Assembly: GCA_000092065.1 (NCBI GenBank)
Contig: CP000594.1
Source of the DNA: Ostreococcus lucimarinus
Taxonomy: Eukaryota
Length of the DNA: 64,000 bases
Reading direction: 5' to 3' (one strand)
The notes below the pieces were generated by a model that was not told the DNA's origin, ran no database searches, and worked only from the letters and a program-made list of their open reading frames with translations. The translations under genes were made by a program, and so were the position numbers. Of this stretch, positions 1 through 64,000 are shown piece by piece. Positions within the stretch are counted from its first letter, which is position 1, and each line of letters starts with the position of its first letter.

Positions 1-3000
1 CTCGGCGGTGCCAAGCTTAAACATAAGACTGTACGTCGTCCCGCGCCGACCGATGACTGTCAAATCTTTGAACGTCGCGAGACCGTTCGAGACGCGTTCT
101 GACCCTCCGATCACCGCATATGGAGCCGGCGTTACTGTTACCGTCACATTATCCACTGAGTTTGTCACGACGTTGCCCGAAATATCGTAAACGGTGATTT
201 CAAACGTTGGAAGCGATACGTTGCTGTCATAGCTCGATGGAATGCGCTGCGTACCGAACTCAAGCCTGTACGGATCTCCGGGCTCGATGATGACTTCCAG
301 AGCATCGCCAATGAGAACCAAGTTTTGCGTTGACGTGCACTCGTTGGCTTGACATTCAGACTGAAATTCTAGCACGTAACGCCCTGCGAGCGGGCGAATG
401 AATTTCAGCCCCGTTGCGGTGCCGACAAATCCAGGGTCGCTTCGCACGCCGTAAAAGTCCAAACCAGTCCCCGTGGTGCCAGCGACATTCGGAGGTGAAA
501 GTCCACCAAGCGAGCGTAAATATGCGGTCTCAGCGGCGAGCTTGTTCTCGCTCGCTTCGCTACTATCTGGCGAGCAAAAGCTCTTTGCGCGATTGCTCTC
601 TGTGCCATCGGCGCACCACGCCGCTACACCATTGACGATGTAAAGGGCGCCCACACTCACTGATCGTGAATTGCTCGGCGAACAACCAATTGTGGCGTCC
701 GCGCACGATACGCTTGTTTCATCGGCGATGAGCGGTGACGTCACCGTTGTGGTGGACGTCGTCACTCCTGTGGCGCTCAGTGCGTACTGTTTTAGGTTGA
801 CGTTGACGGCTCGGCGGGCTTCGGCGGTGTCCAACGAAGAGCCCATGAGTAATCCACCGGCGTCACGTGTGACGACAAAAATGTCAGTAAGATCGACGAC
901 GTCTGCACTTTTGTATGGACGTGTATCTGTGCACAAACCGACGGGGAATTCCACGGTGACGTCAGCGCGAGCGCAATTTGGGCAACCGCACGCGTCCAGA
1001 GATGAAATATCGCCAGCCTTGATGAGAATGTCGAACGAATATGGCGTGAGGACCACGGGTGAAGGTGTCGACACAGTTACTCGATATGTCCCAGCGACGG
1101 GATTGTAGAGCCTGATGCCAGAGATTAGTCCAACGCCCGACGAGGTGGCGTATTGGCTGATTTCGGGCGGCTGCGAAAATGGGTCTTGCGTTGTCGACGT
1201 CACGTATTTTATGCCCACGCTCACATGTCGCAAGATCCCAAAGTCAGCGCTCGTGACTTCGTTTGCACCACCATCGGTAACCGTCACCGCAAACGGGGCT
1301 AATATCAGAACTCGTGCCGCCATGAGCGTTGTCGGACGACTGTACGTGGCGTCGTTTGGAGTTGGATAGCCACGCGAGCTCGGCACATTAAGTTGACTCG
1401 CATCGCCGAGGGTGATTGCCACGGCCACGCTATCCGATATCAACCCATCGCCTGCAAATGTCAAGACATACTGACCTACTTCCAGCGCTTGCGCGGTGAT
1501 GCCAGTAAATTTAACGATGGATCGTCCCATCGGCGCTGTAACCGATTTCGTAGCGTACGCTTGCGTCGTAAACGTCCTAGTCGAGTTGAATGAGGAACGT
1601 AAAGTCGCCGTGATAACCTTTGTGAACTGGTTGCTTTCCAATAACGTCCCACCAGCATCTTGCATGTGCACAGTGAATTCATCAAATAAAATGAGAGCAC
1701 TTGATTTGTATGAAGTCACGGTTTCGATGGTTGAGACGTGCTCTAGCTTCGCCGGAACACCTTCGATGATTTTCACCGTCATATCGTACGAGCTCAAGCC
1801 AGACGTGGAAAATCGGATGACATGCGTGCCCTGTGGTGGCGAACTGAGATAGAAATTACTCAGTACCACGGTCCCTGCGACTGTCGTACTACTTGTCGTA
1901 CCGAGCAACTGCGCGGTGCTATCCACCACGGAGATGGTCAAAGTGCGATTGACGCCGTCTTCGGCGAGCAGTTTGTTGCCCGCGGCGTCCACGACGTTCA
2001 GAACGAACGGTTCCGATGCACGACCAATAAGGGTGTAAGTCGATGACTTGAGCCCCACTTGACCGACCAAGCCTTCAAAGGAGTCCGGGAAGACGACGTC
2101 GAGCGACGCGGCAGAGCCCGGCCAAACGTCGTATGACACATCCACGTCAACCAAACCGGGGGATTTAAAGGTAACGATTGCCTTTCCACCGTGAATGGTG
2201 GACTTTGGAAGTCGAAATGCGATGTCGCTGAACGTCGCTGTGCCACTACTGATGGCTTTCGTGTGCGTTTGAGGTTGTGTCGCCGCGCACGCGTTTCCAG
2301 ACAACACACACGGATTCGTCCTGGCGACGTCAAACACTGCCTCAATCGTTCCGGCACAGCTCGCGTCGCCGGTGACACAGGTAGGAGAATACGCGCTCCC
2401 GACCAAATTATCGCCGCCATCCATAACGACAATGACGATTGGGCTCAAGACCACGAGCGCCGCTGACCTATACTGCGTACAAGTACACGAGGAACCACTT
2501 CGCAGGAGCGTCGTTGTCGTCGTACACAATCCTGTCCCTGTGTCGCGATATTGCACGTAATAATCATCGCAAGGCGCTCGTATAGCGAGATGGTGTGCGC
2601 GCCCGAGAGTCACAGTGATAGACTGCGTGAGATTCGAAAACGCTGGCATCGCTGGCACGTGAAATTTCAGCGTGTGCGTACCCACCTTTGCTCGTTCAAG
2701 CGCCAATCCCGCGAAAGTCACCGCGTTTGTCGCGACGTCAAAACTCGGACTCAATCCAGTCGACACAGCCAGCGGATCAGGAATGACAAACGCATGTCGT
2801 GTCGCAACCGTGGCATTATACGTCAAGTAATCGCTCTTCACCCCGATAGCATCGCTTGAGACGCCGGATGTGAACTCAAGGTACGCCACGACAGGAGTGT
2901 CCCCTAAAACGTAATTGACTCCATTTGCGTGCGCGTCGTACATTTGAAAATCGAACGCATCCAGAGGGACGTAATATGCCGCCGCGTAACGTCGAAACGT

Positions 3001-6000
3001 CGACATATTCATCACGCCAAACTCTGGTTCGTAAGTCGTCACTGGGGAGTTCGTGAGCGCAAAGCTACTCGGTACGCCTGACGTGACGGTGATGTTGAAG
3101 TTCAAATCCACGAGCGGCGAGGTGTTCGTGGACATGACGTTTCCAGAACTATCCTTCAGCGTGTTAGTCGTCGAAGAACACGTGATTCCGTGCACACCCA
3201 GCGTGACGGAAGACAAAGTCAAACCGGTGAGTACGGCGGCCCCAGTGCTCAAAGTATTGCCCGTGAGCGTTCCTGAAATAGAAAGTGTCGAGCTGGTGCA
3301 TGCGAAGGCGCGATCAACTGTGTACGAGAGCGTTGACGCATCATAACGGTCGTTCGCGCCCAAGAAGCTTCCCCCAATATCCGCCACATAAATCGTCAAA
3401 TCGCCCAGAGGCGTCGACGATCCGGCATAACGTATGTCAGAGCCGAACTCGAGGGTATGTTTCCACTGATGACCGATGTTGCCTTCGACCAGCTGAACGA
3501 GTTGCTTTGCCGGGCGAATGTAATCCGAACCAGTCGCGTAAAAGGCGATTACGTAATACCCAGCCGGTTGGACATCGAGCGTGATACTATTCGCTGCGAA
3601 CGTCCAAGTGGCTGTTCCAGTTGAATCCGTGACGCTCGTCGTGGAAGTCGGTTCGAGCGTGAAAGAGTCGCCGTATGCCCGAACGTCAACCGAGGCACCA
3701 GACTCCGGCGGCGATGTGATCAAATTATTTCCAGCGTCGTACAATCGCACCGTGATCGCGTTTGGGATGGTCAGCGTCGTTGAAGACGTCGTCATTGAGG
3801 GCACGATATGGTTATCTATCTCCAAATATCTCGGTCGACCGACCACAGTGGTGAATGCGGATATTGCCGAACCAAAGGACGCAGAGAATAGAAATCTGTA
3901 CGTCGCGTCCGCATCGTTTACTCCCCTGGACGCCGCAGGGTAGGTTAGATTGTTTACGAATATCGTTTTACCGGGTGTTCTCGCACCGATCGGTGCAGGA
4001 TTGAGAAGCTTCAAGTCACGGAATACCGCCACGCCTCGATGCGTAGACACTGTCGTGGAGCCATTGATAATCGATCCAGAGGTTCGCGGAGCGTTTGACG
4101 CGTCCACAGATGTCACCGAGATTGAGTGCGAAACTTCGTCAAAGTTGTGCAACCTGTTGCCTGCGGCGTCTAACACGTACACGTTTACGACGCCGACGTC
4201 GGATTCCTCATTAGTGGGCACCACCAATGTGTTTGTTGAGCTCGGTATCGCGGCCAATCCTACAGGCGCTCCAGGCACGACGGTGAAATGGAACGTCGTC
4301 GCCATCGCAAGGGCAATGCAACTTGAACCAGTGCAGTCTTCACCGATGACATCGACGACATAATTACCCATCCGCAAAGGTGCGCTAAAACGTAATTGAA
4401 ACGTTGCCTTACCATCCAAAGTGGTGATGGTGGACGGCACCGTCGTCATCGTCACCCCTGGTGTATCCGTGGAGAGCGAGGTGTTTAGCGTCGCCGTGAT
4501 TTTAAATCCCCGCGTCCCGCCAACGCCAAGATCATCCGCGATGACGGTGCCTCTGTTATCCACCAAGTTCACCGTCATCGCGTCGAGCGTCATTGTCGAC
4601 GCGCCAGCATCTTTCGTTGACTCATACGCAGTGTGAGCGATGTTTTGTCGCGCGTGCGTCACGCGAAGACCATTCGGCGTTCTATGCAGCGCTAGGGCGA
4701 CGCCGGTATGATAATCCACCCCATTCATGCTAAAATCCACCGTCACCGACGTCGGTGGCGGGTCTAACAACCACGGCATTTTCACGTGGTAGTCTCCACA
4801 TCCGTTTGCGCTCGTCGAAGGACAGAGGGGACACGTGACGCGTGTCGAGTTGACGTACGCCGCGTCCAACACGCTCTGAGCGCCGAATCGACATTTGAGC
4901 ACGCCGTCGACGAATGGACCGCCATCGATAGCAATTACCGCTGGATCCCCATTCGGTACTTCTCCCGTAAATAGCACCGAAGGCACGTGTGAATTCGTTA
5001 CCGACGTCGCGACGAGATTCGGCGGGTCGTAATACATGTAATTTGCCATTCCGCCGACCCATATAGAGTTTTCAAAAAACGTCGCGAGCGCGCTGCGATC
5101 GTCCGGATAACCCTCAAAACTGATACTGACGGCCGATATGTACGTACCGGTCGCCGCGAACGCACTGTACGACGGCGCATCGCATTCGATCGTTGTCGAA
5201 TTCACCAGTTTGGCTGGCACATACACGGGCGAACCGTCGTTCAAAAATCGGCACGCCACGCGGTGCGACAGAGTGTCGTCCGGGGCCCAGGAAGAGTCGT
5301 ATGGAAACCCAACACCACGAATCGTGAGCGTTGTCCCACCCGCCTTGGGTCCTCTTGAAGGGGAAATATCATCGATTTCTGTCACGGAGAAGCTTTGGTA
5401 CGAGATTTCTGCGTCCGAAACATTGTACGTCCCTGTGAACAACGCACCCATGCTTGGGATCGTCGTCATCGCACCGATCGGTCTTGTCGACGCCGTCGAC
5501 CCTTGAACTTCCATGCACGCCGATCCGACGCAGTTGGCATCCGGGAATACTTTGACTTTTACTATGCGCGTCGGAGCATTCACGTCTGACGCGTCCTGGC
5601 TCGTGAGGACGTACAGCGTCCCTCCACTCGCACCCCCATCGCTCACTGTCTCGATGGCGAGCGCATCCCTAACTAAACTACCACTCGTTCCTAACTTGAC
5701 GTGTTCTATCGCCGAGCTCGTGTTGTTGAATGATTTTCTAACCCGGTATACGCACGAGATGCGACTGACGCACGTTGCGCCGCACATCGCGCCGTTGTAA
5801 GGCGCACTCGATGTCGCGACGTAAGCATAATCTCCCATCACTCCGAGCGCGGTAAACGCGGTATACCTTCCGAGATAGCTCGACGAAAGCAAAGAATGAC
5901 CTTCGCACGCCGCGTCGATGGCGGTGGCGTCTTTAAAGTACAGCTCCCCATCCGCCGCGATTACGCTCTCGCTCGAGTACGGATTCAGGCGAACAATCGC

Positions 6001-7071
6001 GGGATAATCTTGCGCCGAACTAGCCTTCGCGCGACCTGCGAGAAACATATCGACGCCACCACCAGTTGTGCCGACCGTGACCGCCTCGGTGAACTTACCT
6101 GCGTCTCGTCTGTTGTGGCACGCCTCGCACGCCGCGCGCAGCGTCGGCAACGATATATCCTTCGCGCTCGGCGCTGCGTCGATACCGCTCGAATACACCA
6201 GCACGCGACCAAGCGCGCTCACCGCTGTGGGTGTTACTTTTAAAATCAAATCATCGTCCGTGCCCATGGCCGCAACGTCGACGATGTATCCATCCGTGGT
6301 TTTCTCGTGACGATTTCTAATCGTCCCGCCGCCCGACGCCAAATCTGACCACACGACGTAACCGTATTCAACTGGCTGCCCCGCCCTTCGCACCCACGCG
6401 TTTGCGATGGCGTATATCACATCACTCGTCGCGCTCGCGACGACGATCGGTCCGCGCATGGCTATCGTCGACCACCCGTCGCTCGTCGCCGCGTCGCCGC
6501 GCGGATGCCCGCACGACCCCTTCCATCCGTTTGGCACAGGATCATCCACGTCGAGCACGATCGTCCCATTCGCCTGCGGCCGCGCGGGCCAACGCGTGGG
6601 TTCATTCGCGTTCCACGCCCGCGCGCTCGCATCGCCCAACCGCGCGTAATGATCCACGCACAGCGCGTCTCGCCCGCCCATCGCGACGACTTCTCGCGTC
6701 CCCGCCGCGCGCGCCGTCGCGCACGTCACCTCCCGCGGCGCCGCCCCGACCCCCGTCGCCATCACCGGCGCCATCGCCGCGTACCACGTCTCCCGCACCG
6801 TCCTTCCATCGACCTCGACGACGCGCTCGAACGTCTCCACCGCGTCTCTCGCCGCGCCGCAGTCGACGCCGTCCCGGTCCGCGCGGCAGCGACACGTCTC
6901 ATCGATCTCGCACGTCCCGTACGACCGCTGCGCCAGGCACTCGCGCGGGCAAAAGCTATACGCGTACCCTTCGCGCGCGCTCGCGCCCAGTGATCCGCAC
7001 AGCAGCGCCAGCGCGCGCGTCACCGCGCGCGTTCGTCGCGCCGCGTGTGTCGGTTGCGCGCGCGACGACAT
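1..7071 (-). CDS. Giant secreted/surface protein, 3' partial (continues beyond window start). ATG at 7071-7069, then a signal peptide (MSSRAQPTHAARRTRAVTRALALLCGSLGASA), a Cys-rich EGF-like N-terminal module (CPRECLAQRSYGTCEIDETCRCRADRDGVDCG), and more than 2300 aa of repeated beta-sandwich (Ig-like/IPT-TIG/PKD-like) segments. Contains an RGD tripeptide.
   Basis: Manual reverse-complement translation of windows 1-300, 2521-2580, 3541-3600, 4501-4560, 5401-5520, 6241-7080 in the minus frame whose codons end at coordinates divisible by 3. Every window was stop-free and protein-like (e.g. LEVIIEPGDPYRLEFGTQRIPSSYDSNVSLPTFEITVYDI). None of the short minus-strand ORFs in the track is in this frame. 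The frame is absent from the track because it has no stop inside the window. Confidence 0.7.
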   Translation of the reverse strand, partial: MSSRAQPTHAARRTRAVTRALALLCGSLGASAREGYAYSFCPRECLAQRSYGTCEIDETCRCRADRDGVDCGAARDAVETFERVVEVDGRTVRETWYAAMAPVMATGVGAAPREVTCATARAAGTREVVAMGGRDALCVDHYARLGDASARAWNANEPTRWPARPQANGTIVLDVDDPVPNGWKGSCGHPRGDAATSDGWSTIAMRGPIVVASATSDVIYAIANAWVRRAGQPVEYGYVVWSDLASGGGTIRNRHEKTTDGYIVDVAAMGTDDDLILKVTPTAVSALGRVLVYSSGIDAAPSAKDISLPTLRAACEACHNRRDAGKFTEAVTVGTTGGGVDMFLAGRAKASSAQDYPAIVRLNPYSSESVIAADGELYFKDATAIDAACEGHSLLSSSYLGRYTAFTALGVMGDYAYVATSSAPYNGAMCGATCVSRISCVYRVRKSFNNTSSAIEHVKLGTSGSLVRDALAIETVSDGGASGGTLYVLTSQDASDVNAPTRIVKVKVFPDANCVGSACMEVQGSTASTRPIGAMTTIPSMGALFTGTYNVSDAEISYQSFSVTEIDDISPSRGPKAGGTTLTIRGVGFPYDSSWAPDDTLSHRVACRFLNDGSPVYVPAKLVNSTTIECDAPSYSAFAATGTYISAVSISFEGYPDDRSALATFFENSIWVGGMANYMYYDPPNLVATSVTNSHVPSVLFTGEVPNGDPAVIAIDGGPFVDGVLKCRFGAQSVLDAAYVNSTRVTCPLCPSTSANGCGDYHVKMPWLLDPPPTSVTVDFSMNGVDYHTGVALALHRTPNGLRVTHARQNIAHTAYESTKDAGASTMTLDAMTVNLVDNRGTVIADDLGVGGTRGFKITATLNTSLSTDTPGVTMTTVPSTITTLDGKATFQLRFSAPLRMGNYVVDVIGEDCTGSSCIALAMATTFHFTVVPGAPVGLAAIPSSTNTLVVPTNEESDVGVVNVYVLDAAGNRLHNFDEVSHSISVTSVDASNAPRTSGSIINGSTTVSTHRGVAVFRDLKLLNPAPIGARTPGKTIFVNNLTYPAASRGVNDADATYRFLFSASFGSAISAFTTVVGRPRYLEIDNHIVPSMTTSSTTLTIPNAITVRLYDAGNNLITSPPESGASVDVRAYGDSFTLEPTSTTSVTDSTGTATWTFAANSITLDVQPAGYYVIAFYATGSDYIRPAKQLVQLVEGNIGHQWKHTLEFGSDIRYAGSSTPLGDLTIYVADIGGSFLGANDRYDASTLSYTVDRAFACTSSTLSISGTLTGNTLSTGAAVLTGLTLSSVTLGVHGITCSSTTNTLKDSSGNVMSTNTSPLVDLNFNITVTSGVPSSFALTNSPVTTYEPEFGVMNMSTFRRYAAAYYVPLDAFDFQMYDAHANGVNYVLGDTPVVAYLEFTSGVSSDAIGVKSDYLTYNATVATRHAFVIPDPLAVSTGLSPSFDVATNAVTFAGLALERAKVGTHTLKFHVPAMPAFSNLTQSITVTLGRAHHLAIRAPCDDYYVQYRDTGTGLCTTTTTLLRSGSSCTCTQYRSAALVVLSPIVIVVMDGGDNLVGSAYSPTCVTGDASCAGTIEAVFDVARTNPCVLSGNACAATQPQTHTKAISSGTATFSDIAFRLPKSTIHGGKAIVTFKSPGLVDVDVSYDVWPGSAASLDVVFPDSFEGLVGQVGLKSSTYTLIGRASEPFVLNVVDAAGNKLLAEDGVNRTLTISVVDSTAQLLGTTSSTTVAGTVVLSNFYLSSPPQGTHVIRFSTSGLSSYDMTVKIIEGVPAKLEHVSTIETVTSYKSSALILFDEFTVHMQDAGGTLLESNQFTKVITATLRSSFNSTRTFTTQAYATKSVTAPMGRSIVKFTGITAQALEVGQYVLTFAGDGLISDSVAVAITLGDASQLNVPSSRGYPTPNDATYSRPTTLMAARVLILAPFAVTVTDGGANEVTSADFGILRHVSVGIKYVTSTTQDPFSQPPEISQYATSSGVGLISGIRLYNPVAGTYRVTVSTPSPVVLTPYSFDILIKAGDISSLDACGCPNCARADVTVEFPVGLCTDTRPYKSADVVDLTDIFVVTRDAGGLLMGSSLDTAEARRAVNVNLKQYALSATGVTTSTTTVTSPLIADETSVSCADATIGCSPSNSRSVSVGALYIVNGVAAWCADGTESNRAKSFCSPDSSEASENKLAAETAYLRSLGGLSPPNVAGTTGTGLDFYGVRSDPGFVGTATGLKFIRPLAGRYVLEFQSECQANECTSTQNLVLIGDALEVIIEPGDPYRLEFGTQRIPSSYDSNVSLPTFEITVYDISGNVVTNSVDNVTVTVTPAPYAVIGGSERVSNGLATFKDLTVIGRRGTTYSLMFKLGTAE

Positions 7072-7469
7072 CGGCGTCTTCGTCGCGCGTTCGCGTCGTC
7101 TTCAGCGCATCGCACTCGATGTCCGCGCGTCGGGCGATGCGCGACGGTGCGTTTTATCCGCGCGTCGCGTCGCGTCGCGTCGTCGCGTCGCGCGCGCGTC
7201 GCGGTTCGGCGTCGCGCGTCATTCCCCCGCGGCTCAGTCTCGTTCGGCTCTTGGATACAACACGGAACGTGCGCGCACATCGAATCGTCGCGCTTGACCG
7301 GCGCGCGGGAGACGCGCGCGCGGCGAGAGCGCGACGCCGCGCGCGCGATCGCGGTCGATCGTGATTCGAACCGCGCGCGACGGCGCGCGGGAGCGAACGC
7401 GGACGTCGACGCGCGGGCGCGAAGGCGCGCGCGTCGGGAGACGCGAGACGTCTCTTCGTATCCCTCGCG

Positions 7470-8777
7470 ATGATGCGAATCGTCGTCGTCGTCGTCGTCG
7501 TCGCGAGCGCGGCGCGCGTCGAGCGCGCGCGCGCGTCGACGATCGTGGACGCGTCGAGCGACGTCAGAACGGGCGGTTTCGCGGAGGTGCGCGGTCGGGC
7601 GCTTCGCGGGACGAGCGACGCGGAGGCGTGTCGAGCGCGCGCGTGGGCGACGGGCGCGGACGCGCCGGGCGGCGCGTCGACGGCGGAGGCGACGTGTGCG
7701 GCGATCAGTGCGACGTCGGCGACGCGATGCGAGGCGGCGATGGCGTCGTTGAAGTGTCGGCTCGCGCGGGCTGGCGCGCGCGCCCGCGCCGAGGCGTGTG
7801 ACCTCGCGAGCGCGGACGATTGCGAACGGTGCGTCCTGCGCGCGCTCGGACGAGGCGCGAGAGGACGCGGAAACATGAACGACAACGATTGGGACGACGC
7901 GGTGGAAGACGAGGCCGCTTTTGAGAGTGACCGCGCGATTACGCTGGACCGCGCGGTGGAGTTTTCAATGTACGTCGACGAAACGCACGCCATCGACAGC
8001 GATTGCAAGTTTTTGGTCTCCATGTTCAGAGCCGAGATGGCATCGCGGGTCGTAGAGTCATTCTCCACGCTGCTCGCAGAGGCGCAGCGCGAGGCCAAGG
8101 CGAGGGCGGAAGAAATCACCATCGCGCTCGCGGAAATTGACGAAGCGGCTCGCAGAAACGCTCGCGACGTCGAGCAAGCGGCGATGGCGCTCGACAAAGT
8201 ACGCCGCGACCAGCTCGAGTTCGCGACGCGGTTTGAAACGTTTGCGGCAAACTTGAACGCCGCGCTGGACCGCGTGGAGCGCGCGTCGCGCGGCGCGCTG
8301 CGCGCCGCTCGATTCGCCGCCGAGCTCGCGAAGCGCTGCGCGGGAATCGTTTCCGAAACCTTCGCGTCGTTGGTTTCGGTTGAGATGATTTTCGTGCGCT
8401 TCATCGTCATCGCGTTCGGAACCACGCGCCCGGCTTTACGGCGTTGCTGCTTTACGGCGTTACTCGTGGAGTGGATGTTACGCGCCGCGCCGCGAACGGC
8501 GGCGACGACGCCCTCCAATCGTCTTCGCCTCGGTCTCCTCTGCGCGTTCGCGCCCAGGATCTGGACGTACGCGAAAGAGCAACTACATCGCTCGCGACGC
8601 GACGACGCCGAGACGGGTCGCGTCGACGTCGGCGCGAAACCGCGATCCGGTCGTCGCGCGCGAGGCGTCCCCGCGGCGCGAATCGAACCGTCGCCTCGAG
8701 TCCCCGAGCCGACGATCGCATCGCCGCGTCGCGCCAGCGCGCGCCTTCGCGCGACGAAGACGACAAAAATAATTTAA
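7470..8777 (+). CDS. Hypothetical protein with an N-terminal hydrophobic signal-like segment (MMRIVVVVVVVASAARV), an acidic/coiled-coil middle and a C-terminal hydrophobic segment. The 3' part of the ORF is Arg-rich and may be read-through.
   Basis: ATG at 7470. Amino-acid composition is more protein-like than the overlapping Ser/Ala-rich antisense ORF 7154..8518. Sits divergent to the giant gene. Confidence 0.35.
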   Translation: MMRIVVVVVVVASAARVERARASTIVDASSDVRTGGFAEVRGRALRGTSDAEACRARAWATGADAPGGASTAEATCAAISATSATRCEAAMASLKCRLARAGARARAEACDLASADDCERCVLRALGRGARGRGNMNDNDWDDAVEDEAAFESDRAITLDRAVEFSMYVDETHAIDSDCKFLVSMFRAEMASRVVESFSTLLAEAQREAKARAEEITIALAEIDEAARRNARDVEQAAMALDKVRRDQLEFATRFETFAANLNAALDRVERASRGALRAARFAAELAKRCAGIVSETFASLVSVEMIFVRFIVIAFGTTRPALRRCCFTALLVEWMLRAAPRTAATTPSNRLRLGLLCAFAPRIWTYAKEQLHRSRRDDAETGRVDVGAKPRSGRRARGVPAARIEPSPRVPEPTIASPRRASARLRATKTTKII

Positions 8778-8800
8778 CGCTCCGCACACGCCGCCTCGAG

Positions 8801-9829
8801 ATGAGCCCGAAGATCACCGAACTCTGTTCGTACCCGGTCAAGAGCTGCGCCGGAGTTTCCCTGGACGCCTGCGCGCTGACGTCCACGGGATTAGCGTTCG
8901 ATCGGCTGTTTTGCGTCGTCAACGCTGTCGATGGAAAGTTCATCAGCCAACGCTCGCACCCGCGTTTATCCCTCGTCGCGTGCGCGATAGAGCCACCGGA
9001 CGCGTTCACCGATCGCACCGTGCGCCAGTTCGCGCTGACGTGCGAGACGTCGAGCATGGCGACGAAATTGCGCGTGGAGGTGGATTTGGACGACGCGAGC
9101 GGGACGGCGACGTCGGCGACGAACGTGGAGTGTTGGGAGTGGCGCGGGAAAGCGGCGAAATGCGGCGACGAAGCCGGGCGATGGTTCAGTGAGTTTTTGA
9201 ATCAAACACCGGACGGCGATGGGGCGGCGTACGAGCTCGTGCGATGGATGGGAAAGGGAGGCGCGCCGAGCGCGCCGCAAGACGCCGACGATTTAGACGT
9301 CGACGACGACGTCACGCGTTTAACGTCAGAGAATTACGGTTCGCGTCGCGCGACGACCACCCTGAGCGATGGATATCCGATGTTACTCGTCAACGCCGCC
9401 TCCGTGCGCGCGATGCACGAACTCGTGCGCGAGGAAACTGAAAAATCCAACGCCGCGCCCGTCGTCGTCGACAATCGACGCTTTCGCGGCAACGTCGTCG
9501 TGGACGACGCCAAAGCCTACGCCGAAGACACGTGGTCCGTGATCGCCCTCGGCGCGCGCGAAGTCCAAGCCGAGTTATGCAAGCCGTGTTCGCGATGTTC
9601 GATTCCCCTCGTCGATCCGGACGTCGGTTCTCCCGCGCTCGGCGCGCCTCTGGCGCGCGCGCTCAGTCGCGCGCGCTCCGGCGCCGCGTTACGAACCGCC
9701 AATCGTCTCTGGCGCCAGTCCCCGTTTTTCGGTTGGAATTTACTCGTCCCTTCGACGCAGGACGCCACCGTCGTGTTGCGCGTCGGCGACGACGTGCGCG
9801 TGTTGGAGACCCGTCCCGCGTTCCCCTAG
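8801..9829 (+). CDS. MOSC-domain protein (MOSC_N beta-barrel plus MOSC; mARC/MoCo-sulfurase C-terminal-like)
   Basis: ATG at 8801 (MSPKITELCSYPVKSCAG...). Conserved MOSC features GYPMLLVNAASV and the C-terminal Cys region CKPCSRCSIP. A longer upstream ORF from 8444 is Arg-rich and probably not coding. Confidence 0.7.
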   Translation: MSPKITELCSYPVKSCAGVSLDACALTSTGLAFDRLFCVVNAVDGKFISQRSHPRLSLVACAIEPPDAFTDRTVRQFALTCETSSMATKLRVEVDLDDASGTATSATNVECWEWRGKAAKCGDEAGRWFSEFLNQTPDGDGAAYELVRWMGKGGAPSAPQDADDLDVDDDVTRLTSENYGSRRATTTLSDGYPMLLVNAASVRAMHELVREETEKSNAAPVVVDNRRFRGNVVVDDAKAYAEDTWSVIALGAREVQAELCKPCSRCSIPLVDPDVGSPALGAPLARALSRARSGAALRTANRLWRQSPFFGWNLLVPSTQDATVVLRVGDDVRVLETRPAFP

Positions 9830-10093
9830 CGCGTCGCCGTCCCGCCTTCCATCTTTCATACGACACATATTATAGCGTATAAATCCCCATCAATCTATTC
9901 CCGCCGCGGTCGACGCATTCCAGAACCCTCGCGCGCGCGCCGCATTCCGCGTCGCTCGATGTCCGCGCCCGCGTGTTCCGCGTCGCTCGCGCGCGCGTCG
10001 CGCGTTTCGACGCGCGCGCCGCGCCGTCGCGCGCGTTTCGACGCGTCGCGACGCGCGCCGACGCCGCGCGGACGCGCCGACGCCGTTCGAACG

Positions 10094-11281
10094 ATGGCGG
10101 CGGACTCGAAGCACCTGCAGCGCGTTCTCGTCACCTCGCGCGACGGGCTGACGAGAGAGCTCGACGAAGACGTCGACAGCGTCGTCATCGACTGCGACGG
10201 CGTCGTCTGGAACGGCGACGCGCTGATACCGGGGGCGAAAGCGGCGATAGAGGCGCTGCGGGCGAAGAAGAAGAGGGTCTTTTTCGCGACGAATAACTCG
10301 ACCAAGTCGCGAGCGCACTACGCGGCGAAATTCGCGTCGCTGGGTGTGGACGTGTCGAAATATGAGATATACACGTCGGCGTACGCGGCGGCGATGTACC
10401 TGAAACAGCGAAGGTTCGATGAGATCGAGGACGGGGACGACGCGGAGCCGCGCGGGGAACACGGAGAACGAGTCGGAGACGCGCGACAGAAAAAGGTGTA
10501 CGTGATCGGTGAGAGAGGCGTGATGGAGGAGATGGAGGAGGCGGGGATTGATGTTGAGGCGGGGGTGTACGACAGCGTGCGGTGCACGGGGAGAGATTGG
10601 GAGGAGATGGAGGAGTGGTTGGATCCGGAGAACGACGTCGGGGCGGTGGTGGTTGGGAGCGATTCCGCGTTTACGTTTGCGAAATTGGCGTACGCGTCGC
10701 TGCAGATACAGCGCGGGGCGCTGTTCATCGCCACGAATCCCGATGCGGGGGATAAGATTGGTCGAGCGCTGTATCCAGGGGCGGGCGCGATCGTGAACGC
10801 GGTCGCGACGGCGTGCGGCGAGCAGCCGGAAATTTATTGCGGCAAGCCGAGCTCGTTCATGTTGGATTTGCTCTGCGAGCACACCAACATCGACATGTCC
10901 CGCACGCTCGTCGTCGGCGATAGAATAGACACCGACATTGCGTTCGGCAAGGCGGGTAAAGCCGGGCTCACCGCCCTCGTGTTCACCGGCGTCACCGACT
11001 CTGAACAGCTCAGAGAAAAGTGTCTGCTCGCCGACGCCGACGAATCGCTCGCCGACGCGCTCCCCGATCGCGCCATCGGCTCCCTCGCCGAGCTCGTCGG
11101 GCTGACGTTCGATCCCGACGAAGTCTGCGACAGCGTCAGCGACGTCGACACCGACGTTAACATCGACGAAGACGACATGCTTCGCGCGTTCCCCGTGAGC
11201 GACGCGCCGTTGCCCGAGTGGTCGCAATACGACGACGACGACGATCAATTCGATCAAACGCAGTACGCGCCGGCGTCGTAA
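10094..11281 (+). CDS. Phosphoglycolate phosphatase (HAD superfamily, p-nitrophenyl-phosphatase subfamily)
   Basis: ATG at 10094 (MAADSKHLQ...). HAD motif I VVIDCDGVVW, then GKPSSFMLDLL and VVGDRIDTDIAFG. The ORF-track start at 9959 is upstream of this ATG. Confidence 0.8.
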   Translation: MAADSKHLQRVLVTSRDGLTRELDEDVDSVVIDCDGVVWNGDALIPGAKAAIEALRAKKKRVFFATNNSTKSRAHYAAKFASLGVDVSKYEIYTSAYAAAMYLKQRRFDEIEDGDDAEPRGEHGERVGDARQKKVYVIGERGVMEEMEEAGIDVEAGVYDSVRCTGRDWEEMEEWLDPENDVGAVVVGSDSAFTFAKLAYASLQIQRGALFIATNPDAGDKIGRALYPGAGAIVNAVATACGEQPEIYCGKPSSFMLDLLCEHTNIDMSRTLVVGDRIDTDIAFGKAGKAGLTALVFTGVTDSEQLREKCLLADADESLADALPDRAIGSLAELVGLTFDPDEVCDSVSDVDTDVNIDEDDMLRAFPVSDAPLPEWSQYDDDDDQFDQTQYAPAS

Positions 11282-11464
11282 TTCATCACTATATTTTAAT
11301 CTGTAGTCTGACGAAAGTTTTCGAAATCATTCGCCTCGCCTCGCCCGAGCGCGCCTCGCCCGACCGCGCGGTTTGGGGGGGACTAAAAGTCGGTTAGACT
11401 TTACTACGCGTGGTGAAAATGAATCGTCGTGACCGCACATCTCGGCGCATCGCGCGCGCGCGCG

Positions 11465-11629
11465 ATGGATCTCGCGAAAACGATCCCAAAATGTCTCAAC
11501 GACGCGCAAATCTCGTTGACGACGCACAAGCGCGGCGCCAAGACGCTGTGCGCGGTGCGAAACGAAGACCCAGAGACGTTTTTACCGACGTTTTGTAACG
11601 CAATCTTGCCGGTTTTGCTCGAGTACAAG
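11465..11629 (+). CDS. CAPG: Condensin complex subunit 3 (CAP-G/Cnd3), exon 1 (55 codons, MDLAKTIPKCLNDAQISLTTHKRGAK...LLEYK)
   Basis: ATG at 11465. GTACGC donor at 11630. N-terminal similarity to NCAPG up to the ...YK|RE... junction. Confidence 0.65.
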
Positions 11630-11826
11630 GTACGCTTGGACGCCGCGGCGACGCGCACGCGCGCGGACGATACGGTGTCGTCGTTCGTTGGATGTGGACG
11701 ATCAGAGACGGCGGGAAACGCGCGTGTGAGATGCGAATGCGATGGAACGATGACGCCGGGACGCGGCGAGCGCGCGAGACGGGACGACGACTGACCGAAC
11801 GCGGCGAACGCTCGAACGAGACGCAG

Positions 11827-14610
11827 CGAGACGTGTGCACCGAACGTGTCGTACGATTTATCGTCACCTTTTGCGCGTGGCGCGAGGAAGGAATGGAGGA
11901 AGACGCGGATGAGTTCAACGAGGCGTTTTTGGGATTTTTGCTCAACTTGCACGGAGCGAAGGACAAGGCGGTGCGATTCCGCGCGTGTCAAATCATCGCG
12001 GGTGTGCTGAATGGACTCGGTGCCGACGCTGAGGTGAGCGATGAGTTGTATGAACGCATGACGGACGTGATGCTGGAGCGGATTCGGGATAAGATGCCGC
12101 CGGTGCGGGCGCAGGCGGCGCGAGCGCTGAGTCGTTTGCAAGACGGAGGGGAGACGCAAGATTTCTCGCAGGATGACATCACGCAAGCGTTCGTGGAGTT
12201 GCTCGGAAGCGAAAAGAACAAAGAGGTGCGAAAGGCGATTTTGGGCTCGCTCGCGATCTCTGATTACACGATTCCGTGCGTTGTAGAACGCACGCGGGAC
12301 GTGGCGGAGGACGTTCGTCGCATCGCATTTTTGGCGCTCACGTCCAAGGTGCCCGTCGAGTCGGTGTCTATCGCGCATCGTGCCTTGGTTTTGCGTCGAG
12401 GTTTGAATGATCGCGCACCCATGGTTCGAAGCGCGAGCGTCGAGATGCTCAAGCGATGGCTCGAAGCATTCCAGGGCGACGTCGTGAAATTCCTCACCGC
12501 GCTCGACGTCGAGTCCAACGAATCCGAAGCCGAGCTCGCGCTCAAGGAACTCATCACCATCGGTCGCATCAAGCCTATGGACGTGTGCAAAGACGTCGAG
12601 CTGGTGTCGAAAGGTTTGAAACGCGACATCGACGTCGACGGTCTCATGACGCCCGAAGAAGGGTTGTACTGGCGCGTCGTTTTGCAACATTTGGCCGAAG
12701 CCTCCGCCGTCAAGGGCGCAAATTCGGCGCAGTCGGTCGGTCAAGCGCGGGAAATCGCCGTCGCCGAAGTCGGTGAGATGATCGAAGCTATGGAATCGGC
12801 GTTACCGCCGACGGCGATGGATTTGCTGAGCATCGTGAGCTCGCACGCGAAGAGCGCGGAAGGGAAATTCGCGGCGAGACAACTCCTACCTCTTCTCAAA
12901 TGCGTCGATCTGAACGACGGTGCGATTCGACGAGGCGCCATCAACTTGGTCGCTGAGCAGCTTCACGTCAAACCCGTGGTGAATTCGCACGGATCGTCGT
13001 ACGCGTGCGGGGGTGATGGCAAGTGGGAGAGCGCGCTCGTCGAAATTGCTCGTCTCGTCGCCAACGATTCCACCGAATTCGCCGGTCTCGTTTTGGACGC
13101 CGCAGATTCTCTTCAAATGTCTGGTACTGCCGAATCGCTCACGCAGGCGTTGTACATCGCGGGTTCTTTGCTCGAGCGCACGTCGAAGCGTTTACCATCC
13201 GTCGCCGCCGAAGCCGTGATGGACTCTTTGATCAAGCCCGCGGTGACGCACTCCACCACGGCGGTTCGCCGGGAATCGATGCGCGTGCTGGGTCTCTTAC
13301 TCGCTTCTCAAGGCGTCATCAACCCTGACGCGGTGGTGATTCTGCGAACGGCCTTAAGTGCCGATGCCGCGCCCGTTCGATGCATGGCGGCTCGCGCGCT
13401 CGGCGACGCAGCGCTTCTTCATGGTCCCGCGGCGCTGGACAAATATCGCGTCCTCGTCGATCCGGAGGATGAAGACGTCACTGAATCCGCATTCAACGCG
13501 AGTCTTCCTCTCGAGATTGCACTCATGAAGTGCCTCGATGAAGAAGGAAAACCATTTGTGTTCAAAGCGAACGCGTATGATTTGGAAGACGTAGATGTTG
13601 AAGACGTGGATGCCACCAAGGCCGCCGCGGCGGTGGAGGCGGAGGAAAGCGTCGGCACCGTCGCCGCGGAGTCGCTCTGCAAAATCATCCTTCGTCGCGG
13701 TGAAGGCGCGTTTGAAGCCGCTGCGGCGGTTGTCTCGCGATTGCTTGGCAGCTACTTTGCGGCGGATGCGCAGCGAAGACCGCGTCTCGCACAATGCTTG
13801 GCCGTCTTCTTCCCGGCGCTCGCAAGCGGGCCGGAGGATCGTCGACGCTTGCTCGCGGATTGCGCCCTGCCGGCTTTGCGCGCCGCGGCTAAGATCAAGG
13901 GCTTGTCGCGCGTCGCCGCCCTTCTCGTGCAACTTCTCACCGCGTCCGAAGAACCGACGGCGGGCGGCGCCGAACTCGCCCTCGCGTTGGCGAACGAATC
14001 TCTGGCGTTAAGCACGAAGCAAACGCCATCTGGCGCGCAAGCACCGCTCGCCAAGGCGTACACCAACGCCATCGCTCGCGTGTTATCTGTCGTTCCAGTG
14101 AAATCCACGCGAGACGAAGTCGACGTCGCTGAAAAGGTCGAGCTGAACGACACGTTAACCAAGGCTTGGCACGCCGCCGTGCTCGCGGCGGAGCGAACAA
14201 AGGAAAAGTCTGCGGCCAAGGATTTGGCGATGGCGGCAGAACGTCTTCGCTCGAATTGCCTTGCGACACAAAAGACGGTGGCGCCCGAAACCGAAGGTAG
14301 CGAAGGAATCGCCGTTCCAGCGGATGACGACGACTTATCGACGCAGATGAACGACGACGTTCGCGCCGCCGTGATGGAGTACGCAGAGGAGCTCGCCAAC
14401 GGCGCTGACGTACCGTTTTGCGGTTCTAAAGTGAAAGCCGCCAAGGTGAAAGCCGCGCCCGCGGTGCCGACGCGCGAGTCTCGTTCGCGCGCGAGCAAAA
14501 CTGCGGCGGCGGATAAGCTGAAAGACGACGACTTGAAGAAGCCGCTTCCGAAAGTCACGCCCGAACGCAAGTCTCGTTCTCGACGAGGCGCGCTGCAAGA
14601 AACAAACTGA
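11827..14610 (+). CDS. CAPG: Condensin complex subunit 3 (CAP-G/Cnd3), exon 2. HEAT-repeat protein (DKAVRFRACQIIA, RDKMPPVRAQAARALSRLQ, NKEVRKAILGSL).
   Basis: Acceptor ACGCAG at 11821-11826 preceded by a CGACGACTGACC branch motif. Phase 0, in frame with ORF 11692..14610. The spliced junction LLEYK-RDVCTERVVRFIVTF aligns with human YK-REPAVERVIEFAAKFVTSF. Confidence 0.75.
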   Translation, partial: RDVCTERVVRFIVTFCAWREEGMEEDADEFNEAFLGFLLNLHGAKDKAVRFRACQIIAGVLNGLGADAEVSDELYERMTDVMLERIRDKMPPVRAQAARALSRLQDGGETQDFSQDDITQAFVELLGSEKNKEVRKAILGSLAISDYTIPCVVERTRDVAEDVRRIAFLALTSKVPVESVSIAHRALVLRRGLNDRAPMVRSASVEMLKRWLEAFQGDVVKFLTALDVESNESEAELALKELITIGRIKPMDVCKDVELVSKGLKRDIDVDGLMTPEEGLYWRVVLQHLAEASAVKGANSAQSVGQAREIAVAEVGEMIEAMESALPPTAMDLLSIVSSHAKSAEGKFAARQLLPLLKCVDLNDGAIRRGAINLVAEQLHVKPVVNSHGSSYACGGDGKWESALVEIARLVANDSTEFAGLVLDAADSLQMSGTAESLTQALYIAGSLLERTSKRLPSVAAEAVMDSLIKPAVTHSTTAVRRESMRVLGLLLASQGVINPDAVVILRTALSADAAPVRCMAARALGDAALLHGPAALDKYRVLVDPEDEDVTESAFNASLPLEIALMKCLDEEGKPFVFKANAYDLEDVDVEDVDATKAAAAVEAEESVGTVAAESLCKIILRRGEGAFEAAAAVVSRLLGSYFAADAQRRPRLAQCLAVFFPALASGPEDRRRLLADCALPALRAAAKIKGLSRVAALLVQLLTASEEPTAGGAELALALANESLALSTKQTPSGAQAPLAKAYTNAIARVLSVVPVKSTRDEVDVAEKVELNDTLTKAWHAAVLAAERTKEKSAAKDLAMAAERLRSNCLATQKTVAPETEGSEGIAVPADDDDLSTQMNDDVRAAVMEYAEELANGADVPFCGSKVKAAKVKAAPAVPTRESRSRASKTAAADKLKDDDLKKPLPKVTPERKSRSRRGALQETN

Positions 14611-14655
14611 CGCGAAACATCGATGTGATATTAAATAAACTCCTAACCACACTAC

Positions 14656-15570
14656 TCAGTTCTTCTTCTGGCCACGCCTCAGCTTCATCAGCACGACCGG
14701 CGCGGAGACTTTAACGCGAATATCCAACTGATCGAGATCGTGCCCTCCCTCGACTAACCCCCACTCCTCGATCTGCGCCTCCTCCTCGACGCGCGCCGCC
14801 GCGATGGCTTCATCCACCGTCAGCCCTCCTCGAAGCGTCTTCAAACTTATCAACAACGACTTCGTCGCCGCGCTCAGCGCGAACGCGCACGTCAGCTCCC
14901 ACGGGCACATCGCGTGCAACCGCCGCCGCAGCACCTCCACCGTCTTCTCGCTCGTTCCCGGTCCAAAGATCGAATCCGACGTCTCCACCGGTCCGAACTC
15001 TCGCTCCGCCCACGCCACGATCGGATCGTGCGCCTTCGCCTGCCTCGCCGCCGTCGCCTCGTCCGGGCTTCGCACCCGCGTCGCGTCCGTGCCAAAGTAT
15101 TTCAGCAGCGTCTCCACGTGCACCCGTCGCGTCTCCGCGTCTCCCATGTGATCGATCGCCGTCGCGCTCAGCGACGTCAGCGGCATCGTAAACGGCGCGA
15201 TGCGTTCGCCCTGCGCGTCCCACTCCGCCGCGACCGCGCGCGCCAATCCCTCCGTCGCGAACGCGTACTCGTTTCGCTTCGGCGTTCGCAGCGCGCGCGC
15301 GTCGAGCTCGACGCGCCACGTCCCGTCGCGCGCGTCGCGTTCGCGCGCGTCGACGCGCTCGTAAAACCTCGGCGCCGTGCCGTCGGCGCCCATCGTCATC
15401 GCGACGCGCTCGGACGACGCCTCGCCGCGCGTGCGCCCGACGCGCTTCGCCGCCTCGGCGCGCGCGCGCAGCGACGCGCTGCGCGCGTCGCTCGCGTCGA
15501 CGGGCGCTCGCGACGACGCCGCGCGTCTCAGCGCCGCTCGGACGCGATCGAGCGCGCGACGCGCGCGCAT
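14656..15570 (-). CDS. ATP12: ATP synthase mitochondrial F1 complex assembly factor 2 (ATP12/ATPAF2)
   Basis: ATG confirmed at 15570. ATP12 signature RFYERVD...WRVELDARALRTP...LARAVAAEWDAQ. Confidence 0.7.
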   Translation of the reverse strand: MRARRALDRVRAALRRAASSRAPVDASDARSASLRARAEAAKRVGRTRGEASSERVAMTMGADGTAPRFYERVDARERDARDGTWRVELDARALRTPKRNEYAFATEGLARAVAAEWDAQGERIAPFTMPLTSLSATAIDHMGDAETRRVHVETLLKYFGTDATRVRSPDEATAARQAKAHDPIVAWAEREFGPVETSDSIFGPGTSEKTVEVLRRRLHAMCPWELTCAFALSAATKSLLISLKTLRGGLTVDEAIAAARVEEEAQIEEWGLVEGGHDLDQLDIRVKVSAPVVLMKLRRGQKKN

Positions 15571-15630
15571 GGCGTCGCGATGTGCCGTCGCGATGCGCGC
15601 CGGCGCGCGCGGGCGTCACTCATTCGCGAC

Positions 15631-17340
15631 ATGTCGAGCGACGACGCGTTCGAGGACGCGTTGGACGACGCGCGCGACGACGCAGACGACGCCTCGAGCG
15701 ACGACGCGCGATCGGACGCGTTCGAGGACGCGCTCGGCGCGCACGCGGCGCGATTTCCGTTGCACCGCGCGGCGTTCGAGAACGACGTCGACGCGGTGCG
15801 AGCGCTGCTGGCGCGCGACGACGTCGACGCGAACGCGCGCGACGACGCCGGGCACTGCGCGTTGCACGTCGCGGCGCTGAGGCGCGCGGTGGGGGCGACG
15901 CGGGCGCTGGCGGCGAGCGCGCGGGTGGCGACGGAGGCGCGAGACGCGAGGGGCTGGACGGCGACGCGGTTGGCGACGGATCGAAGGGCGCGCGCGTGCG
16001 TCAGAGCGCTCGTGGAGGCGAACAGAGCGAGAGAAAAGAGGTTGGCGCGAGAGATTCGACCGGAGATGGCGCGGGCGGTGGAGGGCGTGGGGGATTTTGA
16101 GACGCGCGCGGCGTGGCGGTTCGGTTCGCGAGTGTTGGCGCCTTTGATTAAGATGGTGGCGCCCAGAGACGCGTACGCGGTGACGTGCGTGGGGAAAAAG
16201 CTGAGAATCGACGGCGAGTTGAGAGGGATCGATTCCGAGGCGTTGGTGCGGTCGATGATGCCGAAATGGCGACGAGGGAAGTTTAGCTTGATTTACGACG
16301 GCGACGCGGGCGAACGCGCGGCGCTTTGGTTCGTCGATCACGAATCGCGAGAGGTGGTGAACGCGATGGAAAAACCCACGAGACGGGACGGCGATGATGC
16401 CGACGCGGCGTCGACGAGCGATGCGCCGCCGCTCACGGAGGAGGAGATGATTGACGCGATCACGGACGCGTTGCTCGCCGAGGGTGCGGCGAAGAAGAAG
16501 GTGCGAACGGAGGGTTTCAAATTCGCACCGGTGAAAGGATGGATCGCGGGAAAAGCCAGCGCGTGGATTGGAGGACGCAAGGCGGAAATTTGGGAGGCGA
16601 CAGCGAAGCTGGCGCGCGAGACTGTGGCGCCGGGAGGGGGATTTAAACTCGACGGTTCGTTTGAGGAGTACGTGGAGAGCGCGAACGACGCGCGAGAAAA
16701 CGTCGTCACGCGCGCACCTTTGGGCGAGTCTTCGAAAGATAAATCCGGGTTAAACATCGATGATAGTAAGGACATGCCACAGCGTCTTCGTAAGATGTCG
16801 GCGCGATGTTGGCTCGTGCGCGACTTCCCTTTAAAGGCGAGTCAGGCGTCGCAGATTTTGGACGTCTTGGAGCGTGCGAATAAAAACGCCGCGCACGTGA
16901 ACCGCGTGGTGAAGTATTGGTGCTCAAACCACGAAAACATGTTTCCGGTGAAGATCCAAGTCCCGCTTATGCTCACGATTTACGCCCAAGTGCAATTTAA
17001 AGATTTCAAAGCGCTCGACAAGCGCGCTCGGGAAGCCAAGTTGCGAGACGGCTTCTTCGAAATTCCGTCGGATTATCGCGTGAAATCTGTGGATGAGATG
17101 CTCGCTGAAGTGGAAGAGCGCGCAAATCGTGACATGGAACGCATCGAGGCGCTGGATGAGTCGCTGGACGTCGATAACGAGACGGAAGAAATTCGACAGT
17201 TGCGCGTCGAACTAGAACGCCTGGCGAAAAACACGTCGGGCGAAGACGAAGGCGACGATGAATACGAGTTTGACGACGACGACGACGACGAAGACGAAGA
17301 CGACGAAAACTTAGATGCCGATAGAATGAATGTACGCTAG
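15631..17340 (+). CDS. Ankyrin-repeat protein with ANKRD13-type C-terminal (GPCR-chaperone-like) domain and an acidic C-terminus
   Basis: First plausible ATG at 15631 (MSSDDAFEDAL). Ankyrin repeats HRAAFENDVDAVRALLARDD.../GHCALHVAA. The ORF-track start at 14914 overlaps the ATP12 gene and is rejected. Confidence 0.55.
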   Translation: MSSDDAFEDALDDARDDADDASSDDARSDAFEDALGAHAARFPLHRAAFENDVDAVRALLARDDVDANARDDAGHCALHVAALRRAVGATRALAASARVATEARDARGWTATRLATDRRARACVRALVEANRAREKRLAREIRPEMARAVEGVGDFETRAAWRFGSRVLAPLIKMVAPRDAYAVTCVGKKLRIDGELRGIDSEALVRSMMPKWRRGKFSLIYDGDAGERAALWFVDHESREVVNAMEKPTRRDGDDADAASTSDAPPLTEEEMIDAITDALLAEGAAKKKVRTEGFKFAPVKGWIAGKASAWIGGRKAEIWEATAKLARETVAPGGGFKLDGSFEEYVESANDARENVVTRAPLGESSKDKSGLNIDDSKDMPQRLRKMSARCWLVRDFPLKASQASQILDVLERANKNAAHVNRVVKYWCSNHENMFPVKIQVPLMLTIYAQVQFKDFKALDKRAREAKLRDGFFEIPSDYRVKSVDEMLAEVEERANRDMERIEALDESLDVDNETEEIRQLRVELERLAKNTSGEDEGDDEYEFDDDDDDEDEDDENLDADRMNVR

Positions 17341-17384
17341 AACTGTATAATTACACCTTACAACACGAGACGCATCACATCACG

Positions 17385-18086
17385 CTACCCGTTCGCGGCT
17401 TTGACGAGTTTCGCCTCGCCGTACGATCCGTCAAAGTATCTCTCCAACAGAATGGCCGCGCTCGCCGAATCCAGCGCCCCGTTCTCGTTCGACCCCCCAC
17501 TCGTCGCGATGCGTTCCGACGCTTCCTTACTCGTCCTAGACTCGTCGTACGTGTACACCACCAAAGCCTTCGTCTCGGCGTTCGTCGAACGCGCGCACGC
17601 GTCCGCCACCTCTCCCGCGAATCGAGCGCACACCGCGTGCATTTGCACCGCCCCTCTCCCGCGTCCGCGACGATCTTTCGCCGCCCTCCCCGGTGGCACC
17701 GGAATTCCAACCACGATTCTATCGCAGCATTCCTCCAGCGCGACGTCTAAGATGGCTCTGACCGTGCTCGTCGTCGTCGCCGTCCCGCTGTGCGTCAGCG
17801 TTCGCAGCGGCCGCGGCGCCGCGCCACCGTTCGACACCGCCAGACCGACCCTGCGCGCGCCGTAATCCACCCCGAGCGCGATGACATCACCGCGCGCGCG
17901 TCTCGCCGCGCGTAACTCATCCTCGAGCGACGACGACGACGTTTGCGCGTCCGTGAAGGGCGCGCGGCGTTGAGAAAACCACGACGGGGACATCGCGCGC
18001 GCGACGCCTCTGTCGACGCCGTGGCGACGCGCGCGCGACGAGGACGACGGTACGAGCGCGCGCGAGCCGTTCGCCGCGCGAAACAT
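17385..18086 (-). CDS. YqgF/RuvC-like Holliday-junction-resolvase family protein (RuvX; putative organellar pre-16S rRNA nuclease) with an N-terminal targeting extension
   Basis: ATG at 18086. Core motif VIALGVDYGARRVGLAVSNGG and the C-terminal part of the fold. Confidence 0.6.
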   Translation of the reverse strand: MFRAANGSRALVPSSSSRARRHGVDRGVARAMSPSWFSQRRAPFTDAQTSSSSLEDELRAARRARGDVIALGVDYGARRVGLAVSNGGAAPRPLRTLTHSGTATTTSTVRAILDVALEECCDRIVVGIPVPPGRAAKDRRGRGRGAVQMHAVCARFAGEVADACARSTNAETKALVVYTYDESRTSKEASERIATSGGSNENGALDSASAAILLERYFDGSYGEAKLVKAANG

Positions 18087-18236
18087 GGTTCGCGCGGTGA
18101 TGCGCGGCGCGCGGGCGAGTGGCGCGTCGAGCGGCGGCGGCGAGAGGAATCGAGTGGAAGCGTACGCTCGCGACGAACGACCGCGGTGAATGAGGTGTGC
18201 TATTGAAATGAATAGAATCTAATGGCGCGGCGACGC

Positions 18237-20033
18237 TCACGCGCTGGAGGCGAAGAGTTGCGAAAACACGCGCTCTGCCCACGCCGGAATTTCCACGTCG
18301 TTTGCCTGCGTAAAGTTCACGAGCGGTTCCTGGACGTGATAACGAATCTTTCGACCCTTGCTCGCCTTGCGATCGACGTTTTTGCGACGTTTGATTTGTT
18401 TGGAGACGACGGAAGGTCCACCGGCGACGCCGGCGTCGTTGCCGCTCTCGAGGAACTCTTTGAGGAGTTGCTCGTAAAAGTCGACGTCGTCGTAAAGCTC
18501 CGACTCGCGAGCCTCACCTTCGTCCAAGCCATCGACGTTGACGGTTTCGGCTTTGTTCTCGTCGTCATCGTCGGCTTCTTCGCTCCGCACGGCGGCGCGT
18601 CGCTCACCGACGCGAATCGGCGCGCTGCGCTTCGGCGGCTGCGACTTTTCAATCAAACGCGCGGGCGCGCGCATGGTGGACGATACTTGCTGAGAGATGG
18701 ACTGGTTGAACGCCTTCAGACCGCCGCCCGCGCCTCCGCCGACCGCTTTACCCACGGAGACGGCGGATTTTCTGTACCATCGATCGCACGTCGAGTCGCG
18801 GTAGTTTGCGAACGCTCTGTATCCGGCGTCGTGCTTCGTCCACGCGTCGTCCAAGTCGTCGTCCACACCAATCACCGTAGCGTCCGCGCCGAGATTTGAG
18901 GTCGAGGCTATGTCGGCTATGTTCGCCATCAACGCAGTTTGAAGCGCAGAGAGCGTTCGCATGGTCTTCCGTGCGACTTTGGATAACGTCTCGAACGATT
19001 CGCGCGTCTCGGGCGACGCGCGTTTCAGTCCTCGGCACGCCAACGCCGTCGGTAACTTGGCGGCTCCGGTCATGACTTTCTGCAAACGAATTCTCGCGTG
19101 TAGCGCACGCTCCCAAACCGTTCGTTGCGCGCGAACCGCCTTACCTTTCGAGACGTGCTGCGCCTTGGTGTCGACGAGCTTCTTCGTTTGTTCCTCCTCC
19201 TCGCGAAACGCTTGAAGCTCTCGAGCGAGATCTGCGTCGCCTTCCGTGGCGGCGCCCAACAAATCTCTCGCCCGCGCGCCCTGCGCGTCGAACTCATCGC
19301 TCTGATCCTCGTCGTCCTCGTCCTCGTCGTCCTCGTCGCCGCCGTTCCTTCGTCCGGATCCCGTCGCCGCGGCGTCTTCGTCGTACCCTTCGTACGCGTC
19401 GTCGTCCTCATCCGCGTACGGATCCTCATCGCTCGCGTCCCCATCCTCCTCCGCACTTTCCTCGTCGTCGTCCCCGTCGTCCCCGTCGTCGTCGTCGCTC
19501 TCGTCCTCATCCGTCTCGCGCGCCGCCTCCGGTTCGTCCCGCGCGAAGTCCCGCCTCGACGCGCTTCGTCCCGCGTACTCCTCCCCCTCCATCTCGATCG
19601 GTCCTCGCATCCGCAACCGTCCGTCGTTCCCCCCCCCCGCGCGCACCGCGCGCTTTCCTCGCTCCCTCCCTCGCCTCGCCGCGCGTCCGCTCTCGCGATC
19701 GTCGCTCGAATCGTCGCCGAACCCGTCGCCCGCGTCGCGTCCCGCGTCGTCGTCCCACCCATCCTCGCTCCCGCTCTCGTCCTCGTCCAGCGCGCCCTCG
19801 ATCGCGCGCAGCGCCTCGAACGCGCGTTTGCGCGCCTCTACCCCGCCCTCTGGCTCGAGCGCGCGCGCGCGCGCGTCGTCGTCGTCGTCGTCGCGCGTCG
19901 TCGCGCCGCCGCCGGCGTCCCCACCGCGCGTCGTCGCGCCGCGCGCGATCGCGTCCAGCCGCGCCATCGCGTCCGCGCGCGAGGGCGTGGACGAGGGCGA
20001 CGCTTTCGCGCGTCTCCGCGGCGTCGCGCCCAT
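18237..20033 (-). CDS. AATF: Apoptosis-antagonizing transcription factor AATF/Che-1/Bfr2 homologue with a long acidic Asp/Glu-rich N-terminal region
   Basis: C-terminal TRAUB-type signature KASKGRKIRYHVQEPLVNF, plus TVWERALHARIRLQK. ATG at 20033 (MGATPRRR). The ORF-track start at 20117 is non-ATG and lies inside the promoter tandem repeat. Confidence 0.65.
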   Translation of the reverse strand: MGATPRRRAKASPSSTPSRADAMARLDAIARGATTRGGDAGGGATTRDDDDDDARARALEPEGGVEARKRAFEALRAIEGALDEDESGSEDGWDDDAGRDAGDGFGDDSSDDRESGRAARRGRERGKRAVRAGGGNDGRLRMRGPIEMEGEEYAGRSASRRDFARDEPEAARETDEDESDDDDGDDGDDDEESAEEDGDASDEDPYADEDDDAYEGYDEDAAATGSGRRNGGDEDDEDEDDEDQSDEFDAQGARARDLLGAATEGDADLARELQAFREEEEQTKKLVDTKAQHVSKGKAVRAQRTVWERALHARIRLQKVMTGAAKLPTALACRGLKRASPETRESFETLSKVARKTMRTLSALQTALMANIADIASTSNLGADATVIGVDDDLDDAWTKHDAGYRAFANYRDSTCDRWYRKSAVSVGKAVGGGAGGGLKAFNQSISQQVSSTMRAPARLIEKSQPPKRSAPIRVGERRAAVRSEEADDDDENKAETVNVDGLDEGEARESELYDDVDFYEQLLKEFLESGNDAGVAGGPSVVSKQIKRRKNVDRKASKGRKIRYHVQEPLVNFTQANDVEIPAWAERVFSQLFASSA

Positions 20034-20098
20034 GCCGGGCGTCGCGACGGCGCGTGACGCGCGATGGGGACGACGCCGACGGCGGACGCGCGTCGTGT

Positions 20099-20268
20099 AT
20101 AAAAACCCGTCTCGCACTGCGCACCATACGTGATATCAACAAAACCCGTCTCGCACTGCGCACCATACGACGCGAGCAGTGATATGAAAACCCGTCTCGC
20201 ACTGCGCACCATACGACGCGCGCAGTGATATCAACAAAACCCATCTCGCACTGCGCACCATACGACGC
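20099..20268. repeat. Tandem array of about 3.5 copies of a roughly 46-bp unit (AAAACCCGTCTCGCACTGCGCACCATACGACGCG[CA]GCAGTGATATCAAC) in the AATF/PsaD bidirectional promoter
   Basis: Direct reading of lines 20101-20280. The core CCGTCTCGCACTGCGCACCATACG occurs four times at about 46-48 bp spacing. Confidence 0.85.
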
Positions 20269-20389
20269 TACCGCGGCGTATCTCGCGCGCCGCGCGTATC
20301 GCGAGCGATCGCGCGCGGCCGACGCGGGCGCGGCACACGCGCGCGCCCGACGCCCGCGCCCCCGAACTTCGCGGACGCGACACACGACG

Positions 20390-20617
20390 ATGTTTGCCAT
20401 CTCCAGCTCCGCGCTGACGCCGCGCGCGACGGTCGCGAACGCGACGCGCACGCGACGATCGACGACCGCGCGACGATCGACGGCGATCCGCGCCGAGGCG
20501 GAGGGCGCGAAGGCGGCGCCGGCGGCGCCGAAGGCGTGGACGGCGCCGAAGTTGAACCCGAACACGCCGTCGCCGATTTTCGGTGGTTCCACCGGCGGTC
20601 TGTTGAGAAAGGCGCAG
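20390..20617 (+). CDS. PSAD: Photosystem I reaction centre subunit II (PsaD) precursor, exon 1 (transit peptide plus ...[23 protein letters not shown])
   Basis: ATG at 20390. GTGCGC donor at 20618. Conserved PsaD N-terminal motif. Confidence 0.8.
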
Positions 20618-20946
20618 GTGCGCGAGCGACGAGGGAGCGGCGAACGCGCGCGACGATCGAGGCGCGGGCGGGATACGCGACGAACCTAGGGGTGATGATT
20701 GGGGCGATTGGGGCGCCGGCGAACGGAGGGGGGGGGGCGAACGATGCGCGAACGATGCGTCGAGTTTCTTTGCGGCGCGGGCGCGCGGGCGATCGGGGGG
20801 GGGTCGAACGCGCGCGACGACGCGCGCGCAATCGCGCGATCGGGCGCGGTGGGATGGGAACGTTTGGCGCGAGGCGCGCGGGGGGGATTTCAAAGACGAC
20901 GACGACGCGAGACTGACGGATGCGATGATGCGTTTGACGCGTGTAG

Positions 20947-21006
20947 GTTGAGGAGTTCTACGTGCTGACGTGGGAAGCGAAGAAGGAAGCCATCTTCGAG
21001 ATGCCG
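20947..21006 (+). CDS. PSAD: PsaD exon 2 (VEEFYVLTWEAKKEAIFEMP)
   Basis: Acceptor GTGTAG at 20941-20946 with a CGAGACTGACG branch motif upstream. GTGCGT donor at 21007. The peptide matches plant PsaD EEFYVITWESPKEQIFEMP. Confidence 0.8.
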
Positions 21007-21163
21007 GTGCGTGGACGAGGCGAGCGCGAAGGCGCGCGCGCGCGAAGATATCGCGCGCTTTGAAACGACGCGACGACGAAGAGGCAAAGATTGGGGATGC
21101 GCGACGCGATCGTGGACGCGAAACAGCGACTGACGTGATGAAACGTGTATTTTGCATCCGCAG

Positions 21164-21454
21164 ACCGGTGGTGCCGCGATCATGCGCAAGGGCCCGAACC
21201 TGTTGAAGCTCGCGCGCAAGGAGCAATGCCTCGCGCTTTTGAACAACTTCCGCGCGAAGATGAAGCTCGACGGCTGCATCTACCGCGTGTTCCCGTCCGG
21301 TGAGGTGCAATACTTGCACCCGAAGGATGGTGTGTACCCGGAGAAGGTGAACAAGGGTCGCGTCGGTGCCAACCAGAACATGCGATCGATCGGCAAGAAC
21401 ACCAACCCGGCGTCGATCAAGTTCCAAGGCAAGCTCGGCCCGTTCGAAGTTTAG
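21164..21454 (+). CDS. PSAD: PsaD exon 3 ([26 protein letters not shown]...[24 protein letters not shown]...)
   Basis: Acceptor CCGCAG at 21158-21163 with a GCGACTGACG branch motif upstream. In frame with ORF 21152..21454. Strongly conserved PsaD core. Confidence 0.85.
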
Positions 21455-21879
21455 ACAGACGGCTCGCGCTCGCCGCGCACCGAGGGTTCGGTCGTCGTCG
21501 TCGAGTCGCCGCTCGAGTCAGATGTCCGTCGATGTGTTTCACTCTTCGCGATGCGAAGTCAACGCGAGATGGCGCTCGTTTGAATTATTAGAATTCTTCG
21601 ACGTCCCTCGCGCTTTGCGTCGCGTCGAGCGCGCTTCGACGTTCGCGGCGTCTGATTTCTTCGCGCGGCGTCGCTCGACGCTTCGATCTCACCCTCTGCG
21701 CGCGATCGTGATGTAAATCACGCCTCCTAGCCAAACTAATTGCAGTAACACACAGATTTTCACTGTTCATCCGCGCGCGCGCGTTCGCCCGCCCGCGCGC
21801 GATCGCCGGTCGCCGGTCGAGATCTTCGCCGCGATGACGCTGGCTGCGCGCCGTGGAATGACGCACATCGTATTTTAGA

Positions 21880-21960
21880 GCCATTATATATGCAAGATAC
21901 GTTTTTAGGGTTTACCTATAATTTCGCGCGATCGGATCTTATCTGAGAAAATCTATACTG
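21880..21960 (+). promoter_or_regulatory. AT-rich island (TTATATATGCAAGATACGTTTTTAGGGTTTACCTATAATTTCG) between the PsaD 3' end and the CHL27 ATG. Candidate PsaD polyadenylation region and/or CHL27 core promoter (TATA-like).
   Basis: Sharp local AT enrichment in otherwise ~65% GC DNA, about 170-250 bp upstream of the ATG at 22127. Confidence 0.3.
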
Positions 21961-22126
21961 TTTGCGCATACGACGCGGACGCCCTCGGGACGACCCGCAT
22001 CGGATAAGCGCCGACGATCGTCACAGCACGCCTCGCGTTCGCCGCTCCGTCCGCTCGCGACGCCGTGACGAAAGCAGACGCACGTAACACTTTGCGCACG
22101 CACCACCGCACGCCTCGACGAGCGAC

Positions 22127-23353
22127 ATGCACGCGTTCACCATGCGCGCGAGCGCGATGAAGACGCCGGTGGCGAAGATGACGTCGAGATCGCGATCGGC
22201 GACGCGACGCCAAGGCGCCGTGGTCGTCCGCGCGGCCGCGGCGACGGACGCGGAGACTGGGATCAAGAAGATGCGCGAGGGTATCAAGGAGGCGGCGAAC
22301 GAAAACTTGTTGACGCCGCGATTTTACACGACGGATTTCGACGAGATGGAGCGCCTGTTCAGCACGGAGATCAACCCGAACTTGGACGAGACGGAGATTA
22401 ACGCCATCTTGAACGAGTTCCGCGAGGATTTCAACCAGAAGCACTTCGTGCGCAACGATGAGTTCAAGGCGGCGGCGGATCAGATCAAGGGTGAGCCGCG
22501 CAGAATTTTCATCGAGTTTTTGGAGCGCTCGTGCACGGCGGAGTTTAGCGGGTTTTTGTTGTACAAGGAACTCGGCCGCAGATTGAAGAAGACGGCCCCG
22601 GCGGTGGCGGAGATCTTCACGTTGATGTCCCGCGACGAGGCGCGTCACGCTGGGTTCTTGAACAAGGCGATGAGCGATTTCAACTTGGCGCTCGACCTCG
22701 GGTTTTTGACCAAGAACCGCCAATACACGTTTTTCCAGCCGAAGTTCATCATGTACGCCACGTACTTGAGCGAAAAGATTGGCTACTGGCGTTACATCTC
22801 CATCTACCGCCACTTGCAAGCGAATCCGGACGAGCAATTGTACCCGTTGTTCAAGTACTTTGAGAACTGGTGCCAAGACGAAAACCGTCACGGCGACTTC
22901 TTCTCGGCGATTTTGAAGGCGCGCCCGGAGTTGATCAACACCACCGAAGCGAAGCTCTGGTCTCGATTCTTCTGCTTGTCCGTGTACGTCACCATGTACT
23001 TGAACGATCACGGCCGCAGTGAGTTCTACGAATCGCTCGGTTTGGACACGACGCAATTCAACATGCACGTCATTCACCAAACCAACAAGACGACGGCGAC
23101 GATTTTCCCGCAAGTCATCGACACCTACAACCCGGAGTTCAAGGCGCGTCTCGACAAGCTCGTCGGCGTGAACACCCAACTCCAAGCCATCGGTAAGGGT
23201 GAAGGTTCGGAAATCATGAAGAACTTGCAAAAGGCGCCGCTCATCGCCACCTTCGCGGGTGAGTTGATCGGTTTGTTGGCCATGGCTCCGGTCGACGCCG
23301 GTTCCATCGACTTGACCGGCGTTCCGGAATCCGACCCGTCCTTCATGTACTAA
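22127..23353 (+). CDS. CHL27: Mg-protoporphyrin IX monomethyl ester (oxidative) cyclase, plastid di-iron enzyme (CHL27/CRD1/AcsF)
   Basis: ATG at 22127. Full-length match to AcsF/CHL27 ([56 protein letters not shown]) with an N-terminal transit peptide. Confidence 0.9.
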
Positions 23354-23755
23354 GCGACAGTCACAGACGGCGACGAGGAGGACACACCAGCAACCATTTT
23401 AGCGCAACACACATCCACAAAAACGTGATTTTATCGTCACATCTTTTCAAGATTCTTAAAGTCTTCGGCGCCGTTCGCGCCGCCGGCGAACGATATCGCG
23501 AAACGAGCCAACACGCTTGGTATTTCCACTTTATTGTATTGGCGCGTAGTCTCGCTTTATAATATTACACAAGATTCGAAATGTTTATCCTCCTCGCGCA
23601 CTCGATCGCGTCGCGCGTTCGATTCCGCGCGTTCGACGTCCGCGCGTTCGACGTCTGCGCGCCGCGCCTCCCCGTCTCGTCCTCATTCCACCGCGCGTCC
23701 GCGCATCCGCGCGTCTGCGCGCCGCCCGCGTCCGCGCGCGCTCAACGAACGTACC

Positions 23756-25660
23756 ATGCGTCGTTTCATGCGCGACGCCTCGCGCTTAGAGCGCGACGCC
23801 AAGGCTGAGCACGATTTTTATCATTCATTAATCAGTCAGTTGCAGACGGAATTGGAAGACGCGAAACACTCGAGCGAATTACTGCGCGCCGAGCTCGATC
23901 GCGCGCGCGAGGGACGGTCGCGAGACGTCGCATCTTCGTCCGCGACGACGCCGAGCGGCGACGCGACGAACGCGAGGGAGACGACGACGGTGGGGGTGGA
24001 AAGGGAGACGCGAGGGGAGGACGAGGCGACGCGAGACGCGAAAGCGGAGGAGACGGAGCGGGAATTGATCGCGTTGCGCGCGAAAGTCGCAGCGTTGAGC
24101 GCGCAAAGCGAAAAAAGTGAGAGTGATGCGAATGATGACGCGGAACGCGCGCGGATGGTGGAGGAGTTGGATGAGATGCGAGAACACATGCGAACGGCGA
24201 CGGCGAGCGCGCATCGAGCGAACGCCGAGGTGAACGCGGTGGCGCATCAAAATCGGACGTTGATGGAAAAAGAACGACGACGCGCGAACGCGGCAGAGGC
24301 GAGAATAAAAGAACTCATGGATCTCATGGAACAGCAGGTAAATGGTGAGGACGCGGCGATGCGTAAGCGCGCGGAGGCGTTAGAGGAAGCGTTGACAACG
24401 TCGACGAGCGAAGTCGAGACGCTTCGCTCGGAGAACGAGGAACTAGAGGTGCGGTTGCGAGCCGTGATCGAGCGCTTGGATGCGATTGAGTCATCCGTGG
24501 ATGTGAGTGAGTCATCCGCGCTCGCGGTGGTGGTGGAGGAGAAGGAACGCGCGATGATGGGTCGGGCGTACGCCGACGAAGCGGCGACTTCGCTTCGACG
24601 CTCGGCGCTCGAGGCGCGAGCGGCGGCGAACGCGTTTCGCGCTCGCCTGTACCCCGACGGTGATCCTGAAAGTGACGATGCGCGAATGTTGGTGATCGTA
24701 CACGCCGTGCTCGAGGGACATCCGTTTGACGACGCGAGTCGCGACGTCACAAACGCCGTTCGAGCACGTCTGCGATCGCACGGGGAAGAACGACTGGTGA
24801 TTCTCGTGAGCGAAAATCTGTGCGATTTGATTCCAGACGACGCCGTGAACGCGCCGATGAGCTTAGGCGCCAAAATCTCTCTGCGAGACGTCGAAAATAC
24901 GACGAACCGACGACCCGCGACGTTGCGCATAACGTATGCGTTCGACGTGCGCGATTCGCAAACAGGCGATGTCGTCAAGGGCGACGAGCGAATGATCACC
25001 ATTCCCGTCGGCGCCGCCGGGACTCCGCACGCGTTCGCCATGCAAAGCGTATGGCTCGAAGCCGCGTGCACCGGCATAGAAGACGCTCTCAAAGCGTCTT
25101 ATTCGCGATTGAGAGACGCCGAAAGCACGGCGAGCGCTGCCAAAGTACGCGCCATCGCGTTGCAAGGCGAAGCCGCGCGAATGCGTCACCATGGAGGCAG
25201 TTCGGCTCGAGCACAAGCTCTCGAGCGACGAGAACTCGAGATTGAAAGGCGCGAGGCCCAACTCAACGCCGAGGTCGTGGAAATCGAAGGCATGGTTGCG
25301 CGCGCGCGGGAAGAAGCCGAAGCCATGCGCCGCGAGGCGAACCGCATCGTCGCCGACGCCTCGGCGAGTCTCCGCGTCAAGGATGACGAAATCGAACGCC
25401 TGCGCGCGCTACAATCGTCCGTCACTCGCGCGCAAAACCGGTCGAAATCTTGGCGTCGAGAGACCGCCGCCGCGCGTTTAACCGCCGCCGCCGACGACGA
25501 CGCTTCCAACGCTCGAAGACTCGCCGCCGCCGGCAACCATCGCGCCGCGGCGTCCTCTTTAGAAAACGCCGAGCGTCGTCTCGCGAGAATCACCGCCGCG
25601 TGCGTCGCCAAATCTACCGCTCGAGCGTTGGCGCCCGTAGACAACGTAAACTTGATGTAA
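23756..25660 (+). CDS. Long coiled-coil protein of unknown function
   Basis: First ATG at 23756 (the ORF-track start at 23534 is TTG). Heptad-rich E/R/A/L composition throughout. Confidence 0.45.
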   Translation: MRRFMRDASRLERDAKAEHDFYHSLISQLQTELEDAKHSSELLRAELDRAREGRSRDVASSSATTPSGDATNARETTTVGVERETRGEDEATRDAKAEETERELIALRAKVAALSAQSEKSESDANDDAERARMVEELDEMREHMRTATASAHRANAEVNAVAHQNRTLMEKERRRANAAEARIKELMDLMEQQVNGEDAAMRKRAEALEEALTTSTSEVETLRSENEELEVRLRAVIERLDAIESSVDVSESSALAVVVEEKERAMMGRAYADEAATSLRRSALEARAAANAFRARLYPDGDPESDDARMLVIVHAVLEGHPFDDASRDVTNAVRARLRSHGEERLVILVSENLCDLIPDDAVNAPMSLGAKISLRDVENTTNRRPATLRITYAFDVRDSQTGDVVKGDERMITIPVGAAGTPHAFAMQSVWLEAACTGIEDALKASYSRLRDAESTASAAKVRAIALQGEAARMRHHGGSSARAQALERRELEIERREAQLNAEVVEIEGMVARAREEAEAMRREANRIVADASASLRVKDDEIERLRALQSSVTRAQNRSKSWRRETAAARLTAAADDDASNARRLAAAGNHRAAASSLENAERRLARITAACVAKSTARALAPVDNVNLM

Positions 25661-25709
25661 ATCGACGTCCGCGCCTCGCCGCGCGTCACACCTCGCCGCG
25701 CCGCGCGGC

Positions 25710-26147
25710 ATGGACAAGTACTACCCCGACCCAGACGCGCCGCTCCGACCGCCGCCGCCGTCGCAGCCGACGCAGCCGCACGCCGGCGCCACCGTCGCGC
25801 ACGGTGATCCCGCTCGAACGACCGTCGTCGTCTTACCGAGCGCGTACGCGCCGCAGACGCCGCAGCCGTCGGTGCCGAGTCAACAGATACCGACGGGTTT
25901 GCCGGTCGGTCAGGCGCGGCCGGCGTACTTGGGAGCGACGCGAGGGCACGAGCGACAAATCGTGAGCTGCGAGCGATGCGGACACAGCGGTCCCGCGGAC
26001 GTGGTCAAGGTCAGAGGGGCGGCGAGCTGCTTCGCGGCCATCGTGACGTTTGGGATATCCGCGTGCCTTTGCGGAGACGCGTTCTCGGATACGTATCACC
26101 ACTGCGCGAATTGCTCGGCGGTGTTAGCGTTCGCGAAATTAGCGTAG
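25710..26147 (+). CDS. LITAF/SIMPLE-like zinc-ribbon membrane protein with a Pro-rich N-terminus
   Basis: ATG at 25710. CxxC knuckle (CERCGH), hydrophobic hairpin (ASCFAAIVTFGISACLC) and HxCxxC (HHCANC) in LITAF-domain order. Confidence 0.65.
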   Translation: MDKYYPDPDAPLRPPPPSQPTQPHAGATVAHGDPARTTVVVLPSAYAPQTPQPSVPSQQIPTGLPVGQARPAYLGATRGHERQIVSCERCGHSGPADVVKVRGAASCFAAIVTFGISACLCGDAFSDTYHHCANCSAVLAFAKLA

Positions 26148-26215
26148 ACGATGCGATGCGTGGATGACGCGCGCGCGCGATGTAAATAATGTTCGATTCC
26201 TGTGTCGCCGCGGGA

Positions 26216-27976
26216 CTAAAATCCAAAGAAGGAGCCGAGCGTCGACGGGGGCGCGTTTTTCGCCTTGAGCGCCTCGTGCTCGAGCGCGAGCTCGCGAAGT
26301 TTGGTCTCGAGCGCGGTCTTCGCGGCGGTTTCCGTCTCCACGACGGATTCGAGGTCCTTGATCTTCTTCTTGAACGCGGCGGACGAGCCGGTGCCGAGTA
26401 GAGCGCCGAATAATCCCCCAGAGTCCTCGGCTTCGAGCTCGGCGAGCGCGGTCGAGAGCGACTCCACTTCTTTCTTCAGCTTCTCGTTTTGCGAGCGAAG
26501 TGTCGTCATCGATGCGTCTGTGGAGGCGGCGTGCTTCGCTTGAAGCGTCGTGTTTTGCGCCGTGACCTCCTCGATGAGTTTTTGATATTCGCTCTCGTTC
26601 TTCTCGTACGATTCCAACGCGGCTTTCAGCTCGGATTCCAAATCGCGCACGCGGGATTCCAAATTCTTTGCTCGAGTCTCGCTCTCGAGCGTCGAAGCCT
26701 CGGTCGATTTCGCCAACGCAGTCTTCACGCGCTCGAGCTCGCTCGTGAGCGCGGCGACGCGCGCCGTCGATTCTCGCTCAGCCTTGGCCGAAGCCGCGAG
26801 CGCAGCGACGGTTTTCTCGAGTTCTCCTTCCAAACGCGCAATCGTCGTCACACGCGCTTCGTTTTCGGCGCTTACGCGCGCCATCTCGTCACGCAGCTCT
26901 TTATGGCTCTGCTCCAGTTCGTGCTCGCGCTCGTCAAAGCTCGTGTTTAACGCTTTCTCTTTCATCAGCACAGCAGCATTTTGCTCTCTCGCCGCAGCGG
27001 ACATTTCCTTGGTCGCGATGTCGAGCGCGGCGGTGACTTCAGCGACGCGCACTTCGAGCTCCTTGATTCGTATCTTCGCTGTGCGCTCTGACGTCTTTGC
27101 ATCGGTGAGTTCTTGCACCAAGTTGTGCTGAATCGTCGTCTGCTGTGCGATTTGCGACGATAAGGTGTTGCTCTGCGACGAGCGATGGGCGTCGAAATCC
27201 GCGCGCGCCTTGCTGAGCTGTGTCTTGAGCTCGTCAATCTCTGAAACGTGCGCAGCGACTTTGGCATCGAAATCGCGCTTAGCATCGCTCACCGCACGTT
27301 CGATCTGCGTCACGCGATCTATTTCGCTCGAGTTTGCCGCTTCCGCAAGTCGATGAGATTCCTCGCGCGCGACGCGCAACGCCTCGACGGCTTCATCGCG
27401 CGCCTTTCTCGCAGCGTCCAACTCTTCGCGCAAACGTAACGCGCTCTCTCGCGTATCCGCAAGATCTCTTTCGTACCGCGCCGTCATCGTCTGTCGAGAT
27501 CGCACCAAGGCATCGTCGTTCCCCGCCGACGGACGCGGCTTCAACGGCGACGTCGACGCCGACGTTCCCGCCTCGCTCTCTTTACTCGCCCTCTCCAGCT
27601 TCTCCCTCAAATCATCCAACCGCTCGTTCAAATCCGTCGTCTCCTTTTTCAATCGCTCCGTCTTCGCCCTGTGCGTCGCCCGCTCCTCCTCCGCCCGTCG
27701 TCCGAACGCCTTCGTCGGCGACGGCGACGCCGACCCTCGCGCCGACCGCGTCCCCAACGGTTCATACATCGCCCTTCGCGTCCGCTCGTGCGATCGTCCC
27801 GCGTCCCGCCGCCGCGTCAACTCTTCGCTAAGCAACCGTCGGCTCGCCATCACCTTGGCCCGCAGCGCCTCCGCGCGTCGCAACGCTTCGAGTCGTTCGT
27901 GCTCGAGCCACATCATCGAGTTTTGCGCAACATTCGTCGTTCGCGCGGCTCCGTGCGGCGCCGATTCGAGCGCCAT
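26216..27976 (-). CDS. Long coiled-coil protein (586 aa) of unknown function, divergently paired with PACRG. Possible flagellar/basal-body component.
   Basis: ATG at 27976. Continuous heptad-repeat composition. Convergent stop only about 68 bp from the LITAF stop. Confidence 0.5.
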   Translation of the reverse strand: MALESAPHGAARTTNVAQNSMMWLEHERLEALRRAEALRAKVMASRRLLSEELTRRRDAGRSHERTRRAMYEPLGTRSARGSASPSPTKAFGRRAEEERATHRAKTERLKKETTDLNERLDDLREKLERASKESEAGTSASTSPLKPRPSAGNDDALVRSRQTMTARYERDLADTRESALRLREELDAARKARDEAVEALRVAREESHRLAEAANSSEIDRVTQIERAVSDAKRDFDAKVAAHVSEIDELKTQLSKARADFDAHRSSQSNTLSSQIAQQTTIQHNLVQELTDAKTSERTAKIRIKELEVRVAEVTAALDIATKEMSAAAREQNAAVLMKEKALNTSFDEREHELEQSHKELRDEMARVSAENEARVTTIARLEGELEKTVAALAASAKAERESTARVAALTSELERVKTALAKSTEASTLESETRAKNLESRVRDLESELKAALESYEKNESEYQKLIEEVTAQNTTLQAKHAASTDASMTTLRSQNEKLKKEVESLSTALAELEAEDSGGLFGALLGTGSSAAFKKKIKDLESVVETETAAKTALETKLRELALEHEALKAKNAPPSTLGSFFGF

Positions 27977-28212
27977 CGCGTCGCGCGCGCGCGCGCGCTT
28001 CGCGACTGTGTCGCGTGAAGCGCACGCGGCGTTCGAGGTGCGCTCGAGCGCTCGGCGCGAGCGAACGCGGGCGAATGTGACGCCGTCGGAATTAAGTTCC
28101 CCCGTCGGTTGGGAAACAAATCGACGTTTTGGGATCGAGCCGACAAAAATAGCAACGCGCCACTCGGCGACGCGCGCGCGGGCGATCGACGACGCGAAGA
28201 GCGCGAGAAACG

Positions 28213-28962
28213 ATGAGAAACGCGGCGACGGATTTAAACGCGTCGCGGGCGAAGGCGACGACGCAACCGCGACGCGTGCGAACGCGGTTTCGACAAAAGT
28301 ACGACGCCGGGGAGATACCGGCGCGCGTGGCGCACGGAACCGGCGCGAACGCGATCGCGTGGCGCGTCGATCCGAGCGCGCTCGACGCGAGCGCGTACTT
28401 GCCGTTGTTTATCGATGGGTTAAAGGAGACGAAGCATCCGTATCGCTTGCTCGCGGTGCGAGGCGGGATCGAGTTGACGCGCGCGTGCGGCGAACGCGCG
28501 TTGCTCGACGCCTTGCCACGGTCAGTCTTGCCGATGAAAGAAGCGCTCGGAACGGGCGACATGGCCGTGACCGCCGTCGCGCTCGAGCTCTTGCGAGAGT
28601 TCGTCAAGGTATCGCCGTCGATCGGTGAGGCTTTGGTACCGTATTACAGAAATCTGCTCCCGGCGTTGAACGCGTTGAAAGACGTCTCCGACGTCTACGT
28701 CTCTCTCGTCAACTTAACCGACTGTCGCTCCTGGCGCGAGCCTCACCGTCGTTCCCGCGTCACCGACGACGCCTCGGACGTCGCCGACGACGTCGACCGC
28801 TTTCCCTCGCGCGAAATCGTCGGCTGCGGCCGCTCCAAGCGCAACATCGGCTCTCTCGTTCGCGCCACTCTTCGCGCGCTCGAGCGTCGCGGCGGCGCCG
28901 ACGCTCTGGTGAACATCAAGTACCAAATTCCCACGTATCAGAGCTGCGTTCGCTGCGAGTGA
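28213..28962 (+). CDS. PACRG: Parkin co-regulated gene protein (PACRG), an axonemal doublet-microtubule inner junction protein. Carries an extra ~38-aa segment before the conserved C-terminal KRNIGSLV...VNIKYQIPTYQSC.
   Basis: ATG at 28213. Conserved PACRG blocks YLPLFIDGLKETKHPYRLLA, ALVPYYRNLLPALNALK, KRNIGSL...NIKYQIPTYQSC. Confidence 0.75.
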   Translation: MRNAATDLNASRAKATTQPRRVRTRFRQKYDAGEIPARVAHGTGANAIAWRVDPSALDASAYLPLFIDGLKETKHPYRLLAVRGGIELTRACGERALLDALPRSVLPMKEALGTGDMAVTAVALELLREFVKVSPSIGEALVPYYRNLLPALNALKDVSDVYVSLVNLTDCRSWREPHRRSRVTDDASDVADDVDRFPSREIVGCGRSKRNIGSLVRATLRALERRGGADALVNIKYQIPTYQSCVRCE

Positions 28963-29145
28963 GCGTCGACCGGGCGTCGCTCGACGCGCGCGGTCCGCCG
29001 TCGCGCGCTTACAAAATGCAAGACTGTATACAACACGGCCAATCATCCGAACCTTTAAGCCCCCTTTAACGAGAATCGCGACGATATCGACACTTCGCGC
29101 CTCGCGCTTCGCGCCTCACGCGCGCGCGCGCGTCGATCGGTGACG

Positions 29146-30174
29146 ATGCACCTCTCTCGCCCGCTCTTCGCGTCTCACGGCGCGCGCGTCGCTCGACGCG
29201 CTGAAAATCGCGGGAATGCGATCGCCGGACGCGCGCGCCCCGTCAGCACGCCGGCGGCGAACGAAACCGCGCGCGCGCGACGCGCGGCGGTCACGCGCGC
29301 GCTCAGGGACGCGGAGACGAACGCGGGAGTGCGCGATCGACGACCGGGGCTGGTGGTGATCGAAGAAGACGGAAGGATGCGCGAACGCGTGGAGGACGCG
29401 GCGAGGCGGTTGGCGCGGGAGGCGAACGCGGTGGACGAGCACGTGCTGAACGAGGAACTCGCGGAGCGGAGAATCGCGTGTGCGGTGGAGCAGGATGACT
29501 TTGAGTCGGCGCAAAATTTAGTGGAGGAAAGGAAGCGGAAGGAACAGGAGCTGTCGCCGTCGACGGCGTTAGCGGTGGCGCTGGCGAGACGACTGCGGGA
29601 GCCGAACGCGGAGGACACGGAGGTGATTTGCGCAGACGTCGTGCAGTTGGGTGATCGAAGGCTTGTGCCGGCGCTTTTGCGCGCGCTTTGCGTGGTGAGT
29701 GATGAACACGAGAGCGCGGCGCAAGCGATTGAACACGCGCTTTGGATGTTGTGGCAAAAGTCTGGTAATAGTCATTACGACGCGAGGTTATTAGACGGCA
29801 TTCGAGCGATGAGCATCGTGCCCGACGGGTTGCCCATGGCGCGGGATATCTTTTCAGAGATCATGGAAGCGAAGCCTGACTTCGCGGAGGCGCATAATAA
29901 ACGCGCGACGGCGTTGTACTTGATGCAGCTGTACGACTTGAGCATTAAAGATTGCGACAACGTACTCAAGCTCAACCCCCAACACTTTGGCGCGCACTCG
30001 GGGAAAGGGTTGTGCTATCTCGCCTTACATCAATATCAAAATGCCCTCGACAGTTTCGAGGCGGCGTTGAGAATCAACCCGAGGATGGTGCACGTTCGCC
30101 GGTATCGCGAATCACTCAAAACCATGATTGATCGGGTTGAGAGTAAGCGTTTACAAGGCGGCGACTCCCCGTAG
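29146..30174 (+). CDS. TPR-repeat protein
   Basis: ATG at 29146 (the ORF-track start at 29140 is GTG). C-terminal TPR units (AEAHNKRATALYLMQLYDLSIKDCDNVLKLNPQHFGAHSGKGLCYLALHQYQNALDSFEAALRINP). Confidence 0.5.
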   Translation: MHLSRPLFASHGARVARRAENRGNAIAGRARPVSTPAANETARARRAAVTRALRDAETNAGVRDRRPGLVVIEEDGRMRERVEDAARRLAREANAVDEHVLNEELAERRIACAVEQDDFESAQNLVEERKRKEQELSPSTALAVALARRLREPNAEDTEVICADVVQLGDRRLVPALLRALCVVSDEHESAAQAIEHALWMLWQKSGNSHYDARLLDGIRAMSIVPDGLPMARDIFSEIMEAKPDFAEAHNKRATALYLMQLYDLSIKDCDNVLKLNPQHFGAHSGKGLCYLALHQYQNALDSFEAALRINPRMVHVRRYRESLKTMIDRVESKRLQGGDSP

Positions 30175-30304
30175 GGTGCGACCGAAATTGATTCTTTCAT
30201 TCCGATATTCTTCTTCCGAGCATGACACGACGATACGACGACACAATAATGTACGATACCCAATTACAATAAACGAGATTTTGTATACGACATATATCTG
30301 TACT

Positions 30305-32836
30305 TTACGAAAATTCGCCGCGAGCTCTGAGCGCGGCGTACACTCGCGCTCGCGCCGCGCGGAGGGGTTCCATCTCCGCCGCAAATCGAGCGCTGTACGC
30401 GCGCTTATCTTCGCTAGATGTCGAATCATCGCGCATGTACTCCGCGCGCGCACTCTGAAGCTCGCTTATCTTTGTCTCGATCGCGTCGTATGCTTCAGAC
30501 GACGCCGTCTCACCGTCGCGCAAGGACAAGTCTACGTACGTCGCCGAGCGTCGGCTCGGATCGTACACTTGTCCAGGAGCCTCGCCCAGGGTCAACGCTT
30601 TATAAATCGGTTTGTCTCCCGCGGAGGCACCGAGATATGTGCCGTGAACGCCAGTCCAACTCGGTGCGACCTCGCTCGTGTTTTCCTTTTCGTCCCACCA
30701 AGTCTTGACGTCTCGCGACGTGTAGACGCCGCCGAGCGAACGGTTCGCCGTTTGATCAACGTCGACTTCATTATGTTCGGTCTGCTCCACTTCGTCGTCC
30801 TCGTCATCATCGCTGTCATCATGTGTACTCCGTGCAACGCGCCAGACGCTCACTCGACCGCCTTCGTCACCGATGACGACCATCCACGGTGACGCGGCGG
30901 TCAGGCGCTCGCCCGATCGAAGCGAGATCGGCGTTGGACTCCACGCCACGTGCGTCACCGCGCCGTCGCCGCTCGCGCGCCAACTGGATGTTGCTTCTAA
31001 TGTATCGCTATCGTGTACGCGCAAAAAACCATCCCGTGTGACGACAGCGACGAGGCCACCCATCGGAGAATGCGCCACTTTGACCACGGCGCCCGAGCGC
31101 ACGACGTCTACGCCTCGCATCGTCGCGATGACGCCTGAATGATCGCTGTTTTCCAAGAGAGGTTTCCCAGCCCCGCTCGGGGACGCTCGAATGGACCACA
31201 CACGCAACACACCGTCATCGCAACCCGTCACGGCGACGTTACGCGAACCAGGATGAGGATGCCAGGAGAAGGACGAGATTCGGCTCGAGTGTGCGTCGTA
31301 CCACTTACACAAGCGTCCGCTCACGGAGCTCCACACGAGAAGTCTGTTCAGAGATCTCGACGCGCCTTTCAACGCGGACATTGCCGTCGACGTGACGACG
31401 AGACGACCGCAGGAGAGGTAGTTCACGTCGATGATGGCGCCTGATTTCCAGCGAAGCGTGTGCAGGCACTCGCCCGCCGTCTCCGTCGCTTCTGCGACGA
31501 GATCCCACACTCGTCCATCGCCATCGAGAGAGCCGCTGGTGAGCTGCGCGCGACCACGCGTTGGATGAAACGCTAAACACGTTATCTCGCGTTTATGCGC
31601 GTTCAGTCCGGCAGGGATGACCAGCTCTAGCGTGGCGTGCGCGACGTCCCAGACGCAAATCGAGCCGTCACTCGCGCCCGCGGCAACGAACTCACCGGTA
31701 CGATCAAAGTCGATCGCGGTCACGTTGACAGACTGAGAGAATCCAACAAGTGCGTTTGTCGACGCCACTGACGCGCTTGGGGCGCCTCGTTCGGTTAAAT
31801 TAAATGTCCAAATACTCACGAAACCGTTCACGCCGGCGACGACGAGCTCGCCGTCGCCTTCTGGCGACCATTTCAACTCACTCACCGCGTGAGGTAACTT
31901 TGTCGAGTACAAGCACTCACCTTGAGGAACGCTAAATAACTTCAAGTTGTTATCCTCACCGATTGTGGCGACGTACGCGTTCGTCGTTTCCGCGCCGCCG
32001 CGCTCAATATTCGTCGAAGAAGGCTTCATCGCCAGACCGATAACGGGACCTCGATGCGCTTGCATGGACGCTACTCTGTCTTCGCGAAGCATCTTCGCCT
32101 CCACCCGCGCCAAACCCCCTATCAAAACGCTTGAGAACTCTTCGTCGTCATCGCTTGAGGTCGCTCGATCGACGCATTCGCGATAAAGCTCGGCGGCGCG
32201 GGACCACGCGCCGAGCGCCTCGAGCGCGCGTCCCTTCAAAATCCAAGGAGGAAACCACAGAGCGCGAACGCCGATGGCGCGATCGGCATCATCACACGCT
32301 TCTCGCCAGCGATCGAGTTTGGCGTACGCCATCCCTCGAGCGTGGTACAACTCGGCGTATTCCGCCGTTCCGTCCACTTTCGCGTACGCCGCCGCCGCCG
32401 TGTAACATTCAATCGCCTTCTCATACTCCCCAGCCTCGTACCGCGCGTCACCGATCGCCTTCAAATCTCCACCCATCGTGATCGAAGCGCCGTCTTCGCC
32501 TTGGCGTATCTCCAACGCGACCTCGACCTCGACCTCGTCTCTTCGGCGCGCGTCTCGCTCGCGCGTCTCGTCTCCCCTCGTCCCCGACCCGAATGCCGCG
32601 GTCCCCATCGTCGCCAACGCCGCGCGTTCGCGCTCAAACTTTGTCGTTATCGTTTCGTACGCGCGCTGTATCGCGCGGAACGCCTCGACGTCGCCCCCGG
32701 GCTTATCCGGGTGGTGCGCTCGTGCGAGCGTTTTATACGCAGCCTTCACATCGCGTTCGGACGCGCCTACGTCGAGACGGAGCGCGCTGAACGCGCTCGC
32801 GAGCGCTCGGCGCGCGCGTCGACGATTGTCCGACAT
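30305..32836 (-). CDS. J-domain protein with TPR repeats and a C-terminal WD40 beta-propeller
   Basis: ATG at 32836 (the track start at 32839 is GTG). J-domain HPD motif (AYKTLARAHHPDKPGGD). TPR-like helices, then multiple WD-like repeats (GHxxxV...W). Confidence 0.6.
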   Translation of the reverse strand: MSDNRRRARRALASAFSALRLDVGASERDVKAAYKTLARAHHPDKPGGDVEAFRAIQRAYETITTKFERERAALATMGTAAFGSGTRGDETRERDARRRDEVEVEVALEIRQGEDGASITMGGDLKAIGDARYEAGEYEKAIECYTAAAAYAKVDGTAEYAELYHARGMAYAKLDRWREACDDADRAIGVRALWFPPWILKGRALEALGAWSRAAELYRECVDRATSSDDDEEFSSVLIGGLARVEAKMLREDRVASMQAHRGPVIGLAMKPSSTNIERGGAETTNAYVATIGEDNNLKLFSVPQGECLYSTKLPHAVSELKWSPEGDGELVVAGVNGFVSIWTFNLTERGAPSASVASTNALVGFSQSVNVTAIDFDRTGEFVAAGASDGSICVWDVAHATLELVIPAGLNAHKREITCLAFHPTRGRAQLTSGSLDGDGRVWDLVAEATETAGECLHTLRWKSGAIIDVNYLSCGRLVVTSTAMSALKGASRSLNRLLVWSSVSGRLCKWYDAHSSRISSFSWHPHPGSRNVAVTGCDDGVLRVWSIRASPSGAGKPLLENSDHSGVIATMRGVDVVRSGAVVKVAHSPMGGLVAVVTRDGFLRVHDSDTLEATSSWRASGDGAVTHVAWSPTPISLRSGERLTAASPWMVVIGDEGGRVSVWRVARSTHDDSDDDEDDEVEQTEHNEVDVDQTANRSLGGVYTSRDVKTWWDEKENTSEVAPSWTGVHGTYLGASAGDKPIYKALTLGEAPGQVYDPSRRSATYVDLSLRDGETASSEAYDAIETKISELQSARAEYMRDDSTSSEDKRAYSARFAAEMEPLRAARARVYAALRARGEFS

Positions 32837-33114
32837 CACGCGCGCGACCGGTCGCCTTCGCGCGCGCCGAGGGCGTCGTGGTGTGCTCGGCGTGCTCGAT
32901 GAAAAAAAGCGTTTCTGCCAGACGGACGTTTTTTGAGCTCGAGACTCGGGGAGTGAATAAAAATGGAATTAGGGTCGATTTGTGTTATTAAAAGCGAGTC
33001 GAGTCGGTCGTCGAGAGTTTCCGTGGAGTTTCGTTCCATCGTCTTCCGTGATCGCGGTTTTCGCGAGATGAAGAAGTGCGTGGACGAGTGACGAGCGAGC
33101 TGGCGTTCGCGCGA

Positions 33115-34131
33115 CTAGCGCATGAACGTCGCCGCCATGTCGTAGCCCAGAACAGCGTTCATGAAAGCTCGGTGATCCGGGACGAAGTTCGTCATCTTAC
33201 GGTTATCGACGAAGTTTCTGAACGCCTCCATGACTTTGTCCGGAGCGCTGCCGTAGACGTCCTGGACGGCGCGCCACGCGTTATCGCTCGGAGCGACGGC
33301 GAGCACGGCGCTGCGCATCTTAGCCATGGTGACGTTGTCCGCCTCCTTGTGCACAACCTTCTTCGGAACCGCCTTCGAGGACGGACCACCGAACGGTCGC
33401 GCCTTGCCCGGCGACAGTTGAGCGCTCTTTTCCTTCTTCTTGTCCTCCTTGAGTTGCGCGGCGGCGATCTTGGTGGCTTCCCACGCGCGCTTCTCGTCGA
33501 GCAAACGCTGACGCTTGGCTTCACGAGCGGCGAGGGCGATGGCCTTTTGTTCAGCTTTGTACGCATCACGCTTGATGGCGTACGCCTGCGCTTCCTTCTC
33601 CGCCATGTCGTCGTACTTTTTGCGTTGCTGCGGCGTGCAAGCCTTCCACGCCGCGCCGAGCTGCGCGGCTTGATCGCGGAAAGACACGGCGTCGGGCGTG
33701 TTCGCCTTCGGTCTGAACGTCTTGTCGCGATATTCTTGCGCCCAAATGATGTAACTCGAACGGTTCTTGCGCGGGGCGTTCTTGTCCTTTTTGCGACGCT
33801 TGCGGTTACCATCCTTGTCGAATCGCAACGGCGGCTCCTCCTTCTCATCCGGAAGCGGCACGTAGTTCTGCATCTCGCGGTAGTATCGCGCCTTATCCTC
33901 GTCGGAAACGCGTTGACACTCATCTCGCTCGCTCTGCGTCACCGTCTTCCACTTCCCCGCGAGCTCCTTGGTCACGTCCGTGACGCTCCACGACGGATTC
34001 TTCTTTTGCGTCGCGTCTCTGTGCTTGTTCAAAAACACCAAATACGCCGACATCGCCCGCTTCGGCTTGTCCTTGTCCCGACGTTTCTTTCGCGGTTTCT
34101 TTTCCAACGTCTGCATCCCGACCGTCACCAT
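33115..34131 (-). CDS. HMG-box DNA-binding protein with two HMG boxes and a basic linker
   Basis: ATG at 34131. HMG boxes PKRAMSAYLVFLNKHRD... and PRKNRSSYIIWAQEYRD.... Confidence 0.65.
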   Translation of the reverse strand: MVTVGMQTLEKKPRKKRRDKDKPKRAMSAYLVFLNKHRDATQKKNPSWSVTDVTKELAGKWKTVTQSERDECQRVSDEDKARYYREMQNYVPLPDEKEEPPLRFDKDGNRKRRKKDKNAPRKNRSSYIIWAQEYRDKTFRPKANTPDAVSFRDQAAQLGAAWKACTPQQRKKYDDMAEKEAQAYAIKRDAYKAEQKAIALAAREAKRQRLLDEKRAWEATKIAAAQLKEDKKKEKSAQLSPGKARPFGGPSSKAVPKKVVHKEADNVTMAKMRSAVLAVAPSDNAWRAVQDVYGSAPDKVMEAFRNFVDNRKMTNFVPDHRAFMNAVLGYDMAATFMR

Positions 34132-34589
34132 CGTTCGCGTTCGTTCGCGCGCGTCTGCGTTCCCCTGCGCGCGTCGCGCGCGTCTTCGTCAGTCCCTCGC
34201 GCTTCAAAAAACCGTTTCAAACCGACATTCGTCCGTTGGCGCCCGCACCGATCCTCTCTCGCGCGCGACGCCGCGCGACGCCGCGACGCCCGTCGTCGCG
34301 CGTCCGCGCGTCCACCGTCGTCGTCCTCGTCCTCGTCGCCCTCGTCGTCGTCGTCGCGCGCCGTCGTCCCGCGCGTCGTCGTCGTCGTCGTCGTCGCCCC
34401 GTCGTCGTCGCGATTCGCGCCCGTCGGCGTCGCGATTCGCGTCGTCGCCGATCGTCGTCGCGATTCGCGTCGTCGTCGTCGTCGCGCGCGACGCCCCGCG
34501 TCGCCCGCGACGCCGAAGCGCGTCTCGAGCGTCGTCGCGAACGCACCGTAGTTAACGCCCCTCGCGCCGCGGTGTGCGCCCGCGCGCGC

Positions 34590-34800
34590 GTCGCGCAGGC
34601 GCGATCGCGCCTAGGTCGAACCGCGGCTCGACAGCGCGAAAAAACGCGTACTCTGCGCGATCGACGGGGCGATCGATCGATCGCGCGATCGACGCGCGAT
34701 CGACGGACCGTCGATCGATCGACGGGGGCGATCGACGGGTCATCGATCGATCGACAACGCCAGCGATCGACCCATTCGATCGAACGCGCGCGACGAGCGG
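34590..34800. repeat. Cluster of about 10 copies of the palindromic motif ATCGATCGA/CGATCGA within about 200 bp, in the divergent HMG-box/MBF1 intergenic region (MBF1 5' flank or UTR)
   Basis: Direct reading: ...cgatcgatcgatcgcgcgatcgacgcgcgatcgacggaccgtcgatcgatcgacgggggcgatcgacgggtcatcgatcgatcgacaacgccagcgatcgacccattcgatcgaacg... Confidence 0.8.
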
Positions 34801-34837
34801 CGCGTCGCGGCACTTCGCGACGACGACGACGACGACG

Positions 34838-34942
34838 ATGTCGCATCAGGATTGGAAGGAGATCACGATCGGGAAACGGGCGACGAGCGGGACGTCGGGG
34901 ACGAGCGCGAGGGCGATGAAGGACCCGAAGGCGGTCGCCGCG
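34838..34942 (+). CDS. MBF1: Multiprotein bridging factor 1 (MBF1/EDF1) exon 1 (MSHQDWKEITIGKRATSGTSGTSARAMKDPKAVAA)
   Basis: ATG at 34838. GTGCGC donor at 34943. Conserved MBF1 N-terminal QDW...V.I.K motif. Confidence 0.7.
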
Positions 34943-35134
34943 GTGCGCGAACGACGCGAACGCGCGAACGACGCGCGAATGAATGCGTGCGCGCGCGAAT
35001 GAATGAATGAGTGCGCGAACGAACGGACGGACGACGCGCGACGCGCGCGATGGACGACGCGGTAAAACGGGAAAACATCGCGCGCGAAAAGGCGGGAGAC
35101 TGACGACGCGGCGAACGGGGCGCGCACGACGCAG

Positions 35135-35174
35135 GCGTTGCGCGCGGGCGTCGCGGTGGACACGGTGAGAAAGG
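35135..35174 (+). CDS. MBF1: MBF1 exon 2 (40-nt micro-exon: ALRAGVAVDTVRK plus 1 nt)
   Basis: Acceptor ACGCAG at 35129-35134. GTAAGC donor at 35175. The peptide matches plant MBF1 ARRAGADIETVRK. Confidence 0.6.
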
Positions 35175-35273
35175 GTAAGCGGACGCGCGCGAAGACGACG
35201 CGACGCGAAAACGACGCGACGCGAGCGCGAAAGCGAGAAAAGATCGACTGACGGTGTCGCGCGCGCGTCGTAG

Positions 35274-35545
35274 ACTCGGGGGCGGGACGAAACGCGCTGA
35301 AACTCGAACTCGACGATGAAAACTTGACGCACAAGACGGTGAGCGCCGACGTGAAGAAGGCCATCTTGCAGGGACGGTTGGCGAAGAAGCTCACGCAGGC
35401 GCAGTTGGCGCAACAGATCAACGAAAAGCCGCAAATCGTGCAAGAGTATGAATCCGGCAAGGCGATTCCGAATCAGCAAATTCTGGGCAAGCTCGAGCGC
35501 ATTCTCGGCGTGAAGCTTCGAGGCAAGGGCGTGGGGAAAAAGTAG
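35274..35545 (+). CDS. MBF1: MBF1 exon 3 (DSGAGRNALKLELDDENLTHKTV... HTH domain ...QEYESGKAIPNQQILGKLERILGVKLRGK)
   Basis: Acceptor TCGTAG at 35268-35273 with GATCGACTGACGG upstream. Phase 1, in frame with ORF 35324..35545. Cro/C1-type HTH region nearly identical to plant MBF1. Confidence 0.75.
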
Positions 35546-35895
35546 TCGACCGTCGCGCGCGACGAGCGCGACTCGAATCGCCATCATCGCCACGCGGTAA
35601 AGTAGCAGACTCATCGCGTTCCGCGCTATTTTGTCAATCCAATCGAGGCATCACCTCACGTCGCGTCGCGTCGCGCTCGTCGTTCGCGCGTCGTCGTCGA
35701 CGCCGCGTCCGTCCCGCGCGGGGCGCCGCGCCCGCACTTCGCGACGCCGTCGAGCGCGCGCGAGAACGACGCCGCCGACGCCATCGCGGCGCGCGCGGCC
35801 GATCCATCGCACGCTTCTCCTCCGCGCCGAGTCGCGCCGCGCCCGAACGAGAAGGCGACGCGTCGCACGACGACTCGACTGGACTCGATCCGAGA

Positions 35896-36111
35896 ATGCG
35901 AGTGAAACCGCACGCGCACGCGTTCGATCGCGCGTTCTACGCCAAACTCGCGGGCGTGTCGTTCGTCATCGGCGCGGCGTTCGAAGCCTTCATGTTGAAG
36001 ACGGATTTTTACGCCAAAGTCGTGCACATCGAAGCCGAGCGCAGATTCCTCGCCGAGCAAAGGCGCGAAGGCGAGGGCTCGCGCGACGTCGGGTCGCGGT
36101 CCGCGTCGTGA
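35896..36111 (+). CDS. Small (71 aa) single-pass membrane protein, function unknown (possibly a mitochondrial respiratory-complex accessory subunit)
   Basis: ATG at 35896. One hydrophobic helix (LAGVSFVIGAAFEAFML). Compact, with its own AT-rich 3' flank. Confidence 0.35.
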   Translation: MRVKPHAHAFDRAFYAKLAGVSFVIGAAFEAFMLKTDFYAKVVHIEAERRFLAEQRREGEGSRDVGSRSAS

Positions 36112-36169
36112 ACTATATCTCTATCTCTAGTGCTAGCCTAAGCTTTAGAAGCGCGCGTTGTGTACTTTA

Positions 36170-36262
36170 GTTGTACGTCTAGTCGTCTCAAAGGCGTCGA
36201 GCGTCTCGGTCGAGCGTCTCGGTCGAGCGTCGCGTCTCGGTCGAGCGTCGCGTCGCGGACGT
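36170..36262. repeat. Short tandem repeat of the GGTCGAGCGTC(TC/GCGTC) unit in the convergent 3' region between the small ORF and the DCN1-like gene
   Basis: Direct reading of 36181-36260: cgagcgtctcggtcgagcgtctcggtcgagcgtcgcgtctcggtcgagcgtcgcgtcgcgg. Confidence 0.6.
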
Positions 36263-36285
36263 CGAACGCGTTCGTCGATTCTCGC

Positions 36286-37095
36286 TCACTCGGGTCCTAA
36301 ATCCATGTCCGAGCACACGCGCTTGGGCGCGCGTCCACCGACCGCGAGCTCGCGCTCGAATTCTCGAGTGAGACCGACGACGTTCGCCCGCGCCTCGGCG
36401 ACGTGCTCGACGCGGCGTTTACGACTCTCCGTCGCCGAAGCGAACGCCATCGACGAAAACGCGTCGACGCGCCGCGCGTCGTCCCCGCGTCCCGACGCCG
36501 TCGTCTCCGCGCGCATCGCCGCCGACCCCATCGCCTCTCGCGCGCACTCCACGAACTCATCGAACAAACTCGGCCACGCCTCGTTTTCGTCGTACCATCG
36601 CAAATCGCCGCCGAGCGCTCGCGCGCGTCTCACGAATTGATACGCCTGCGACCACGCGTCCGCGGTGATCACCGTCACATCGCGTCGATCGCGCACGTAC
36701 GACACGAACGCATCCACCACATCGTTCGCGTTCGCGCGCGCGCCTCCCTCGCCGTCGTCCATCGCGTCTCGCGTCGTCGCGTCTCGCTCCCGCGCGAACG
36801 TCTCCCGCCAACACGCCGTCGCCGCCTCCCTCGAGCAATGTCTCGCCCCTCGCTCGCGCATCACGGCGTAACAAAACTCATACCTCGCCTCCGCGTCGTC
36901 GTCGCCCGTTTCCACGCACTCGACGCATCGCGCGACGCGTTCGTCGATCGTCGGCGCTCGCATCGCGAAATCCGTCCCGTCGCTCACCCATCTCGCGGCG
37001 TCCCGGCGCCGCGAGTCGCGCGGGGACGTCGACGCGCGCGGCGCGCGCGCGAGCATCGTCGCGTACGCGCGATAGTCGGACCGCGCGGACGCCAT
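36286..37095 (-). CDS. DCN1-like protein (defective in cullin neddylation; PONY/DCUN1 domain)
   Basis: ATG at 37095. C-terminal PONY-domain signature WYDENEAWPSLFDEFVECA (human YDEEGAWPVLIDDFVEFA). Confidence 0.55.
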   Translation of the reverse strand: MASARSDYRAYATMLARAPRASTSPRDSRRRDAARWVSDGTDFAMRAPTIDERVARCVECVETGDDDAEARYEFCYAVMRERGARHCSREAATACWRETFARERDATTRDAMDDGEGGARANANDVVDAFVSYVRDRRDVTVITADAWSQAYQFVRRARALGGDLRWYDENEAWPSLFDEFVECAREAMGSAAMRAETTASGRGDDARRVDAFSSMAFASATESRKRRVEHVAEARANVVGLTREFERELAVGGRAPKRVCSDMDLGPE

Positions 37096-37171
37096 GCGTC
37101 ATTCGTCGCCGACGAATGACGCACGGCGAATGACGAACGACGCGCGGCACTCGTCGACGCTCGCGCGCGCG

Positions 37172-38131
37172 ATGACGCGCGAGGACCGCGCCGAGCGCGG
37201 TGGTGCGTCGAGCGGCGACCGCGCGACGCGACGCGACGCGACGACGGCGCAGCGGCTGACGTTTCTCGCCATGGCGCCGGTGTTCGCGCTGTCGTTTCAA
37301 CTCTCGATCTTCGCGTCGACCGACGGCGCGCGCGTCGATCGACGCGCGCGACGATCGCCCGGATTCGAGTGGGGCAAGTTCATGACGCGGAGCGTCGCGA
37401 ACGCGCGGTTCAAGCTCGCGCCCGGGAGCGGGACGCTGGCGAGGGAGAAGCGAAGGACGGTGTGGTTGTGCAACCATCGCGCGTGGAGCGACTTCTTCCT
37501 GGACATTTATCTCACCGAAGGACGCGCGTTCACGATGAGCCGAATGCTCGTCGCGTACGCGTTTCCGCTGTTCATGGTGCCGGCGATGGTGTGCGGGGTG
37601 GTGTTCGGATTTAAACGCGACGCGGGGGATAAGGAGAAATTAAACGCCGCGCTCGACGCGCACTTTGACGCCTTCGGCGGCGAATTCGCGGGCATGGTGT
37701 GTTACCCGGAAGGCACGCGAAACGTGAGAGAAAACTCGATGCCGTTGAAGCGTGGGATGCTGAGGTACGCGCACTCGCGGAAGATGGCGGTGCAGTGCGT
37801 GTGCACGGCGAGGAAAGAGCGGGTGTTTAGTTCGCATTTGACGTGCGCCGAGCGCGGGTTGGCGTTGCCGGTGTATTTCGCCGAGGTCATTCACGCCGAG
37901 GATTACCCAGATTTCGAGGACTTTTACAACGAGATTCGCTCGAGATGGGACAACGCGTGGAGCGCGGCGAACGGGGTGAGCGCGGCGGAGGCGGAATCGC
38001 TTCCGGATTACACGCCTCGAGAGCACGTCGTTCGGTGCACGCCTCGTCACGACGCCGTCATCGTGTCGAGCGCTCTGCTCACCGTCCTCGGCGTCGCCTT
38101 GACTTGGCGCGCGTGTTCGAAATTGTTGTAG
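37172..38131 (+). CDS. Membrane-bound lysophospholipid/glycerolipid acyltransferase (LPAAT/PlsC-like)
   Basis: Acyltransferase motif I NHRAWSDF (HxxxxD) and motif III PEGTR. Start uncertain: in-frame ATGs at 37130, 37172 and 37271. The track start at 37094 overlaps the DCN1 start codon. Confidence 0.6.
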   Translation: MTREDRAERGGASSGDRATRRDATTAQRLTFLAMAPVFALSFQLSIFASTDGARVDRRARRSPGFEWGKFMTRSVANARFKLAPGSGTLAREKRRTVWLCNHRAWSDFFLDIYLTEGRAFTMSRMLVAYAFPLFMVPAMVCGVVFGFKRDAGDKEKLNAALDAHFDAFGGEFAGMVCYPEGTRNVRENSMPLKRGMLRYAHSRKMAVQCVCTARKERVFSSHLTCAERGLALPVYFAEVIHAEDYPDFEDFYNEIRSRWDNAWSAANGVSAAEAESLPDYTPREHVVRCTPRHDAVIVSSALLTVLGVALTWRACSKLL

Positions 38132-38290
38132 CGCAGCGCGTCGCCTCGCGCGCTCGCGCCGTCGTCGCTCGCGCGTAGCGGTTTTCATCGTCAAAGTCTC
38201 GTCGCGCCGCGTTCCAACCGCCGCGTTCGCCCGCGCGCGCCGCACTCGCCCGCGCGCGCACCGACGTCCTCGTCGTCGCGCGCGAGCGTC

Positions 38291-38504
38291 ATGACGACAA
38301 CGACGGACGACGCGTTCGTCTCTAAAACCACGCAAGAGCTGTTGAACGCGCGCGAGGCGATGGAGATTGAAATGCAAGCCATCGCGAGTCGACTCACCGC
38401 GCCGAACGCGCCGGGCCTGCGCGGCGCTCTGACCGATGCCGATGGGTTCCCGATCGCTGGATGCGATTTATACGCCGTTCGCGCCGATCGAGGGCGGTAC
38501 GACG
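38291..38504 (+). CDS. PSMD9: 26S proteasome non-ATPase regulatory subunit 9 (PSMD9/Nas2/p27 assembly chaperone) exon 1
   Basis: ATG at 38291. GTGCGT donor at 38505 (phase 1). Confidence 0.7.
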
Positions 38505-38603
38505 GTGCGTGAGAAGACGCGCCGCGTCGACGCGCGCGCGCGCGGCGAAACGCGACGACGATTCGACTGACGTTTACGCGCGTGCGGACTCGCTGAACGA
38601 TAG

Positions 38604-39049
38604 TGCTTCGGAACGATTATAAACGAATCATGACCGAGTTGGAATCTCGCGTGATTCGGGGAATGCAAGGAGACGGGGAGGTGATGAAGGGCGTCGGGGC
38701 GCCGACGCCGACGCCGACGCCGACGGAGGACGCGGCGCCGACGGAGAACGACGTCGGAAGGGCGTTCATGGTGATCGATGAAATCATGGACGGATGTCCC
38801 GGGGAAGTCGATGGACTGCGCGTGGGTGATCGCGTGTGCGCCGTAGGAAACGTGACGTGGGGATTCGAGGACCCGAGCGCGTCTCCGCCGGCGGAGGTGT
38901 TGCGAAACGCCACGCAGACGTTTGCGGATAATGAGAATTCTGTCGTTCGGGTCGTGGTGTTGCGTCGAGGTGAGCGCGTAGCAGTAGAAGTGACTCCGCG
39001 CGCGTGGTCGGGTCGAGGTTTAGTCGGATGTCACATGCGTTCGGTGTGA
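38604..39049 (+). CDS. PSMD9: PSMD9 exon 2 (PDZ domain: MVIDEIMDGCPGEVDGLRVGDRVCAVGNV...)
   Basis: Acceptor GATAG at 38599-38603 with GATTCGACTGACG about 35 nt upstream. The spliced junction VRADRGRYD-VLRNDYKRIM aligns with human VRTARHNIICLQNDHKAVM with no gap. The ORF-track piece 38603..39049 starts on GTG. Confidence 0.7.
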
Positions 39050-39079
39050 CAGGTAGTGTACACGCCGAATGAAATTGAA

Positions 39080-40417
39080 TTAATAACCACGTTTGCGCTG
39101 CATCCGCAAGTGTTCTTTACGTTCCTCGGGAGTCATTTCGCGCAAATCCTTCTTTTTCTTTTTCTTCTTTTCGGTCGAATCCGTTGTTCCTTCTTTCTTC
39201 TTCTTCTTCGTCTTTTGCATCGTCACGTCGTCTTCGTCCCACGTCCCCGCGTTCAAGCCCGTCCCCGCATCATTTTTCAATAAAGCTTTGAACGCCGCGC
39301 TACCGCATGGCCCTTTGCGTTTCAAATCCTTGTTCTCGAACACGCCTATCAATCCCGTGCGCTTTGTTGGATCCTTCTCCTCTTCGTGCGTCGCCACTGC
39401 GCCGTCGCCATCTAATACTTTTCCTTTGTTCTTTGCCACGAAGAGTTCCACAAAGCTACGTTCGCTTTCACCGCCGCCGCCGTCGTCATCCTTTTCACCG
39501 TCTCGTCCCTTCACGCTATCCTTTACTTTCTTCCTCTTCTTCGATTTTTCTTCCGGATCGATATCGTCGAGCTCATCGTCGCTCGTCGCGTCCGCTCGTT
39601 CCGGCGGTCGCCCTCGCGCGTCTCGAGGCTTCCTGCCGTCTAGTAATTTCAACCCGGGGCACATGCGCGTGATCTTCTCCGCGTACTCTGGATCGTTTGC
39701 GATCGGGCACCCACGCAGTGTCAACTGTTCCAGACGATTGAGCTCGCGCAGCGCGCTCAAATCGCCCCAATCCGAAATCTTATTGTACCCGACGTCTAAT
39801 ATCCGCAAATTCGGCGTCTTCGCCACGCACGGCGGAATCGTCTTCAACTCGTTGTGCGCCACGCGCAACTCTCTTAACCCCCTGGATGACTGCAACGCAT
39901 CTATTCCGAGCTTGGACAGGGCGTTTTTCGACAGATTCACCTTGCGAAGCGCCGGACTTTCGCTCAACGCGTCGCCGACGTCCCGCAGCTCGCACTCGGC
40001 GCACGCCAACGTGTTCAATTCCTTCAACCCACGCACGTGATCGATATCTCGCAGACCGCACTCTTTCGCGATAAGAGCCGCCAGTGCGTGCATGTTTTCT
40101 ACCCCGCGCAGCGTGCGCAAGCCGTCGTTTCCGCTCACATTCAGCGTGCGAATCCGAGGACAGTTTTGTCCCAGCGCCGCCAAGGCGTCCGACTTTAACA
40201 CGTTATTCGCGCACGAGAACCACGTCAGCGACGTCGATCGCACGCCCGACAAGTCGCTCAACGCATTTTCGCTCACGTCGAGCTTTTTAATCGCCCCGGA
40301 AGTCGTTTCCGCGCGCGCCAGGACGTCGTCTTCGACGGCGTTCAGGGAGCAAGCTTTGAGCGCGCACGCGTCGCCGATGGTTCGCGCGCTCGCGAGCTCG
40401 GGCGTGAGCGTCTTCAT
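39080..40417 (-). CDS. Leucine-rich-repeat protein (SDS22-like LRRs) with a Lys-rich basic C-terminus
   Basis: ATG at 40417. About 10 LRR units LxxLxLxxNxI (e.g. LRILDVGYNKISDWGDLSALRELNRLEQLTLRGCPI). The stop is only about 30 bp from the PSMD9 stop. Confidence 0.55.
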   Translation of the reverse strand: MKTLTPELASARTIGDACALKACSLNAVEDDVLARAETTSGAIKKLDVSENALSDLSGVRSTSLTWFSCANNVLKSDALAALGQNCPRIRTLNVSGNDGLRTLRGVENMHALAALIAKECGLRDIDHVRGLKELNTLACAECELRDVGDALSESPALRKVNLSKNALSKLGIDALQSSRGLRELRVAHNELKTIPPCVAKTPNLRILDVGYNKISDWGDLSALRELNRLEQLTLRGCPIANDPEYAEKITRMCPGLKLLDGRKPRDARGRPPERADATSDDELDDIDPEEKSKKRKKVKDSVKGRDGEKDDDGGGGESERSFVELFVAKNKGKVLDGDGAVATHEEEKDPTKRTGLIGVFENKDLKRKGPCGSAAFKALLKNDAGTGLNAGTWDEDDVTMQKTKKKKKEGTTDSTEKKKKKKKDLREMTPEERKEHLRMQRKRGY

Positions 40418-40602
40418 GTCGAGAAGACGCCAAATGCGCTCGCGTCGAGCGTTCGCCGCGAGCGCTTCGCGTTTCGAGGCGCGTGGGACACTGAGGATTG
40501 GCGTCGCCGCGCTCGCGGTGGTTTACACTTCGCCTACTGTTCGTACATGTTGAATCGTTTTCGTTTCGTCTGGAGTCGTTTGGTGGACTCGAACACAATT
40601 TT

Positions 40603-41535
40603 CTATGACCCCATCGCGTCTGCGTCCTCGTCATCGCTCTCGTCGTCGTCGCTATCGACGACGAGCGGGTGTCGAAGCGTGTCGGCTTCTTCGGCGCGCG
40701 CGCTCGCGTCGCCGTCCTCATCCGCGAAAGAAGCCGCGCGAGCGCGCTTCGGTGGTAACTTTCGAAGAACGTATAGCACCAACGCGCTCGGTAAGATCTC
40801 CACCGCGACGTAATACGCTACGTTCATCGTTTTTGACGCGTACACATCGACGGCGTATTTCGCCTCTCCCCCCGTCGCGAGGAACAAAACCACACAGCGC
40901 ACCGCGAACGCGGTGACGCACACCGCGGTGACGCTCCCGATTTCGCGTATTTTCTTCGCCCGCGTCGTCAGGCCTTCTGGAAACTCTCGAAGCATGACGT
41001 ACAACTTTGAGCCGTAAAACGCGAATGCGAGCGCGACGCTCGCGCTCGCAAACGCCAGCGTCCCCGAAGACGCTCGCTCGAGCGCATCACCGCGCCACTT
41101 TTCCTTCCCAAACGCCATCAAAGACCAAATCCCAAGTTCGGTCGCGTACGCGACTACGTTGACTGCGTAAAACGTCGTCCGCGCGCGTCTCGTCCTCGCC
41201 GCTTCGCCGCGCGCCGCGTGATAGATGTCGCTCCAGAACAACACCAATCCAGCGTACGTGGACAAAAAAACCAAACCCGGGCCATCGTTCACGATTGCGT
41301 TGATGGTGTGCGTCTTTTCGATCGCGCTTCGACCGAAGAACGCGCACGCGCGCGCGGTAGAGGTGAAAAGATTCGCCAGGTGAAACATCTGTTGCGTGGT
41401 GAAGAAACCGACGTGTTTCGGCGTGCGTCGTGCGATTCTGTACACCTGCACGACGCAAGTCAACGCAATGAGTCCATAGAGCGACGCGAGGACGTCGTAC
41501 GCGTCCGGGATCGACGCCGCGGTGGTCGTCGACAT
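40603..41535 (-). CDS. Seven-transmembrane THH1/TOM1/TOM3-family (DUF1084) protein with an acidic C-terminal tail
   Basis: ATG at 41535. Seven hydrophobic segments. Similarity to plant tobamovirus-multiplication TOM1-like proteins. Confidence 0.5.
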   Translation of the reverse strand: MSTTTAASIPDAYDVLASLYGLIALTCVVQVYRIARRTPKHVGFFTTQQMFHLANLFTSTARACAFFGRSAIEKTHTINAIVNDGPGLVFLSTYAGLVLFWSDIYHAARGEAARTRRARTTFYAVNVVAYATELGIWSLMAFGKEKWRGDALERASSGTLAFASASVALAFAFYGSKLYVMLREFPEGLTTRAKKIREIGSVTAVCVTAFAVRCVVLFLATGGEAKYAVDVYASKTMNVAYYVAVEILPSALVLYVLRKLPPKRARAASFADEDGDASARAEEADTLRHPLVVDSDDDESDDEDADAMGS

Positions 41536-41791
41536 GACGGTGTCCTTTTGACTCCGAAAATCTCGGAGGGCGACTGTGCGGCGCGGCGCGCTTCGCGAGC
41601 GCGAACCAAACGGTGATTGATATTGTGATTCATGATTAACAACTCAACAAAGACATTTTAAACTCTAGAAACAAAAGTTGGACGATAATAGTGTCACGTG
41701 TGATGACGCCGATACGAGCGTCGCTAAGAGCAATGGTGGACCGCGAAGATGTCGCGTCGCCTAGGAAGAACATACGGGGATATCACAAACA

Positions 41792-43141
41792 TCAGTCGCT
41801 TCCGCCGGTCATGCCAGCCAAATTGAGCGAGCTTGGCTCTTGACCGAACGGAATCCAGCAACAGATGTTGTTGCGGTGGGCGATGCTTTCAGCGCCGGCG
41901 TAACCGACTATTTCGTAGAATTCATCCGCTGACTTGCCGATGAAGGTTTCGATTTCCTCCGACGAGTAGTTGGTGATAGCGCGGCCAAGATCGCGCTCGT
42001 CGCCAGTTTCGGAATCGATAGTCAAGATTCTCACGCCGTCTTCCGCGACAAAGTCGCCGCGGCAGGCGACGATGCCCGTAGAGAAGAGCGACTTATTGGT
42101 TTCCATGGCGCGCGCCGCGTTGGCGTTGACGACCAAGTCGCCCGAAGGCGGAAGCAACAAGATCCAGCGCTTTCGCCCGCGCAGAGGCCGAGGCATGGCG
42201 AGGAAGAGCGTGCCGACCGACTTCTGGTGTAAAATGATATCCGAAAGGTCCGGCAACGCGTTGGCGTGCATGACGACGGTGTTGCATCCGCTCGCTGCGG
42301 CGAGACGCGCGGCGGAGAGCTTGGTCGCCATCCCGCCCGTGCCCAAACCACTCGCCCCGGCGTCGTCGGTGGAGACTTCCAAATCGTCGATATTTTCAAC
42401 CACAGAGATTCTCGTCGCGTCCGGGTTCGTGTTCGGGTTCGCGGTGTATAAACCATCGACGTCGGTGAGCAAGAACAAGTAATCGGCGTCGACGAGCGCC
42501 GCCACGTGCGCGCTCAGCGTATCGTTGTCCCCAAACTTCGTGTGCTGCACCGCCACCGTATCGTTTTCATTCACGATTGGAATAATATCTTGCGCCAGCA
42601 ACGACCGAAACGTGCTCTGCGCGTTCATATACTGTTGCCTATCCATGATGTTATCGAGCGAGATGAGCACCTGCGCCACGGGCTGCCCGACGCTTTGAAA
42701 AAAATCATCATACATTCGCATGAGGCGCACCATCCCGACCGCCGCCATAGCTTGTTTTCCCGCTAAATCCTGCGGTTTCTTCTTATTCAGCACCTGACAT
42801 CCCACGCCGACGGCCCCGCTCGTGACCACCACGCACCGCATCCCTCGTCGCTGCAGCTCGCAGCACGTCTCCGCGAGCATCCCGAAATTCGACAGGTGCA
42901 GGTGTCCGCTCGTCCCCCCTTTCAGCAGCGACGACGTCCCGACTTTCACCACCACGATCGGCGCTTGATTCGCGCCCGCGGGCGAGTTCGGTCGCGGCAC
43001 CATGCCGCCGCCATCGAGCGCGATCGCGTCGAGGTCGCGTCGAACGGCGTCGCCGTGCGCGTCGCTGGGCGCGCGGAGTTCGCGTCGCGCGCGCAGATCG
43101 ACCGCGGCGTCGTTTCCATTCTCACTGCGTTCGAACGGCAT
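41792..43141 (-). CDS. proB: Glutamate 5-kinase, stand-alone bacterial ProB type with a C-terminal PUA domain, plus an N-terminal organellar targeting extension
   Basis: ATG at 43141. Amino-acid-kinase fold motifs (VVVKVGTSSL, VVVTSGAVGVG, GDNDTLSAHVAALVDADYLFLLTDVDGLYTANP, GTGGMATKLSAARLAASGC). PUA region at the C-terminus. Confidence 0.8.
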   Translation of the reverse strand: MPFERSENGNDAAVDLRARRELRAPSDAHGDAVRRDLDAIALDGGGMVPRPNSPAGANQAPIVVVKVGTSSLLKGGTSGHLHLSNFGMLAETCCELQRRGMRCVVVTSGAVGVGCQVLNKKKPQDLAGKQAMAAVGMVRLMRMYDDFFQSVGQPVAQVLISLDNIMDRQQYMNAQSTFRSLLAQDIIPIVNENDTVAVQHTKFGDNDTLSAHVAALVDADYLFLLTDVDGLYTANPNTNPDATRISVVENIDDLEVSTDDAGASGLGTGGMATKLSAARLAAASGCNTVVMHANALPDLSDIILHQKSVGTLFLAMPRPLRGRKRWILLLPPSGDLVVNANAARAMETNKSLFSTGIVACRGDFVAEDGVRILTIDSETGDERDLGRAITNYSSEEIETFIGKSADEFYEIVGYAGAESIAHRNNICCWIPFGQEPSSLNLAGMTGGSD

Positions 43142-43260
43142 CGCGAGACGACCGCGACGTCGCGCGACGCGACGCGATTTGACGTCGTGCCAAGTCTATC
43201 GCGGAACGGGCGCTCGAGCGGTCAACTGGGAGACTGGGGAGACTGGGCGAAACCACACGA

Positions 43261-44670
43261 CTAGGCGTCTAAGGCGGCTAAGAGCTCTTTCAAGGCGTCG
43301 GCGTGGAGGGGAATGGAGAGTAAATCTCGACCGTCGTGACCGCGCTTGCTGCGGACGAGCTCGTGGTCGGTGAACTCGGTGAGGTGCGCGCGCAGGGTGA
43401 CTTCGGAGGAGACGAGAAATTGCTCGCGACAGGCGGCGTAAAAGACGTCGAGAGGACGGCCTTGGGAGTCTTCGTTTTCGAGCTGGTGCTCGGCGAGAAG
43501 GCGGAAAATGGCGCGCCCGTTCGGCGTGAGCGAACGCAAGACGTTGGCGGCGCCTCTGACGTGACGCTCTTCGCCCTTGGACGCGAGGAGTTGCGGAAGA
43601 TTCGCCGTCTCGAGCGCGTACGGCGCAAACGTCGCCGCCTCTTGCCACACCCAATTGAAACGCGCCGCTTCGCGTTTGCTCCAGAGCAACGGTGCGTTGA
43701 TGTGGTCGATGCTTGCTATGAGGTGCACGCGATCCATGGACGCAAGCTCGCCAAGAAGCGCCTGCGCCTCGCTCGTGCGCAACTGCGGACCGTCGATGTT
43801 GTGCAAGACGATGTAAAGACGCCTGGGTTCGCACGTCGGTGATCCGCGCGTCGCACTTTGAATCTGCGCGAGAAGCACTTCAGTGGGCGCATTCGCGCCT
43901 ACTTCGGTGCTTTCATCCGACAGCGCCGCCGCCGCCGCGGCGACGACTTGCTTAGGCGTGAGCGAAGGGAAGAAACCGTTGACGACGATGACGCCGCCGT
44001 CGAGAAAGTATCGCCTCTCGAAATCCTCCATCAACGCCTTCTTAGACCCGAAACCGTACAGCAAAACGTTGAAACCAGCGCTTAAGAGCTGAAACCACCT
44101 TCTGTGTTGCTTCTCGTGCTGCGTTTTGATGGCGCTACGCTCGTTCACGTGCCCCACCGGAAGGTGTCCGAGCAGCGTGCGCACCACCTCCTCGTCCGCC
44201 AGGTCCAACATCCCGAGCATGTTCACCTTGGCTGAATGTTGATACCCGTGCCCTTTACTCGCGATATATCCTATGCCCTTATTTTCTTGTCTCTTTCGTC
44301 GCTTCCGCTTCCCATCGCCGTCTTTGTCGTCCTCCTCGTCGCTTCCGTTTCCGCGTCGCGCGCCTTCGCGTTCAAATTCCTCCATCTTACTTTTCGCGTG
44401 TTCGATCGCCAGCGCCAGCGATTCGTCCCGGCTCGCGAGTTCGCTCTCTCGAGCATCCTTCGACGTCGTCGCTCGCGCGTTCGCTCGCGCGTTCACCGCG
44501 TTTACCTTCGCGTCGGCGCGTTTTTCTTCATCCAATCTTTGCAAGTACTCCAACGATTTCGGTACGTGTCCTCGAATTCTTCGTCCGACGCCGCGCGCCA
44601 GTCGCGCACCGCGCGTCTTCGTCGCGAACGACGGCGCCGCGGTCGTCGACGCGCGTTTTTTCGGCGGCAT
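43261..44670 (-). CDS. ORC2: Origin recognition complex subunit 2 (ORC2)
   Basis: ATG at 44670 (MPPKKRAST...). The ORF-track start at 44811 is GTG. Conserved C-terminal blocks NVLLYGFGSKKALMEDF and LYIVLHNIDGPQLRTSEAQALLGELA...IASIDHINAPLLW. Confidence 0.75.
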   Translation of the reverse strand: MPPKKRASTTAAPSFATKTRGARLARGVGRRIRGHVPKSLEYLQRLDEEKRADAKVNAVNARANARATTSKDARESELASRDESLALAIEHAKSKMEEFEREGARRGNGSDEEDDKDGDGKRKRRKRQENKGIGYIASKGHGYQHSAKVNMLGMLDLADEEVVRTLLGHLPVGHVNERSAIKTQHEKQHRRWFQLLSAGFNVLLYGFGSKKALMEDFERRYFLDGGVIVVNGFFPSLTPKQVVAAAAAALSDESTEVGANAPTEVLLAQIQSATRGSPTCEPRRLYIVLHNIDGPQLRTSEAQALLGELASMDRVHLIASIDHINAPLLWSKREAARFNWVWQEAATFAPYALETANLPQLLASKGEERHVRGAANVLRSLTPNGRAIFRLLAEHQLENEDSQGRPLDVFYAACREQFLVSSEVTLRAHLTEFTDHELVRSKRGHDGRDLLSIPLHADALKELLAALDA

Positions 44671-44793
44671 CGCGACGCGCGCCGTCGTGTCCCGATCGTT
44701 CAGCGTGTCCCGGCGTGGATAAAGCGTTGCGTCGCACAACGCCGCGCGCCGACGCGTCGACGCGCCGTTACGCGTCGTTTCCGCTCGCACGCG

Positions 44794-45918
44794 ATGCGCG
44801 CGATACCGCACCGCGCCTCGACGGTCGCGTCGCGCGATCGAAGCGCTTCACGACGACGCGCGGAGCGCGTTTCGACGACGCGACGTCATCGGGGCGTCGC
44901 CATCGCGCGCGCGGTGGCGCCTACGTACGAAAAGGTGTTCGACGAGCGCACGGGACAGGACGTGGATGTGCTTTCGCAAAGCGTCGAACGCGTCGAGTTG
45001 GGACAAGGCGTGACGTGGGCGTATCGTCGAGGCGTCGCGGCGCCGAAGGAGGGGGCGACGGCGCGCGAGACGCCGGTGGTGTTCGCGCACGGACTGGGCT
45101 CGCGTGCGTATGGATTTCGAGCGATGTCTCGCGAGTTGCAAGAGAATGGATTTGAGACGTACGCGGTAGACGTCACGGGACACGGAGATTCGAGTAAGCC
45201 AGCGGTGGGGAAAGGGTTGGCGGCGTACGACGCCGCGGCGACGGGGGCGGCGATGGAGGCGTTTTTGGAAAAAATTGGGTTGGCGAATGATCGCGTGGAC
45301 TTGATCTTGCACGGATTCGTGATACCGCAACACTTGTTACTGCTCGTCGCGCGCCGACCTGAATTGTTTCGTCGGGTGGTGATCTTAAACTCGCCGTTGG
45401 CGCCGTCGCACGCGTACCCGCCGCAGATGGCGACGTATACGAGACCGTTCGGCATGGGCAAGGGCGCACCGTTCGACGCGGCCGGATATTTGTATAACGG
45501 AAACGAGTTTGCGTTACCGGGCGATGTTTTGGCCGAGTACGAAAAGCCGTACGTTGGCGCAGAGGCTGAAGCGGCTCGCGCGGCGGCGGAGGCGTACGTC
45601 ACCAAGTCGAGCGACTTGAAAAAGCTCAACGCCGAAGTGAAGAACGCCTTGAGCGCGCGCGGGTTGCCTAAGATTCGCGTCGTCTGGGGGACCGCAGATC
45701 GCTACCTCGACGACGCACCGATTTACGATTGGTGCGCGGACATTCGCGCGTCCTTTTCCGCCATGCGTAAAGTCGGGCACTGCCCGCACGAAGACTTCGC
45801 CGCCGAAGCCGCCGCGCGCTGCCAAGAGTTCTTCCTCGCGGATTTGCGCGCGAGCGCCAAGGCGGCACTCAACTCTGTGCGCGTCGGCAAAATTACCACT
45901 GACGATGGTCAAGGGTAA
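44794..45918 (+). CDS. Alpha/beta-hydrolase fold protein with an N-terminal organellar transit peptide
   Basis: ATG at 44794. Hydrolase core VVFAHGLGSRAYGFRAM...VDLILHGFV...GHCPHED. The upstream part of ORF 44236..45918 is antisense to ORC2 and not coding. Confidence 0.55.
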   Translation: MRAIPHRASTVASRDRSASRRRAERVSTTRRHRGVAIARAVAPTYEKVFDERTGQDVDVLSQSVERVELGQGVTWAYRRGVAAPKEGATARETPVVFAHGLGSRAYGFRAMSRELQENGFETYAVDVTGHGDSSKPAVGKGLAAYDAAATGAAMEAFLEKIGLANDRVDLILHGFVIPQHLLLLVARRPELFRRVVILNSPLAPSHAYPPQMATYTRPFGMGKGAPFDAAGYLYNGNEFALPGDVLAEYEKPYVGAEAEAARAAAEAYVTKSSDLKKLNAEVKNALSARGLPKIRVVWGTADRYLDDAPIYDWCADIRASFSAMRKVGHCPHEDFAAEAAARCQEFFLADLRASAKAALNSVRVGKITTDDGQG

Positions 45919-46066
45919 AGTGCGAAGTGGTTTCGCTAGAATTCGTCTTTGTAATCATTCAAAAATTCCGATTCATTCCTTCAGCGAGAGCGACGACGGA
46001 GAGTTTGTGTAATGTGTTTTTCTTTTTTCTCTAACAATTGAATTACGTATTGTGTTTGTACTGTGA

Positions 46067-48577
46067 TTAATCTCCGCGAATGCGACCCCAGAGCGCGGCG
46101 AGAATCGGAATCAAGCCGACGCTGCCGAGAGACATGCGTTGATTCGTCGTCGCTCGGACGGAGATTTTCCCCGTGCCGCGCGAGTTGATGTTGAAACTAC
46201 TGGTGACTTGCGTGTCCTTGCCGACTTGGATAGAACTCATACCATTGCACCCGAGGGCGAGGTCGCCGCGCCAGTTCATGAAACTCGCGCTGAGCGTGGA
46301 TGAGTTCGGGTTCGACGGGTCCTCGCTGTGACGGATAATCGTCTCGAGGTTACCTGCGTACGCAACATCCTTTTGCGCCGTGACAGCGCCCGTGCTAACG
46401 ACAACCTTCATTCCAGGACGAGCCTTGAATCGGTTCTCGATCTTTGTACCGAGAGCCACCACACCACCGACAAAAGAGGCGGAAAGACCACCGATGATCT
46501 TGTCGACGGCGCAAAACTTCCACCTCGTCTCCCCTCGCGCCGTGTACACCAAATCCTTGCCCACGGTTTGAATGTCGACGCCCGTCGTCGAAATCAGAGT
46601 TCGCGAGTGCGGGACAGACATTTCACCTTCAAAACCGAAGTTGCTGTCCTTTTTGTCCTTGGAAATTTGCGCTTGAACCACACCTGGGACTTGGTCCTTG
46701 AGAACAAACTGATGTTCGACGGAGAAGCCCTCCACGCCAGTCTCGTGATCCCAGCCGTGCGCGTCCACGATCGGTCGGCACGACCACTGTTGGTTCGACT
46801 CAAGTTGCCGGTAATGGTGACCTTGCGTGTCGCCATCGAAAGACAAGGGCAATTGAGGATCGGGCGCCGGAATGGAGACTTGCTTTGGCGTCGGCGTCGG
46901 CTCCATCTGATCCGCGGGAATGTCGTACGGGGACGGCTCGCCAGAGATGATTTCGTTCTCCAAATCTTCGAATCCATCGTCTTCATACTCCACCAAACGA
47001 CGAGGCTTTCGAGTGGTGATGAGTGAAGATAACAAGAACGGAAGCGGGGGCACCTTTTGTTGCCCCGGCATGCCACCCGCGCGCGCCGCCTTGGCAGCCT
47101 TTTGTTGGTCGGCGGCCAAGTTCAACAACGTATTCGCCTCCGTGAGGATCTTGGACGCGAAGCACAACAACAACAACTGCGGCTTCCAAACTTGTCCGTT
47201 CGGAAGCACTCGCTCGCCCGCACGGTTGGTGCGGCAAAGCGGGTGGTTCTCCGCGAGCGCCACTGGGTTCATGAGACGCATGTCGCCCGCGGCTTGGCGA
47301 ATCGTTTGCTGCACGATGTGCGAACGCTGAGCGACGTACATTTCGTAAGAAATCGGCTGGCCATTTGCGCCATCCGGCGGCGCGGCGGCGGCGTGCGTCA
47401 AGACGACGATGGCGTTGAACCAAATCGCTTGGCCAAAGGTGTTCGTGATTTGCTTCAACAACGGCAAATCCGCCGCGTCCGATCGCGACGGAATGTCGAG
47501 ACGATCGAAGTAAAGCACGATGTCGGGCTTGTGTTGCTTGGTAAACTTCTTCGCATCGTTCATGATGGTGGAGTTGTAACGAATGTCCGTCGCAGACGCT
47601 TGCAAACCAGGCGTATCGATGAGTCGAAGCGTCATGCCGTGAATCTTCTTCTCAATCAGTTGCACCTTCTTCGTCGCGTCCTCATCGTCCGTACCAGACG
47701 GCGCCGAACCTTCGCCCAACAGAGAGTTGATCACCGCGGACTTACCCACGCCACTCTTACCCAAAAGCAAGATGGTGCACGTAAAATCCAAATCCGCGTC
47801 GGAGCCCTCTTTCTCGGCTTGCTCGGCGAGCGCCACGGCGCGATCAAAGGACGAATTGGACGGATCTTTCTGCGTCCCTTTCCCAGCCTTGAGCTGTTCT
47901 GCGAGTTCCAGACGGTAGATCACCTGCGCCACCACCGTATTTCTCGGGCTTTGTTCCAATCTCGAAGCCAAGCGCAAGAGCTTGATGCGAAGCATTTGCA
48001 GCTCGTACGTCCTCGTCGCATCTTCGTCGCTCGGATCTGGCTTCACTAACGGCTCCACGGGCGCCGATTTCGGTTTCACCGCCGCCAATGCGCTCCCAGC
48101 CGCCTCTCGTACGGTGCTCGCGAACGACTTGGCCAACATGGGCGCCGCCGTACCAGCGGCCCGGAACTTCGCCCCGGCGTCGACGCCCGCCGTCTCGCCT
48201 CCATCACCGCCCGCGACCTCTGTCTCTTCTTCGTAGTCCGACCCATCGTTCAATTCGTTTTCATTGTCTTTCCCCTCGTCGCTCGCGTACGCGTCCGCGT
48301 CGTTCGTCATCCCTTCCTTCGTTTCCGTTCGCTCGACCTCGAAACCCTCGGCTCGCGTCTCCGCGCCTCGCTCGAGTTCCTCGCTCTCGGCTTCCTCCTC
48401 GTCCTCGCTCGACCGCGCGAACGAGTGATCGCTCGATTCGTCGTACTCGATCGACTCCTCGCTCGTCTCGTCGTCGTACGATTCGAACGAACTCTCGTCG
48501 AACGAGGCTTCGTCTCGACTGTCGTACGCGTACGCTTCGCTGTCGCTGCTCGCGTAGTCGTCCTCGCTCGTGGACAT
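46067..48577 (-). CDS. Toc159-family chloroplast outer-envelope preprotein receptor GTPase (acidic A-domain, Toc-type G-domain, membrane-anchoring M-domain)
   Basis: ATG at 48577. Acidic N-terminus (SEDDYASSDSEAYAYDSRDEASFDESS...). G1 motif LLLGKSGVGKSAVINSLLGE and TLRLIDTPGL. Long C-terminal beta-rich domain. Confidence 0.75.
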   Translation of the reverse strand: MSTSEDDYASSDSEAYAYDSRDEASFDESSFESYDDETSEESIEYDESSDHSFARSSEDEEEAESEELERGAETRAEGFEVERTETKEGMTNDADAYASDEGKDNENELNDGSDYEEETEVAGGDGGETAGVDAGAKFRAAGTAAPMLAKSFASTVREAAGSALAAVKPKSAPVEPLVKPDPSDEDATRTYELQMLRIKLLRLASRLEQSPRNTVVAQVIYRLELAEQLKAGKGTQKDPSNSSFDRAVALAEQAEKEGSDADLDFTCTILLLGKSGVGKSAVINSLLGEGSAPSGTDDEDATKKVQLIEKKIHGMTLRLIDTPGLQASATDIRYNSTIMNDAKKFTKQHKPDIVLYFDRLDIPSRSDAADLPLLKQITNTFGQAIWFNAIVVLTHAAAAPPDGANGQPISYEMYVAQRSHIVQQTIRQAAGDMRLMNPVALAENHPLCRTNRAGERVLPNGQVWKPQLLLLCFASKILTEANTLLNLAADQQKAAKAARAGGMPGQQKVPPLPFLLSSLITTRKPRRLVEYEDDGFEDLENEIISGEPSPYDIPADQMEPTPTPKQVSIPAPDPQLPLSFDGDTQGHHYRQLESNQQWSCRPIVDAHGWDHETGVEGFSVEHQFVLKDQVPGVVQAQISKDKKDSNFGFEGEMSVPHSRTLISTTGVDIQTVGKDLVYTARGETRWKFCAVDKIIGGLSASFVGGVVALGTKIENRFKARPGMKVVVSTGAVTAQKDVAYAGNLETIIRHSEDPSNPNSSTLSASFMNWRGDLALGCNGMSSIQVGKDTQVTSSFNINSRGTGKISVRATTNQRMSLGSVGLIPILAALWGRIRGD

Positions 48578-48906
48578 AAACGGCGACGACGGCGATGCGC
48601 GAGGGCGTAGCGCTCGTTCGCGACTCGCGCGCGCGTTCGGGGCTCGCGAAACTGGCGCGCCGCGGAATGGCGGCGAAATGGTCAGCGATCCCCCGCGCGC
48701 GAGGGTTTGGTCAGCGCCTGCGCCGCACGATAGGTTGAATTACAAAACTGACGGCGCCCGCACGAAGGTGCTGCGAATGCATGCGTCATAATGTTGACTT
48801 ATTGAGACAAGAGAAGGCGCGGCGCAGATGGTGCGTGAGCGCGCGCGCGCGATGGTGCGCGTGTTCGGTCCTGGTATTAAGGAGGCCCGGGCGCCCGCGG
48901 AGGAAA

Positions 48907-50421
48907 TTACGAGACGACGCAGCACCCCGGTTGGGCGTCGGGCTCGTTGGCGTACTTATCCACCATGGGTTCTAATTCAGCGATGATTTCCAAGAAACTC
49001 GGACGCTTTTTCACCAAAGGATCCCACATGCGAGCGACGAGGGCGGCGAGCTCGGGGGGCATGTAACCCTCACGAATGGGCGGCCGCAGGTTCTCCAGGC
49101 TCGCCGCCCTGCACGCGTCGACGGGATTTCGACCGGCGAATGGTTGTTGGAAACTGAAGAGCTGGTAGTAAATCATCGATGCCGCGTACACGTCTACGGC
49201 TGGACCGTAGAACTCGTGGCGGAAAACTTCTGGGGCCATGTATCGGTACGATCCGGTCTCGCCCGTCATGTTAAACGCTTGCGACATTTCTTGCGGAAGC
49301 TTGTTGCGCACCGACAACGTCTTGGAGAGGCCGAAATCACCAATCTTGAGCGTTCTATTCGCGGTCAACATCAAGTTTCCCGGCTTCAAATCACGATGAA
49401 TCACGGGAAGAGGCGAGCGACCGTGAAGGTACGCCATTCCTCTCGCGCAATCGAGCGCCATCTTCGTCGATAGCTTCAGCGGAAAGATTTCGTCGTTTCT
49501 GAAGAGCGTCTCCAAGCTTCCACCCGACATGTATTCGCTCACTATGGAAGTCAACCCGTCGTCGGAGACGGTGGTGCCCAGAAATTGCACGATGTGCGGA
49601 TGATGCAGCTGCTGCATTATCTTCAGTTCCAATCTAAATTCCGCCTGCGCGACTTCGTCCGCGTTGAGGTGCTTGTGCAACTGCTTCAAGCACACGCGCG
49701 TGCCTCGCCACAAGCCGCTGTACACGACACCGAACGCGCCGGCGCCGATTTCCGCGACGTTTGAGAACTCACCATCGGGAATTTCCCACGCCATCGTATC
49801 CGCCGGGAGCTGCGTATGGAACACCCCGGAAAGATGCGACTCCTCCAGCGGCACAAACGTGCCACTGACCCTGTCTTTGATCTTGGCGCCGTTCTTCGCG
49901 AGCATCTTCACCAAGTCGCTGTGATTACCGTAGACCGCGCTTTCTAACGGCGTCGACCCCCATCTATCGACTGGATTGATCGTCACTCCAGATTTTACTA
50001 ACCAGTCCGCCACCGCAAACGACCCCTCGCTCGCCGCGACGTGCAACGGCGTCCGATTGTCGTAGTCGCTGAAATTCTCGCTCGTAATCGTCTTCTTCGA
50101 CCGCTCTAAAACTCGTTTCAAACGTTTCAAATTCCCCGTGGACGAGCAAAACAACAATTCACTGGTCAAGTGTCTCTCGGTGTACTGTAAAAACTTCGCC
50201 GTCCCGGGTTTATTCGTCGCGTCGTCCCCGCTCGTGGCGTCTCCGTCGCTGTGCCTTCCGAGCGAGCTGTCGTTGGTCAAGTCCTCGGTGCTGTCAAACT
50301 CACTCATATCGACCCGATACGGCGCCCGGATCCCCGGCGACGCGCCGACGGGTAACGCATCGTTCGCCATGCGCTGTCCACTGTCGCTGTCGAGGCTTTT
50401 ACGCGGGCTCGCGGGCGCCAT
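48907..50421 (-). CDS. Ankyrin-repeat Ser/Thr (dual-specificity-like) protein kinase
   Basis: ATG at 50421. Ankyrin repeats (TPLHVAASEGSFAVADWLVKSG...), then kinase subdomains (VCLKQL lysine region, HRDLKPGNLML, DFGLSK, YMAPE). Confidence 0.7.
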   Translation of the reverse strand: MAPASPRKSLDSDSGQRMANDALPVGASPGIRAPYRVDMSEFDSTEDLTNDSSLGRHSDGDATSGDDATNKPGTAKFLQYTERHLTSELLFCSSTGNLKRLKRVLERSKKTITSENFSDYDNRTPLHVAASEGSFAVADWLVKSGVTINPVDRWGSTPLESAVYGNHSDLVKMLAKNGAKIKDRVSGTFVPLEESHLSGVFHTQLPADTMAWEIPDGEFSNVAEIGAGAFGVVYSGLWRGTRVCLKQLHKHLNADEVAQAEFRLELKIMQQLHHPHIVQFLGTTVSDDGLTSIVSEYMSGGSLETLFRNDEIFPLKLSTKMALDCARGMAYLHGRSPLPVIHRDLKPGNLMLTANRTLKIGDFGLSKTLSVRNKLPQEMSQAFNMTGETGSYRYMAPEVFRHEFYGPAVDVYAASMIYYQLFSFQQPFAGRNPVDACRAASLENLRPPIREGYMPPELAALVARMWDPLVKKRPSFLEIIAELEPMVDKYANEPDAQPGCCVVS

Positions 50422-50909
50422 TATTTCTTGCCGCCGTTATTTTAGGCTAGGTCTGCGAATGCCGCGACGACGACGACGACGACGGCGGCGCGACGCGCGC
50501 GCGCGCGATGCGGCGAGCGACGCCGCGGACGATGCGCGCGCGCGCGTTCGCGCGACCTCACGCGGTTCGACGCGCGGTGGCGTTCGTGAGAGCGCGACCG
50601 AGGGCGTCGACCACGCGGCGGCGGACGACGAATGCGGTTCGACGCGGGACGGCGCGCGGTCGGAGATTTCCAGACTGCGGGCGCGATCGACGCGCGCGAA
50701 CGCGCCTCGCGGAGGGAGATGCCGCGGACGCGAGCGCGCTTCGAAAGACGAAAGACGAAATATGAAAGCGAGAAGTCTAGGGAAATCGTGTATTTAATCG
50801 AAGAATCAGAATGCGTCGAGAAGATGAGCGGACGAGAAGGGCGCGGCGCGGCGGGCGCCGAGTCAAAGTCGAAGCGCTCGAGCGGGACCTAGTGCGCGGT
50901 TGCCGGCGA

Positions 50910-53633
50910 TCACGCCAGCTTTTCCCCGCAAAACATGTAGTGCGTCGGGCGATAAGGCGTGTACGGCACGCGCCCTTCCTCTTCGGCGTAGTACACGGTC
51001 TTGTAGTCCTCGTTCGACAACAACCACTTGCGGTGTTCTTTGTTGAAGAAGACGCCGTCCATGGCGAACCACCACTTATATAATCGCTGATCCCAGGATC
51101 GCTCTCTACCCTCGCGAGTGACGAAATCAATCAACGCTAGGTTACCACCAGGGGCGACCAAATCACTCATGGTCTTCAACGCCTTCTTCCAATCGGGAAT
51201 CATCGTCAAGCAGTACGAGCACGTCACCAAATCCGCTTGCTTGGGCAACTTCTTCTTCACCGCGGCGCTGTTGATGTCACCCTCCACGAAGACCACTTGA
51301 GGCGCGAGACCGAGCTCCATCACGCGTTCGCGCGCCATTTCAAGTAGGGCGTCAGATAAATCGCACAAGTACACCTTGGTGTTGCACTTTCTCACGTGAC
51401 CGACGACGAACTCAACGTCGCGCGCCGTGCCGCAGCCGACAGAAATCCAAGTCTTCGGTTCTTTCGCCCACGGAATGACGTGGCGCATGAACAAATCACG
51501 AGCGGGTAACAACGCCTCGCGGAAACCGTCGTAGTTCTTGCCCTGTTTCTTGTAGAACTCGCGCACATCCTTCACTTTGCTCAAGCCTTGCTTTGCCATC
51601 GCCAACATAACCGAGACATCCGCCCCGAACGAGTTCGTGAACGTGCGACCGCTGCCCTTTTGCACGATCATCTCCGGATTATAGTTTTTCGGCGTAGGCG
51701 CGATAAACTGCGTGAGATACCAGCCAACGCGATCGTAATCTGGTACTAGAGTTCCATCGAGATGCGCGAGCACCGGAGAGTGCACGCAATCGGCGAACGA
51801 ACGCCAAAAGATGCGACCCTTTTCCTTATCCATGTTCGCCACCACCTTTGAAATGTTCTCCGCAATCATCTCCGCCGGCATCCAGTCCATGGAATCGAGC
51901 AGCGAAGCGATGGTGATCGAGCCCGGGCCTTCGCGAACGGCGGCATCAGCCCAGGTACCGTGGAAGAGGTCGACGCGGTCGACTCTCTTCTTCAGGTTGG
52001 TAAAGTTCTTCTTCTCCAAGTAGCGCGGGCAGCAATCGGGAGCGAATTCACCGACGATGTAGCCGTAGTAGAAGTAGTTATTAGGCTTCCACACACGCAC
52101 CTTGAGGACTTCCACCAAGCGATCGGCGAACACCTCCGGGTTGCGGCTCAACAAGTTGAGTTGCTCGAGAGGCACGCCGCCTAGCGGCGCGATCCAACTC
52201 CACAAGAACGTCATCGAGCACAACTTCAACGTCAACCAGAAAAAGATGCCGCCCGGACTATCTTCAAACTGTTCGCGGTTCATCACGCGTCTGCGCATGC
52301 CCGACAGGCGCAGCGGAAAGCACAAAATTTTCGCCATCAGACCAGACGTGCCGGCGTACATGAAGTTGTCTCGGAACAAGTTGTGATTGTCATCCCAAAA
52401 CTCAGCGGTTTCGGGCTTGAGCAGCGGGCGTAACTTGGACTCGTAGACAGATGTGAACACTTTGTAGTTCGAGCGACCCCAAATGTCGAAGAACTGCTCC
52501 CAGTTCAACGCACGAATGCACGCCAGCTTGAGCTCGAGGGTGTGCAACTGCGCGGCGTTCATGTCGACGGCGATGATCTTCTTCGGACCTTGGCACAGGT
52601 AGTCCAGAACGTTGCAGCCAGCGGAAGAGATCGTCAGAACCACGTCTTGGTCGTTCATGTGCATCACCTTGTGATCGACCGCGGGATCTTCCCAAGAAAT
52701 ATTGTAGATGATTTTCTTGCGGCCGATGGACGTCATGATGAAGTTTTGCGTGTACACATCGTGCACAACGACGCCAAAACGATACATAAAGATCAAGAGA
52801 ATGGTCGCGTGCATGACAATAATTGGGACCGACGGCGGCTGAGTGTACTTGGTGTAAACCAAGTCGTACGCCGCGTAGGCGTGCGCCATCGTGTTCGCCG
52901 CCAACATCATCGCGAAGAGCACGAGCTTCCCCTTGAAAGGCATGCGCTTACGACCGTGCGAACGCATCAAGTATCCACGAACCCAACGCTGGAACTCTTT
53001 TACGTGCAGCATTAACAGACTGAGGCCGACGGTGAACACAAGAGTAGAGAACTGCGCCGCCTTGTAAATCAACACCGTGTGGAACACGATGCGGGTGAGA
53101 AAGTACAAGACGCCAAACAGCAAGCTCGGTCGCTGCTTGTTTTGCACTTCGTGGAACGCCAACAACATGATCGGCAGCTCTTCCACGAGCGCAATGGCAA
53201 ACAAGGACGTGAGACCGTCGTGAATCAAGTATGCGCACACCGCGATGTACAAAAAGTGGTGCGTCCAGCCGTCGTCGTACGTCAGCAAGTTTTCGTAGTG
53301 CATGCTGCCGAGAAACAAGTCCATGATGCAGTAACCGATGAAGAATATAGCGGCGTATCGCGACAAATCCGTTTCGTTGTCAATCGTCGCCGTGAACCCG
53401 TCGTGGCAGACGTGGTAAAACAAGTACAACCCGACGAAGGATGTGACAAAGGACGAGTACAGCGTCAAGTACCACGAGTGATCGGGAAGCTTTAAGAAGC
53501 GCAAAAAGTAGTACACGAACGCGCACGCGATCATGTTCGACCCTAAGAGTATCATATCATTACCAGAAAATCGCACGTTCTCCGCCAAGAACTGCGCCAT
53601 CTGCGCCGACGCCGTCGCGATTTGAGCCACCAT
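50910..53633 (-). CDS. BTA1: Betaine-lipid (DGTS) synthase-like fusion: an N-terminal ~300-aa polytopic membrane module (TLC-like), a BtaA-like AdoMet:DAG 3-amino-3-carboxypropyl transferase domain, and a C-terminal BtaB-like SAM N-methyltransferase domain
   Basis: ATG at about 53633. BtaA-type block IIYNISWEDPAVDHKVMHMNDQDVVLTISSAGCNVLDYL. C-terminal class-I methyltransferase motif ISVGCGTARDVEFVV...YLCDLSDALLEMARE. N-terminus has about 7 hydrophobic helices. Confidence 0.7.
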   Translation of the reverse strand: MVAQIATASAQMAQFLAENVRFSGNDMILLGSNMIACAFVYYFLRFLKLPDHSWYLTLYSSFVTSFVGLYLFYHVCHDGFTATIDNETDLSRYAAIFFIGYCIMDLFLGSMHYENLLTYDDGWTHHFLYIAVCAYLIHDGLTSLFAIALVEELPIMLLAFHEVQNKQRPSLLFGVLYFLTRIVFHTVLIYKAAQFSTLVFTVGLSLLMLHVKEFQRWVRGYLMRSHGRKRMPFKGKLVLFAMMLAANTMAHAYAAYDLVYTKYTQPPSVPIIVMHATILLIFMYRFGVVVHDVYTQNFIMTSIGRKKIIYNISWEDPAVDHKVMHMNDQDVVLTISSAGCNVLDYLCQGPKKIIAVDMNAAQLHTLELKLACIRALNWEQFFDIWGRSNYKVFTSVYESKLRPLLKPETAEFWDDNHNLFRDNFMYAGTSGLMAKILCFPLRLSGMRRRVMNREQFEDSPGGIFFWLTLKLCSMTFLWSWIAPLGGVPLEQLNLLSRNPEVFADRLVEVLKVRVWKPNNYFYYGYIVGEFAPDCCPRYLEKKNFTNLKKRVDRVDLFHGTWADAAVREGPGSITIASLLDSMDWMPAEMIAENISKVVANMDKEKGRIFWRSFADCVHSPVLAHLDGTLVPDYDRVGWYLTQFIAPTPKNYNPEMIVQKGSGRTFTNSFGADVSVMLAMAKQGLSKVKDVREFYKKQGKNYDGFREALLPARDLFMRHVIPWAKEPKTWISVGCGTARDVEFVVGHVRKCNTKVYLCDLSDALLEMARERVMELGLAPQVVFVEGDINSAAVKKKLPKQADLVTCSYCLTMIPDWKKALKTMSDLVAPGGNLALIDFVTREGRERSWDQRLYKWWFAMDGVFFNKEHRKWLLSNEDYKTVYYAEEEGRVPYTPYRPTHYMFCGEKLA

Positions 53634-54276
53634 GTCGAGCGTCTCCTTCGTCTCCTACGAGCGCGTCAAAAATCACCACACGTCAGTCGATGCGCCATGA
53701 TCAACGCCTTCCTCGCTGGCAGATCCATCATTCTATGCGTTCACATCGCAGCCATCGCTCGCTCGTTCGCCACGATGGAATTTCCCTCGCATCCTCGCCC
53801 GCGCGTTCGCGAGATCGCCCGTCACTATCCACAAGCGCCTCGCCGCGAGCCGTCCCGGTCCCCGCCGCGCCCGTTCGCGTCCATTCGCGCGTCCGAGTCC
53901 ACTCGAGCGTTTCGAGCGCGCGTCTTTCGCGCGTTTCCCCGACGCGCGCGCGCGCGCGTCCACCGTGGACGCCGCACCGCGCGCGAACGCGTCGCATATT
54001 CCATCGGCGCGAACTTTTCGACGGCGACCGATCGTCGTCGTCGTCGCGCGCGCGTCGTCGCGTCGCGTCGCATCGCTCGACGCACCGATGACTCGAACGC
54101 GTGCGCCCCGACGCGTCCGCACGACCGAGCGTCGTCGACTGCGGTGACGTCGCGCGTCTCGAAAGATGTGTTCGATGACGCGCACGAACCGGCCGCGCGT
54201 CGCCCGCTGTTTGATTATTTGGTTTTCGCGGCCGCGCGAGAAGGACGAGGCGACTACATACTCTTACAAATGCGCG

Positions 54277-54900
54277 CTAAAACGACGACGAAGGCGCGTC
54301 CCAAGCGGTGGTGGTGACGACCGTCCATCCCGCGCGCGCGGGCGCGCACGCGCGGCGAACGAGCGAGGCCAAGTCTTCGGCGACGCGCGCGGCGGCGCGC
54401 TTGGGCGGCGGGCGCGCGAACTCTCGCGAGACGACGCTCGAGCGTTCGGTGGAAGCCGCGTCGACGGCGACGCGCACGAACACTCTCGGGACGCTTCCAG
54501 CGTATGATTCCGCCCACGCCGCGTTCGTGCTCACGTCGCGGACGCAGAGCGCGAAATCTCGCAGGCACTCGAGCGAGGCGCCGGGCGGCGCGCGGGCGGC
54601 GGCGTCCACGGCGGCGTCGAGCTTGTCTTTCAGACCGTCGCACAGACAGCATCCGGGCTTGGTGTACACCACGATGGTGTTCGCGGCGACGTCATCGTGC
54701 GCGCCGTCGTCCTCGTCGTCGTCGCGTGCGAATCCGTCGTCCGCGCGCGCGCGCGTCGTCGGTCGGCGCGTGGACATTCGCACGTGCACTCGAACCGTCG
54801 CGCTCGGACGCGCTCGAGACGCTCGAGACGCGCGAGATGCGCGAGACGTCGACGCGTCGAGCGTGCGGGACGCCGCGACGTCGACTCGGGCGAGGGACAT
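54277..54900 (-). CDS. Glutaredoxin-like (thioredoxin-fold, DUF836-type) protein with an N-terminal targeting extension
   Basis: Motif IVVYTKPGCCLCDGLKDKLDAAV plus ...SVPRVFV. Start uncertain: ATG at 54900 or 54777. The track start at 55062 is non-ATG. The region is very GC-rich, so confidence is limited. Confidence 0.4.
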   Translation of the reverse strand: MSLARVDVAASRTLDASTSRASRASRASRARPSATVRVHVRMSTRRPTTRARADDGFARDDDEDDGAHDDVAANTIVVYTKPGCCLCDGLKDKLDAAVDAAARAPPGASLECLRDFALCVRDVSTNAAWAESYAGSVPRVFVRVAVDAASTERSSVVSREFARPPPKRAAARVAEDLASLVRRACAPARAGWTVVTTTAWDAPSSSF

Positions 54901-55129
54901 CGCGAGTCGAACGACGCGGCGTCGCGAAGTGTCGTACGCGCCGCGCGGCGGTTGGCGAGCGCGGGCGTCGCCGGCGGCGTTCTGCGACGGACGCGACGGG
55001 CGGGATTCGCGATGTGGGTGCGATTCACGATGTGTATCAACATAACATACACGTACGCCCACATCGCAAGGTGGTGAGTGGATGGCTAAGAAATCCTAAG
55101 AGATTGTGAACGAGCGCGAGCTCGCTCGT

Positions 55130-55240
55130 TTACTTCTTCGCGCCCTTCTTCTTCGCCGCTCGCGCCTTAATCTCACGGAGCGCCGCATCACGCGCCGCGG
55201 CGCGCACTTCCGGCTTTTCGTTACGCTTCTTCGCGAGCAC
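55130..55240 (-). CDS. RPL24: 60S ribosomal protein eL24 (RPL24), exon 3 (VLAKKRNEKPEVRAAARDAALREIKARAAKKKGAKK-stop)
   Basis: Acceptor CAG (RC of 55241-55243). Conserved KRNxKPEVR motif. TAA stop at 55130-55132. Confidence 0.7.
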   Translation of the reverse strand: MLAKKRNEKPEVRAAARDAALREIKARAAKKKGAKK

Positions 55241-55479
55241 CTGTGAAGTTGCGGTGATGATCACCACTCGTCAGTCTCTCGTTCGCGTCGGTTCGCCTCG
55301 CGATTTGAAACCCTCGCCGCGCGACGCGTCGCGTTCGTCGATGCATCCATCGATCGCGACGGCCGCCCTGACCGTGCGTCGACGACCGCATCGCCTTGCC
55401 TCGCGCTCGACTCCACCCATAGTCATCGCGCGCCGTCCATTCGACGTCTCTCCGCGCGCGTCGCTCGTCGTCGACGCAC

Positions 55480-55563
55480 CTCCAAGGAAGCCCCAACCAA
55501 AGATCGCGTGAACGCGCTCTTGTTCACCCGTCGCTTCTTCGTGCGAGTGCTAGCTTCGATGTC
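55480..55563 (-). CDS. RPL24: RPL24 exon 2 (DIEASTRTKKRRVNKSAFTRSLVGASLE)
   Basis: Acceptor CAG (RC of 55564-55566). GTGCGT donor (RC of 55474-55479). 28 codons. Aligns with human [26 protein letters not shown]. Confidence 0.65.
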
Positions 55564-55801
55564 CTGCGTCGCGAAAACGAAATAATATCCAGTCAATCAT
55601 CGACGTCACTCGATCGCGCGATCATCGCCGCGCGCGTCGGTCGTCGCGAACGACGATCGTTCGCCGAAGCCCTAACGACGATCGCCGATGGCTGGTGCGC
55701 GCGCTCGCACGCCGCGCGCGCGTTCTCCCGCGCCTCGCGCGCGCGCGAGCGAGAGAGGTGAAATATTCGACATCGATCCCTCGTCGCGTCGTCCTCCTCA
55801 C

Positions 55802-55990
55802 CTTCTTGTGCGCCTTGCGGTACGTCGTCGTCCACGCCAACTTGGCGGGTTTCTTCTTTTGCGCGTGCATCTTCTTCGACTTGCCGTTCAGGAACAGGAA
55901 CGTCGTGGAGTCGATCTTCGTCAGGCGCGTGCCGTGGCCGGGGTAGACGCGCAGCCCGCTGAACGCGCACTTCTCGGTCTTGAGCACCAT
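55802..55990 (-). CDS. RPL24: RPL24 exon 1 (MVLKTEKCAFSGLRVYPGHGTRLTKIDSTTFLFLNGKSKK...YRKAHKK)
   Basis: ATG at 55990. GTGAGG donor (RC of 55796-55801). 63 codons. Strongly conserved eL24 N-terminal zinc-binding-like region. Confidence 0.8.
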
Positions 55991-56211
55991 GACGTCGGCG
56001 GTTCGCTCGCGTCGCGGAGAGACGGTCTGGCGACGACGCGCGGGGCGTCCGTCGAGCGGTCACGTGCGCGCCTCGGGACGGGGTTTTGTGGTCCGTGTGA
56101 CGCGCGACTGGTCGACCGGTCGAGTCTCGCGCCGACCGACGGTTCGTCACCGTCCGTCGCGCGTCGTCGTCGCGCGCGCGCTCGACGTCGAATCGCGCGG
56201 GCGAGGCGCGA

Positions 56212-58650
56212 ATGCGAGCGATCGCTCGAATGGTGCTCGCGGTGGCCGGTGCGGTGATCCTGGCGCGTCGCGCGAACGCGCCGAAGGGGCGAAGATTGTC
56301 GCGGACGAGGACGAAGACGCGCGGCGAACGCGCGGCGGCGACGAAGGAAAGCGGCGACGGGGGGGGCGAGCGAGGGCGAGACGACGACGTGAACGATGCG
56401 GAGGACGCGAACGCGCGGCGCGCGTACGCGGACGACGCGAACGCGCCGGAGAAACCTCGAGCGAGGCGCGAGACGCGTCTCGTAAAGTTTGGCGTCGTCG
56501 AGGGCGAGAACCGCGGCGAGGACGCGATGGATCCAGCGCGGACGATAGAGGACGATTTGTTTTGGTTGCGAGACGACGAACGGAAGAGCGATGAGATTTT
56601 AAAGCACTTGGAGCGGGAAAATGCGTACACGGAAGCGCACACTGAACATCTGAAAAAATTGGAGACGAAGATTTACGAAGAAATCATCGCGACGATTGAA
56701 GAGACGGATGTGGACGTGCGCTTCGCGTGGGGCGATCGTCACGAGTATTGGGTCAAGACGCAAAAGGGCAAGGCGTATCCGATCATTTATCGATGCGAGC
56801 GCGCGAATGGAAAGCACGTGGAGAAGGTTTTGGACGTCAACGAGGTCGCCGCCGAGATGAAGTATTGCTCGCTCGGCGGGTTCAAGCCGTCGCCCACGCA
56901 CGACGTGTTAGCGTATGCCATCGACGCCACGGGGTTCGAAACGTACACGGTTCGGTTCAAGGACTTGAATACGAATGAGCTCTTGGACGACGTCCTCGAG
57001 GGATGCGCGGGCGGCGTGAGCTGGGGAGGCGGCGTCAATCGCGAGGTGTATTACTCGACGATGGACGACGCTCATCGCCCGGACAAGGTGTGGCGCCACA
57101 CCATGGGAACGCCGCAATCGAGCGACGTGTGCGTGCTCGAAGAGCCTGACGAGTTGTTTAACGTCGGGTTCTCGCGAACGTCGAGCGGACGATACATGAT
57201 GCTCGAGTCTGAATCCACGGAAGAAAACGAGTGTTATGTCATCGATTTGGACGCCGCGGACGCGGCGCCGGATGTGCGTCTTGTGCAAAAGCGATCGCCA
57301 CTCCATCGGTACTACTTGGAACATCGAGGCGATACGTTTTACGTGCTGACGAACAAGGACGAGAAGATAAATTTCGAGCTCTTGATGACGCCCGTCGACG
57401 CCTTAGGGCAAGACAACTGGGTGCCAGTCGTCGACGGCGCCGGCGCGCCGGTGTTCGCGTACGACGATAAACGCACGCTCGAAAGTTTCTTCGCCTGTAA
57501 GAACCACCTCGTCATCGATGGTCGCGAAAACGGCTTCAGCGCGATGTGGGTCGTGCGTCTGAGCGAGGAAAGCGGCGAGGTGGTCGACTGGCACAAGACG
57601 GAGTGGCCGAGCGAAAACGCCCTCGTGTACCCAAGCGTCGCCGGTGAGACGCTTCGATGTGTCGGCGCCAATCAAGTGTGGGACACAAACGAGATTTACG
57701 TGTCGTATTCCTCGCTCAATCAGCCGCGCACAGTGTACAAGTACGACATGAACACCAAGTCAAAGAAGGAGATGAAAAAGACTCCGGTGAAGGGCTTCGA
57801 TACGAGTAAGTATACAACGATGCGACTCGAAGTCACCGCGCGCGACGGCGTCAAGGTTCCGGTGTCCATCGCGTTTAAAACGAATTTGCGAGCGCACCGA
57901 GGACCACTGTTGTTGGAGGGTTACGGCTCTTACGGTATAAGCAACGATCCGGCTTTCATGCGCACGGCGGTGCCGCTTATGGACCGCGGCGTTACCATCG
58001 CTATAGCGCACATTCGTGGTGGTGGAGAGATGGGACGCGAGTGGTACGAGAAGCAAGGCAAGTACTTCACTAAGCTCAACACGTTTCATGATTTCATCGA
58101 CGTCGCCGAACATTTAGTGAGCACGGGGTGGACACAACCGAGCAAACTCGCGATTAGCGGTCGGAGCGCCGGCGGTTTGCTCATGGGGGCCACGCTCAAC
58201 ATGCGGCCGGACTTATTCCGATGCGTCGTTGCGGGCGTTCCGTTTGTGGACGTCATGGTGTCCATGTGCGATCCCTCGATTCCCTTGACCACGGGCGAGT
58301 GGCTGGAGTGGGGTAATCCGAACGTCGAGAAATATTTCGATTACATGATGAAGTACGCGCCTATGGAAAACATACGACCCATGGAGGTTGCCCCGGATGT
58401 GCTCATCACCGCGGGATTGTACGATCCGCGCGTCGCGTATTGGGAATCCGCCAAGTACGCCGCTCGTTTGCGCGATGCCGTCAAAAATGGTGCGCGCGTG
58501 TTGCTCAAGACAGATCTCAGCGCCGGTCACTTCAGCGCGAGCGACAGATATCAGCACTTCAAGCAAACCGCGTTCGAGCACGCGTTTACGCTCGAATGCC
58601 TCGGGCTCGCCGGTAAGAACGTCGCCCCGAAATGGATCTCATCAAAGTAG
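56212..58650 (+). CDS. Oligopeptidase B (prolyl oligopeptidase family S9A; PtrB-like)
   Basis: N-terminal beta-propeller (DDLFWLRDDERKSDEILKHLERENAYT) and a C-terminal peptidase domain with the catalytic Ser motif GRSAGGLL, plus GYGSYGIS. The exact start codon was not verified (+/-1 nt reading uncertainty). Confidence 0.8.
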   Translation: MRAIARMVLAVAGAVILARRANAPKGRRLSRTRTKTRGERAAATKESGDGGGERGRDDDVNDAEDANARRAYADDANAPEKPRARRETRLVKFGVVEGENRGEDAMDPARTIEDDLFWLRDDERKSDEILKHLERENAYTEAHTEHLKKLETKIYEEIIATIEETDVDVRFAWGDRHEYWVKTQKGKAYPIIYRCERANGKHVEKVLDVNEVAAEMKYCSLGGFKPSPTHDVLAYAIDATGFETYTVRFKDLNTNELLDDVLEGCAGGVSWGGGVNREVYYSTMDDAHRPDKVWRHTMGTPQSSDVCVLEEPDELFNVGFSRTSSGRYMMLESESTEENECYVIDLDAADAAPDVRLVQKRSPLHRYYLEHRGDTFYVLTNKDEKINFELLMTPVDALGQDNWVPVVDGAGAPVFAYDDKRTLESFFACKNHLVIDGRENGFSAMWVVRLSEESGEVVDWHKTEWPSENALVYPSVAGETLRCVGANQVWDTNEIYVSYSSLNQPRTVYKYDMNTKSKKEMKKTPVKGFDTSKYTTMRLEVTARDGVKVPVSIAFKTNLRAHRGPLLLEGYGSYGISNDPAFMRTAVPLMDRGVTIAIAHIRGGGEMGREWYEKQGKYFTKLNTFHDFIDVAEHLVSTGWTQPSKLAISGRSAGGLLMGATLNMRPDLFRCVVAGVPFVDVMVSMCDPSIPLTTGEWLEWGNPNVEKYFDYMMKYAPMENIRPMEVAPDVLITAGLYDPRVAYWESAKYAARLRDAVKNGARVLLKTDLSAGHFSASDRYQHFKQTAFEHAFTLECLGLAGKNVAPKWISSK

Positions 58651-58712
58651 GCCTATGTCATCGAATTGATTTATAACGCTATGTGTGCTATCGCGGCGCT
58701 CGCGCGTTCTCG

Positions 58713-59141
58713 TCAACCGCCGCCGAACCAACCTCGTCCGCGTCTCTCCTTCTCACGCTTTCGCGCATCTTCCAACCACTGCGGTGTGTGATACAAAAAC
58801 GGGTCGCGCGGTTCGTCCCCGACTTCGCTTCGCATGCACTTGACGAACAACGACCACGCCGGCGGCGTCGTCAGTAGAGGATTGCCCTCAAACAACGATT
58901 GCACCACGTCCTCGAGCCTATCGTTGCAACGATGTTGACGCGCGCGTTTGGTGGTCGCATACAACTCAATGCCGCCGCGATAACCGTGCGACGCTCGAGC
59001 CTTAGCACCGTCGTCTTCGGCGCTCGAACTCGCGGCGAACGCGAATCGAGACGATCGTCGCGGCTGCGACTCCGACGACGACGCGTCGTGCGCGGACGAC
59101 GCGCGCTCGACGTCGATCACGCGCGCGCCAACGCTCGCCAT
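58713..59141 (-). CDS. Hypothetical 142-aa protein
   Basis: Complete ORF in the short spacer between the oligopeptidase B and GCSH genes. Composition is protein-like in its C-terminal half (DPFLYHTPQWLEDARKREKE). No family recognised. Confidence 0.3.
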   Translation of the reverse strand: MASVGARVIDVERASSAHDASSSESQPRRSSRFAFAASSSAEDDGAKARASHGYRGGIELYATTKRARQHRCNDRLEDVVQSLFEGNPLLTTPPAWSLFVKCMRSEVGDEPRDPFLYHTPQWLEDARKREKERRGRGWFGGG

Positions 59142-59529
59142 CGCGCGATGTGTGACACCGCCGCGCGCTCGAATCGTTCGGATGCGCTCGGGAGTGAAGT
59201 GAAGACGAGCGCTCCGCGGCGGCTCGAGCGAGCCGCCGTCGCGTCGACTCGGTCGAGCACGCGCGAGCTTAGAAGAATCGCAAATGTAATTTAAACACGC
59301 TACATACGTCCTACGCTCGCTTGACGATCGTCAGAAAGACGAAAGCGTCGAGGGAAGTGTCTGAGGCGTTCCGCGCCGGAAATCGTCGCGCTCGCGCGAT
59401 TTATTGGCTGCGCGAGAAGAAGAGAACGACGCTCGTCAGTCAAAAGTGGTCGGGATTTCGCGCGTTCACGTTCGCATTAACGCGCATGCCGTTTGCATCG
59501 CGCGCGCTCGAGGGAATGTGAATGTGTAC

Positions 59530-59808
59530 TTACCAAGAAGCCTCGTACGCGGCCGCATCCATCATCGAGTCAGTCTCAGACGGATTGCTCATCTTCACCT
59601 TCATGAGCCAGCCATCCGCAAAGGAGGATTCGTTAACCATGCCCGGGGTGTCGTTCAAGTTTTCGTTCACTTCGATGACTTCACCAGAGATCGGGGAGTA
59701 CACGTCGGAAGCCGCCTTAACAGACTCGACGACGCCGAAGGACGACTTCGCCTCAACCTTGGAGCCAACTTCCGGAAGTTCGACGTACACGATGTCACCC
59801 AATTCAGC
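59530..59808 (-). CDS. GCSH: Glycine cleavage system H protein (GCSH), exon 2 (AELGDIVYVELPEVGSKV...SVKAASDVYSPISGEVIEVN...DGWLMKVK...)
   Basis: Lipoyl-lysine motif ESVKA. Acceptor CAG (RC of 59809-59811). The track ORF 59530..59802 starts on TTG. Confidence 0.8.
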   Translation of the reverse strand, partial: AELGDIVYVELPEVGSKVEAKSSFGVVESVKAASDVYSPISGEVIEVNENLNDTPGMVNESSFADGWLMKVKMSNPSETDSMMDAAAYEASW

Positions 59809-59959
59809 CTGTCGTCGAATGCGTTGCGCGAATGCGTCAGTTTACGAATGCGCATCGATTTATTGTCCCGTGCGTCGCGTTCGCGCGACGTCACGAGCGC
59901 GCGCGCGAGTGTTCGTTCGCCCGAGTTCGCCGCGATCGAGGCCCCCGTCGTCGTCTCAC

Positions 59960-60226
59960 CTGCGCGTGATCGGTGATGCCGACCGTCGCGATATCACCTT
60001 CGACCTTGGTCCATTCGTGCGAAGGCATGTACTTCAAACCTTCAATCACTGTTCGCGCGACGCACGAGGCGCGCTCGTCAGTCATCGCGTCCACGGTCCC
60101 GTCTCCTCGCCTCGCCTTGGCGCGCGTCGCGCAAGGGGCCCATCCAAACATTCTATCCACACCGCGTCCCGCCCGTGGCGTCGTTTCGCGCGCGCGTCCG
60201 CGCTCGTGCGTCTCGCGCGACGTCAT
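59960..60226 (-). CDS. GCSH: GCSH exon 1 (mitochondrial presequence plus ...[30 protein letters not shown])
   Basis: GTGAGA donor (RC of 59954-59959). In frame with ORF 59891..60235. ATG at 60226 (the track start at 60235 is GTG). An alternative ATG at 60151 is possible. Confidence 0.7.
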
Positions 60227-60765
60227 CGGTGCCACGAGCGCCGAGTTCGACCTTCATCGCGGTTCACACGCGCGCCCGAGCGTTCGATCGCGCGTCGGAT
60301 GACGTTCGGACGTCCGCGCGCGGGCCATCGCATCACATCGTCGTCGTCGCACCGGTGGAGTACGCGCGCGCGCCGACCGCGGTCACGCACATGGGCGCAA
60401 ACGCGGTGGTTTGCTTCGTCCATCTCAAGAGCGCCGATCGCGCCGACATCGCGCAAAGTTCGTTCGTCGACGTGTGCGGACGACGCGCGCGACGACGCGA
60501 CGGACGATCGCGCGCGTCGGCGCGTCGCGGGTGTGTGTTTTTATACACAGATGAAAACATCACACACGGGCTTAAATGGGCGTCGAATGCGGCACCGATC
60601 CGTCGTCCCGAAAGACGACGCCCACCGCACCACACGGACGGCGAAACTGCGAAATCGCGACGACGACGACGACGGCGACGCGGGCGGGATTTCGACGCGC
60701 GCGGGCGACGGCGATCGCGAAGACGCCGCGTCGACGCGTCGCGACGCCCGCGTCGATCGATCGCG

Positions 60766-62246
60766 ATGTCGACCGCGAGCGGCTCGACGTTCGCGCGCGC
60801 GTCGGACGCGATTCGACGCTCCGCGGGGGCGCTCGCGAGCGCGAGCGCGACGACGAGCGCGAGCGCGGACGCGGACGCGGCGGTGAAGGCGACGCCGCGC
60901 GTGGTCGTGGACTTCGCGGGGCAACTGCTCGGGTTCTTCGCGTTCACGTGGGAAGGCGCGTGTTGGGCGCTCGTGTGCGCGCTCGTCGTGGGGAACTACC
61001 TGGCGAGGAAGTGGCGCCGAAAGATGCGAAAGACGCTGGCGAGCGCGGAGATGAAACACTCGCTCGATTCACAGTTCACGACGGTGGAACACGGGGCGAT
61101 GGAGTGGATCAATCACTTCTTGAGACATTTGTGGAGCTCCACCGCGGGGACGTACGCAGACGCGCAAGCCGCGGACGTCTTGCGAGGAATCATCGAAGGT
61201 TTGGGATCGTCTAAGCCGAATTTCGTCAAGGAGGTGACGCTTACGGATCTCACCTTGGGCTCGACGCCACCAAAGATTCAGTTGTACACGGTGCGATACA
61301 ACCCGACGCTCGATTACTTGCAGTTTGAGTTCAACGTCGACTGGTTCGCCGACGCGGCGCACGGACGGTTGATGACGAAGATCAAACTCGCCGCGGCGCT
61401 GCCGTCGCTGCGCGTGCCGATTCACCTGACCGATTTCGGCTTGCGTGGACGCGTGTTGATGGGCTTCCGGCTCACTAAACGCGTGCCCGGCGTCTCGGGC
61501 GTAGACGTCTCGTTTCGCGGCGCGCCGAAAGTCGACGTGTCGGTTCGCCCGGTGGGATTGCCCGTGGCCGATATCCCGGGCTTGTATCAATGGATCATGG
61601 GAAAGCTAGAAGAGGTGATTTGCAAAAAGTTTCTCGAGCCCAGACGTTTGTACATTGACGTCGAGGGGAAGTTTCTGCGAAAGATGGCGAGCGCCGATTT
61701 CCTCGGTCCGGGCGGTACTTTGGTGTGTCGAATCGTGTCTGTGAAGGGTATGCCGAAGAACACGGGCTCGGGGTACCCTTGGGTCGAAGTGTCGTTCAAC
61801 GGAATTCGTCGTAAGACGTGCACGAGACCCGTAGCGAAGGTGATGGAGTACGGCGGAGCTATGGCGTTTCCTTTGCCCGCGGACACGAATTGGAAATCCA
61901 CAGAGGATAGCACGATGAACGTGGGCACGGTGCGCGTGCGCATCATGGACAGAGCCGCCGTCGGTACAGACGTGTTCGTCGTCGGTGAAGCAGTGTTTGG
62001 GGCGCACAGACGATCCGACACCGGGACGCATCACGCGTCGCTTTCTCTTGGCTCGCACGCGGCCAAGTCTAAGTACGGCGTCAGCGGAAAGGTGTCCACG
62101 ATAGCGCAAATAGAATGGGAAGTTCTCCCTCCAATCGAGCGATGGAACCCACTGAAACCTGCGGTGGTTGAGTCTCGTTCGTCGGCGCCGCTCAAGCAGC
62201 AAGACGACGCGTCTGAGGACGAGGACGACGACGACGATGAAGAATA

Positions 62247-62281
<35 letters not shown>

Positions 62282-63324
62282 TGGATACTGCCGACGTTTT
62301 CAGCGAAAGAAGCGCGATGAGCTCTGGTCACGGTGCGTTATCACCTGCATCGCGACAAAACAGCCTTGGGACGGCGAAGTCAGACGACGAGGACGCGTTA
62401 GGATCCGCCGCAGAGCACATTTTCCAACTCGCGAAATTGAGAACGCTTCTCCAAAGCGAAAGGGATCATTCGCAGAGCGTCATAGAGAAGCTCAAAAGCG
62501 AATTGGCGATGGTCAAAGATACGGTCATGCTCGAACGCGAGCGACGCGCGCAAGAGTTGAAGCGTGCGCTCCTTGAAGGAGTGAAATTCTTCTGTCATAC
62601 AAAAAACTCCAAAGCGGCGTTGAAGGCGGACGAGACGTATTACTTGCGTTACCACGGTTACAAACAAATATTCACGCTTCACAAGAAGCACGGGGTGAAA
62701 TCCAAGCCCGTACACACCCTGAACATCGCGCACGTCGCGTTCGCCGCCGTAGGCACGAAGCACTTCACCATGGGCGTCACTCGAGAGCAGGATGCAAAGG
62801 AAACTACCAAGGCGAAGAGCGCCAGGGCGCAAGAAATTCATTCGCTGTCGGCGAGCAAATGTTTAACCATAGTCTTTTCCACGGAACAAGAGTTGAAAGC
62901 TGAGGCTGCGTCCATTCGCGAGGCGAAAGAACTCACGAAAAAGGTGAAATGCGCGACCGGCGAGGCCGAGGAGGCCGAGCCCGTCGTAGACGAGCCAGCC
63001 GCGTTTGCGTCGCCGGCGGGACTGGCAGGCACGGGATTGGTGGGGTTAGACTTGGAAATTCCTCTCAAAGGCAATGGGAGAAGCGCCAGGGAGTGGGTCG
63101 ACGGTATCAACGCTCTGAAGCAAGTGTACACGGCGACGGAATATCCTGAATTGAAGTACCTCGAAAACGTTAGACAGAAGAGCTTGAAGAAAAGCGCGGA
63201 CGAAAATCGAGACATGCACAAGAACGGACCGCCGGCGGTGTCGCCCGAGAAAAGTAAGCGTACGAGCGAAGTCGTGGCGGAGATCAAACGCACGCCGACT
63301 TCGTTCGCCTCCGTGGACGAATAG
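60766..63324 (+). CDS. Extended-synaptotagmin/tricalbin-like lipid-transfer protein: an N-terminal TM hairpin, an SMP domain and a C2 domain, followed by a long acidic and coiled-coil C-terminal extension
   Basis: ATG at 60766 (MSTASGSTF...). Hydrophobic FAGQLLGFFAFTWEGACWALVCALVVGNYL. SMP region WINHFLRHLW...PNFVKEVTLTDLTLGSTPPKI...FEFNVDW. C2 region GTLVCRIVSVKGMPKNTGSGYPWVEVSFNG. The first ~590 nt of ORF 60175..63324 is antisense to GCSH and not coding. Confidence 0.65.
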
Positions 63325-63665
63325 ACGAGGTACTCGGCGTCCATCGACCTGTAGCCTTCCCTTGTAATCGACGAATGGACGGGTTTGCCTCTCTCGGGGT
63401 TTTTGTCTGAAGTGTCCATGAAATCTTACTAGTTTAGTGGGATGGGACGTGTCTGAAATTTTTAGTGGGATGAATCAGACCGACCCGCTCTCGCGCGCGC
63501 GCGCGCCTAGGGTTGTGCGTACTACATCTTCACGCGCACTCGCTATCGTGACGAACGTATCGCCCTCGACGTCACCACAGAAAGTGTAACACCGAACGTG
63601 GGAATCGTATTGTGGCGCGATGATCGTTTTGTTATATTCTTCATTGCCACTAGAGCGCGCATACT

Positions 63666-63995
63666 TCAATCAACGTGGTAGCGCTGTCGCGCGTTCTGGT
63701 GGGCGTAGTTGCCATACGCCGCGCGTTGCCCGATTCGAGCGCGGCGTCTATCTTCCGCTTCGTCAAGACGAGCGAGTGCTGGACCGGCGTATTTAACGAG
63801 AGCGAACGTGCCGCCCGCGGCCCCGCCGTACAAGAGCGCGAGAACACTCGCGACGACGCTCACGGCCGAAACCAACGCGACGAGGAAGAACGCCACGCCG
63901 GACCAAATCGACGTGCTAAATGAAGATATGAGCCCTGGCAACGCAAATGCGTAGGAGAATATCGCGCTGAGCATTCCCATCGTGAAATTGCTCAC
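63666..63995 (-). CDS. 3' portion of a gene for a multi-pass membrane protein (probably 5' partial, extending beyond the window end)
   Basis: Hydrophobic helices (LSAIFSYAFALPGLISSF, VAFFLVALVSAVSVVASVLALLYGG). ORF reaches the last 5 nt of the window. Confidence 0.25.
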   Translation of the reverse strand: MSNFTMGMLSAIFSYAFALPGLISSFSTSIWSGVAFFLVALVSAVSVVASVLALLYGGAAGGTFALVKYAGPALARLDEAEDRRRARIGQRAAYGNYAHQNARQRYHVD

Positions 63996-64000
63996 GGCGA

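Follow-up and report, generated by a model that had tools for sequence, protein, structure and literature searches.

Ostreococcus is the smallest free-living eukaryote, with no wall, scales or flagellum, and its genome is among the most compact in eukaryotes. At one end of a 64,000-nucleotide stretch of Ostreococcus lucimarinus DNA (the window), the minus strand carries a very long reading frame that is still open where the window ends. What does this locus encode, where would its product reside, and what might it do there? An earlier note on this DNA had described a giant secreted protein of repeated beta-sandwiches and had suggested a fibrocystin- or adhesin-like glycoprotein of the surface, scales or flagellum. 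We reexamined the frame, recovered the full gene, and compared its product with known protein families.

Results

A single-exon gene of 10.4 kb

We translated the reverse complement of positions 1 to 7071 and found 2,357 codons with zero stops, as had been claimed for this minus-strand frame. The other five frames contain 56 to 115 stops each over the same positions. Given a stop probability of 0.038 per codon at the local base composition, the chance of an open frame of 2,357 codons is about 1e-40. The ATG at 7071-7069, previously proposed as the start, is the first ATG downstream of an in-frame stop that lies 13 codons upstream. In wild alleles, an additional ATG occupies the site, two codons upstream, that reads ACG in the window. 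The frame (codons 1 to 2357; positions 1-7071, minus strand) is intron free and runs off the window edge; its absence from the supplied list of open reading frames had been correctly attributed to the want of a stop in the window.

To follow the gene past this edge, we used a metagenome contig (L001) that is 99.8% identical to the window over the shared 7,071 nucleotides, with 16 differences. There the frame continues for 1,104 further codons before it reaches a stop. The full gene on L001 (473-10864, approximately 10.4 kb) is a single uninterrupted open reading frame of 3,463 codons in one exon, a count made from the ATG that lies two codons upstream and is absent in the window. Over the part they share, the full-length protein P0001 and the window product are 99.6% identical and differ at ten amino acids. 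We also found full-length copies of 3,463 amino acids on many independent contigs. Metagenomes supply several hundred alleles, and of 40 cluster members inspected, none derived from NCBI or UniRef. We conclude that the window contains the first two-thirds, coding for the ectodomain, of a real 10.4-kb single-exon O. lucimarinus gene with a product of about 3,460 residues. The giant single-exon gene of more than 2,350 codons described in the earlier note is therefore genuine.

A divergent intergenic region with a GC content of about 0.72 (7072-7469) separates the gene from an open reading frame of 435 amino acids on the plus strand (7470-8777; GC3, 0.78). This region contains in-frame stops upstream of the ATG and presumably holds the promoter. 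The divergent arrangement is also present in L002, and synteny is kept in the lineage in which the giant protein is 52% identical, with MOZART1/PGM on one side and an open reading frame of about 430 amino acids, a HAD hydrolase and Cnd3 on the other. The GC3 of the giant gene is 0.63, versus about 0.7 to 0.8 in its neighbors, which may indicate low expression. Elsewhere in the window, an open reading frame of 907 amino acids is an exact match to XP_001421536.1 of O. lucimarinus CCE9901. We had considered Micromonas as the source on the basis of GC content and rejected it on such exact protein matches.

We compared the orthologues P0002 and P0003, which come from two lineages (dS, 0.26), and found a dN/dS of 0.17 overall and of 0.08 to 0.23 across every region; the gene is under purifying selection. 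The pN/pS of 0.57 between the window and L001 rests on 16 differences only and is uninformative for selection. Orthologue identity is 52% for the giant protein versus 85 to 92% for neighboring genes, and the giant gene evolves much faster than its neighbors.

Domains of the ectodomain

In order, the protein consists of a signal peptide, an EGF-like module, an orphan head, two TIG domains, 12 Ig-like repeats, a stalk, nine helices and a tail. Residues 1 to 33 (6973-7071, minus strand) are a probable signal peptide, as claimed before, with an Arg-rich n-region, the hydrophobic stretch ALALLCGSLGA and then ASA|RE. By hydropathy scan, the orthologue P0002 has an equivalent hydrophobic N terminus. 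The Cys-rich EGF-like module that had been reported next to it is present at residues 41 to 71 (6859-6951, minus strand), with six Cys in the spacing C-x3-C-x8-C-x5-C-x-C-x8-C. Pfam EGF-family models gave no match to the module at an E value of ≤1. Six Cys ending in C-x-C-x5-G-x2-C correspond to the PROSITE EGF-like pattern. All six are conserved in P0002 and P0003, orthologues with 52% identity, and P0049, a relative with 22% identity, retains the terminal C-x-C-x5-G-x2-C.

Residues 72 to 561 (5389-6858, minus strand) make up a strand-rich head domain of about 490 residues, with about 25 short stretches of strand-favoring residues. Searches of Pfam, NCBIfam and PDB sequences gave no match to the head, and a homologue search with a head profile returned one near-identical fragment only. 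No significant internal repeats were detected in the head when it was compared with itself using hhalign (best P, 0.016). Within the ectodomain, conservation is lowest in the head, for which alignments were obtained only among Ostreococcus sequences and, weakly, with P0049. A beta-propeller or Sema-like fold would be a guess. A strand-rich head of this length directly before TIG domains is shared with plexin/Met-type receptors, and we found a weak match to TIG_2, the plexin TIG (E = 0.17). In contrast to those receptors, there is no Sema or PSI match and only two Cys lie between the head and the TIG, and we treat the resemblance as a lead only. The head also contains the RGD tripeptide that had been pointed out earlier (residues 191 to 193; 6493-6501, minus strand), but the orthologues read PRASS or PRASA ("RAS") at this site. 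Because it is not conserved, we rejected RGD as an integrin-type motif; it is probably a chance occurrence.

The earlier note had described serial repeats of IPT/TIG- or PKD-like character. We found that the repeats are real, comprising two TIG domains and 12 tandem beta-sandwich units, but that by sequence the 12 main units belong to neither the TIG nor the PKD type. The first TIG domain (residues 562 to 670; 5062-5388, minus strand) was found by jackhmmer and by Pfam, with PF01833 matching residues 566 to 636 above the gathering threshold (E = 1.4e-8; 35 bits versus a cutoff of 20.9). The second (residues 703 to 778; 4738-4965, minus strand) was recovered by jackhmmer seeded with the first, with an E value of 1.7e-8 at round 5; Pfam alone gives no match there.

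Tiling with jackhmmer placed the 12 Ig-like repeats, of 110 to 150 residues each, at residues 817 to 2357 (1-4623, minus strand). The window edge falls inside the 12th, which extends about 15 residues beyond it. The repeats share the core motif V.V.DAGGN ... G.A.F..L....P..G.Y.L.F, and a six-frame scan of the window with the repeat profile gave 12 matches, all in the frame of the giant gene. The 12 repeats match no Pfam family, and the repeat profile found nothing significant among PDB sequences. We considered that they might be divergent TIG domains and rejected this, since hhalign gave a probability of about 1% and jackhmmer seeded with TIG never recruited them. The repeat cross-matches other giant proteins, with independent E values down to 1e-13. 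We chose repeat 7 (residues 1674 to 1798; 1678-2052, minus strand) for structure prediction, and AlphaFold modeled it as an Ig-like beta-sandwich (pLDDT, 87). The modeled fold seems closest to Ig-like spacer and adhesin domains such as the bacterial Big repeats of intimin, invasin and Lap-type adhesins, and the Ig-like domains of GH2 glycosidases are also among the nearest known. We counted 18 N-glycosylation sequons against 17.9 expected, and with no enrichment we rejected sequons as grounds for calling the protein a glycoprotein.

These features raise the possibility that the protein is a passive surface coat or adhesin. According to this model, the rod and head would serve adhesion, spacing or protection, and the nine-helix membrane module described below would be only a sturdy anchor without transport or signaling. 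The predicted adhesin-like fold of the repeat fits this model, as does an ectodomain that makes up 75% of the protein, and divergence as quick as that of this gene (52% versus 85 to 92% for its neighbors) is frequent among exposed surface proteins. The bearing of the membrane region on this model is considered below.

A predicted nine-helix membrane module and its relatives

Just past the window edge come a Cys-rich stalk, then nine predicted transmembrane helices, and last a charged tail of about 430 residues, placed in the cytoplasm and rich in Ala, Glu, Ser and Arg. The juxtamembrane stalk gave weak Ephrin_rec_like matches, and its counterparts in relatives match DUF7630. An AlphaFold2 model of the membrane module has nine long helices (pLDDT, 81.8; pTM, 0.79), and hydropathy agrees. 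Arg/Lys clusters occur on every loop that an N-out topology puts in the cytoplasm, and we predict that the N terminus is outside and the C terminus inside. As modeled, the protein is membrane anchored and multipass. Given the nine predicted helices and the cytoplasmic tail, the earlier description of the product as secreted is wrong.

We next compared the module with known families. PF06011 is the family of fission yeast Pkd2 and budding yeast Flc1-3; its members are only "putative" channels, and the budding yeast Flc proteins have been described as flavin carriers. Neither the whole P0001 protein (E ≤ 1) nor its module alone (E ≤ 10) matched PF06011, and the orthologue P0002 scored 20.4 bits (E = 2.5e-4), below the gathering threshold of 28.5. 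An exhaustive profile search of cluster representatives with the module, however, recovered 2,014 representatives at an E value of ≤1e-3 and 146 at ≤1e-10. Among 64 sampled mid-sized relatives, 30 matched PF06011 at an E value of ≤1e-3 (best E, 2.6e-14). In P0055, PF06011 scored 38.8 bits against the cutoff of 28.5, over a stretch that overlaps the module-profile match. Homology to bona fide PF06011 members is thus obtained through intermediate sequences; it is transitive and covers mainly helices 4 to 9. These sequence comparisons place the nine-helix module, as a divergent member, in a very large superfamily of protist proteins, the better-behaved of which match PF06011. It has lost residues that are near invariant in the superfamily, including the Cys pair of the extracellular hairpin and the NY.Q and P[YF] motifs. 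A YYWE..RK motif is among its conserved residues.

The fungal PF06011 proteins (S. pombe Pkd2, Trp663 and Trp1322; S. cerevisiae Flc1-3; Aspergillus TrpR; Cryptococcus Flc1) have in common with the giant protein a signal peptide, an extracellular beta-sandwich, nine transmembrane helices by prediction and, in the cytoplasm, a tail of coiled-coil character. S. pombe Pkd2 has been modeled by AlphaFold with nine transmembrane helices, an Ig-like domain at its extracellular N terminus and a coiled-coil tail in the cytoplasm (bioRxiv 10.1101/2022.08.11.503631), and it is from this published description that we draw the likeness to our nine helices, N-out topology and tail. Where the giant protein has an ectodomain of about 2,600 residues, the fungal proteins carry a single ML-like/TRP_N domain of some 150 residues; the module of the giant protein also lies below Pfam detection. 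We found no Pfam match to an ML-like/TRP_N domain beside the membrane; the Cys-rich stalk is there instead. The six-helix TRP fold with a pore loop, as in canonical TRP channels and polycystin-2, was not found in the module. Neither the whole protein nor the module had a significant match among PDB sequences, and the module has no solved structural relative and is unlike any solved TRP or polycystin structure. NCBIfam gave no match. A scan of IMG/VR with the membrane profile found no viral homologue, and we rejected a viral origin.

Giant protist membrane proteins (P0049, P0055, P0062, P0107 and P0123) share the stalk and the nine-helix module, with E values down to 1e-31. Some carry the same Ig-like repeat in 9 to 17 copies, some have TIG domains, and P0049 matches the giant protein in its entire architecture and domain order. 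They differ from the giant protein in copy numbers and head domains, and others have CUB, LNR, beta-helix or up to 29 TIG domains. The giant gene therefore encodes a notable variant of a protein type that is widespread among protists, and its product is not wholly new.

These results bear on the passive coat or adhesin. The membrane module contains the best-conserved 100-residue stretch (residues 2901 to 3000, 73% identity) and is common to more than 2,000 proteins with very different ectodomains, which argues for a separate function of the module. For anchoring alone, one helix or a GPI anchor would suffice. We consider a purely passive role unlikely, if still a serious contender.

The membership of Flc1-3 in PF06011 suggests another role, that of an Flc-type endomembrane transporter of flavin, lipid or another solute in the ER, Golgi or vacuole. 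The giant N-terminal part would then be luminal, for example, a scaffold that handles cargo or glycans. Consistently with this, one homologue has weak matches to Serinc and another to PFF1_TM, and members of the fungal family have been reported at the ER and also at the plasma membrane (PMC11333956, PMC9600462). However, EGF-like, TIG and Ig-like domains in a 2,600-residue rod, together with a Cys-rich stalk, are features typical of proteins outside the cell, and reconstituted Pkd2 conducts Ca2+ (PMC9727806). The sequence also gives no hint of an ER retention signal. We regard such a transporter as rather improbable.

The earlier note had suggested a fibrocystin-like protein, and its idea can be widened to a homologue of fibrocystin or polycystin-1, in either case acting at cilia, flagella or scales. 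The TIG domains, the extracellular rod and the "polycystin-like" label of the related fungal family speak for this idea, and fibrocystin (PKHD1) and PKHD1L1 likewise have a very large type-I-like ectodomain with IPT/TIG domains. The giant protein, in contrast, has only two TIG domains, and our Pfam searches found neither the fibrocystin hallmarks G8, PbH1 and PA14 nor, in P0001 and P0002, the polycystin-1 hallmarks PKD, REJ, GAIN/GPS and PLAT. Fibrocystin is anchored by one helix and polycystin-1 by eleven, versus nine here, in a module that does not resemble the polycystin structures. The host itself is naked and nonmotile (PMC3491373), which excludes a flagellar or scale role and removes the flagellated prasinophyte on which the earlier suggestion was built. 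We therefore give this explanation almost no credence.

Discussion

We tentatively favor a model in which the giant protein is a surface sensor of contact or tension that is coupled to a Pkd2-like channel, although we hold it at somewhat less than even confidence. According to this model, the long rod, a putative glycoprotein, would place the head at a distance from the surface of the naked cell. When the protein meets a ligand or another cell, or when the membrane comes under tension, the rigid Cys-rich stalk would transmit the stimulus to the nine-helix module. Reconstituted Pkd2 passes Ca2+ on membrane stretch (PMC9727806), and the module would, by analogy, admit Ca2+ under the same condition. 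Clustering of the protein, or its coupling to downstream partners, would be controlled by the cytoplasmic tail.

A more specific and quite speculative version, which we think improbable, is that the fast-evolving rod is the principal protein extending outward from the cell and that the head and repeats dock prasinoviruses or recognize mating partners. Binding would be read out by the fused Pkd2-like nine-helix Ca2+ channel, making the protein a single-chain receptor-channel. If this were true, one chain would combine roles that animals split between polycystin-1/fibrocystin and polycystin-2, and the head and the 12-copy repeat would each represent a new family of extracellular domains.

That a 10.4-kb gene for a surface protein is kept under purifying selection in so compact a genome implies that the protein has an important function at the surface of a cell about whose exterior little else is understood. 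The genus is genetically tractable, as homologous recombination works in O. tauri. Pfam has no family model for the head domain or for the commonest ectodomain repeat. Beyond Ostreococcus, the comparisons made here show that the "fungal" PF06011 module anchors a very large and mostly unannotated protist superfamily of giant surface proteins, with more than 2,000 cluster representatives. If the Pkd2/Flc analogy holds, the giant protein of O. lucimarinus would be a candidate mechanosensor or contact sensor, virus receptor or gamete recognition molecule.

A giant gene is conserved in Ostreococcus

We translated the reverse complement of window positions 1-7071 and found 2,357 codons with zero stops, as the earlier note had claimed. 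The other five frames of this region contain 56 to 115 stops, and the chance of a stop-free run this long is ~1e-40 at the local base composition. The proposed start also held, the ATG at 7071-7069 being the first past an in-frame stop lying 13 codons upstream. The absence of the ORF from the mechanical ORF list, correctly pointed out before, arises only because that list omits ORFs running off the window.

A protein search found a 3,463-residue protein, P0001, that spans the entire query; 10 of 2,357 residues differ between it and the window product. Past the window edge the frame reaches full length on metagenome contig L001 (473-10864), where the gene is a single uninterrupted 10.4-kb ORF, followed by MOZART1 and then phosphoglucomutase (PGM). 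L001 and the window differ at 16 of 7,071 bases, and full-length 3,463-residue alleles occur on at least six independent contigs. The clusters P0002 and P0003 are more distant, showing ~52% identity to the query and ~90% to each other. Their loci are flanked on one side by MOZART1/PGM and on the other by a ~430-amino-acid ORF, MOSC, HAD hydrolase, and Cnd3, the second series in the same order as in the window. Because they share this neighborhood, P0002 and P0003 are orthologues (one gene copy lies at 10001-20200 of contig L002). We concluded that the giant gene is real and conserved.

The alleles differ at the start codon. Window positions 7075-7077 (minus strand; L001 473-475) read ACG in strain CCE9901 and ATG in wild alleles. 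The wild-allele ATG is two codons upstream of the window's start, and the full-length metagenomic alleles read all begin MPMSS. Residue 624 is N in the reference and S in all environmental alleles read that cover it, and residue 1593 is N in the reference and S in the environmental alleles shown to cover it. Reference and environmental alleles also differ at 1848 (M/T) and 2097 (A/T) wherever the listed sequences reached these positions.

Among 40 members read of the P0001 cluster (392 in total), none came from NCBI or UniRef; the clusters of neighboring genes do hold O. lucimarinus RefSeq entries, that of the Cnd3 ORF among them. Judging from this tenth of the cluster, the reference annotation may lack the gene or model it otherwise. 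Elsewhere in the window, ordinary housekeeping genes reveal the host species: a 907-residue BTA1-like SAM:diacylglycerol aminocarboxypropyl transferase (50910-53633, minus strand), identical to XP_001421536.1/A4S7Z2 of O. lucimarinus CCE9901, and a Mg-protoporphyrin IX monomethyl ester cyclase (22127-23353, plus strand) seen on >400 environmental contigs. The divergently transcribed neighbor (7470-8777, plus strand; GC3, 0.78) encodes 435 amino acids, has no Pfam match, and shares just 36% identity with the syntenic L002 counterpart, which makes it another fast-evolving orphan beside the giant gene.

The ectodomain combines TIG domains with a repeat array

Residues 1 to 33, as read from the sequence, run from basic to hydrophobic to ASA|RE and look like a signal peptide. 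The EGF-like module reported earlier occupies residues 41 to 71. P0002 and P0003 preserve its six-Cys spacing, and the distant relative P0049 also preserves the C-x-C-x5-G-x2-C end. No Pfam EGF model matched it. A strand-rich head (residues 72 to 561) had no counterpart in Pfam, in NCBIfam, or among PDB sequences, and a search for internal repeats in it found none that were significant. The RGD tripeptide is present at 191-193 but reads RAS in the orthologues and so has probably arisen by chance.

An IPT/TIG domain scored above threshold at residues 566 to 636 (E, 1.4e-8). Jackhmmer seeded with it recovered one more TIG (703-778) but none of the downstream repeats, which start at residue 817 and fill the rest of the window product with 12 tandem units of 110 to 150 residues each. 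The serial beta-strand repeats claimed previously are real; the two TIG domains found lie ahead of them. The 12-copy repeat and the head are two parts without any Pfam family match.

We compared P0002 with P0003 and found a dN/dS of 0.17 overall (dS, 0.26) and 0.08 to 0.23 per region, repeats included; therefore, the whole length is constrained. Across the deeper split (window 1-7071 and 9959-14610 compared with L001/L002/L003 neighbors), the giant protein is only 52% identical, versus 92% for PGM and 85% each for Cnd3 and MOZART1. Such faster divergence relative to flanking genes is what exposed proteins typically show. The gene has a GC3 of 0.63; that of other long window ORFs is mostly ~0.7 to 0.8 (range, 0.64 to 0.84), and the adjoining PGM is at 0.81. 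Within the gene, GC3 shifts from 0.79 in codons 1 to 300 to 0.57 to 0.64 up to the end. The dip is weaker in the 52%-identical orthologue and absent from P0049 (contig L004; GC3, 0.84). Low expression and a local mutational regime are possibilities.

The C-terminal part holds a divergent membrane module of nine predicted helices

Beyond the window, P0001 has a Cys-rich stalk of ~250 residues (weak Ephrin_rec_like match), followed by a strongly hydrophobic region (2615-3030) and then a tail of ~430 residues in which Ala, Glu, Ser, and Arg are abundant. An AlphaFold2 model of residues 2500 to 3050 (34 homologues; pLDDT, 81.8; pTM, 0.79) predicted small beta-hairpin Cys-knots and then nine long helices, and Arg/Lys clusters sit on loops that are cytoplasmic under an N-out/C-in topology. 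Together, the hydrophobic region, modeled helices, and loop charges indicate a multipass membrane protein with a giant extracellular N terminus, and not the secreted protein first supposed.

We searched the module profile against 1.84 billion representatives and obtained 2,014 proteins at E ≤ 1e-3, 146 of which reached E ≤ 1e-10. Many of the proteins have 2,000 to 6,600 residues and carry the module at their C terminus. PF06011 ("TRP"; fungal Pkd2/Flc) matched 30 of 64 mid-sized hits (best E, 2.6e-14), and 8 of the 64 carried DUF7630. In another relative, P0055, the stretch above the PF06011 threshold overlaps the module-profile match. P0049 (3,168 residues; GC, 66%; not syntenic) shares the full architecture: TIG, the repeats, an Ephrin_rec_like stalk, and the module. 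P0002 scored 20.4 bits against PF06011, under the 28.5 cutoff, and P0001 had no match even at E ≤ 10. The Ostreococcus protein is a divergent member of the superfamily. Module alignment A3 shows features that are at least 90% conserved over the superfamily but lost in the Ostreococcus proteins (P0001 ~2845-2865, 2655-2660 region): the NY.Q and P[YF] motifs and two paired cysteines of the extracellular hairpin that links helices 4 and 5. This loss may explain why PF06011 no longer detects these proteins.

A possible surface sensor

The earlier note, whose interpretation is borne out in part, placed the gene in a flagellated prasinophyte. Its host is O. lucimarinus, and Ostreococcus is naked and non-motile (PMC3491373), so the suggested scale and flagellar roles fall with that setting. 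Homology to fibrocystin, also suggested, or to polycystin-1 is very improbable, as every defining feature tested failed.

The best functional evidence on PF06011 comes from fission yeast. AlphaFold on Schizosaccharomyces pombe Pkd2 predicts an extracellular Ig-like domain, nine transmembrane helices, and a cytoplasmic coiled-coil tail (bioRxiv 10.1101/2022.08.11.503631), and reconstituted Pkd2 passes Ca2+ upon membrane stretch (PMC9727806). The Ostreococcus protein follows the same overall plan, but its ectodomain is vastly larger. PF06011 includes Flc as well, and an Flc-type endomembrane carrier is a doubtful alternative. Somewhat less unlikely is a passive adhesin or coat in which the module serves as an anchor. 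We tentatively favor a surface contact or tension sensor, in which rod and head would feed contact or tension into the Pkd2-like nine-helix module. In the gene product, a membrane module of the PF06011 type is joined to a giant TIG/Ig-like ectodomain.

Follow-up and report, generated by a model that had tools for sequence, protein, structure and literature searches.

A species-specific, highly polymorphic tandem repeat built from a probably older promoter box lies between the divergent AATF and PsaD genes of Ostreococcus lucimarinus

The short spacer between the divergently transcribed AATF and PsaD genes of Ostreococcus lucimarinus contains a real, species-specific and highly polymorphic tandem repeat array, built from a promoter box that is probably older than the species. 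The array is of an ordinary kind, a promoter VNTR. We consider it probable that it is a hypervariable promoter minisatellite, specific to O. lucimarinus, that multiplies a local promoter box and acts as a quantitative modifier of PsaD and/or AATF expression. From comparisons at the sequence level we infer that it would be an evolvable modifier, rather than an essential or genome-wide light-response element.

The DNA analysed here is a stretch of 64,000 nucleotides from contig CP000594.1 of the O. lucimarinus assembly GCA_000092065.1, referred to below as the window. Window positions 20102-20268 consist of four head-to-tail copies of a 29-nt core, AAAACCCGTCTCGCACTGCGCACCATACG, and the tails between them are 10, 17 and 20 nt long (Table 1). 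In a repeat search of the window the core copies start at 20102, 20141, 20187 and 20236, with spacings of 39, 46 and 49, while TRF reports 2.9 copies of period 46 at 20130-20268 (89% matches, score 236). This is the top TRF score of the 64 kb, and the array is the sole high scorer that is not CG-rich low-complexity sequence. The 24-nt core word CCGTCTCGCACTGCGCACCATACG has four matches (three exact, one with one mismatch), against none in 100 dinucleotide shuffles. Each unit can be described as the 29-nt core AAAACCC[G/A]TCTCGCACTGCGCACCATACG followed by a tail, TGATATCAAC, ACGCGAGCAGTGATATG or ACGCGCGCAGTGATATCAAC; a degenerate version of the box is AAAACNNNTCNNGCACNG. The original prediction, of about 3.5 near-perfect copies of a 46-bp unit, was right about the place of the array. 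The repeat-finder check that it had proposed for the exact copy number gives four cores, and the units are not uniform, measuring 39, 46 and 49 bp with a last, partial one of 33 bp that merges into unique promoter DNA. This partial unit 4 is the PsaD-proximal box; it is found in every haplotype and has a counterpart in both the sister lineage L009 and O. tauri. Among the array units a perfect 8-bp inverted repeat, CACTGCGC/GCGCAGTG, is confined to unit 3.

Table 1. Positions of the array units and of the neighbouring gene features in the window.
Feature	Position	Strand	Evidence or remark
AATF/Che-1 (Bfr2-like) ORF, ATG at 20033	18237..20033	-	ORF; homologues; Pfam AATF-Che1 and TRAUB on orthologous gene calls
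Left flank ACGCGCGTCGTGTAT, resembling a diverged unit tail (ACGCGCGTCGTGTATA)	20086..20101	+	Joins unit exchange in other haplotypes
TATAAAAA, perfect, at the junction of left flank and unit 1	20098..20105	+	Reference strain only; other haplotypes have TATGAAAA or TATCAAAA
Unit 1, 39 bp: core and tail TGATATCAAC	20102..20140	+	
Unit 2, 46 bp: core and tail ACGCGAGCAGTGATATG	20141..20186	+	
Unit 3, 49 bp: core and tail ACGCGCGCAGTGATATCAAC	20187..20235	+	
Unit 4, partial, 33 bp: core with G>A (AAAACCCATCTC...), then ACGC into unique DNA	20236..20268	+	
Unique GC-rich PsaD proximal promoter	20269..20345	+	pi = 0.020 among 12 haplotypes
PsaD 5' UTR	20344..20389	+	mRNA 5' ends at -42, -43 and -46 from the ATG
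PsaD exons 1, 2, 3	20390-20617, 20947-21006, 21164-21454	+	ATG 20390; spliced transcript contigs

The divergent gene calls on which the original prediction was based, AATF on the minus strand from 20033 and PsaD on the plus strand from 20390, hold. The former is backed by the Pfam AATF-Che1 and TRAUB domains, and the three-exon spliced product of the latter shows 100% identity with the PsaD protein of Ostreococcus lucimarinus CCE9901. The window is thus nuclear DNA of O. lucimarinus; an origin from Micromonas with introner elements, which the GC-rich CGCG composition had at first suggested, is rejected by the PsaD identity. The spliced PsaD gene is matched exactly by a metatranscriptome cDNA contig, a poly(A) tract in a transcript contig places the poly(A) site at ~21767, and spliced metatranscriptome contigs confirm both introns (20618-20946, 329 nt, and 21007-21163, 157 nt), which are GT-AG introns starting with GTGCG. 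The distance from the AATF ATG to the array is 68 bp; each unit has one ATG on the minus strand, which an AATF transcription start within the array would bring into the 5' UTR of that gene. The AATF 5' coding part (window 19100-20033) contains acidic, low-complexity trinucleotide repeats and is highly diverse (pi 0.0245), and gene calls for this protein range from 449 to 753 aa among haplotypes, which suggests a length polymorphism of the coding repeats. Downstream of PsaD, the gene at 22127-23353, named from a Pfam Rubrerythrin match, is one that we take to encode the CHL27-type Mg-protoporphyrin monomethyl-ester cyclase.

To place the array relative to the PsaD message we used six spliced transcript contigs from independent metatranscriptomes, after removal of adapters and of two strand-switch chimeras. 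In these contigs the genuine 5' UTR is 14-46 nt long; this is a lower bound, and the true start is possibly a few nucleotides farther upstream. None of the six enters the array. Three of them (L018, L020 and L021) end at -42, -43 and -46 from the PsaD ATG, two abutting sequencing adapters, so that the mRNA 5' end should lie near window 20344-20348. Given this position, the array occupies about -76 to -245 and is outside the PsaD mRNA. The chimeric starts, L016 1-48 and L017 1-20, are reverse-complemented PsaD sequence (coding in L016, 3' UTR in L017) and thus provide no evidence of upstream transcription starts. Among 12 haplotypes the 5' UTR (window 20346-20389) is the most diverse segment measured, with a pi of 0.049; in the PsaD exons and 3' UTR there is almost no variation (pi 0-0.004).

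Variation of the array was followed in wild populations. Ten syntenic marine-metagenome loci (L001-L010) were found through the exact CHL27 protein, for which many such contigs have the gene, and five JGI metagenome contigs (L011-L015) by a scan for the 22-mer core. Fourteen of these 15 fetched loci are 97.6-99.7% identical to the window and the remaining one, L009, is 94.9% identical; the reference and the 14 loci, L009 being left out, constitute 15 O. lucimarinus haplotypes. The number of cores, as read from what are mostly short-read metagenome assemblies, in which tandem repeats can be collapsed or wrongly joined, is 2-4 per haplotype and 43 in total, and nearly all the arrays are unique. 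The 28 inter-core tails represent 19 different sequences, 9-20 nt long with additional variants of 36, 78 and 115 nt. Periods between cores in the haplotype arrays range from 38 to 49 bp and keep no helical phase, which argues against cooperative arrays of a factor. The ATG-to-ATG spacer between AATF and PsaD is 262-460 bp, and the array within it differs in length about three-fold, from roughly 95 to 300 bp. With a diversity of only 0.016-0.020 in the adjoining promoter flanks, the variation of the tails is far above background. In the comparison with sister strains that had been suggested for this locus, copy number as given by these assemblies thus varies freely. Taken together, the array is a minisatellite by its head-to-tail units in the range of ~10-100 bp, its intraspecific variation in copy number and unit, and its non-coding position.

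Several details of these alleles bear on how far the assemblies can be trusted and on how the array changes. L006 and L012, from independent samples, have in common one complex allele with a ~95-nt AT-rich insertion within unit 1, which argues against pure assembly noise. The insertion (about 7920-8010 in L006, at the contig end in L012) is bordered by 8-bp direct repeats, CGACCGGT, and the L006 insertion has no further copy in any fetched DNA. The array is the contig end in four of the five JGI contigs, as is expected where samples are polymorphic at that place. In L011 (JACLAB010012161.1, 8894-9581) window 10498-19370 in plus orientation is joined straight to 20781-20141 in minus orientation; a repeat-seeded assembly chimera is the more likely reading of this junction, rather than an inversion that took in the promoter and the 5' part of PsaD. 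Some tails in L007 (ACGCGCGTCGTGATATC and ACGCGCGTCGTGTATG) and in L015 (TCGTGTATG) are chimeras, part left flank and part internal tail, and they point to misaligned (unequal) exchange or slippage.

Copy number, unit length and large insertions that vary so freely among near-identical haplotypes, without a helical phase kept between cores, are what would be seen if the array were a selectively neutral minisatellite, that is, a slippage by-product in a tolerant spacer with a copy number that has no effect on either gene. We regard this as a serious rival and as a possible, although not the favoured, account of the array. It has to contend with the presence of at least two cores in all 15 haplotypes, and with the location of the array, which is less than 250 bp away from where the PsaD mRNA begins and 70 bp away from the ATG of AATF, within a spacer of 260-460 bp that must hold two promoters.

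The core was compared with its flanks for lower variability. Across the 43 cores only 1.4% of positions deviate from the consensus, and the central TCTCGCACTGCGCACCAT never varies. Of the 29 core columns 5-6 are variable, against 5 of 78 in the flanking promoter. Per-column variability is thus not clearly lower in the core than in the flanks, and we rejected special constraint on the core for this reason; core uniformity alone is no proof of constraint. It can be explained by recent duplication and conversion alone, and a uniformity not stronger than that of the flanking promoter agrees with neutrality.

What remains is an asymmetry between the two arms of the inverted repeat of unit 3. The core arm CACTGCGC is invariant in 43 of 43 copies, whereas its partner in the tail, GCGCAGTG, is either missing or replaced by one of many variants, such as GAGCAGTG, GAGCGGTG, GCGCCGTG and GCGTCGTG. 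A DNA hairpin of 8 bp is formed solely in the 49-nt unit (-9.3 kcal/mol, z -2.4), other unit variants having z values of about 0, and its loss in these variants without a compensating change indicates that no structure is conserved. This inverted repeat, and the 8-bp direct repeats around the insertion of the L006/L012 allele, are the features that could recall small RNA genes in tandem, a short repeated coding sequence or what is left of a mobile element, a reading to which we give hardly any credence. A search of Rfam at E values up to 10 returned no match in 19000-21500, and the array is in none of the transcript contigs. The indels by which units of 38-49 nt differ in length are not multiples of three, so that no reading frame is kept. 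No terminal inverted repeats were found at the array, and searches of the window, of the fetched loci, of IMG/VR and of the metagenome contigs gave no dispersed copies. A viral or mobile origin was rejected: the core has no IMG/VR match, and the L006 insertion is single-copy in the fetched DNA.

Comparison with other Ostreococcus lineages suggests where the unit came from. In L001 (98.6% identical to the window), as in the sister lineage L009, there are just two boxes with a period of 107 bp, and their inter-box spacers are orthologous (96.6% over 59 nt). The two boxes are 76% alike in L009 and identical for 24 nt in L001. Judged by this pattern, the two-box, 107-bp layout of L001 and L009 looks like the ancestral state.

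O. tauri has the same AATF/PsaD gene order as the window. The sole significant block between the two spacers is the GC-rich core promoter just upstream of the PsaD mRNA 5' end, at about 20302-20354, with a local alignment score of 57 against a shuffle maximum of 50 (0 of 200 shuffles). Immediately upstream of this block, the O. tauri sequence GAAAACGAATCGTGCACCG matches the proximal box of L009 at 15 of 19 positions, a level reached by none of 500 shuffles; the derived O. lucimarinus core matches it at 12 of 18 (44 of 500 shuffles). Such a match of the proximal box with O. tauri, if it reflects conservation, is not what neutrality would lead one to expect. The O. tauri spacer (L022, CAID01000015.2) also has a direct repeat of its own, of 80 nt, at 3684-3763 and 3797-3876; its two copies have a period of 113 bp and are 95% identical, and their sequence is unrelated to the O. 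lucimarinus unit. This repeat is an independent duplication in the same promoter, and as such it speaks against neutrality as well.

On the other hand, L024 and L027, two other lineages of Ostreococcus in which this gene order is kept, have neither the box nor any repeat in the spacer, so that PsaD expression in the genus does not depend on the box. The lack of an array in these two syntenic lineages is in keeping with a neutral minisatellite. L025, L026, L028 and L029, reached through AATF homologues, were left out, as they have no PsaD beside AATF.

Each of the five lineages compared has a low-GC island midway in the spacer, and in the reference strain this island is the array. The array has a GC content of 52-60% against 75-90% in its flanks, and its CpG density, 0.126 per bp, is under half of the 0.28-0.30 of the flanks. 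The island occupies the same spacer in the five lineages with unrelated sequences, and this raises the question of whether the array might be chiefly a chromatin element, one that is low in GC and poor in CpG and that would form or size a nucleosome-free region through its length and not its sequence. Algae of the Mamiellales type have unusually well-positioned nucleosomes, with methylation only in linker DNA, according to Huff and Zilberman (2014) as summarised in PMC5728721, and such nucleosome positioning and linker-confined methylation would suit an element of this type. Its about three-fold range of length (~95-300 bp), however, means that no particular length is maintained, and we judge a chiefly chromatin-based role unlikely. 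A role of the array as a chromatin spacer would nevertheless be compatible with the quantitative modifier that we favour.

The original prediction also proposed that the repeats might be a multimerised binding module, and suggested looking for the core upstream of other photosynthesis genes. The position fits, as the array is upstream of the PsaD mRNA, and the proximal copy of the box appears to be conserved; sharing of the motif is the part that found no support. The rest of the 64 kb, the promoter of the chlorophyll-synthesis gene CHL27, 1.7 kb away, included, has no copy of the 24-mer, of any core 12-mer or of the degenerate box AAAACNNNTCNNGCACNG. A 16-mer with up to three mismatches has one match only in the rest of the 64 kb, at chance level, and those longer words of the unit that do recur there are CG-rich tail sequence only. 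In the metagenome contig collection the 22-mer was found in five contigs, all five being the same locus, which was thereby covered five times, and the core 18-mer has no match in IMG/VR. The core is consequently not a motif common to photosynthesis promoters within this material: the 64 kb holds no other copy, and the metagenome matches are all from one locus. Its absence from any other locus in the window, the metagenome contigs and IMG/VR is again in line with a neutral array; this absence and the free variation in copy number are two of the signs by which the original prediction would have recognised a neutral minisatellite.

These searches leave little room for a multimerised light-response module, in which the repeats would be sites for a factor that co-regulates photosynthesis genes. 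The array is indeed upstream of a highly expressed photosystem I gene, its box is partly conserved in O. tauri, and an ACGTG core (CCATACGTGATATC) is present in unit 1 of the reference, ACGTG being found in the O. tauri repeat too. But the 24-mer, the 16-mer with three mismatches and AAAACNNNTCNNGCACNG are at no other promoter in the 64 kb, the metagenome matches to the 22-mer, from a collection that covers the locus five times, are all this one locus, ACGTG is in one unit of one haplotype only, where it arose by a deletion, and the box is missing from L024 and L027. We therefore consider such a module very improbable. The G-box/Z-box ATACGTGAT, seen in unit 1 and in the O. tauri repeat, was rejected as a candidate, since it is limited to that one unit in one haplotype and stems from a deletion; by our own estimate a common 9-mer between such sequences is expected about 0.6 times by chance.

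A second candidate motif is the plant telo-box, AAACCCTA. In plants, genes of the ribosome-biogenesis type, the class to which AATF belongs, often carry telo-boxes, and the array units likewise start with AAAACCC. The units, however, read AAAACCCG or AAAACCCA: the base after AAAACCC is G or A and not T, so that the telo-box consensus is not matched. Elsewhere in the window, TTAGGGTTT occurs at 21905-21913 as the sole copy in the 64 kb, in an AT-rich patch 222 bp upstream of the CHL27 ATG. This sequence matches the plant telo-box consensus and the plant-type telomere repeat. It is conserved in L001, L006 and L009; the DNA fetched for O. tauri, L024 and L027 yielded no copy.

A scheme that would account for the observations, and that underlies our preference for a box-multiplying modifier, starts from an ancestral AATF/PsaD divergent promoter with two related boxes (GAAAACC..TC.CGC...), one on either side of a low-GC spacer and at a distance of ~107 bp. 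These boxes would then have become homogenised in O. lucimarinus and the spacer would have collapsed, in most haplotypes, to a tail of 9-20 nt; the resulting 38-49-bp unit could then have been repeatedly gained, lost and recombined. As the mechanism that generated the array we infer replication slippage together with unequal exchange, the latter probably taking place among units and with the tail-like left flank. The short inverted repeat of the unit possibly aids slippage or exchange. Changes in copy number would alter the dose of the binding site for one factor as well as the distance between both promoters. Since each unit carries a box whose proximal copy appears to be conserved beyond the species, copy number probably does change the site dose, and a quantitative effect of box number or spacer length on the expression from one or both promoters is plausible.

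Literature searches found no description of this array, but comparable elements are familiar from other systems. The VNTR of the human INS promoter consists of 14-15-bp G-rich units in tens to hundreds of copies. It is, like the array, a minisatellite directly upstream of a highly expressed gene, with variants in unit sequence and copy number that define allele classes; the array differs in having 2-4 copies and units made of a recognisable promoter box and a collapsed spacer. The 72-bp repeats of SV40 and the doubled CaMV 35S enhancer have a fixed copy number, and their bound factors and gain in activity have been demonstrated. They resemble the array as head-to-tail duplications of a promoter-proximal segment, and in SV40 and CaMV such a duplication can raise promoter output; the array, known here from its sequence, is by contrast polymorphic in copy number. 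The nearest parallel in location is the O. tauri repeat (L022 3684-3876), a low-GC duplicated segment in the same promoter and gene order, although it differs from the array in its sequence, its longer period and its just two copies.

Promoter-proximal tandem repeats are common in general surveys and can alter expression and nucleosome positioning (PMC3887541). The yeast promoter repeats of Vinces et al. (2009), as cited in PMC3887541, resemble the array: they are situated within a few hundred bp upstream of a gene, where the promoter is poor in nucleosomes, natural strains differ in their copy number, and they are proposed to tune expression quantitatively. Most of the yeast repeats have short AT-rich units whose effects on expression and nucleosomes have been measured, whereas the array has a 38-49-bp unit with a GC-rich box in a bidirectional picoalgal promoter.

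The array is a compact and highly polymorphic marker that separates O. lucimarinus haplotypes otherwise ~99% identical. Metagenomes give its alleles directly, and assemblies break where it lies. The natural alleles with 2-4 boxes represent a ready-made deletion series for promoter dissection and for expression cassettes in Ostreococcus. A stronger version of the modifier is that the array is an adaptive tuning knob, with wild 2-, 3- and 4-box alleles setting different levels of PsaD or AATF expression; we hold this to be a doubtful extension of what the sequences suggest. If it were true, it would, together with the duplication in O. tauri, imply that selection in picoalgae has repeatedly favoured the multiplication of promoter elements upstream of PsaD, and the 'transcriptional evolvability' conferred by promoter repeats would be acting on ocean photosynthesis. 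Should copy number affect expression at all, the locus would document evolvability through promoter repeats in a marine primary producer that is abundant worldwide.

Follow-up and report, generated by a model that had tools for sequence, protein, structure and literature searches.

A betaine-lipid synthase of Ostreococcus lucimarinus with an N-terminal TLC-like membrane domain that retains candidate acyltransferase residues

Introduction

Betaine lipids substitute for phospholipids in phosphate-starved marine phytoplankton, and are thought to form an extraplastidial platform for the editing of polyunsaturated fatty acids. To our knowledge, none of the acyltransferases that would close the betaine-lipid acyl-editing cycle has been identified, nor has the enzyme that converts DGTS to DGTA. 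BTA1 is the sole protein of betaine-lipid metabolism studied so far, according to a 2024 paper (PMC11711679). BTA1Cr of Chlamydomonas reinhardtii, fungal BTA1, and the bacterial pair BtaA and BtaB share their chemistry and Pfam families with the protein described here: a SAM-dependent aminocarboxypropyl transfer to diacylglycerol (DAG) is followed by three N-methylations. The Chlamydomonas and fungal enzymes are arranged in BtaB-BtaA order and the bacterial enzymes are separate proteins, and unlike the Ostreococcus protein neither form has a membrane domain.

The BTA1 configuration published for marine algae, with Mamiellales and O. tauri expressly named among them, is BtaA-BtaB (Bolik et al. 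2023, PMC10685587, citing Murakami et al. 2018), and the published BtaA tree places Mamiellales sequences within the marine-type clade (PMC10685587). The O. tauri orthologue is a reported BTA1 homologue that P deprivation induces; its protein has been detected under this condition, with betaine lipids rising, and DGTA is the exclusive betaine lipid reported for that alga (PMC7407893). An annotation as betaine-lipid synthase already exists for the gene described here, and members of the homologue cluster carry the name ‘betaine lipid synthase’ in the JGI annotation. In one published study, a foreign Sec63 membrane anchor was attached to BTA1. On the side of the membrane enzymes, work from 2024-2025 has shown that CerS6, TLCD1 and CLN8, all proteins with a TLC domain, are ping-pong acyl-CoA acyltransferases. 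Here we describe a BTA1 gene from a 64,000-nucleotide stretch of O. lucimarinus contig CP000594.1 (the window) whose product appears to bring these two kinds of protein together.

Results

The gene is a single intronless ORF that opens with ATG and runs for 907 codons to its stop, with no internal stop or frame change, exactly where the original prediction had placed it (Table 1). Its product is identical to XP_001421536.1/ABO99829.1 of O. lucimarinus CCE9901 and has three parts. The N-terminal module is polytopic, the middle part is a BtaA-like DUF3419 domain, and a class-I methyltransferase forms the C-terminal part. All of the motifs first quoted from the protein are present: WTHHFLY at residues 123-129, the stretch beginning IIYNISWEDP at 308-346, and ISVGCGTARDVEFVV at 731-745.

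Both soluble domains are readily recognized by Pfam, in keeping with the predicted BTA1-like betaine-lipid synthase. PF11899 matches residues 306-615 (E 1.8e-75, 255 bits against a cutoff of 28.2); this family, DUF3419, corresponds to BtaA, is matched by Rhodobacter BtaA, and is a model that predicts DGTS synthesis (PMC6642084). The Methyltransf_23, 25, 11, 12 and 31 models and UbiE all score above their own cutoffs over roughly residues 693-875 (Methyltransf_23, E 5.8e-15), and the glycine-rich SAM motif VGCGTARD is invariant in 41 homologues. These domain coordinates put both activities on one polypeptide with BtaA first, as had been proposed, and from its domains the protein is predicted to produce DGTS from DAG and SAM.

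Table 1. Features of the O. lucimarinus TLC-BTA1 gene, with positions in the window
Feature	Residues	Positions	Strand	Basis
Whole CDS	907 aa + stop	50910..53633	-	Identical to XP_001421536.1
N-terminal amphipathic helix	1-23	53565..53633	-	AlphaFold; predicted luminal from helix parity and positive-inside rule
Seven-helix TLC/ceramide-synthase-like core	24-226	52956..53564	-	Part common to stand-alone relatives
D105 in motif GYCIMD; counterpart TLCD1 D98	105	53319..53321	-	Alignment
H125-H126 in WTHHFLY; counterparts CerS6 H211/H212, TLCD1 H117/H118	125-126	53256..53261	-	Alignment
E151-E152-L-P154; counterparts TLCD1 E145, CerS6 D239/D242 region	151-154	53172..53183	-	Alignment
R181-IVF-H185 in FLTRIVFH; counterparts CerS6 R275 (FITTRL), CLN8 R204	181-185	53079..53093	-	Alignment
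Basic juxtamembrane stretch, two extra TM helices (233-262, 269-290) and conserved amphipathic linker helix DVYTQNFIM	227-305	52719..52955	-	AlphaFold, alignment
BtaA-like domain (DUF3419/PF11899), SAM:diacylglycerol 3-amino-3-carboxypropyl transferase	306-615	51789..52718	-	Pfam
End of BtaA fold and helical inter-domain region	616-718	51480..51788	-	Homologue alignment, full-length model
BtaB-like class-I SAM methyltransferase	719-875	51009..51479	-	Pfam; motif I VGCGTARD
Conserved C-terminal strands of methyltransferase fold and stop codon	876-907	50910..51008	-	Alignment, model

The first 300 residues are hydrophobic by their Kyte-Doolittle peaks, and AlphaFold models this region with confidence (pLDDT 90.4, pTM 0.86) as an amphipathic helix followed by nine long helices. 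A separate polytopic module of about 300 residues had been foreseen, and this much stands, but with nine long helices rather than the roughly seven then counted; seven make up the core at residues 24-226, which has the seven transmembrane helices of the TLC/CerS fold, and two more (233-262 and 269-305) lead into the BtaA domain. The elements of residues 227-305 are found in fused proteins only, and are absent from stand-alone relatives of the core. Clusters of basic residues follow TM5, TM7 and TM9. Helix parity and the positive-inside rule together predict a luminal N-terminus, with the entrance to the TLC cavity and both soluble domains facing the cytosol; the extra helices would bring the polypeptide back to the cytosolic face.

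The core also occurs as a stand-alone protein in other organisms, and one could suppose that two adjacent genes, for a small TLC-like membrane protein and for BTA1, are merely being read here as one ORF. We consider this exceedingly improbable. Besides the uninterrupted frame, two helices specific to the fusions join the modules, together with a linker of conserved sequence (DVYTxxFIM), and modelling of the full-length protein gives a compact structure with good confidence (pLDDT 88.1, pTM 0.80). The same three-part protein is found in complete transcripts (Bigelowiella, Dictyocha and Pseudopedinella, MMETSP) and in many genomes, so the fusion does not reflect ORF read-through, and we rejected a gene-model artefact on these grounds.

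By blastp, the N-terminal domain is detected in about 68 of 81 relatives, and a full-sized extension lies upstream of BtaA in 61, a count that leaves out three BtaB-first (fungal-type) proteins. The fusion is carried by Mamiellophyceae, Cymbomonas, chlorarachniophytes, dictyochophytes and pelagophytes (about 60 full-length relatives). No BTA1 sequence under the name of a diatom, haptophyte or eustigmatophyte was found, and further homologue searches returned the same set or fragments. The N-terminal domain evolves faster than the soluble domains, with a mean identity of 39% as against 56-57%.

Recognition of the domain as TLC depends on its relatives. The query itself has no match to Pfam TLC even at E<=10, and a search of its N-terminal 307 residues against Pfam and NCBIfam gave only a sub-threshold IQ match. 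Among fused N-terminal domains, however, 5 of 31 match Pfam TLC (best E 6e-6). Two homologues (P0019 and P0020) have a precomputed PF03798 match. A profile of the domain retrieved 1102 representatives, mostly stand-alone proteins of 200-400 aa, with E<=1e-10 for 809; stand-alone relatives match this profile at E 1e-30 to 1e-40, and of the 20 scanned, with profile matches at E 1e-30 to 1e-38, 6 reach the TLC gathering score (24.6 bits). The profile found zero matches among PDB sequences at E<=10, phmmer with a stand-alone relative gave one spurious match only, and Foldseek returned nothing significant from PDB for the N-domain model, and methyltransferases only for the full-length model. Among longer stand-alone relatives, the one additional fusion was to DUF4436, in a single chytrid protein, and no substrate clue was found there. 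It is thus through homologues, structure and motif order that the TLC-like character first suggested for this module holds up.

The motif order is that of the TLC acyltransferases. D105, H125, H126, E152 and R181 are kept in 39/41 fused proteins, and among 117 stand-alone relatives each is retained in 114-116 (at least 97%); the H125-H126 pair is present in 40/41 and 115/117, respectively. In CerS6 and TLCD1, the first His of the pair is the acyl-enzyme nucleophile (PMC11919693, PMC11838012), and TLCD1 D98 is needed for acyl transfer from His to the acceptor (PMC11838012, PMC11919693). A single collinear HMM alignment sets the five residues on TLCD1 D98, H117/H118, E145 and the R of FLFRL, and they are also collinear with FLD-1, YPR114w, and HH211/212 and R275 of CerS6, at scores that are non-significant for TLCD1, FLD-1, CLN8 and CerS6 and positive for YPR114w alone (12.6 bits). 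Comparison of the N-domain profile with the CerS6 Lag1p-motif fragment by hhalign likewise placed HH on HH, but not significantly. The spacing is nearly the same, D98-19-H117-28-E145 in TLCD1 and D105-20-H125-27-E152 in Ostreococcus, and by correspondence with CerS and TLCD1 the conserved residues would line one cavity.

These residues bear on whether the domain is instead a catalytically silent anchor or lipid-binding scaffold that keeps BTA1 in the ER and presents DAG to the BtaA site. Such a role suits the original proposal that TLC domains sense lipids, and also the faster divergence of the domain. BTA1 lacking it is fully active in Chlamydomonas, Kluyveromyces and Marchantia. Two fused homologues (P0045 and P0062) keep the domain but have lost several catalytic residues, and in others (P0070 and P0340) no more than one or two N-terminal helices take its place; N-domain catalysis is therefore dispensable for a working BTA1. 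Yet an anchor has no need of five residues, charged or polar, that lie buried within transmembrane helices and are invariant across nearly all fused and stand-alone proteins, and these match, both in order and in spacing, residues on which catalysis by TLCD1 and CerS6 has been proven to depend. We regard a purely passive module as possible but doubtful.

Discussion

We propose that this gene encodes a three-module enzyme of betaine-lipid metabolism that would be integral to the ER membrane, and we lean towards a betaine-lipid synthase that is anchored in the ER and carries a TLC acyltransferase, probably active and dependent on acyl-CoA, whose acceptor would be a lyso-betaine lipid. In the BtaA step, the 3-amino-3-carboxypropyl group of SAM would be transferred to diacylglycerol, and in the BtaB step three N-methylations would yield DGTS, the presumed precursor of DGTA. 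The first module would be a nine-helix membrane domain in which helices 1-7 adopt a divergent TLC (TRAM-LAG1-CLN8, ceramide-synthase) fold. That this module serves as a membrane anchor is certain. Because it retains the Asp / His-His / Glu / Arg set of TLCD1 and CerS6, it is in all likelihood an acyltransferase in its own right that depends on acyl-CoA, in which the first His would be acylated by acyl-CoA and the acyl group then handed to an acceptor by a ping-pong route. The originally predicted mechanism, a membrane anchor giving access to DAG, is thus probably too modest, since the domain has kept all the catalytic residues of TLC acyltransferases. Weighing against an acyltransferase is the fact that BTA1 lacking the N-terminal domain, as in Chlamydomonas and fungi, makes DGTS unaided.

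As to the acceptor, a lyso-glycerolipid of the same pathway is most plausible, and candidates would include lyso-DGTS/DGTA, the unmethylated precursor, or monoacylglycerol, which would give DAG. With any of these, synthesis of the head group would be coupled to remodelling of the acyl chains. The more specific proposal, that the domain is an active TLC-type lyso-betaine-lipid acyltransferase that re-acylates lyso-DGTS/DGTA or an unmethylated lyso-intermediate, perhaps with very-long-chain PUFA, we put forward only tentatively. The gene product may nonetheless be a candidate for the missing acyl-remodelling enzyme of betaine lipids.

The distribution of the fusion invites another idea. Several fusion-carrying lineages, the pelagophytes and dictyochophytes among them, are reported DGTA producers, and the N-terminal domain might perform, or be required for, DGTS-to-DGTA conversion. 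This would account for O. tauri having DGTA as its exclusive betaine lipid (PMC7407893), and the enzyme of this conversion is unknown (PMC10685587); the term ‘DGTA synthase’ is absent from the searchable literature. However, no TLC enzyme is known to carry out a decarboxylation and recarboxylation or to rearrange a carbon skeleton. Fungi, which have close stand-alone relatives of the domain, make DGTS and are not known to make DGTA. In tobacco, expression of Phaeodactylum BTA1, a protein that may or may not carry the domain, yielded DGTS. We consider a role in DGTA formation quite improbable, and prefer an acyltransferase.

A widely conserved natural TLC-BTA1 fusion with intact catalytic residues is a Rosetta-stone clue that nominates a concrete candidate for betaine-lipid acyl editing. 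If the lyso-betaine-lipid acyltransferase reading is true, the protein would be a trifunctional ‘synthesise-and-remodel’ protein and the first identified enzyme of this editing and, by extension, the roughly 800 stand-alone representatives in fungi and protists would form a new clade of TLC acyltransferases. In heterologous expression of marine BTA1, the native membrane domain should be considered, rather than foreign anchors.

Relative to described proteins, the N-terminal module would be the new part of this architecture. The order of the catalytic domains, which the original prediction took as distinctive, is that already published for marine BTA1 (PMC10685587). The three-part form is the usual one among prasinophytes and in a number of further lineages of marine algae, which in part matches what the original prediction said would refute it, while for its N-terminal domain we found no mention in the searchable literature.

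Among TLC acyltransferases, CerS6 and Lag1/Lac1 are ceramide synthases, TLCD1, FLD-1 and YPR114w are LPE acyltransferases, and CLN8 is an LPG acyltransferase; the Ostreococcus domain has, with matching order and spacing, an Asp 19-20 residues before His-His as in TLCD1, the TM4 His-His pair of CerS6 and TLCD1, an acidic residue some 27-30 positions after it as in TLCD1 and CerS6, and the TM6 Arg of CerS6 and CLN8. The stand-alone relatives in fungi and protists (e.g. Cunninghamella CAO3632805.1 and chytrid KAJ3082077.1) have the same seven-helix core and invariant residues, but differ from the fusion in lacking BtaA, BtaB and helices 8-9, and all are annotated as hypothetical. Marine-type BTA1 of Nannochloropsis oceanica/Microchloropsis gaditana and Phaeodactylum, which may or may not carry the N-terminal domain, agrees with the Ostreococcus protein in its two catalytic domains and in their order. 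Published descriptions, however, are of a two-domain enzyme, to which Ostreococcus adds a native polytopic TLC-like domain of ~300 residues before BtaA.

Gene organization and known features

The BTA1-like gene is one intron-less ORF in the ORF listing of the window. Its product contains all three sequence motifs quoted in the original prediction and has the same sequence as XP_001421536.1/ABO99829.1 from Ostreococcus lucimarinus CCE9901, which makes the window nuclear DNA of that alga. Pfam places both soluble domains (see table below), and NCBIfam returns only generic UbiE-like methyltransferase similarity, far under equivalog cutoffs. The BtaA-then-BtaB order had been singled out as unusual, but eukaryotic BTA1 is known in two configurations, BtaA-BtaB in marine and BtaB-BtaA in freshwater and terrestrial organisms (Bolik et al. 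2023, PMC10685587, after Murakami et al. 2018), and Mamiellales, e.g. O. tauri, have been placed in the marine clade (PMC10685587), so the order in O. lucimarinus is the published marine form. DUF3419 corresponds to BtaA, and its value for predicting DGTS synthesis has been validated empirically (PMC6642084); JGI names in the cluster of homologues read 'betaine lipid synthase' or 'SAM:diacylglycerol 3-amino-3-carboxypropyl transferase'. The O. tauri orthologue is 87% identical; it has been seen by proteomics under phosphate deprivation and identified as a BTA1 homologue (PMC7407893). The gene had thus been recognised before, as had its pair of soluble domains and the order in which they stand. 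Neither flanking gene, the kinase or the DUF836 protein, has an obvious functional tie to it; the long Arg/Ala-rich N-terminal extension of the latter could be an organelle transit peptide.

Positions of features in the window and in the 907-aa protein
Feature	Window (strand)	Residues	Remarks
BTA1-like gene	50910-53633 (-)		907 aa
Divergent TLC domain, assigned from sequence		24-226
IQ-like motif FQRWVRGYLMR	52962-52994 (-)	214-224	Pfam IQ 13.6 bits, under the 20.3 cutoff
DUF3419/PF11899		306-615	Pfam, E 1.8e-75
Class-I methyltransferase		693-875	Pfam, several models
Ankyrin-repeat protein kinase, flanking	48907-50421 (-)		Pkinase E 1.4e-48
Glutaredoxin-like DUF836 protein, flanking	54277-55062 (-)
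Lower G+C	1-6000		0.54-0.56; most of window 0.58-0.69

A conserved TLC-like membrane module

The predicted extra polytopic membrane domain is borne out. Residues 1-300 are strongly hydrophobic and recur at the N-terminus of most of 81 homologues (blastp with this segment) down to ~25% identity. AlphaFold2 models the module with confidence (pLDDT 90.4, pTM 0.86; 31-sequence alignment as input) as nine long helices preceded by an amphipathic helix at the N-terminus; the roughly seven helices first counted hold for a TLC-like core but not for the whole module. A full-sized extension upstream of the BtaA domain occurs in 61 relatives, a count that leaves out three BtaB-first (fungal-type) proteins, and named carriers include Ostreococcus, Bathycoccus, Cymbomonas, Bigelowiella, Norrisiella, Amorphochlora, Dictyocha, Pseudopedinella, Chrysophaeum and Chrysoreinhardia. 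Most 'short' homologues are truncated gene calls in which the last helix of the module is still there. Mean identity is 39% in the N-domain against 56-57% in the soluble domains, and across 31 aligned N-domains W54, Y101, D105, H125, H126, E151, E152, P154, R181, H185 and H210 are invariant or near-invariant polar residues within hydrophobic helices. Judged by this conservation, the module is a real domain, and that the fusion is a gene-model artefact is barely credible. A few BtaA-BtaB homologues (P0070, P0340) have only one or two N-terminal hydrophobic helices and the conserved linker, not the full TLC-like domain, so the membrane module is variable within marine-type BTA1.

The proposed TLC likeness holds through relatives rather than through the protein itself: Pfam finds no match in its first 300 residues, TLC included, even at E<=10, whereas PF03798 is matched by 5 of 31 fused N-domains (best E 6e-6) and by two homologues in precomputed annotation. 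When 1.84 billion representatives were searched exhaustively with the N-domain profile, 1102 relatives (809 with E<=1e-10) came up, most of them stand-alone proteins of 200-400 aa matching only at profile positions ~15-230, the seven-helix core; six of 20 scanned reach the Pfam TLC gathering score. On this sequence evidence, we assign residues 24-226 to a divergent TLC domain, with helices 8-9 and a conserved linker helix (DVYTxxFIM) specific to the fusion. Against the PDB, the N-domain sequence profile came back empty and Foldseek with the model gave no significant match, a caveat on the fold assignment.

The few stand-alone relatives with names are all fungal 'hypothetical' proteins (Cunninghamella, chytrids). 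Library matches P0189-P0315 point to a large stand-alone TLC-like family with invariant residues in common with the fused N-domains, a clade of the TLC superfamily that is uncharacterised as far as we found in the literature searched; in the chytrid match P0216 the TLC-like domain is fused to DUF4436.

Catalytic residues and proposed function

CerS6 follows a ping-pong mechanism: acyl-CoA acylates H211, the first His of the HH pair in the Lag1p motif, and the roles of H212, D239/D242 and R275 range from important to essential (PMC11919693). Lysophosphatidylethanolamine is the lipid acylated by TLCD1, FLD-1 and YPR114w, and lysophosphatidylglycerol the one acylated by CLN8. H117 of TLCD1 corresponds to the histidine that accepts the acyl group in CerS6; TLCD1 also needs D98 for acyl handover to the acceptor and is inactivated by E145K, while H139 and R204 of CLN8 are disease-mutated (PMC11838012). 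We compared these proteins with an HMM derived from both groups of domains (31 fused, 117 stand-alone), taking CerS6 segment 202-288 from the PDB and confirming the TLCD1-paper numbering by translating its printed constructs (PMC11838012). The alignments give a single collinear register across all the residues tabulated below, with spacings of D-19/20-H-27/28-E and then 29-33 from the acidic residue to Arg. The alignment scores are non-significant alone, with only that of YPR114w positive, and the argument therefore rests on collinearity, spacings, fold match and transitive Pfam evidence.

Candidate catalytic residues, HMM-aligned counterparts and conservation
Residue	Counterparts	Fused	Stand-alone
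D105	TLCD1 D98; equivalent Asp of FLD-1, YPR114w	40/41	114/117
H125	HH of TLCD1, FLD-1, CerS6	40/41	115/117
H126	HH of TLCD1, FLD-1, CerS6	40/41	115/117
E152	TLCD1 E145; Glu of FLD-1 MELNS motif	39/41	116/117
R181	CerS6 R275; Arg of TLCD1, FLD-1, YPR114w	40/41	114/117

The N-domain would anchor the enzyme in the ER, and is itself a putative acyl-CoA-dependent acyltransferase; we lean slightly towards its being catalytically active. A silent anchor or DAG-presenting scaffold is a possible but weaker candidate. Two full-length fused homologues keep the domain with altered residues (P0062: Y101S, D105E, H126Q, E151Q, E152Q, R181G; P0045: H125Q, E152M); they look like pseudo-enzymes that arose naturally, of possible use as controls.

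The lysolipids that TLCD proteins are known to acylate carry a cationic head group beside a hydroxyl (PMC11838012). Because such acceptors are cationic, as is the betaine head group made by the enzyme to which the N-domain is fused, we speculate that an active N-domain would favor a lyso-betaine-lipid or an unmethylated lyso-intermediate over monoacylglycerol, whose acylation would yield the DAG substrate. DGTA is the sole betaine lipid reported for O. tauri (PMC7407893), and the N-domain might instead carry out DGTS-to-DGTA conversion, but that chemistry is unlike every TLC reaction and close relatives of the domain are found in fungi, leaving this role improbable.

Topology and assembly

Clusters of basic residues follow TM5 (2), TM7 (6, with 3 more where TM8 begins) and TM9 (3), and the TM2-3 loop is acidic. 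By the positive-inside rule, these clusters predict a luminal N-terminus, as in CerS, and cytosolic BtaA and BtaB, where SAM and acyl-CoA are present. The full-length AlphaFold model is confident for a protein of three modules and 907 residues (pLDDT 88.1, pTM 0.80; 41 sequences), in keeping with modules fixed relative to one another and not strung together like beads. Next to the membrane, the basic helix that follows TM7 fits the calmodulin-binding IQ consensus [FILV]QxxxRGxxxR; the motif recurs in 5 of 31 homologues, is possibly restricted to prasinophyte-type sequences, and may reflect Ca2+/calmodulin regulation or chance in a basic helix.

Relation to known systems

In the searchable literature on betaine lipids, BTA1 and DUF3419, we found no mention of a TLC-like N-domain of BTA1 with an intact catalytic set, and an earlier mention is possible. 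One group has equipped marine BTA1s with a foreign Sec63 anchor; our analysis shows a marine-type BTA1 with a native polytopic TLC-fold domain and the TLC-family catalytic residue set. A CerS-like catalytic domain on BTA1 would surprise a specialist, and it makes betaine-lipid acyl editing directly testable.
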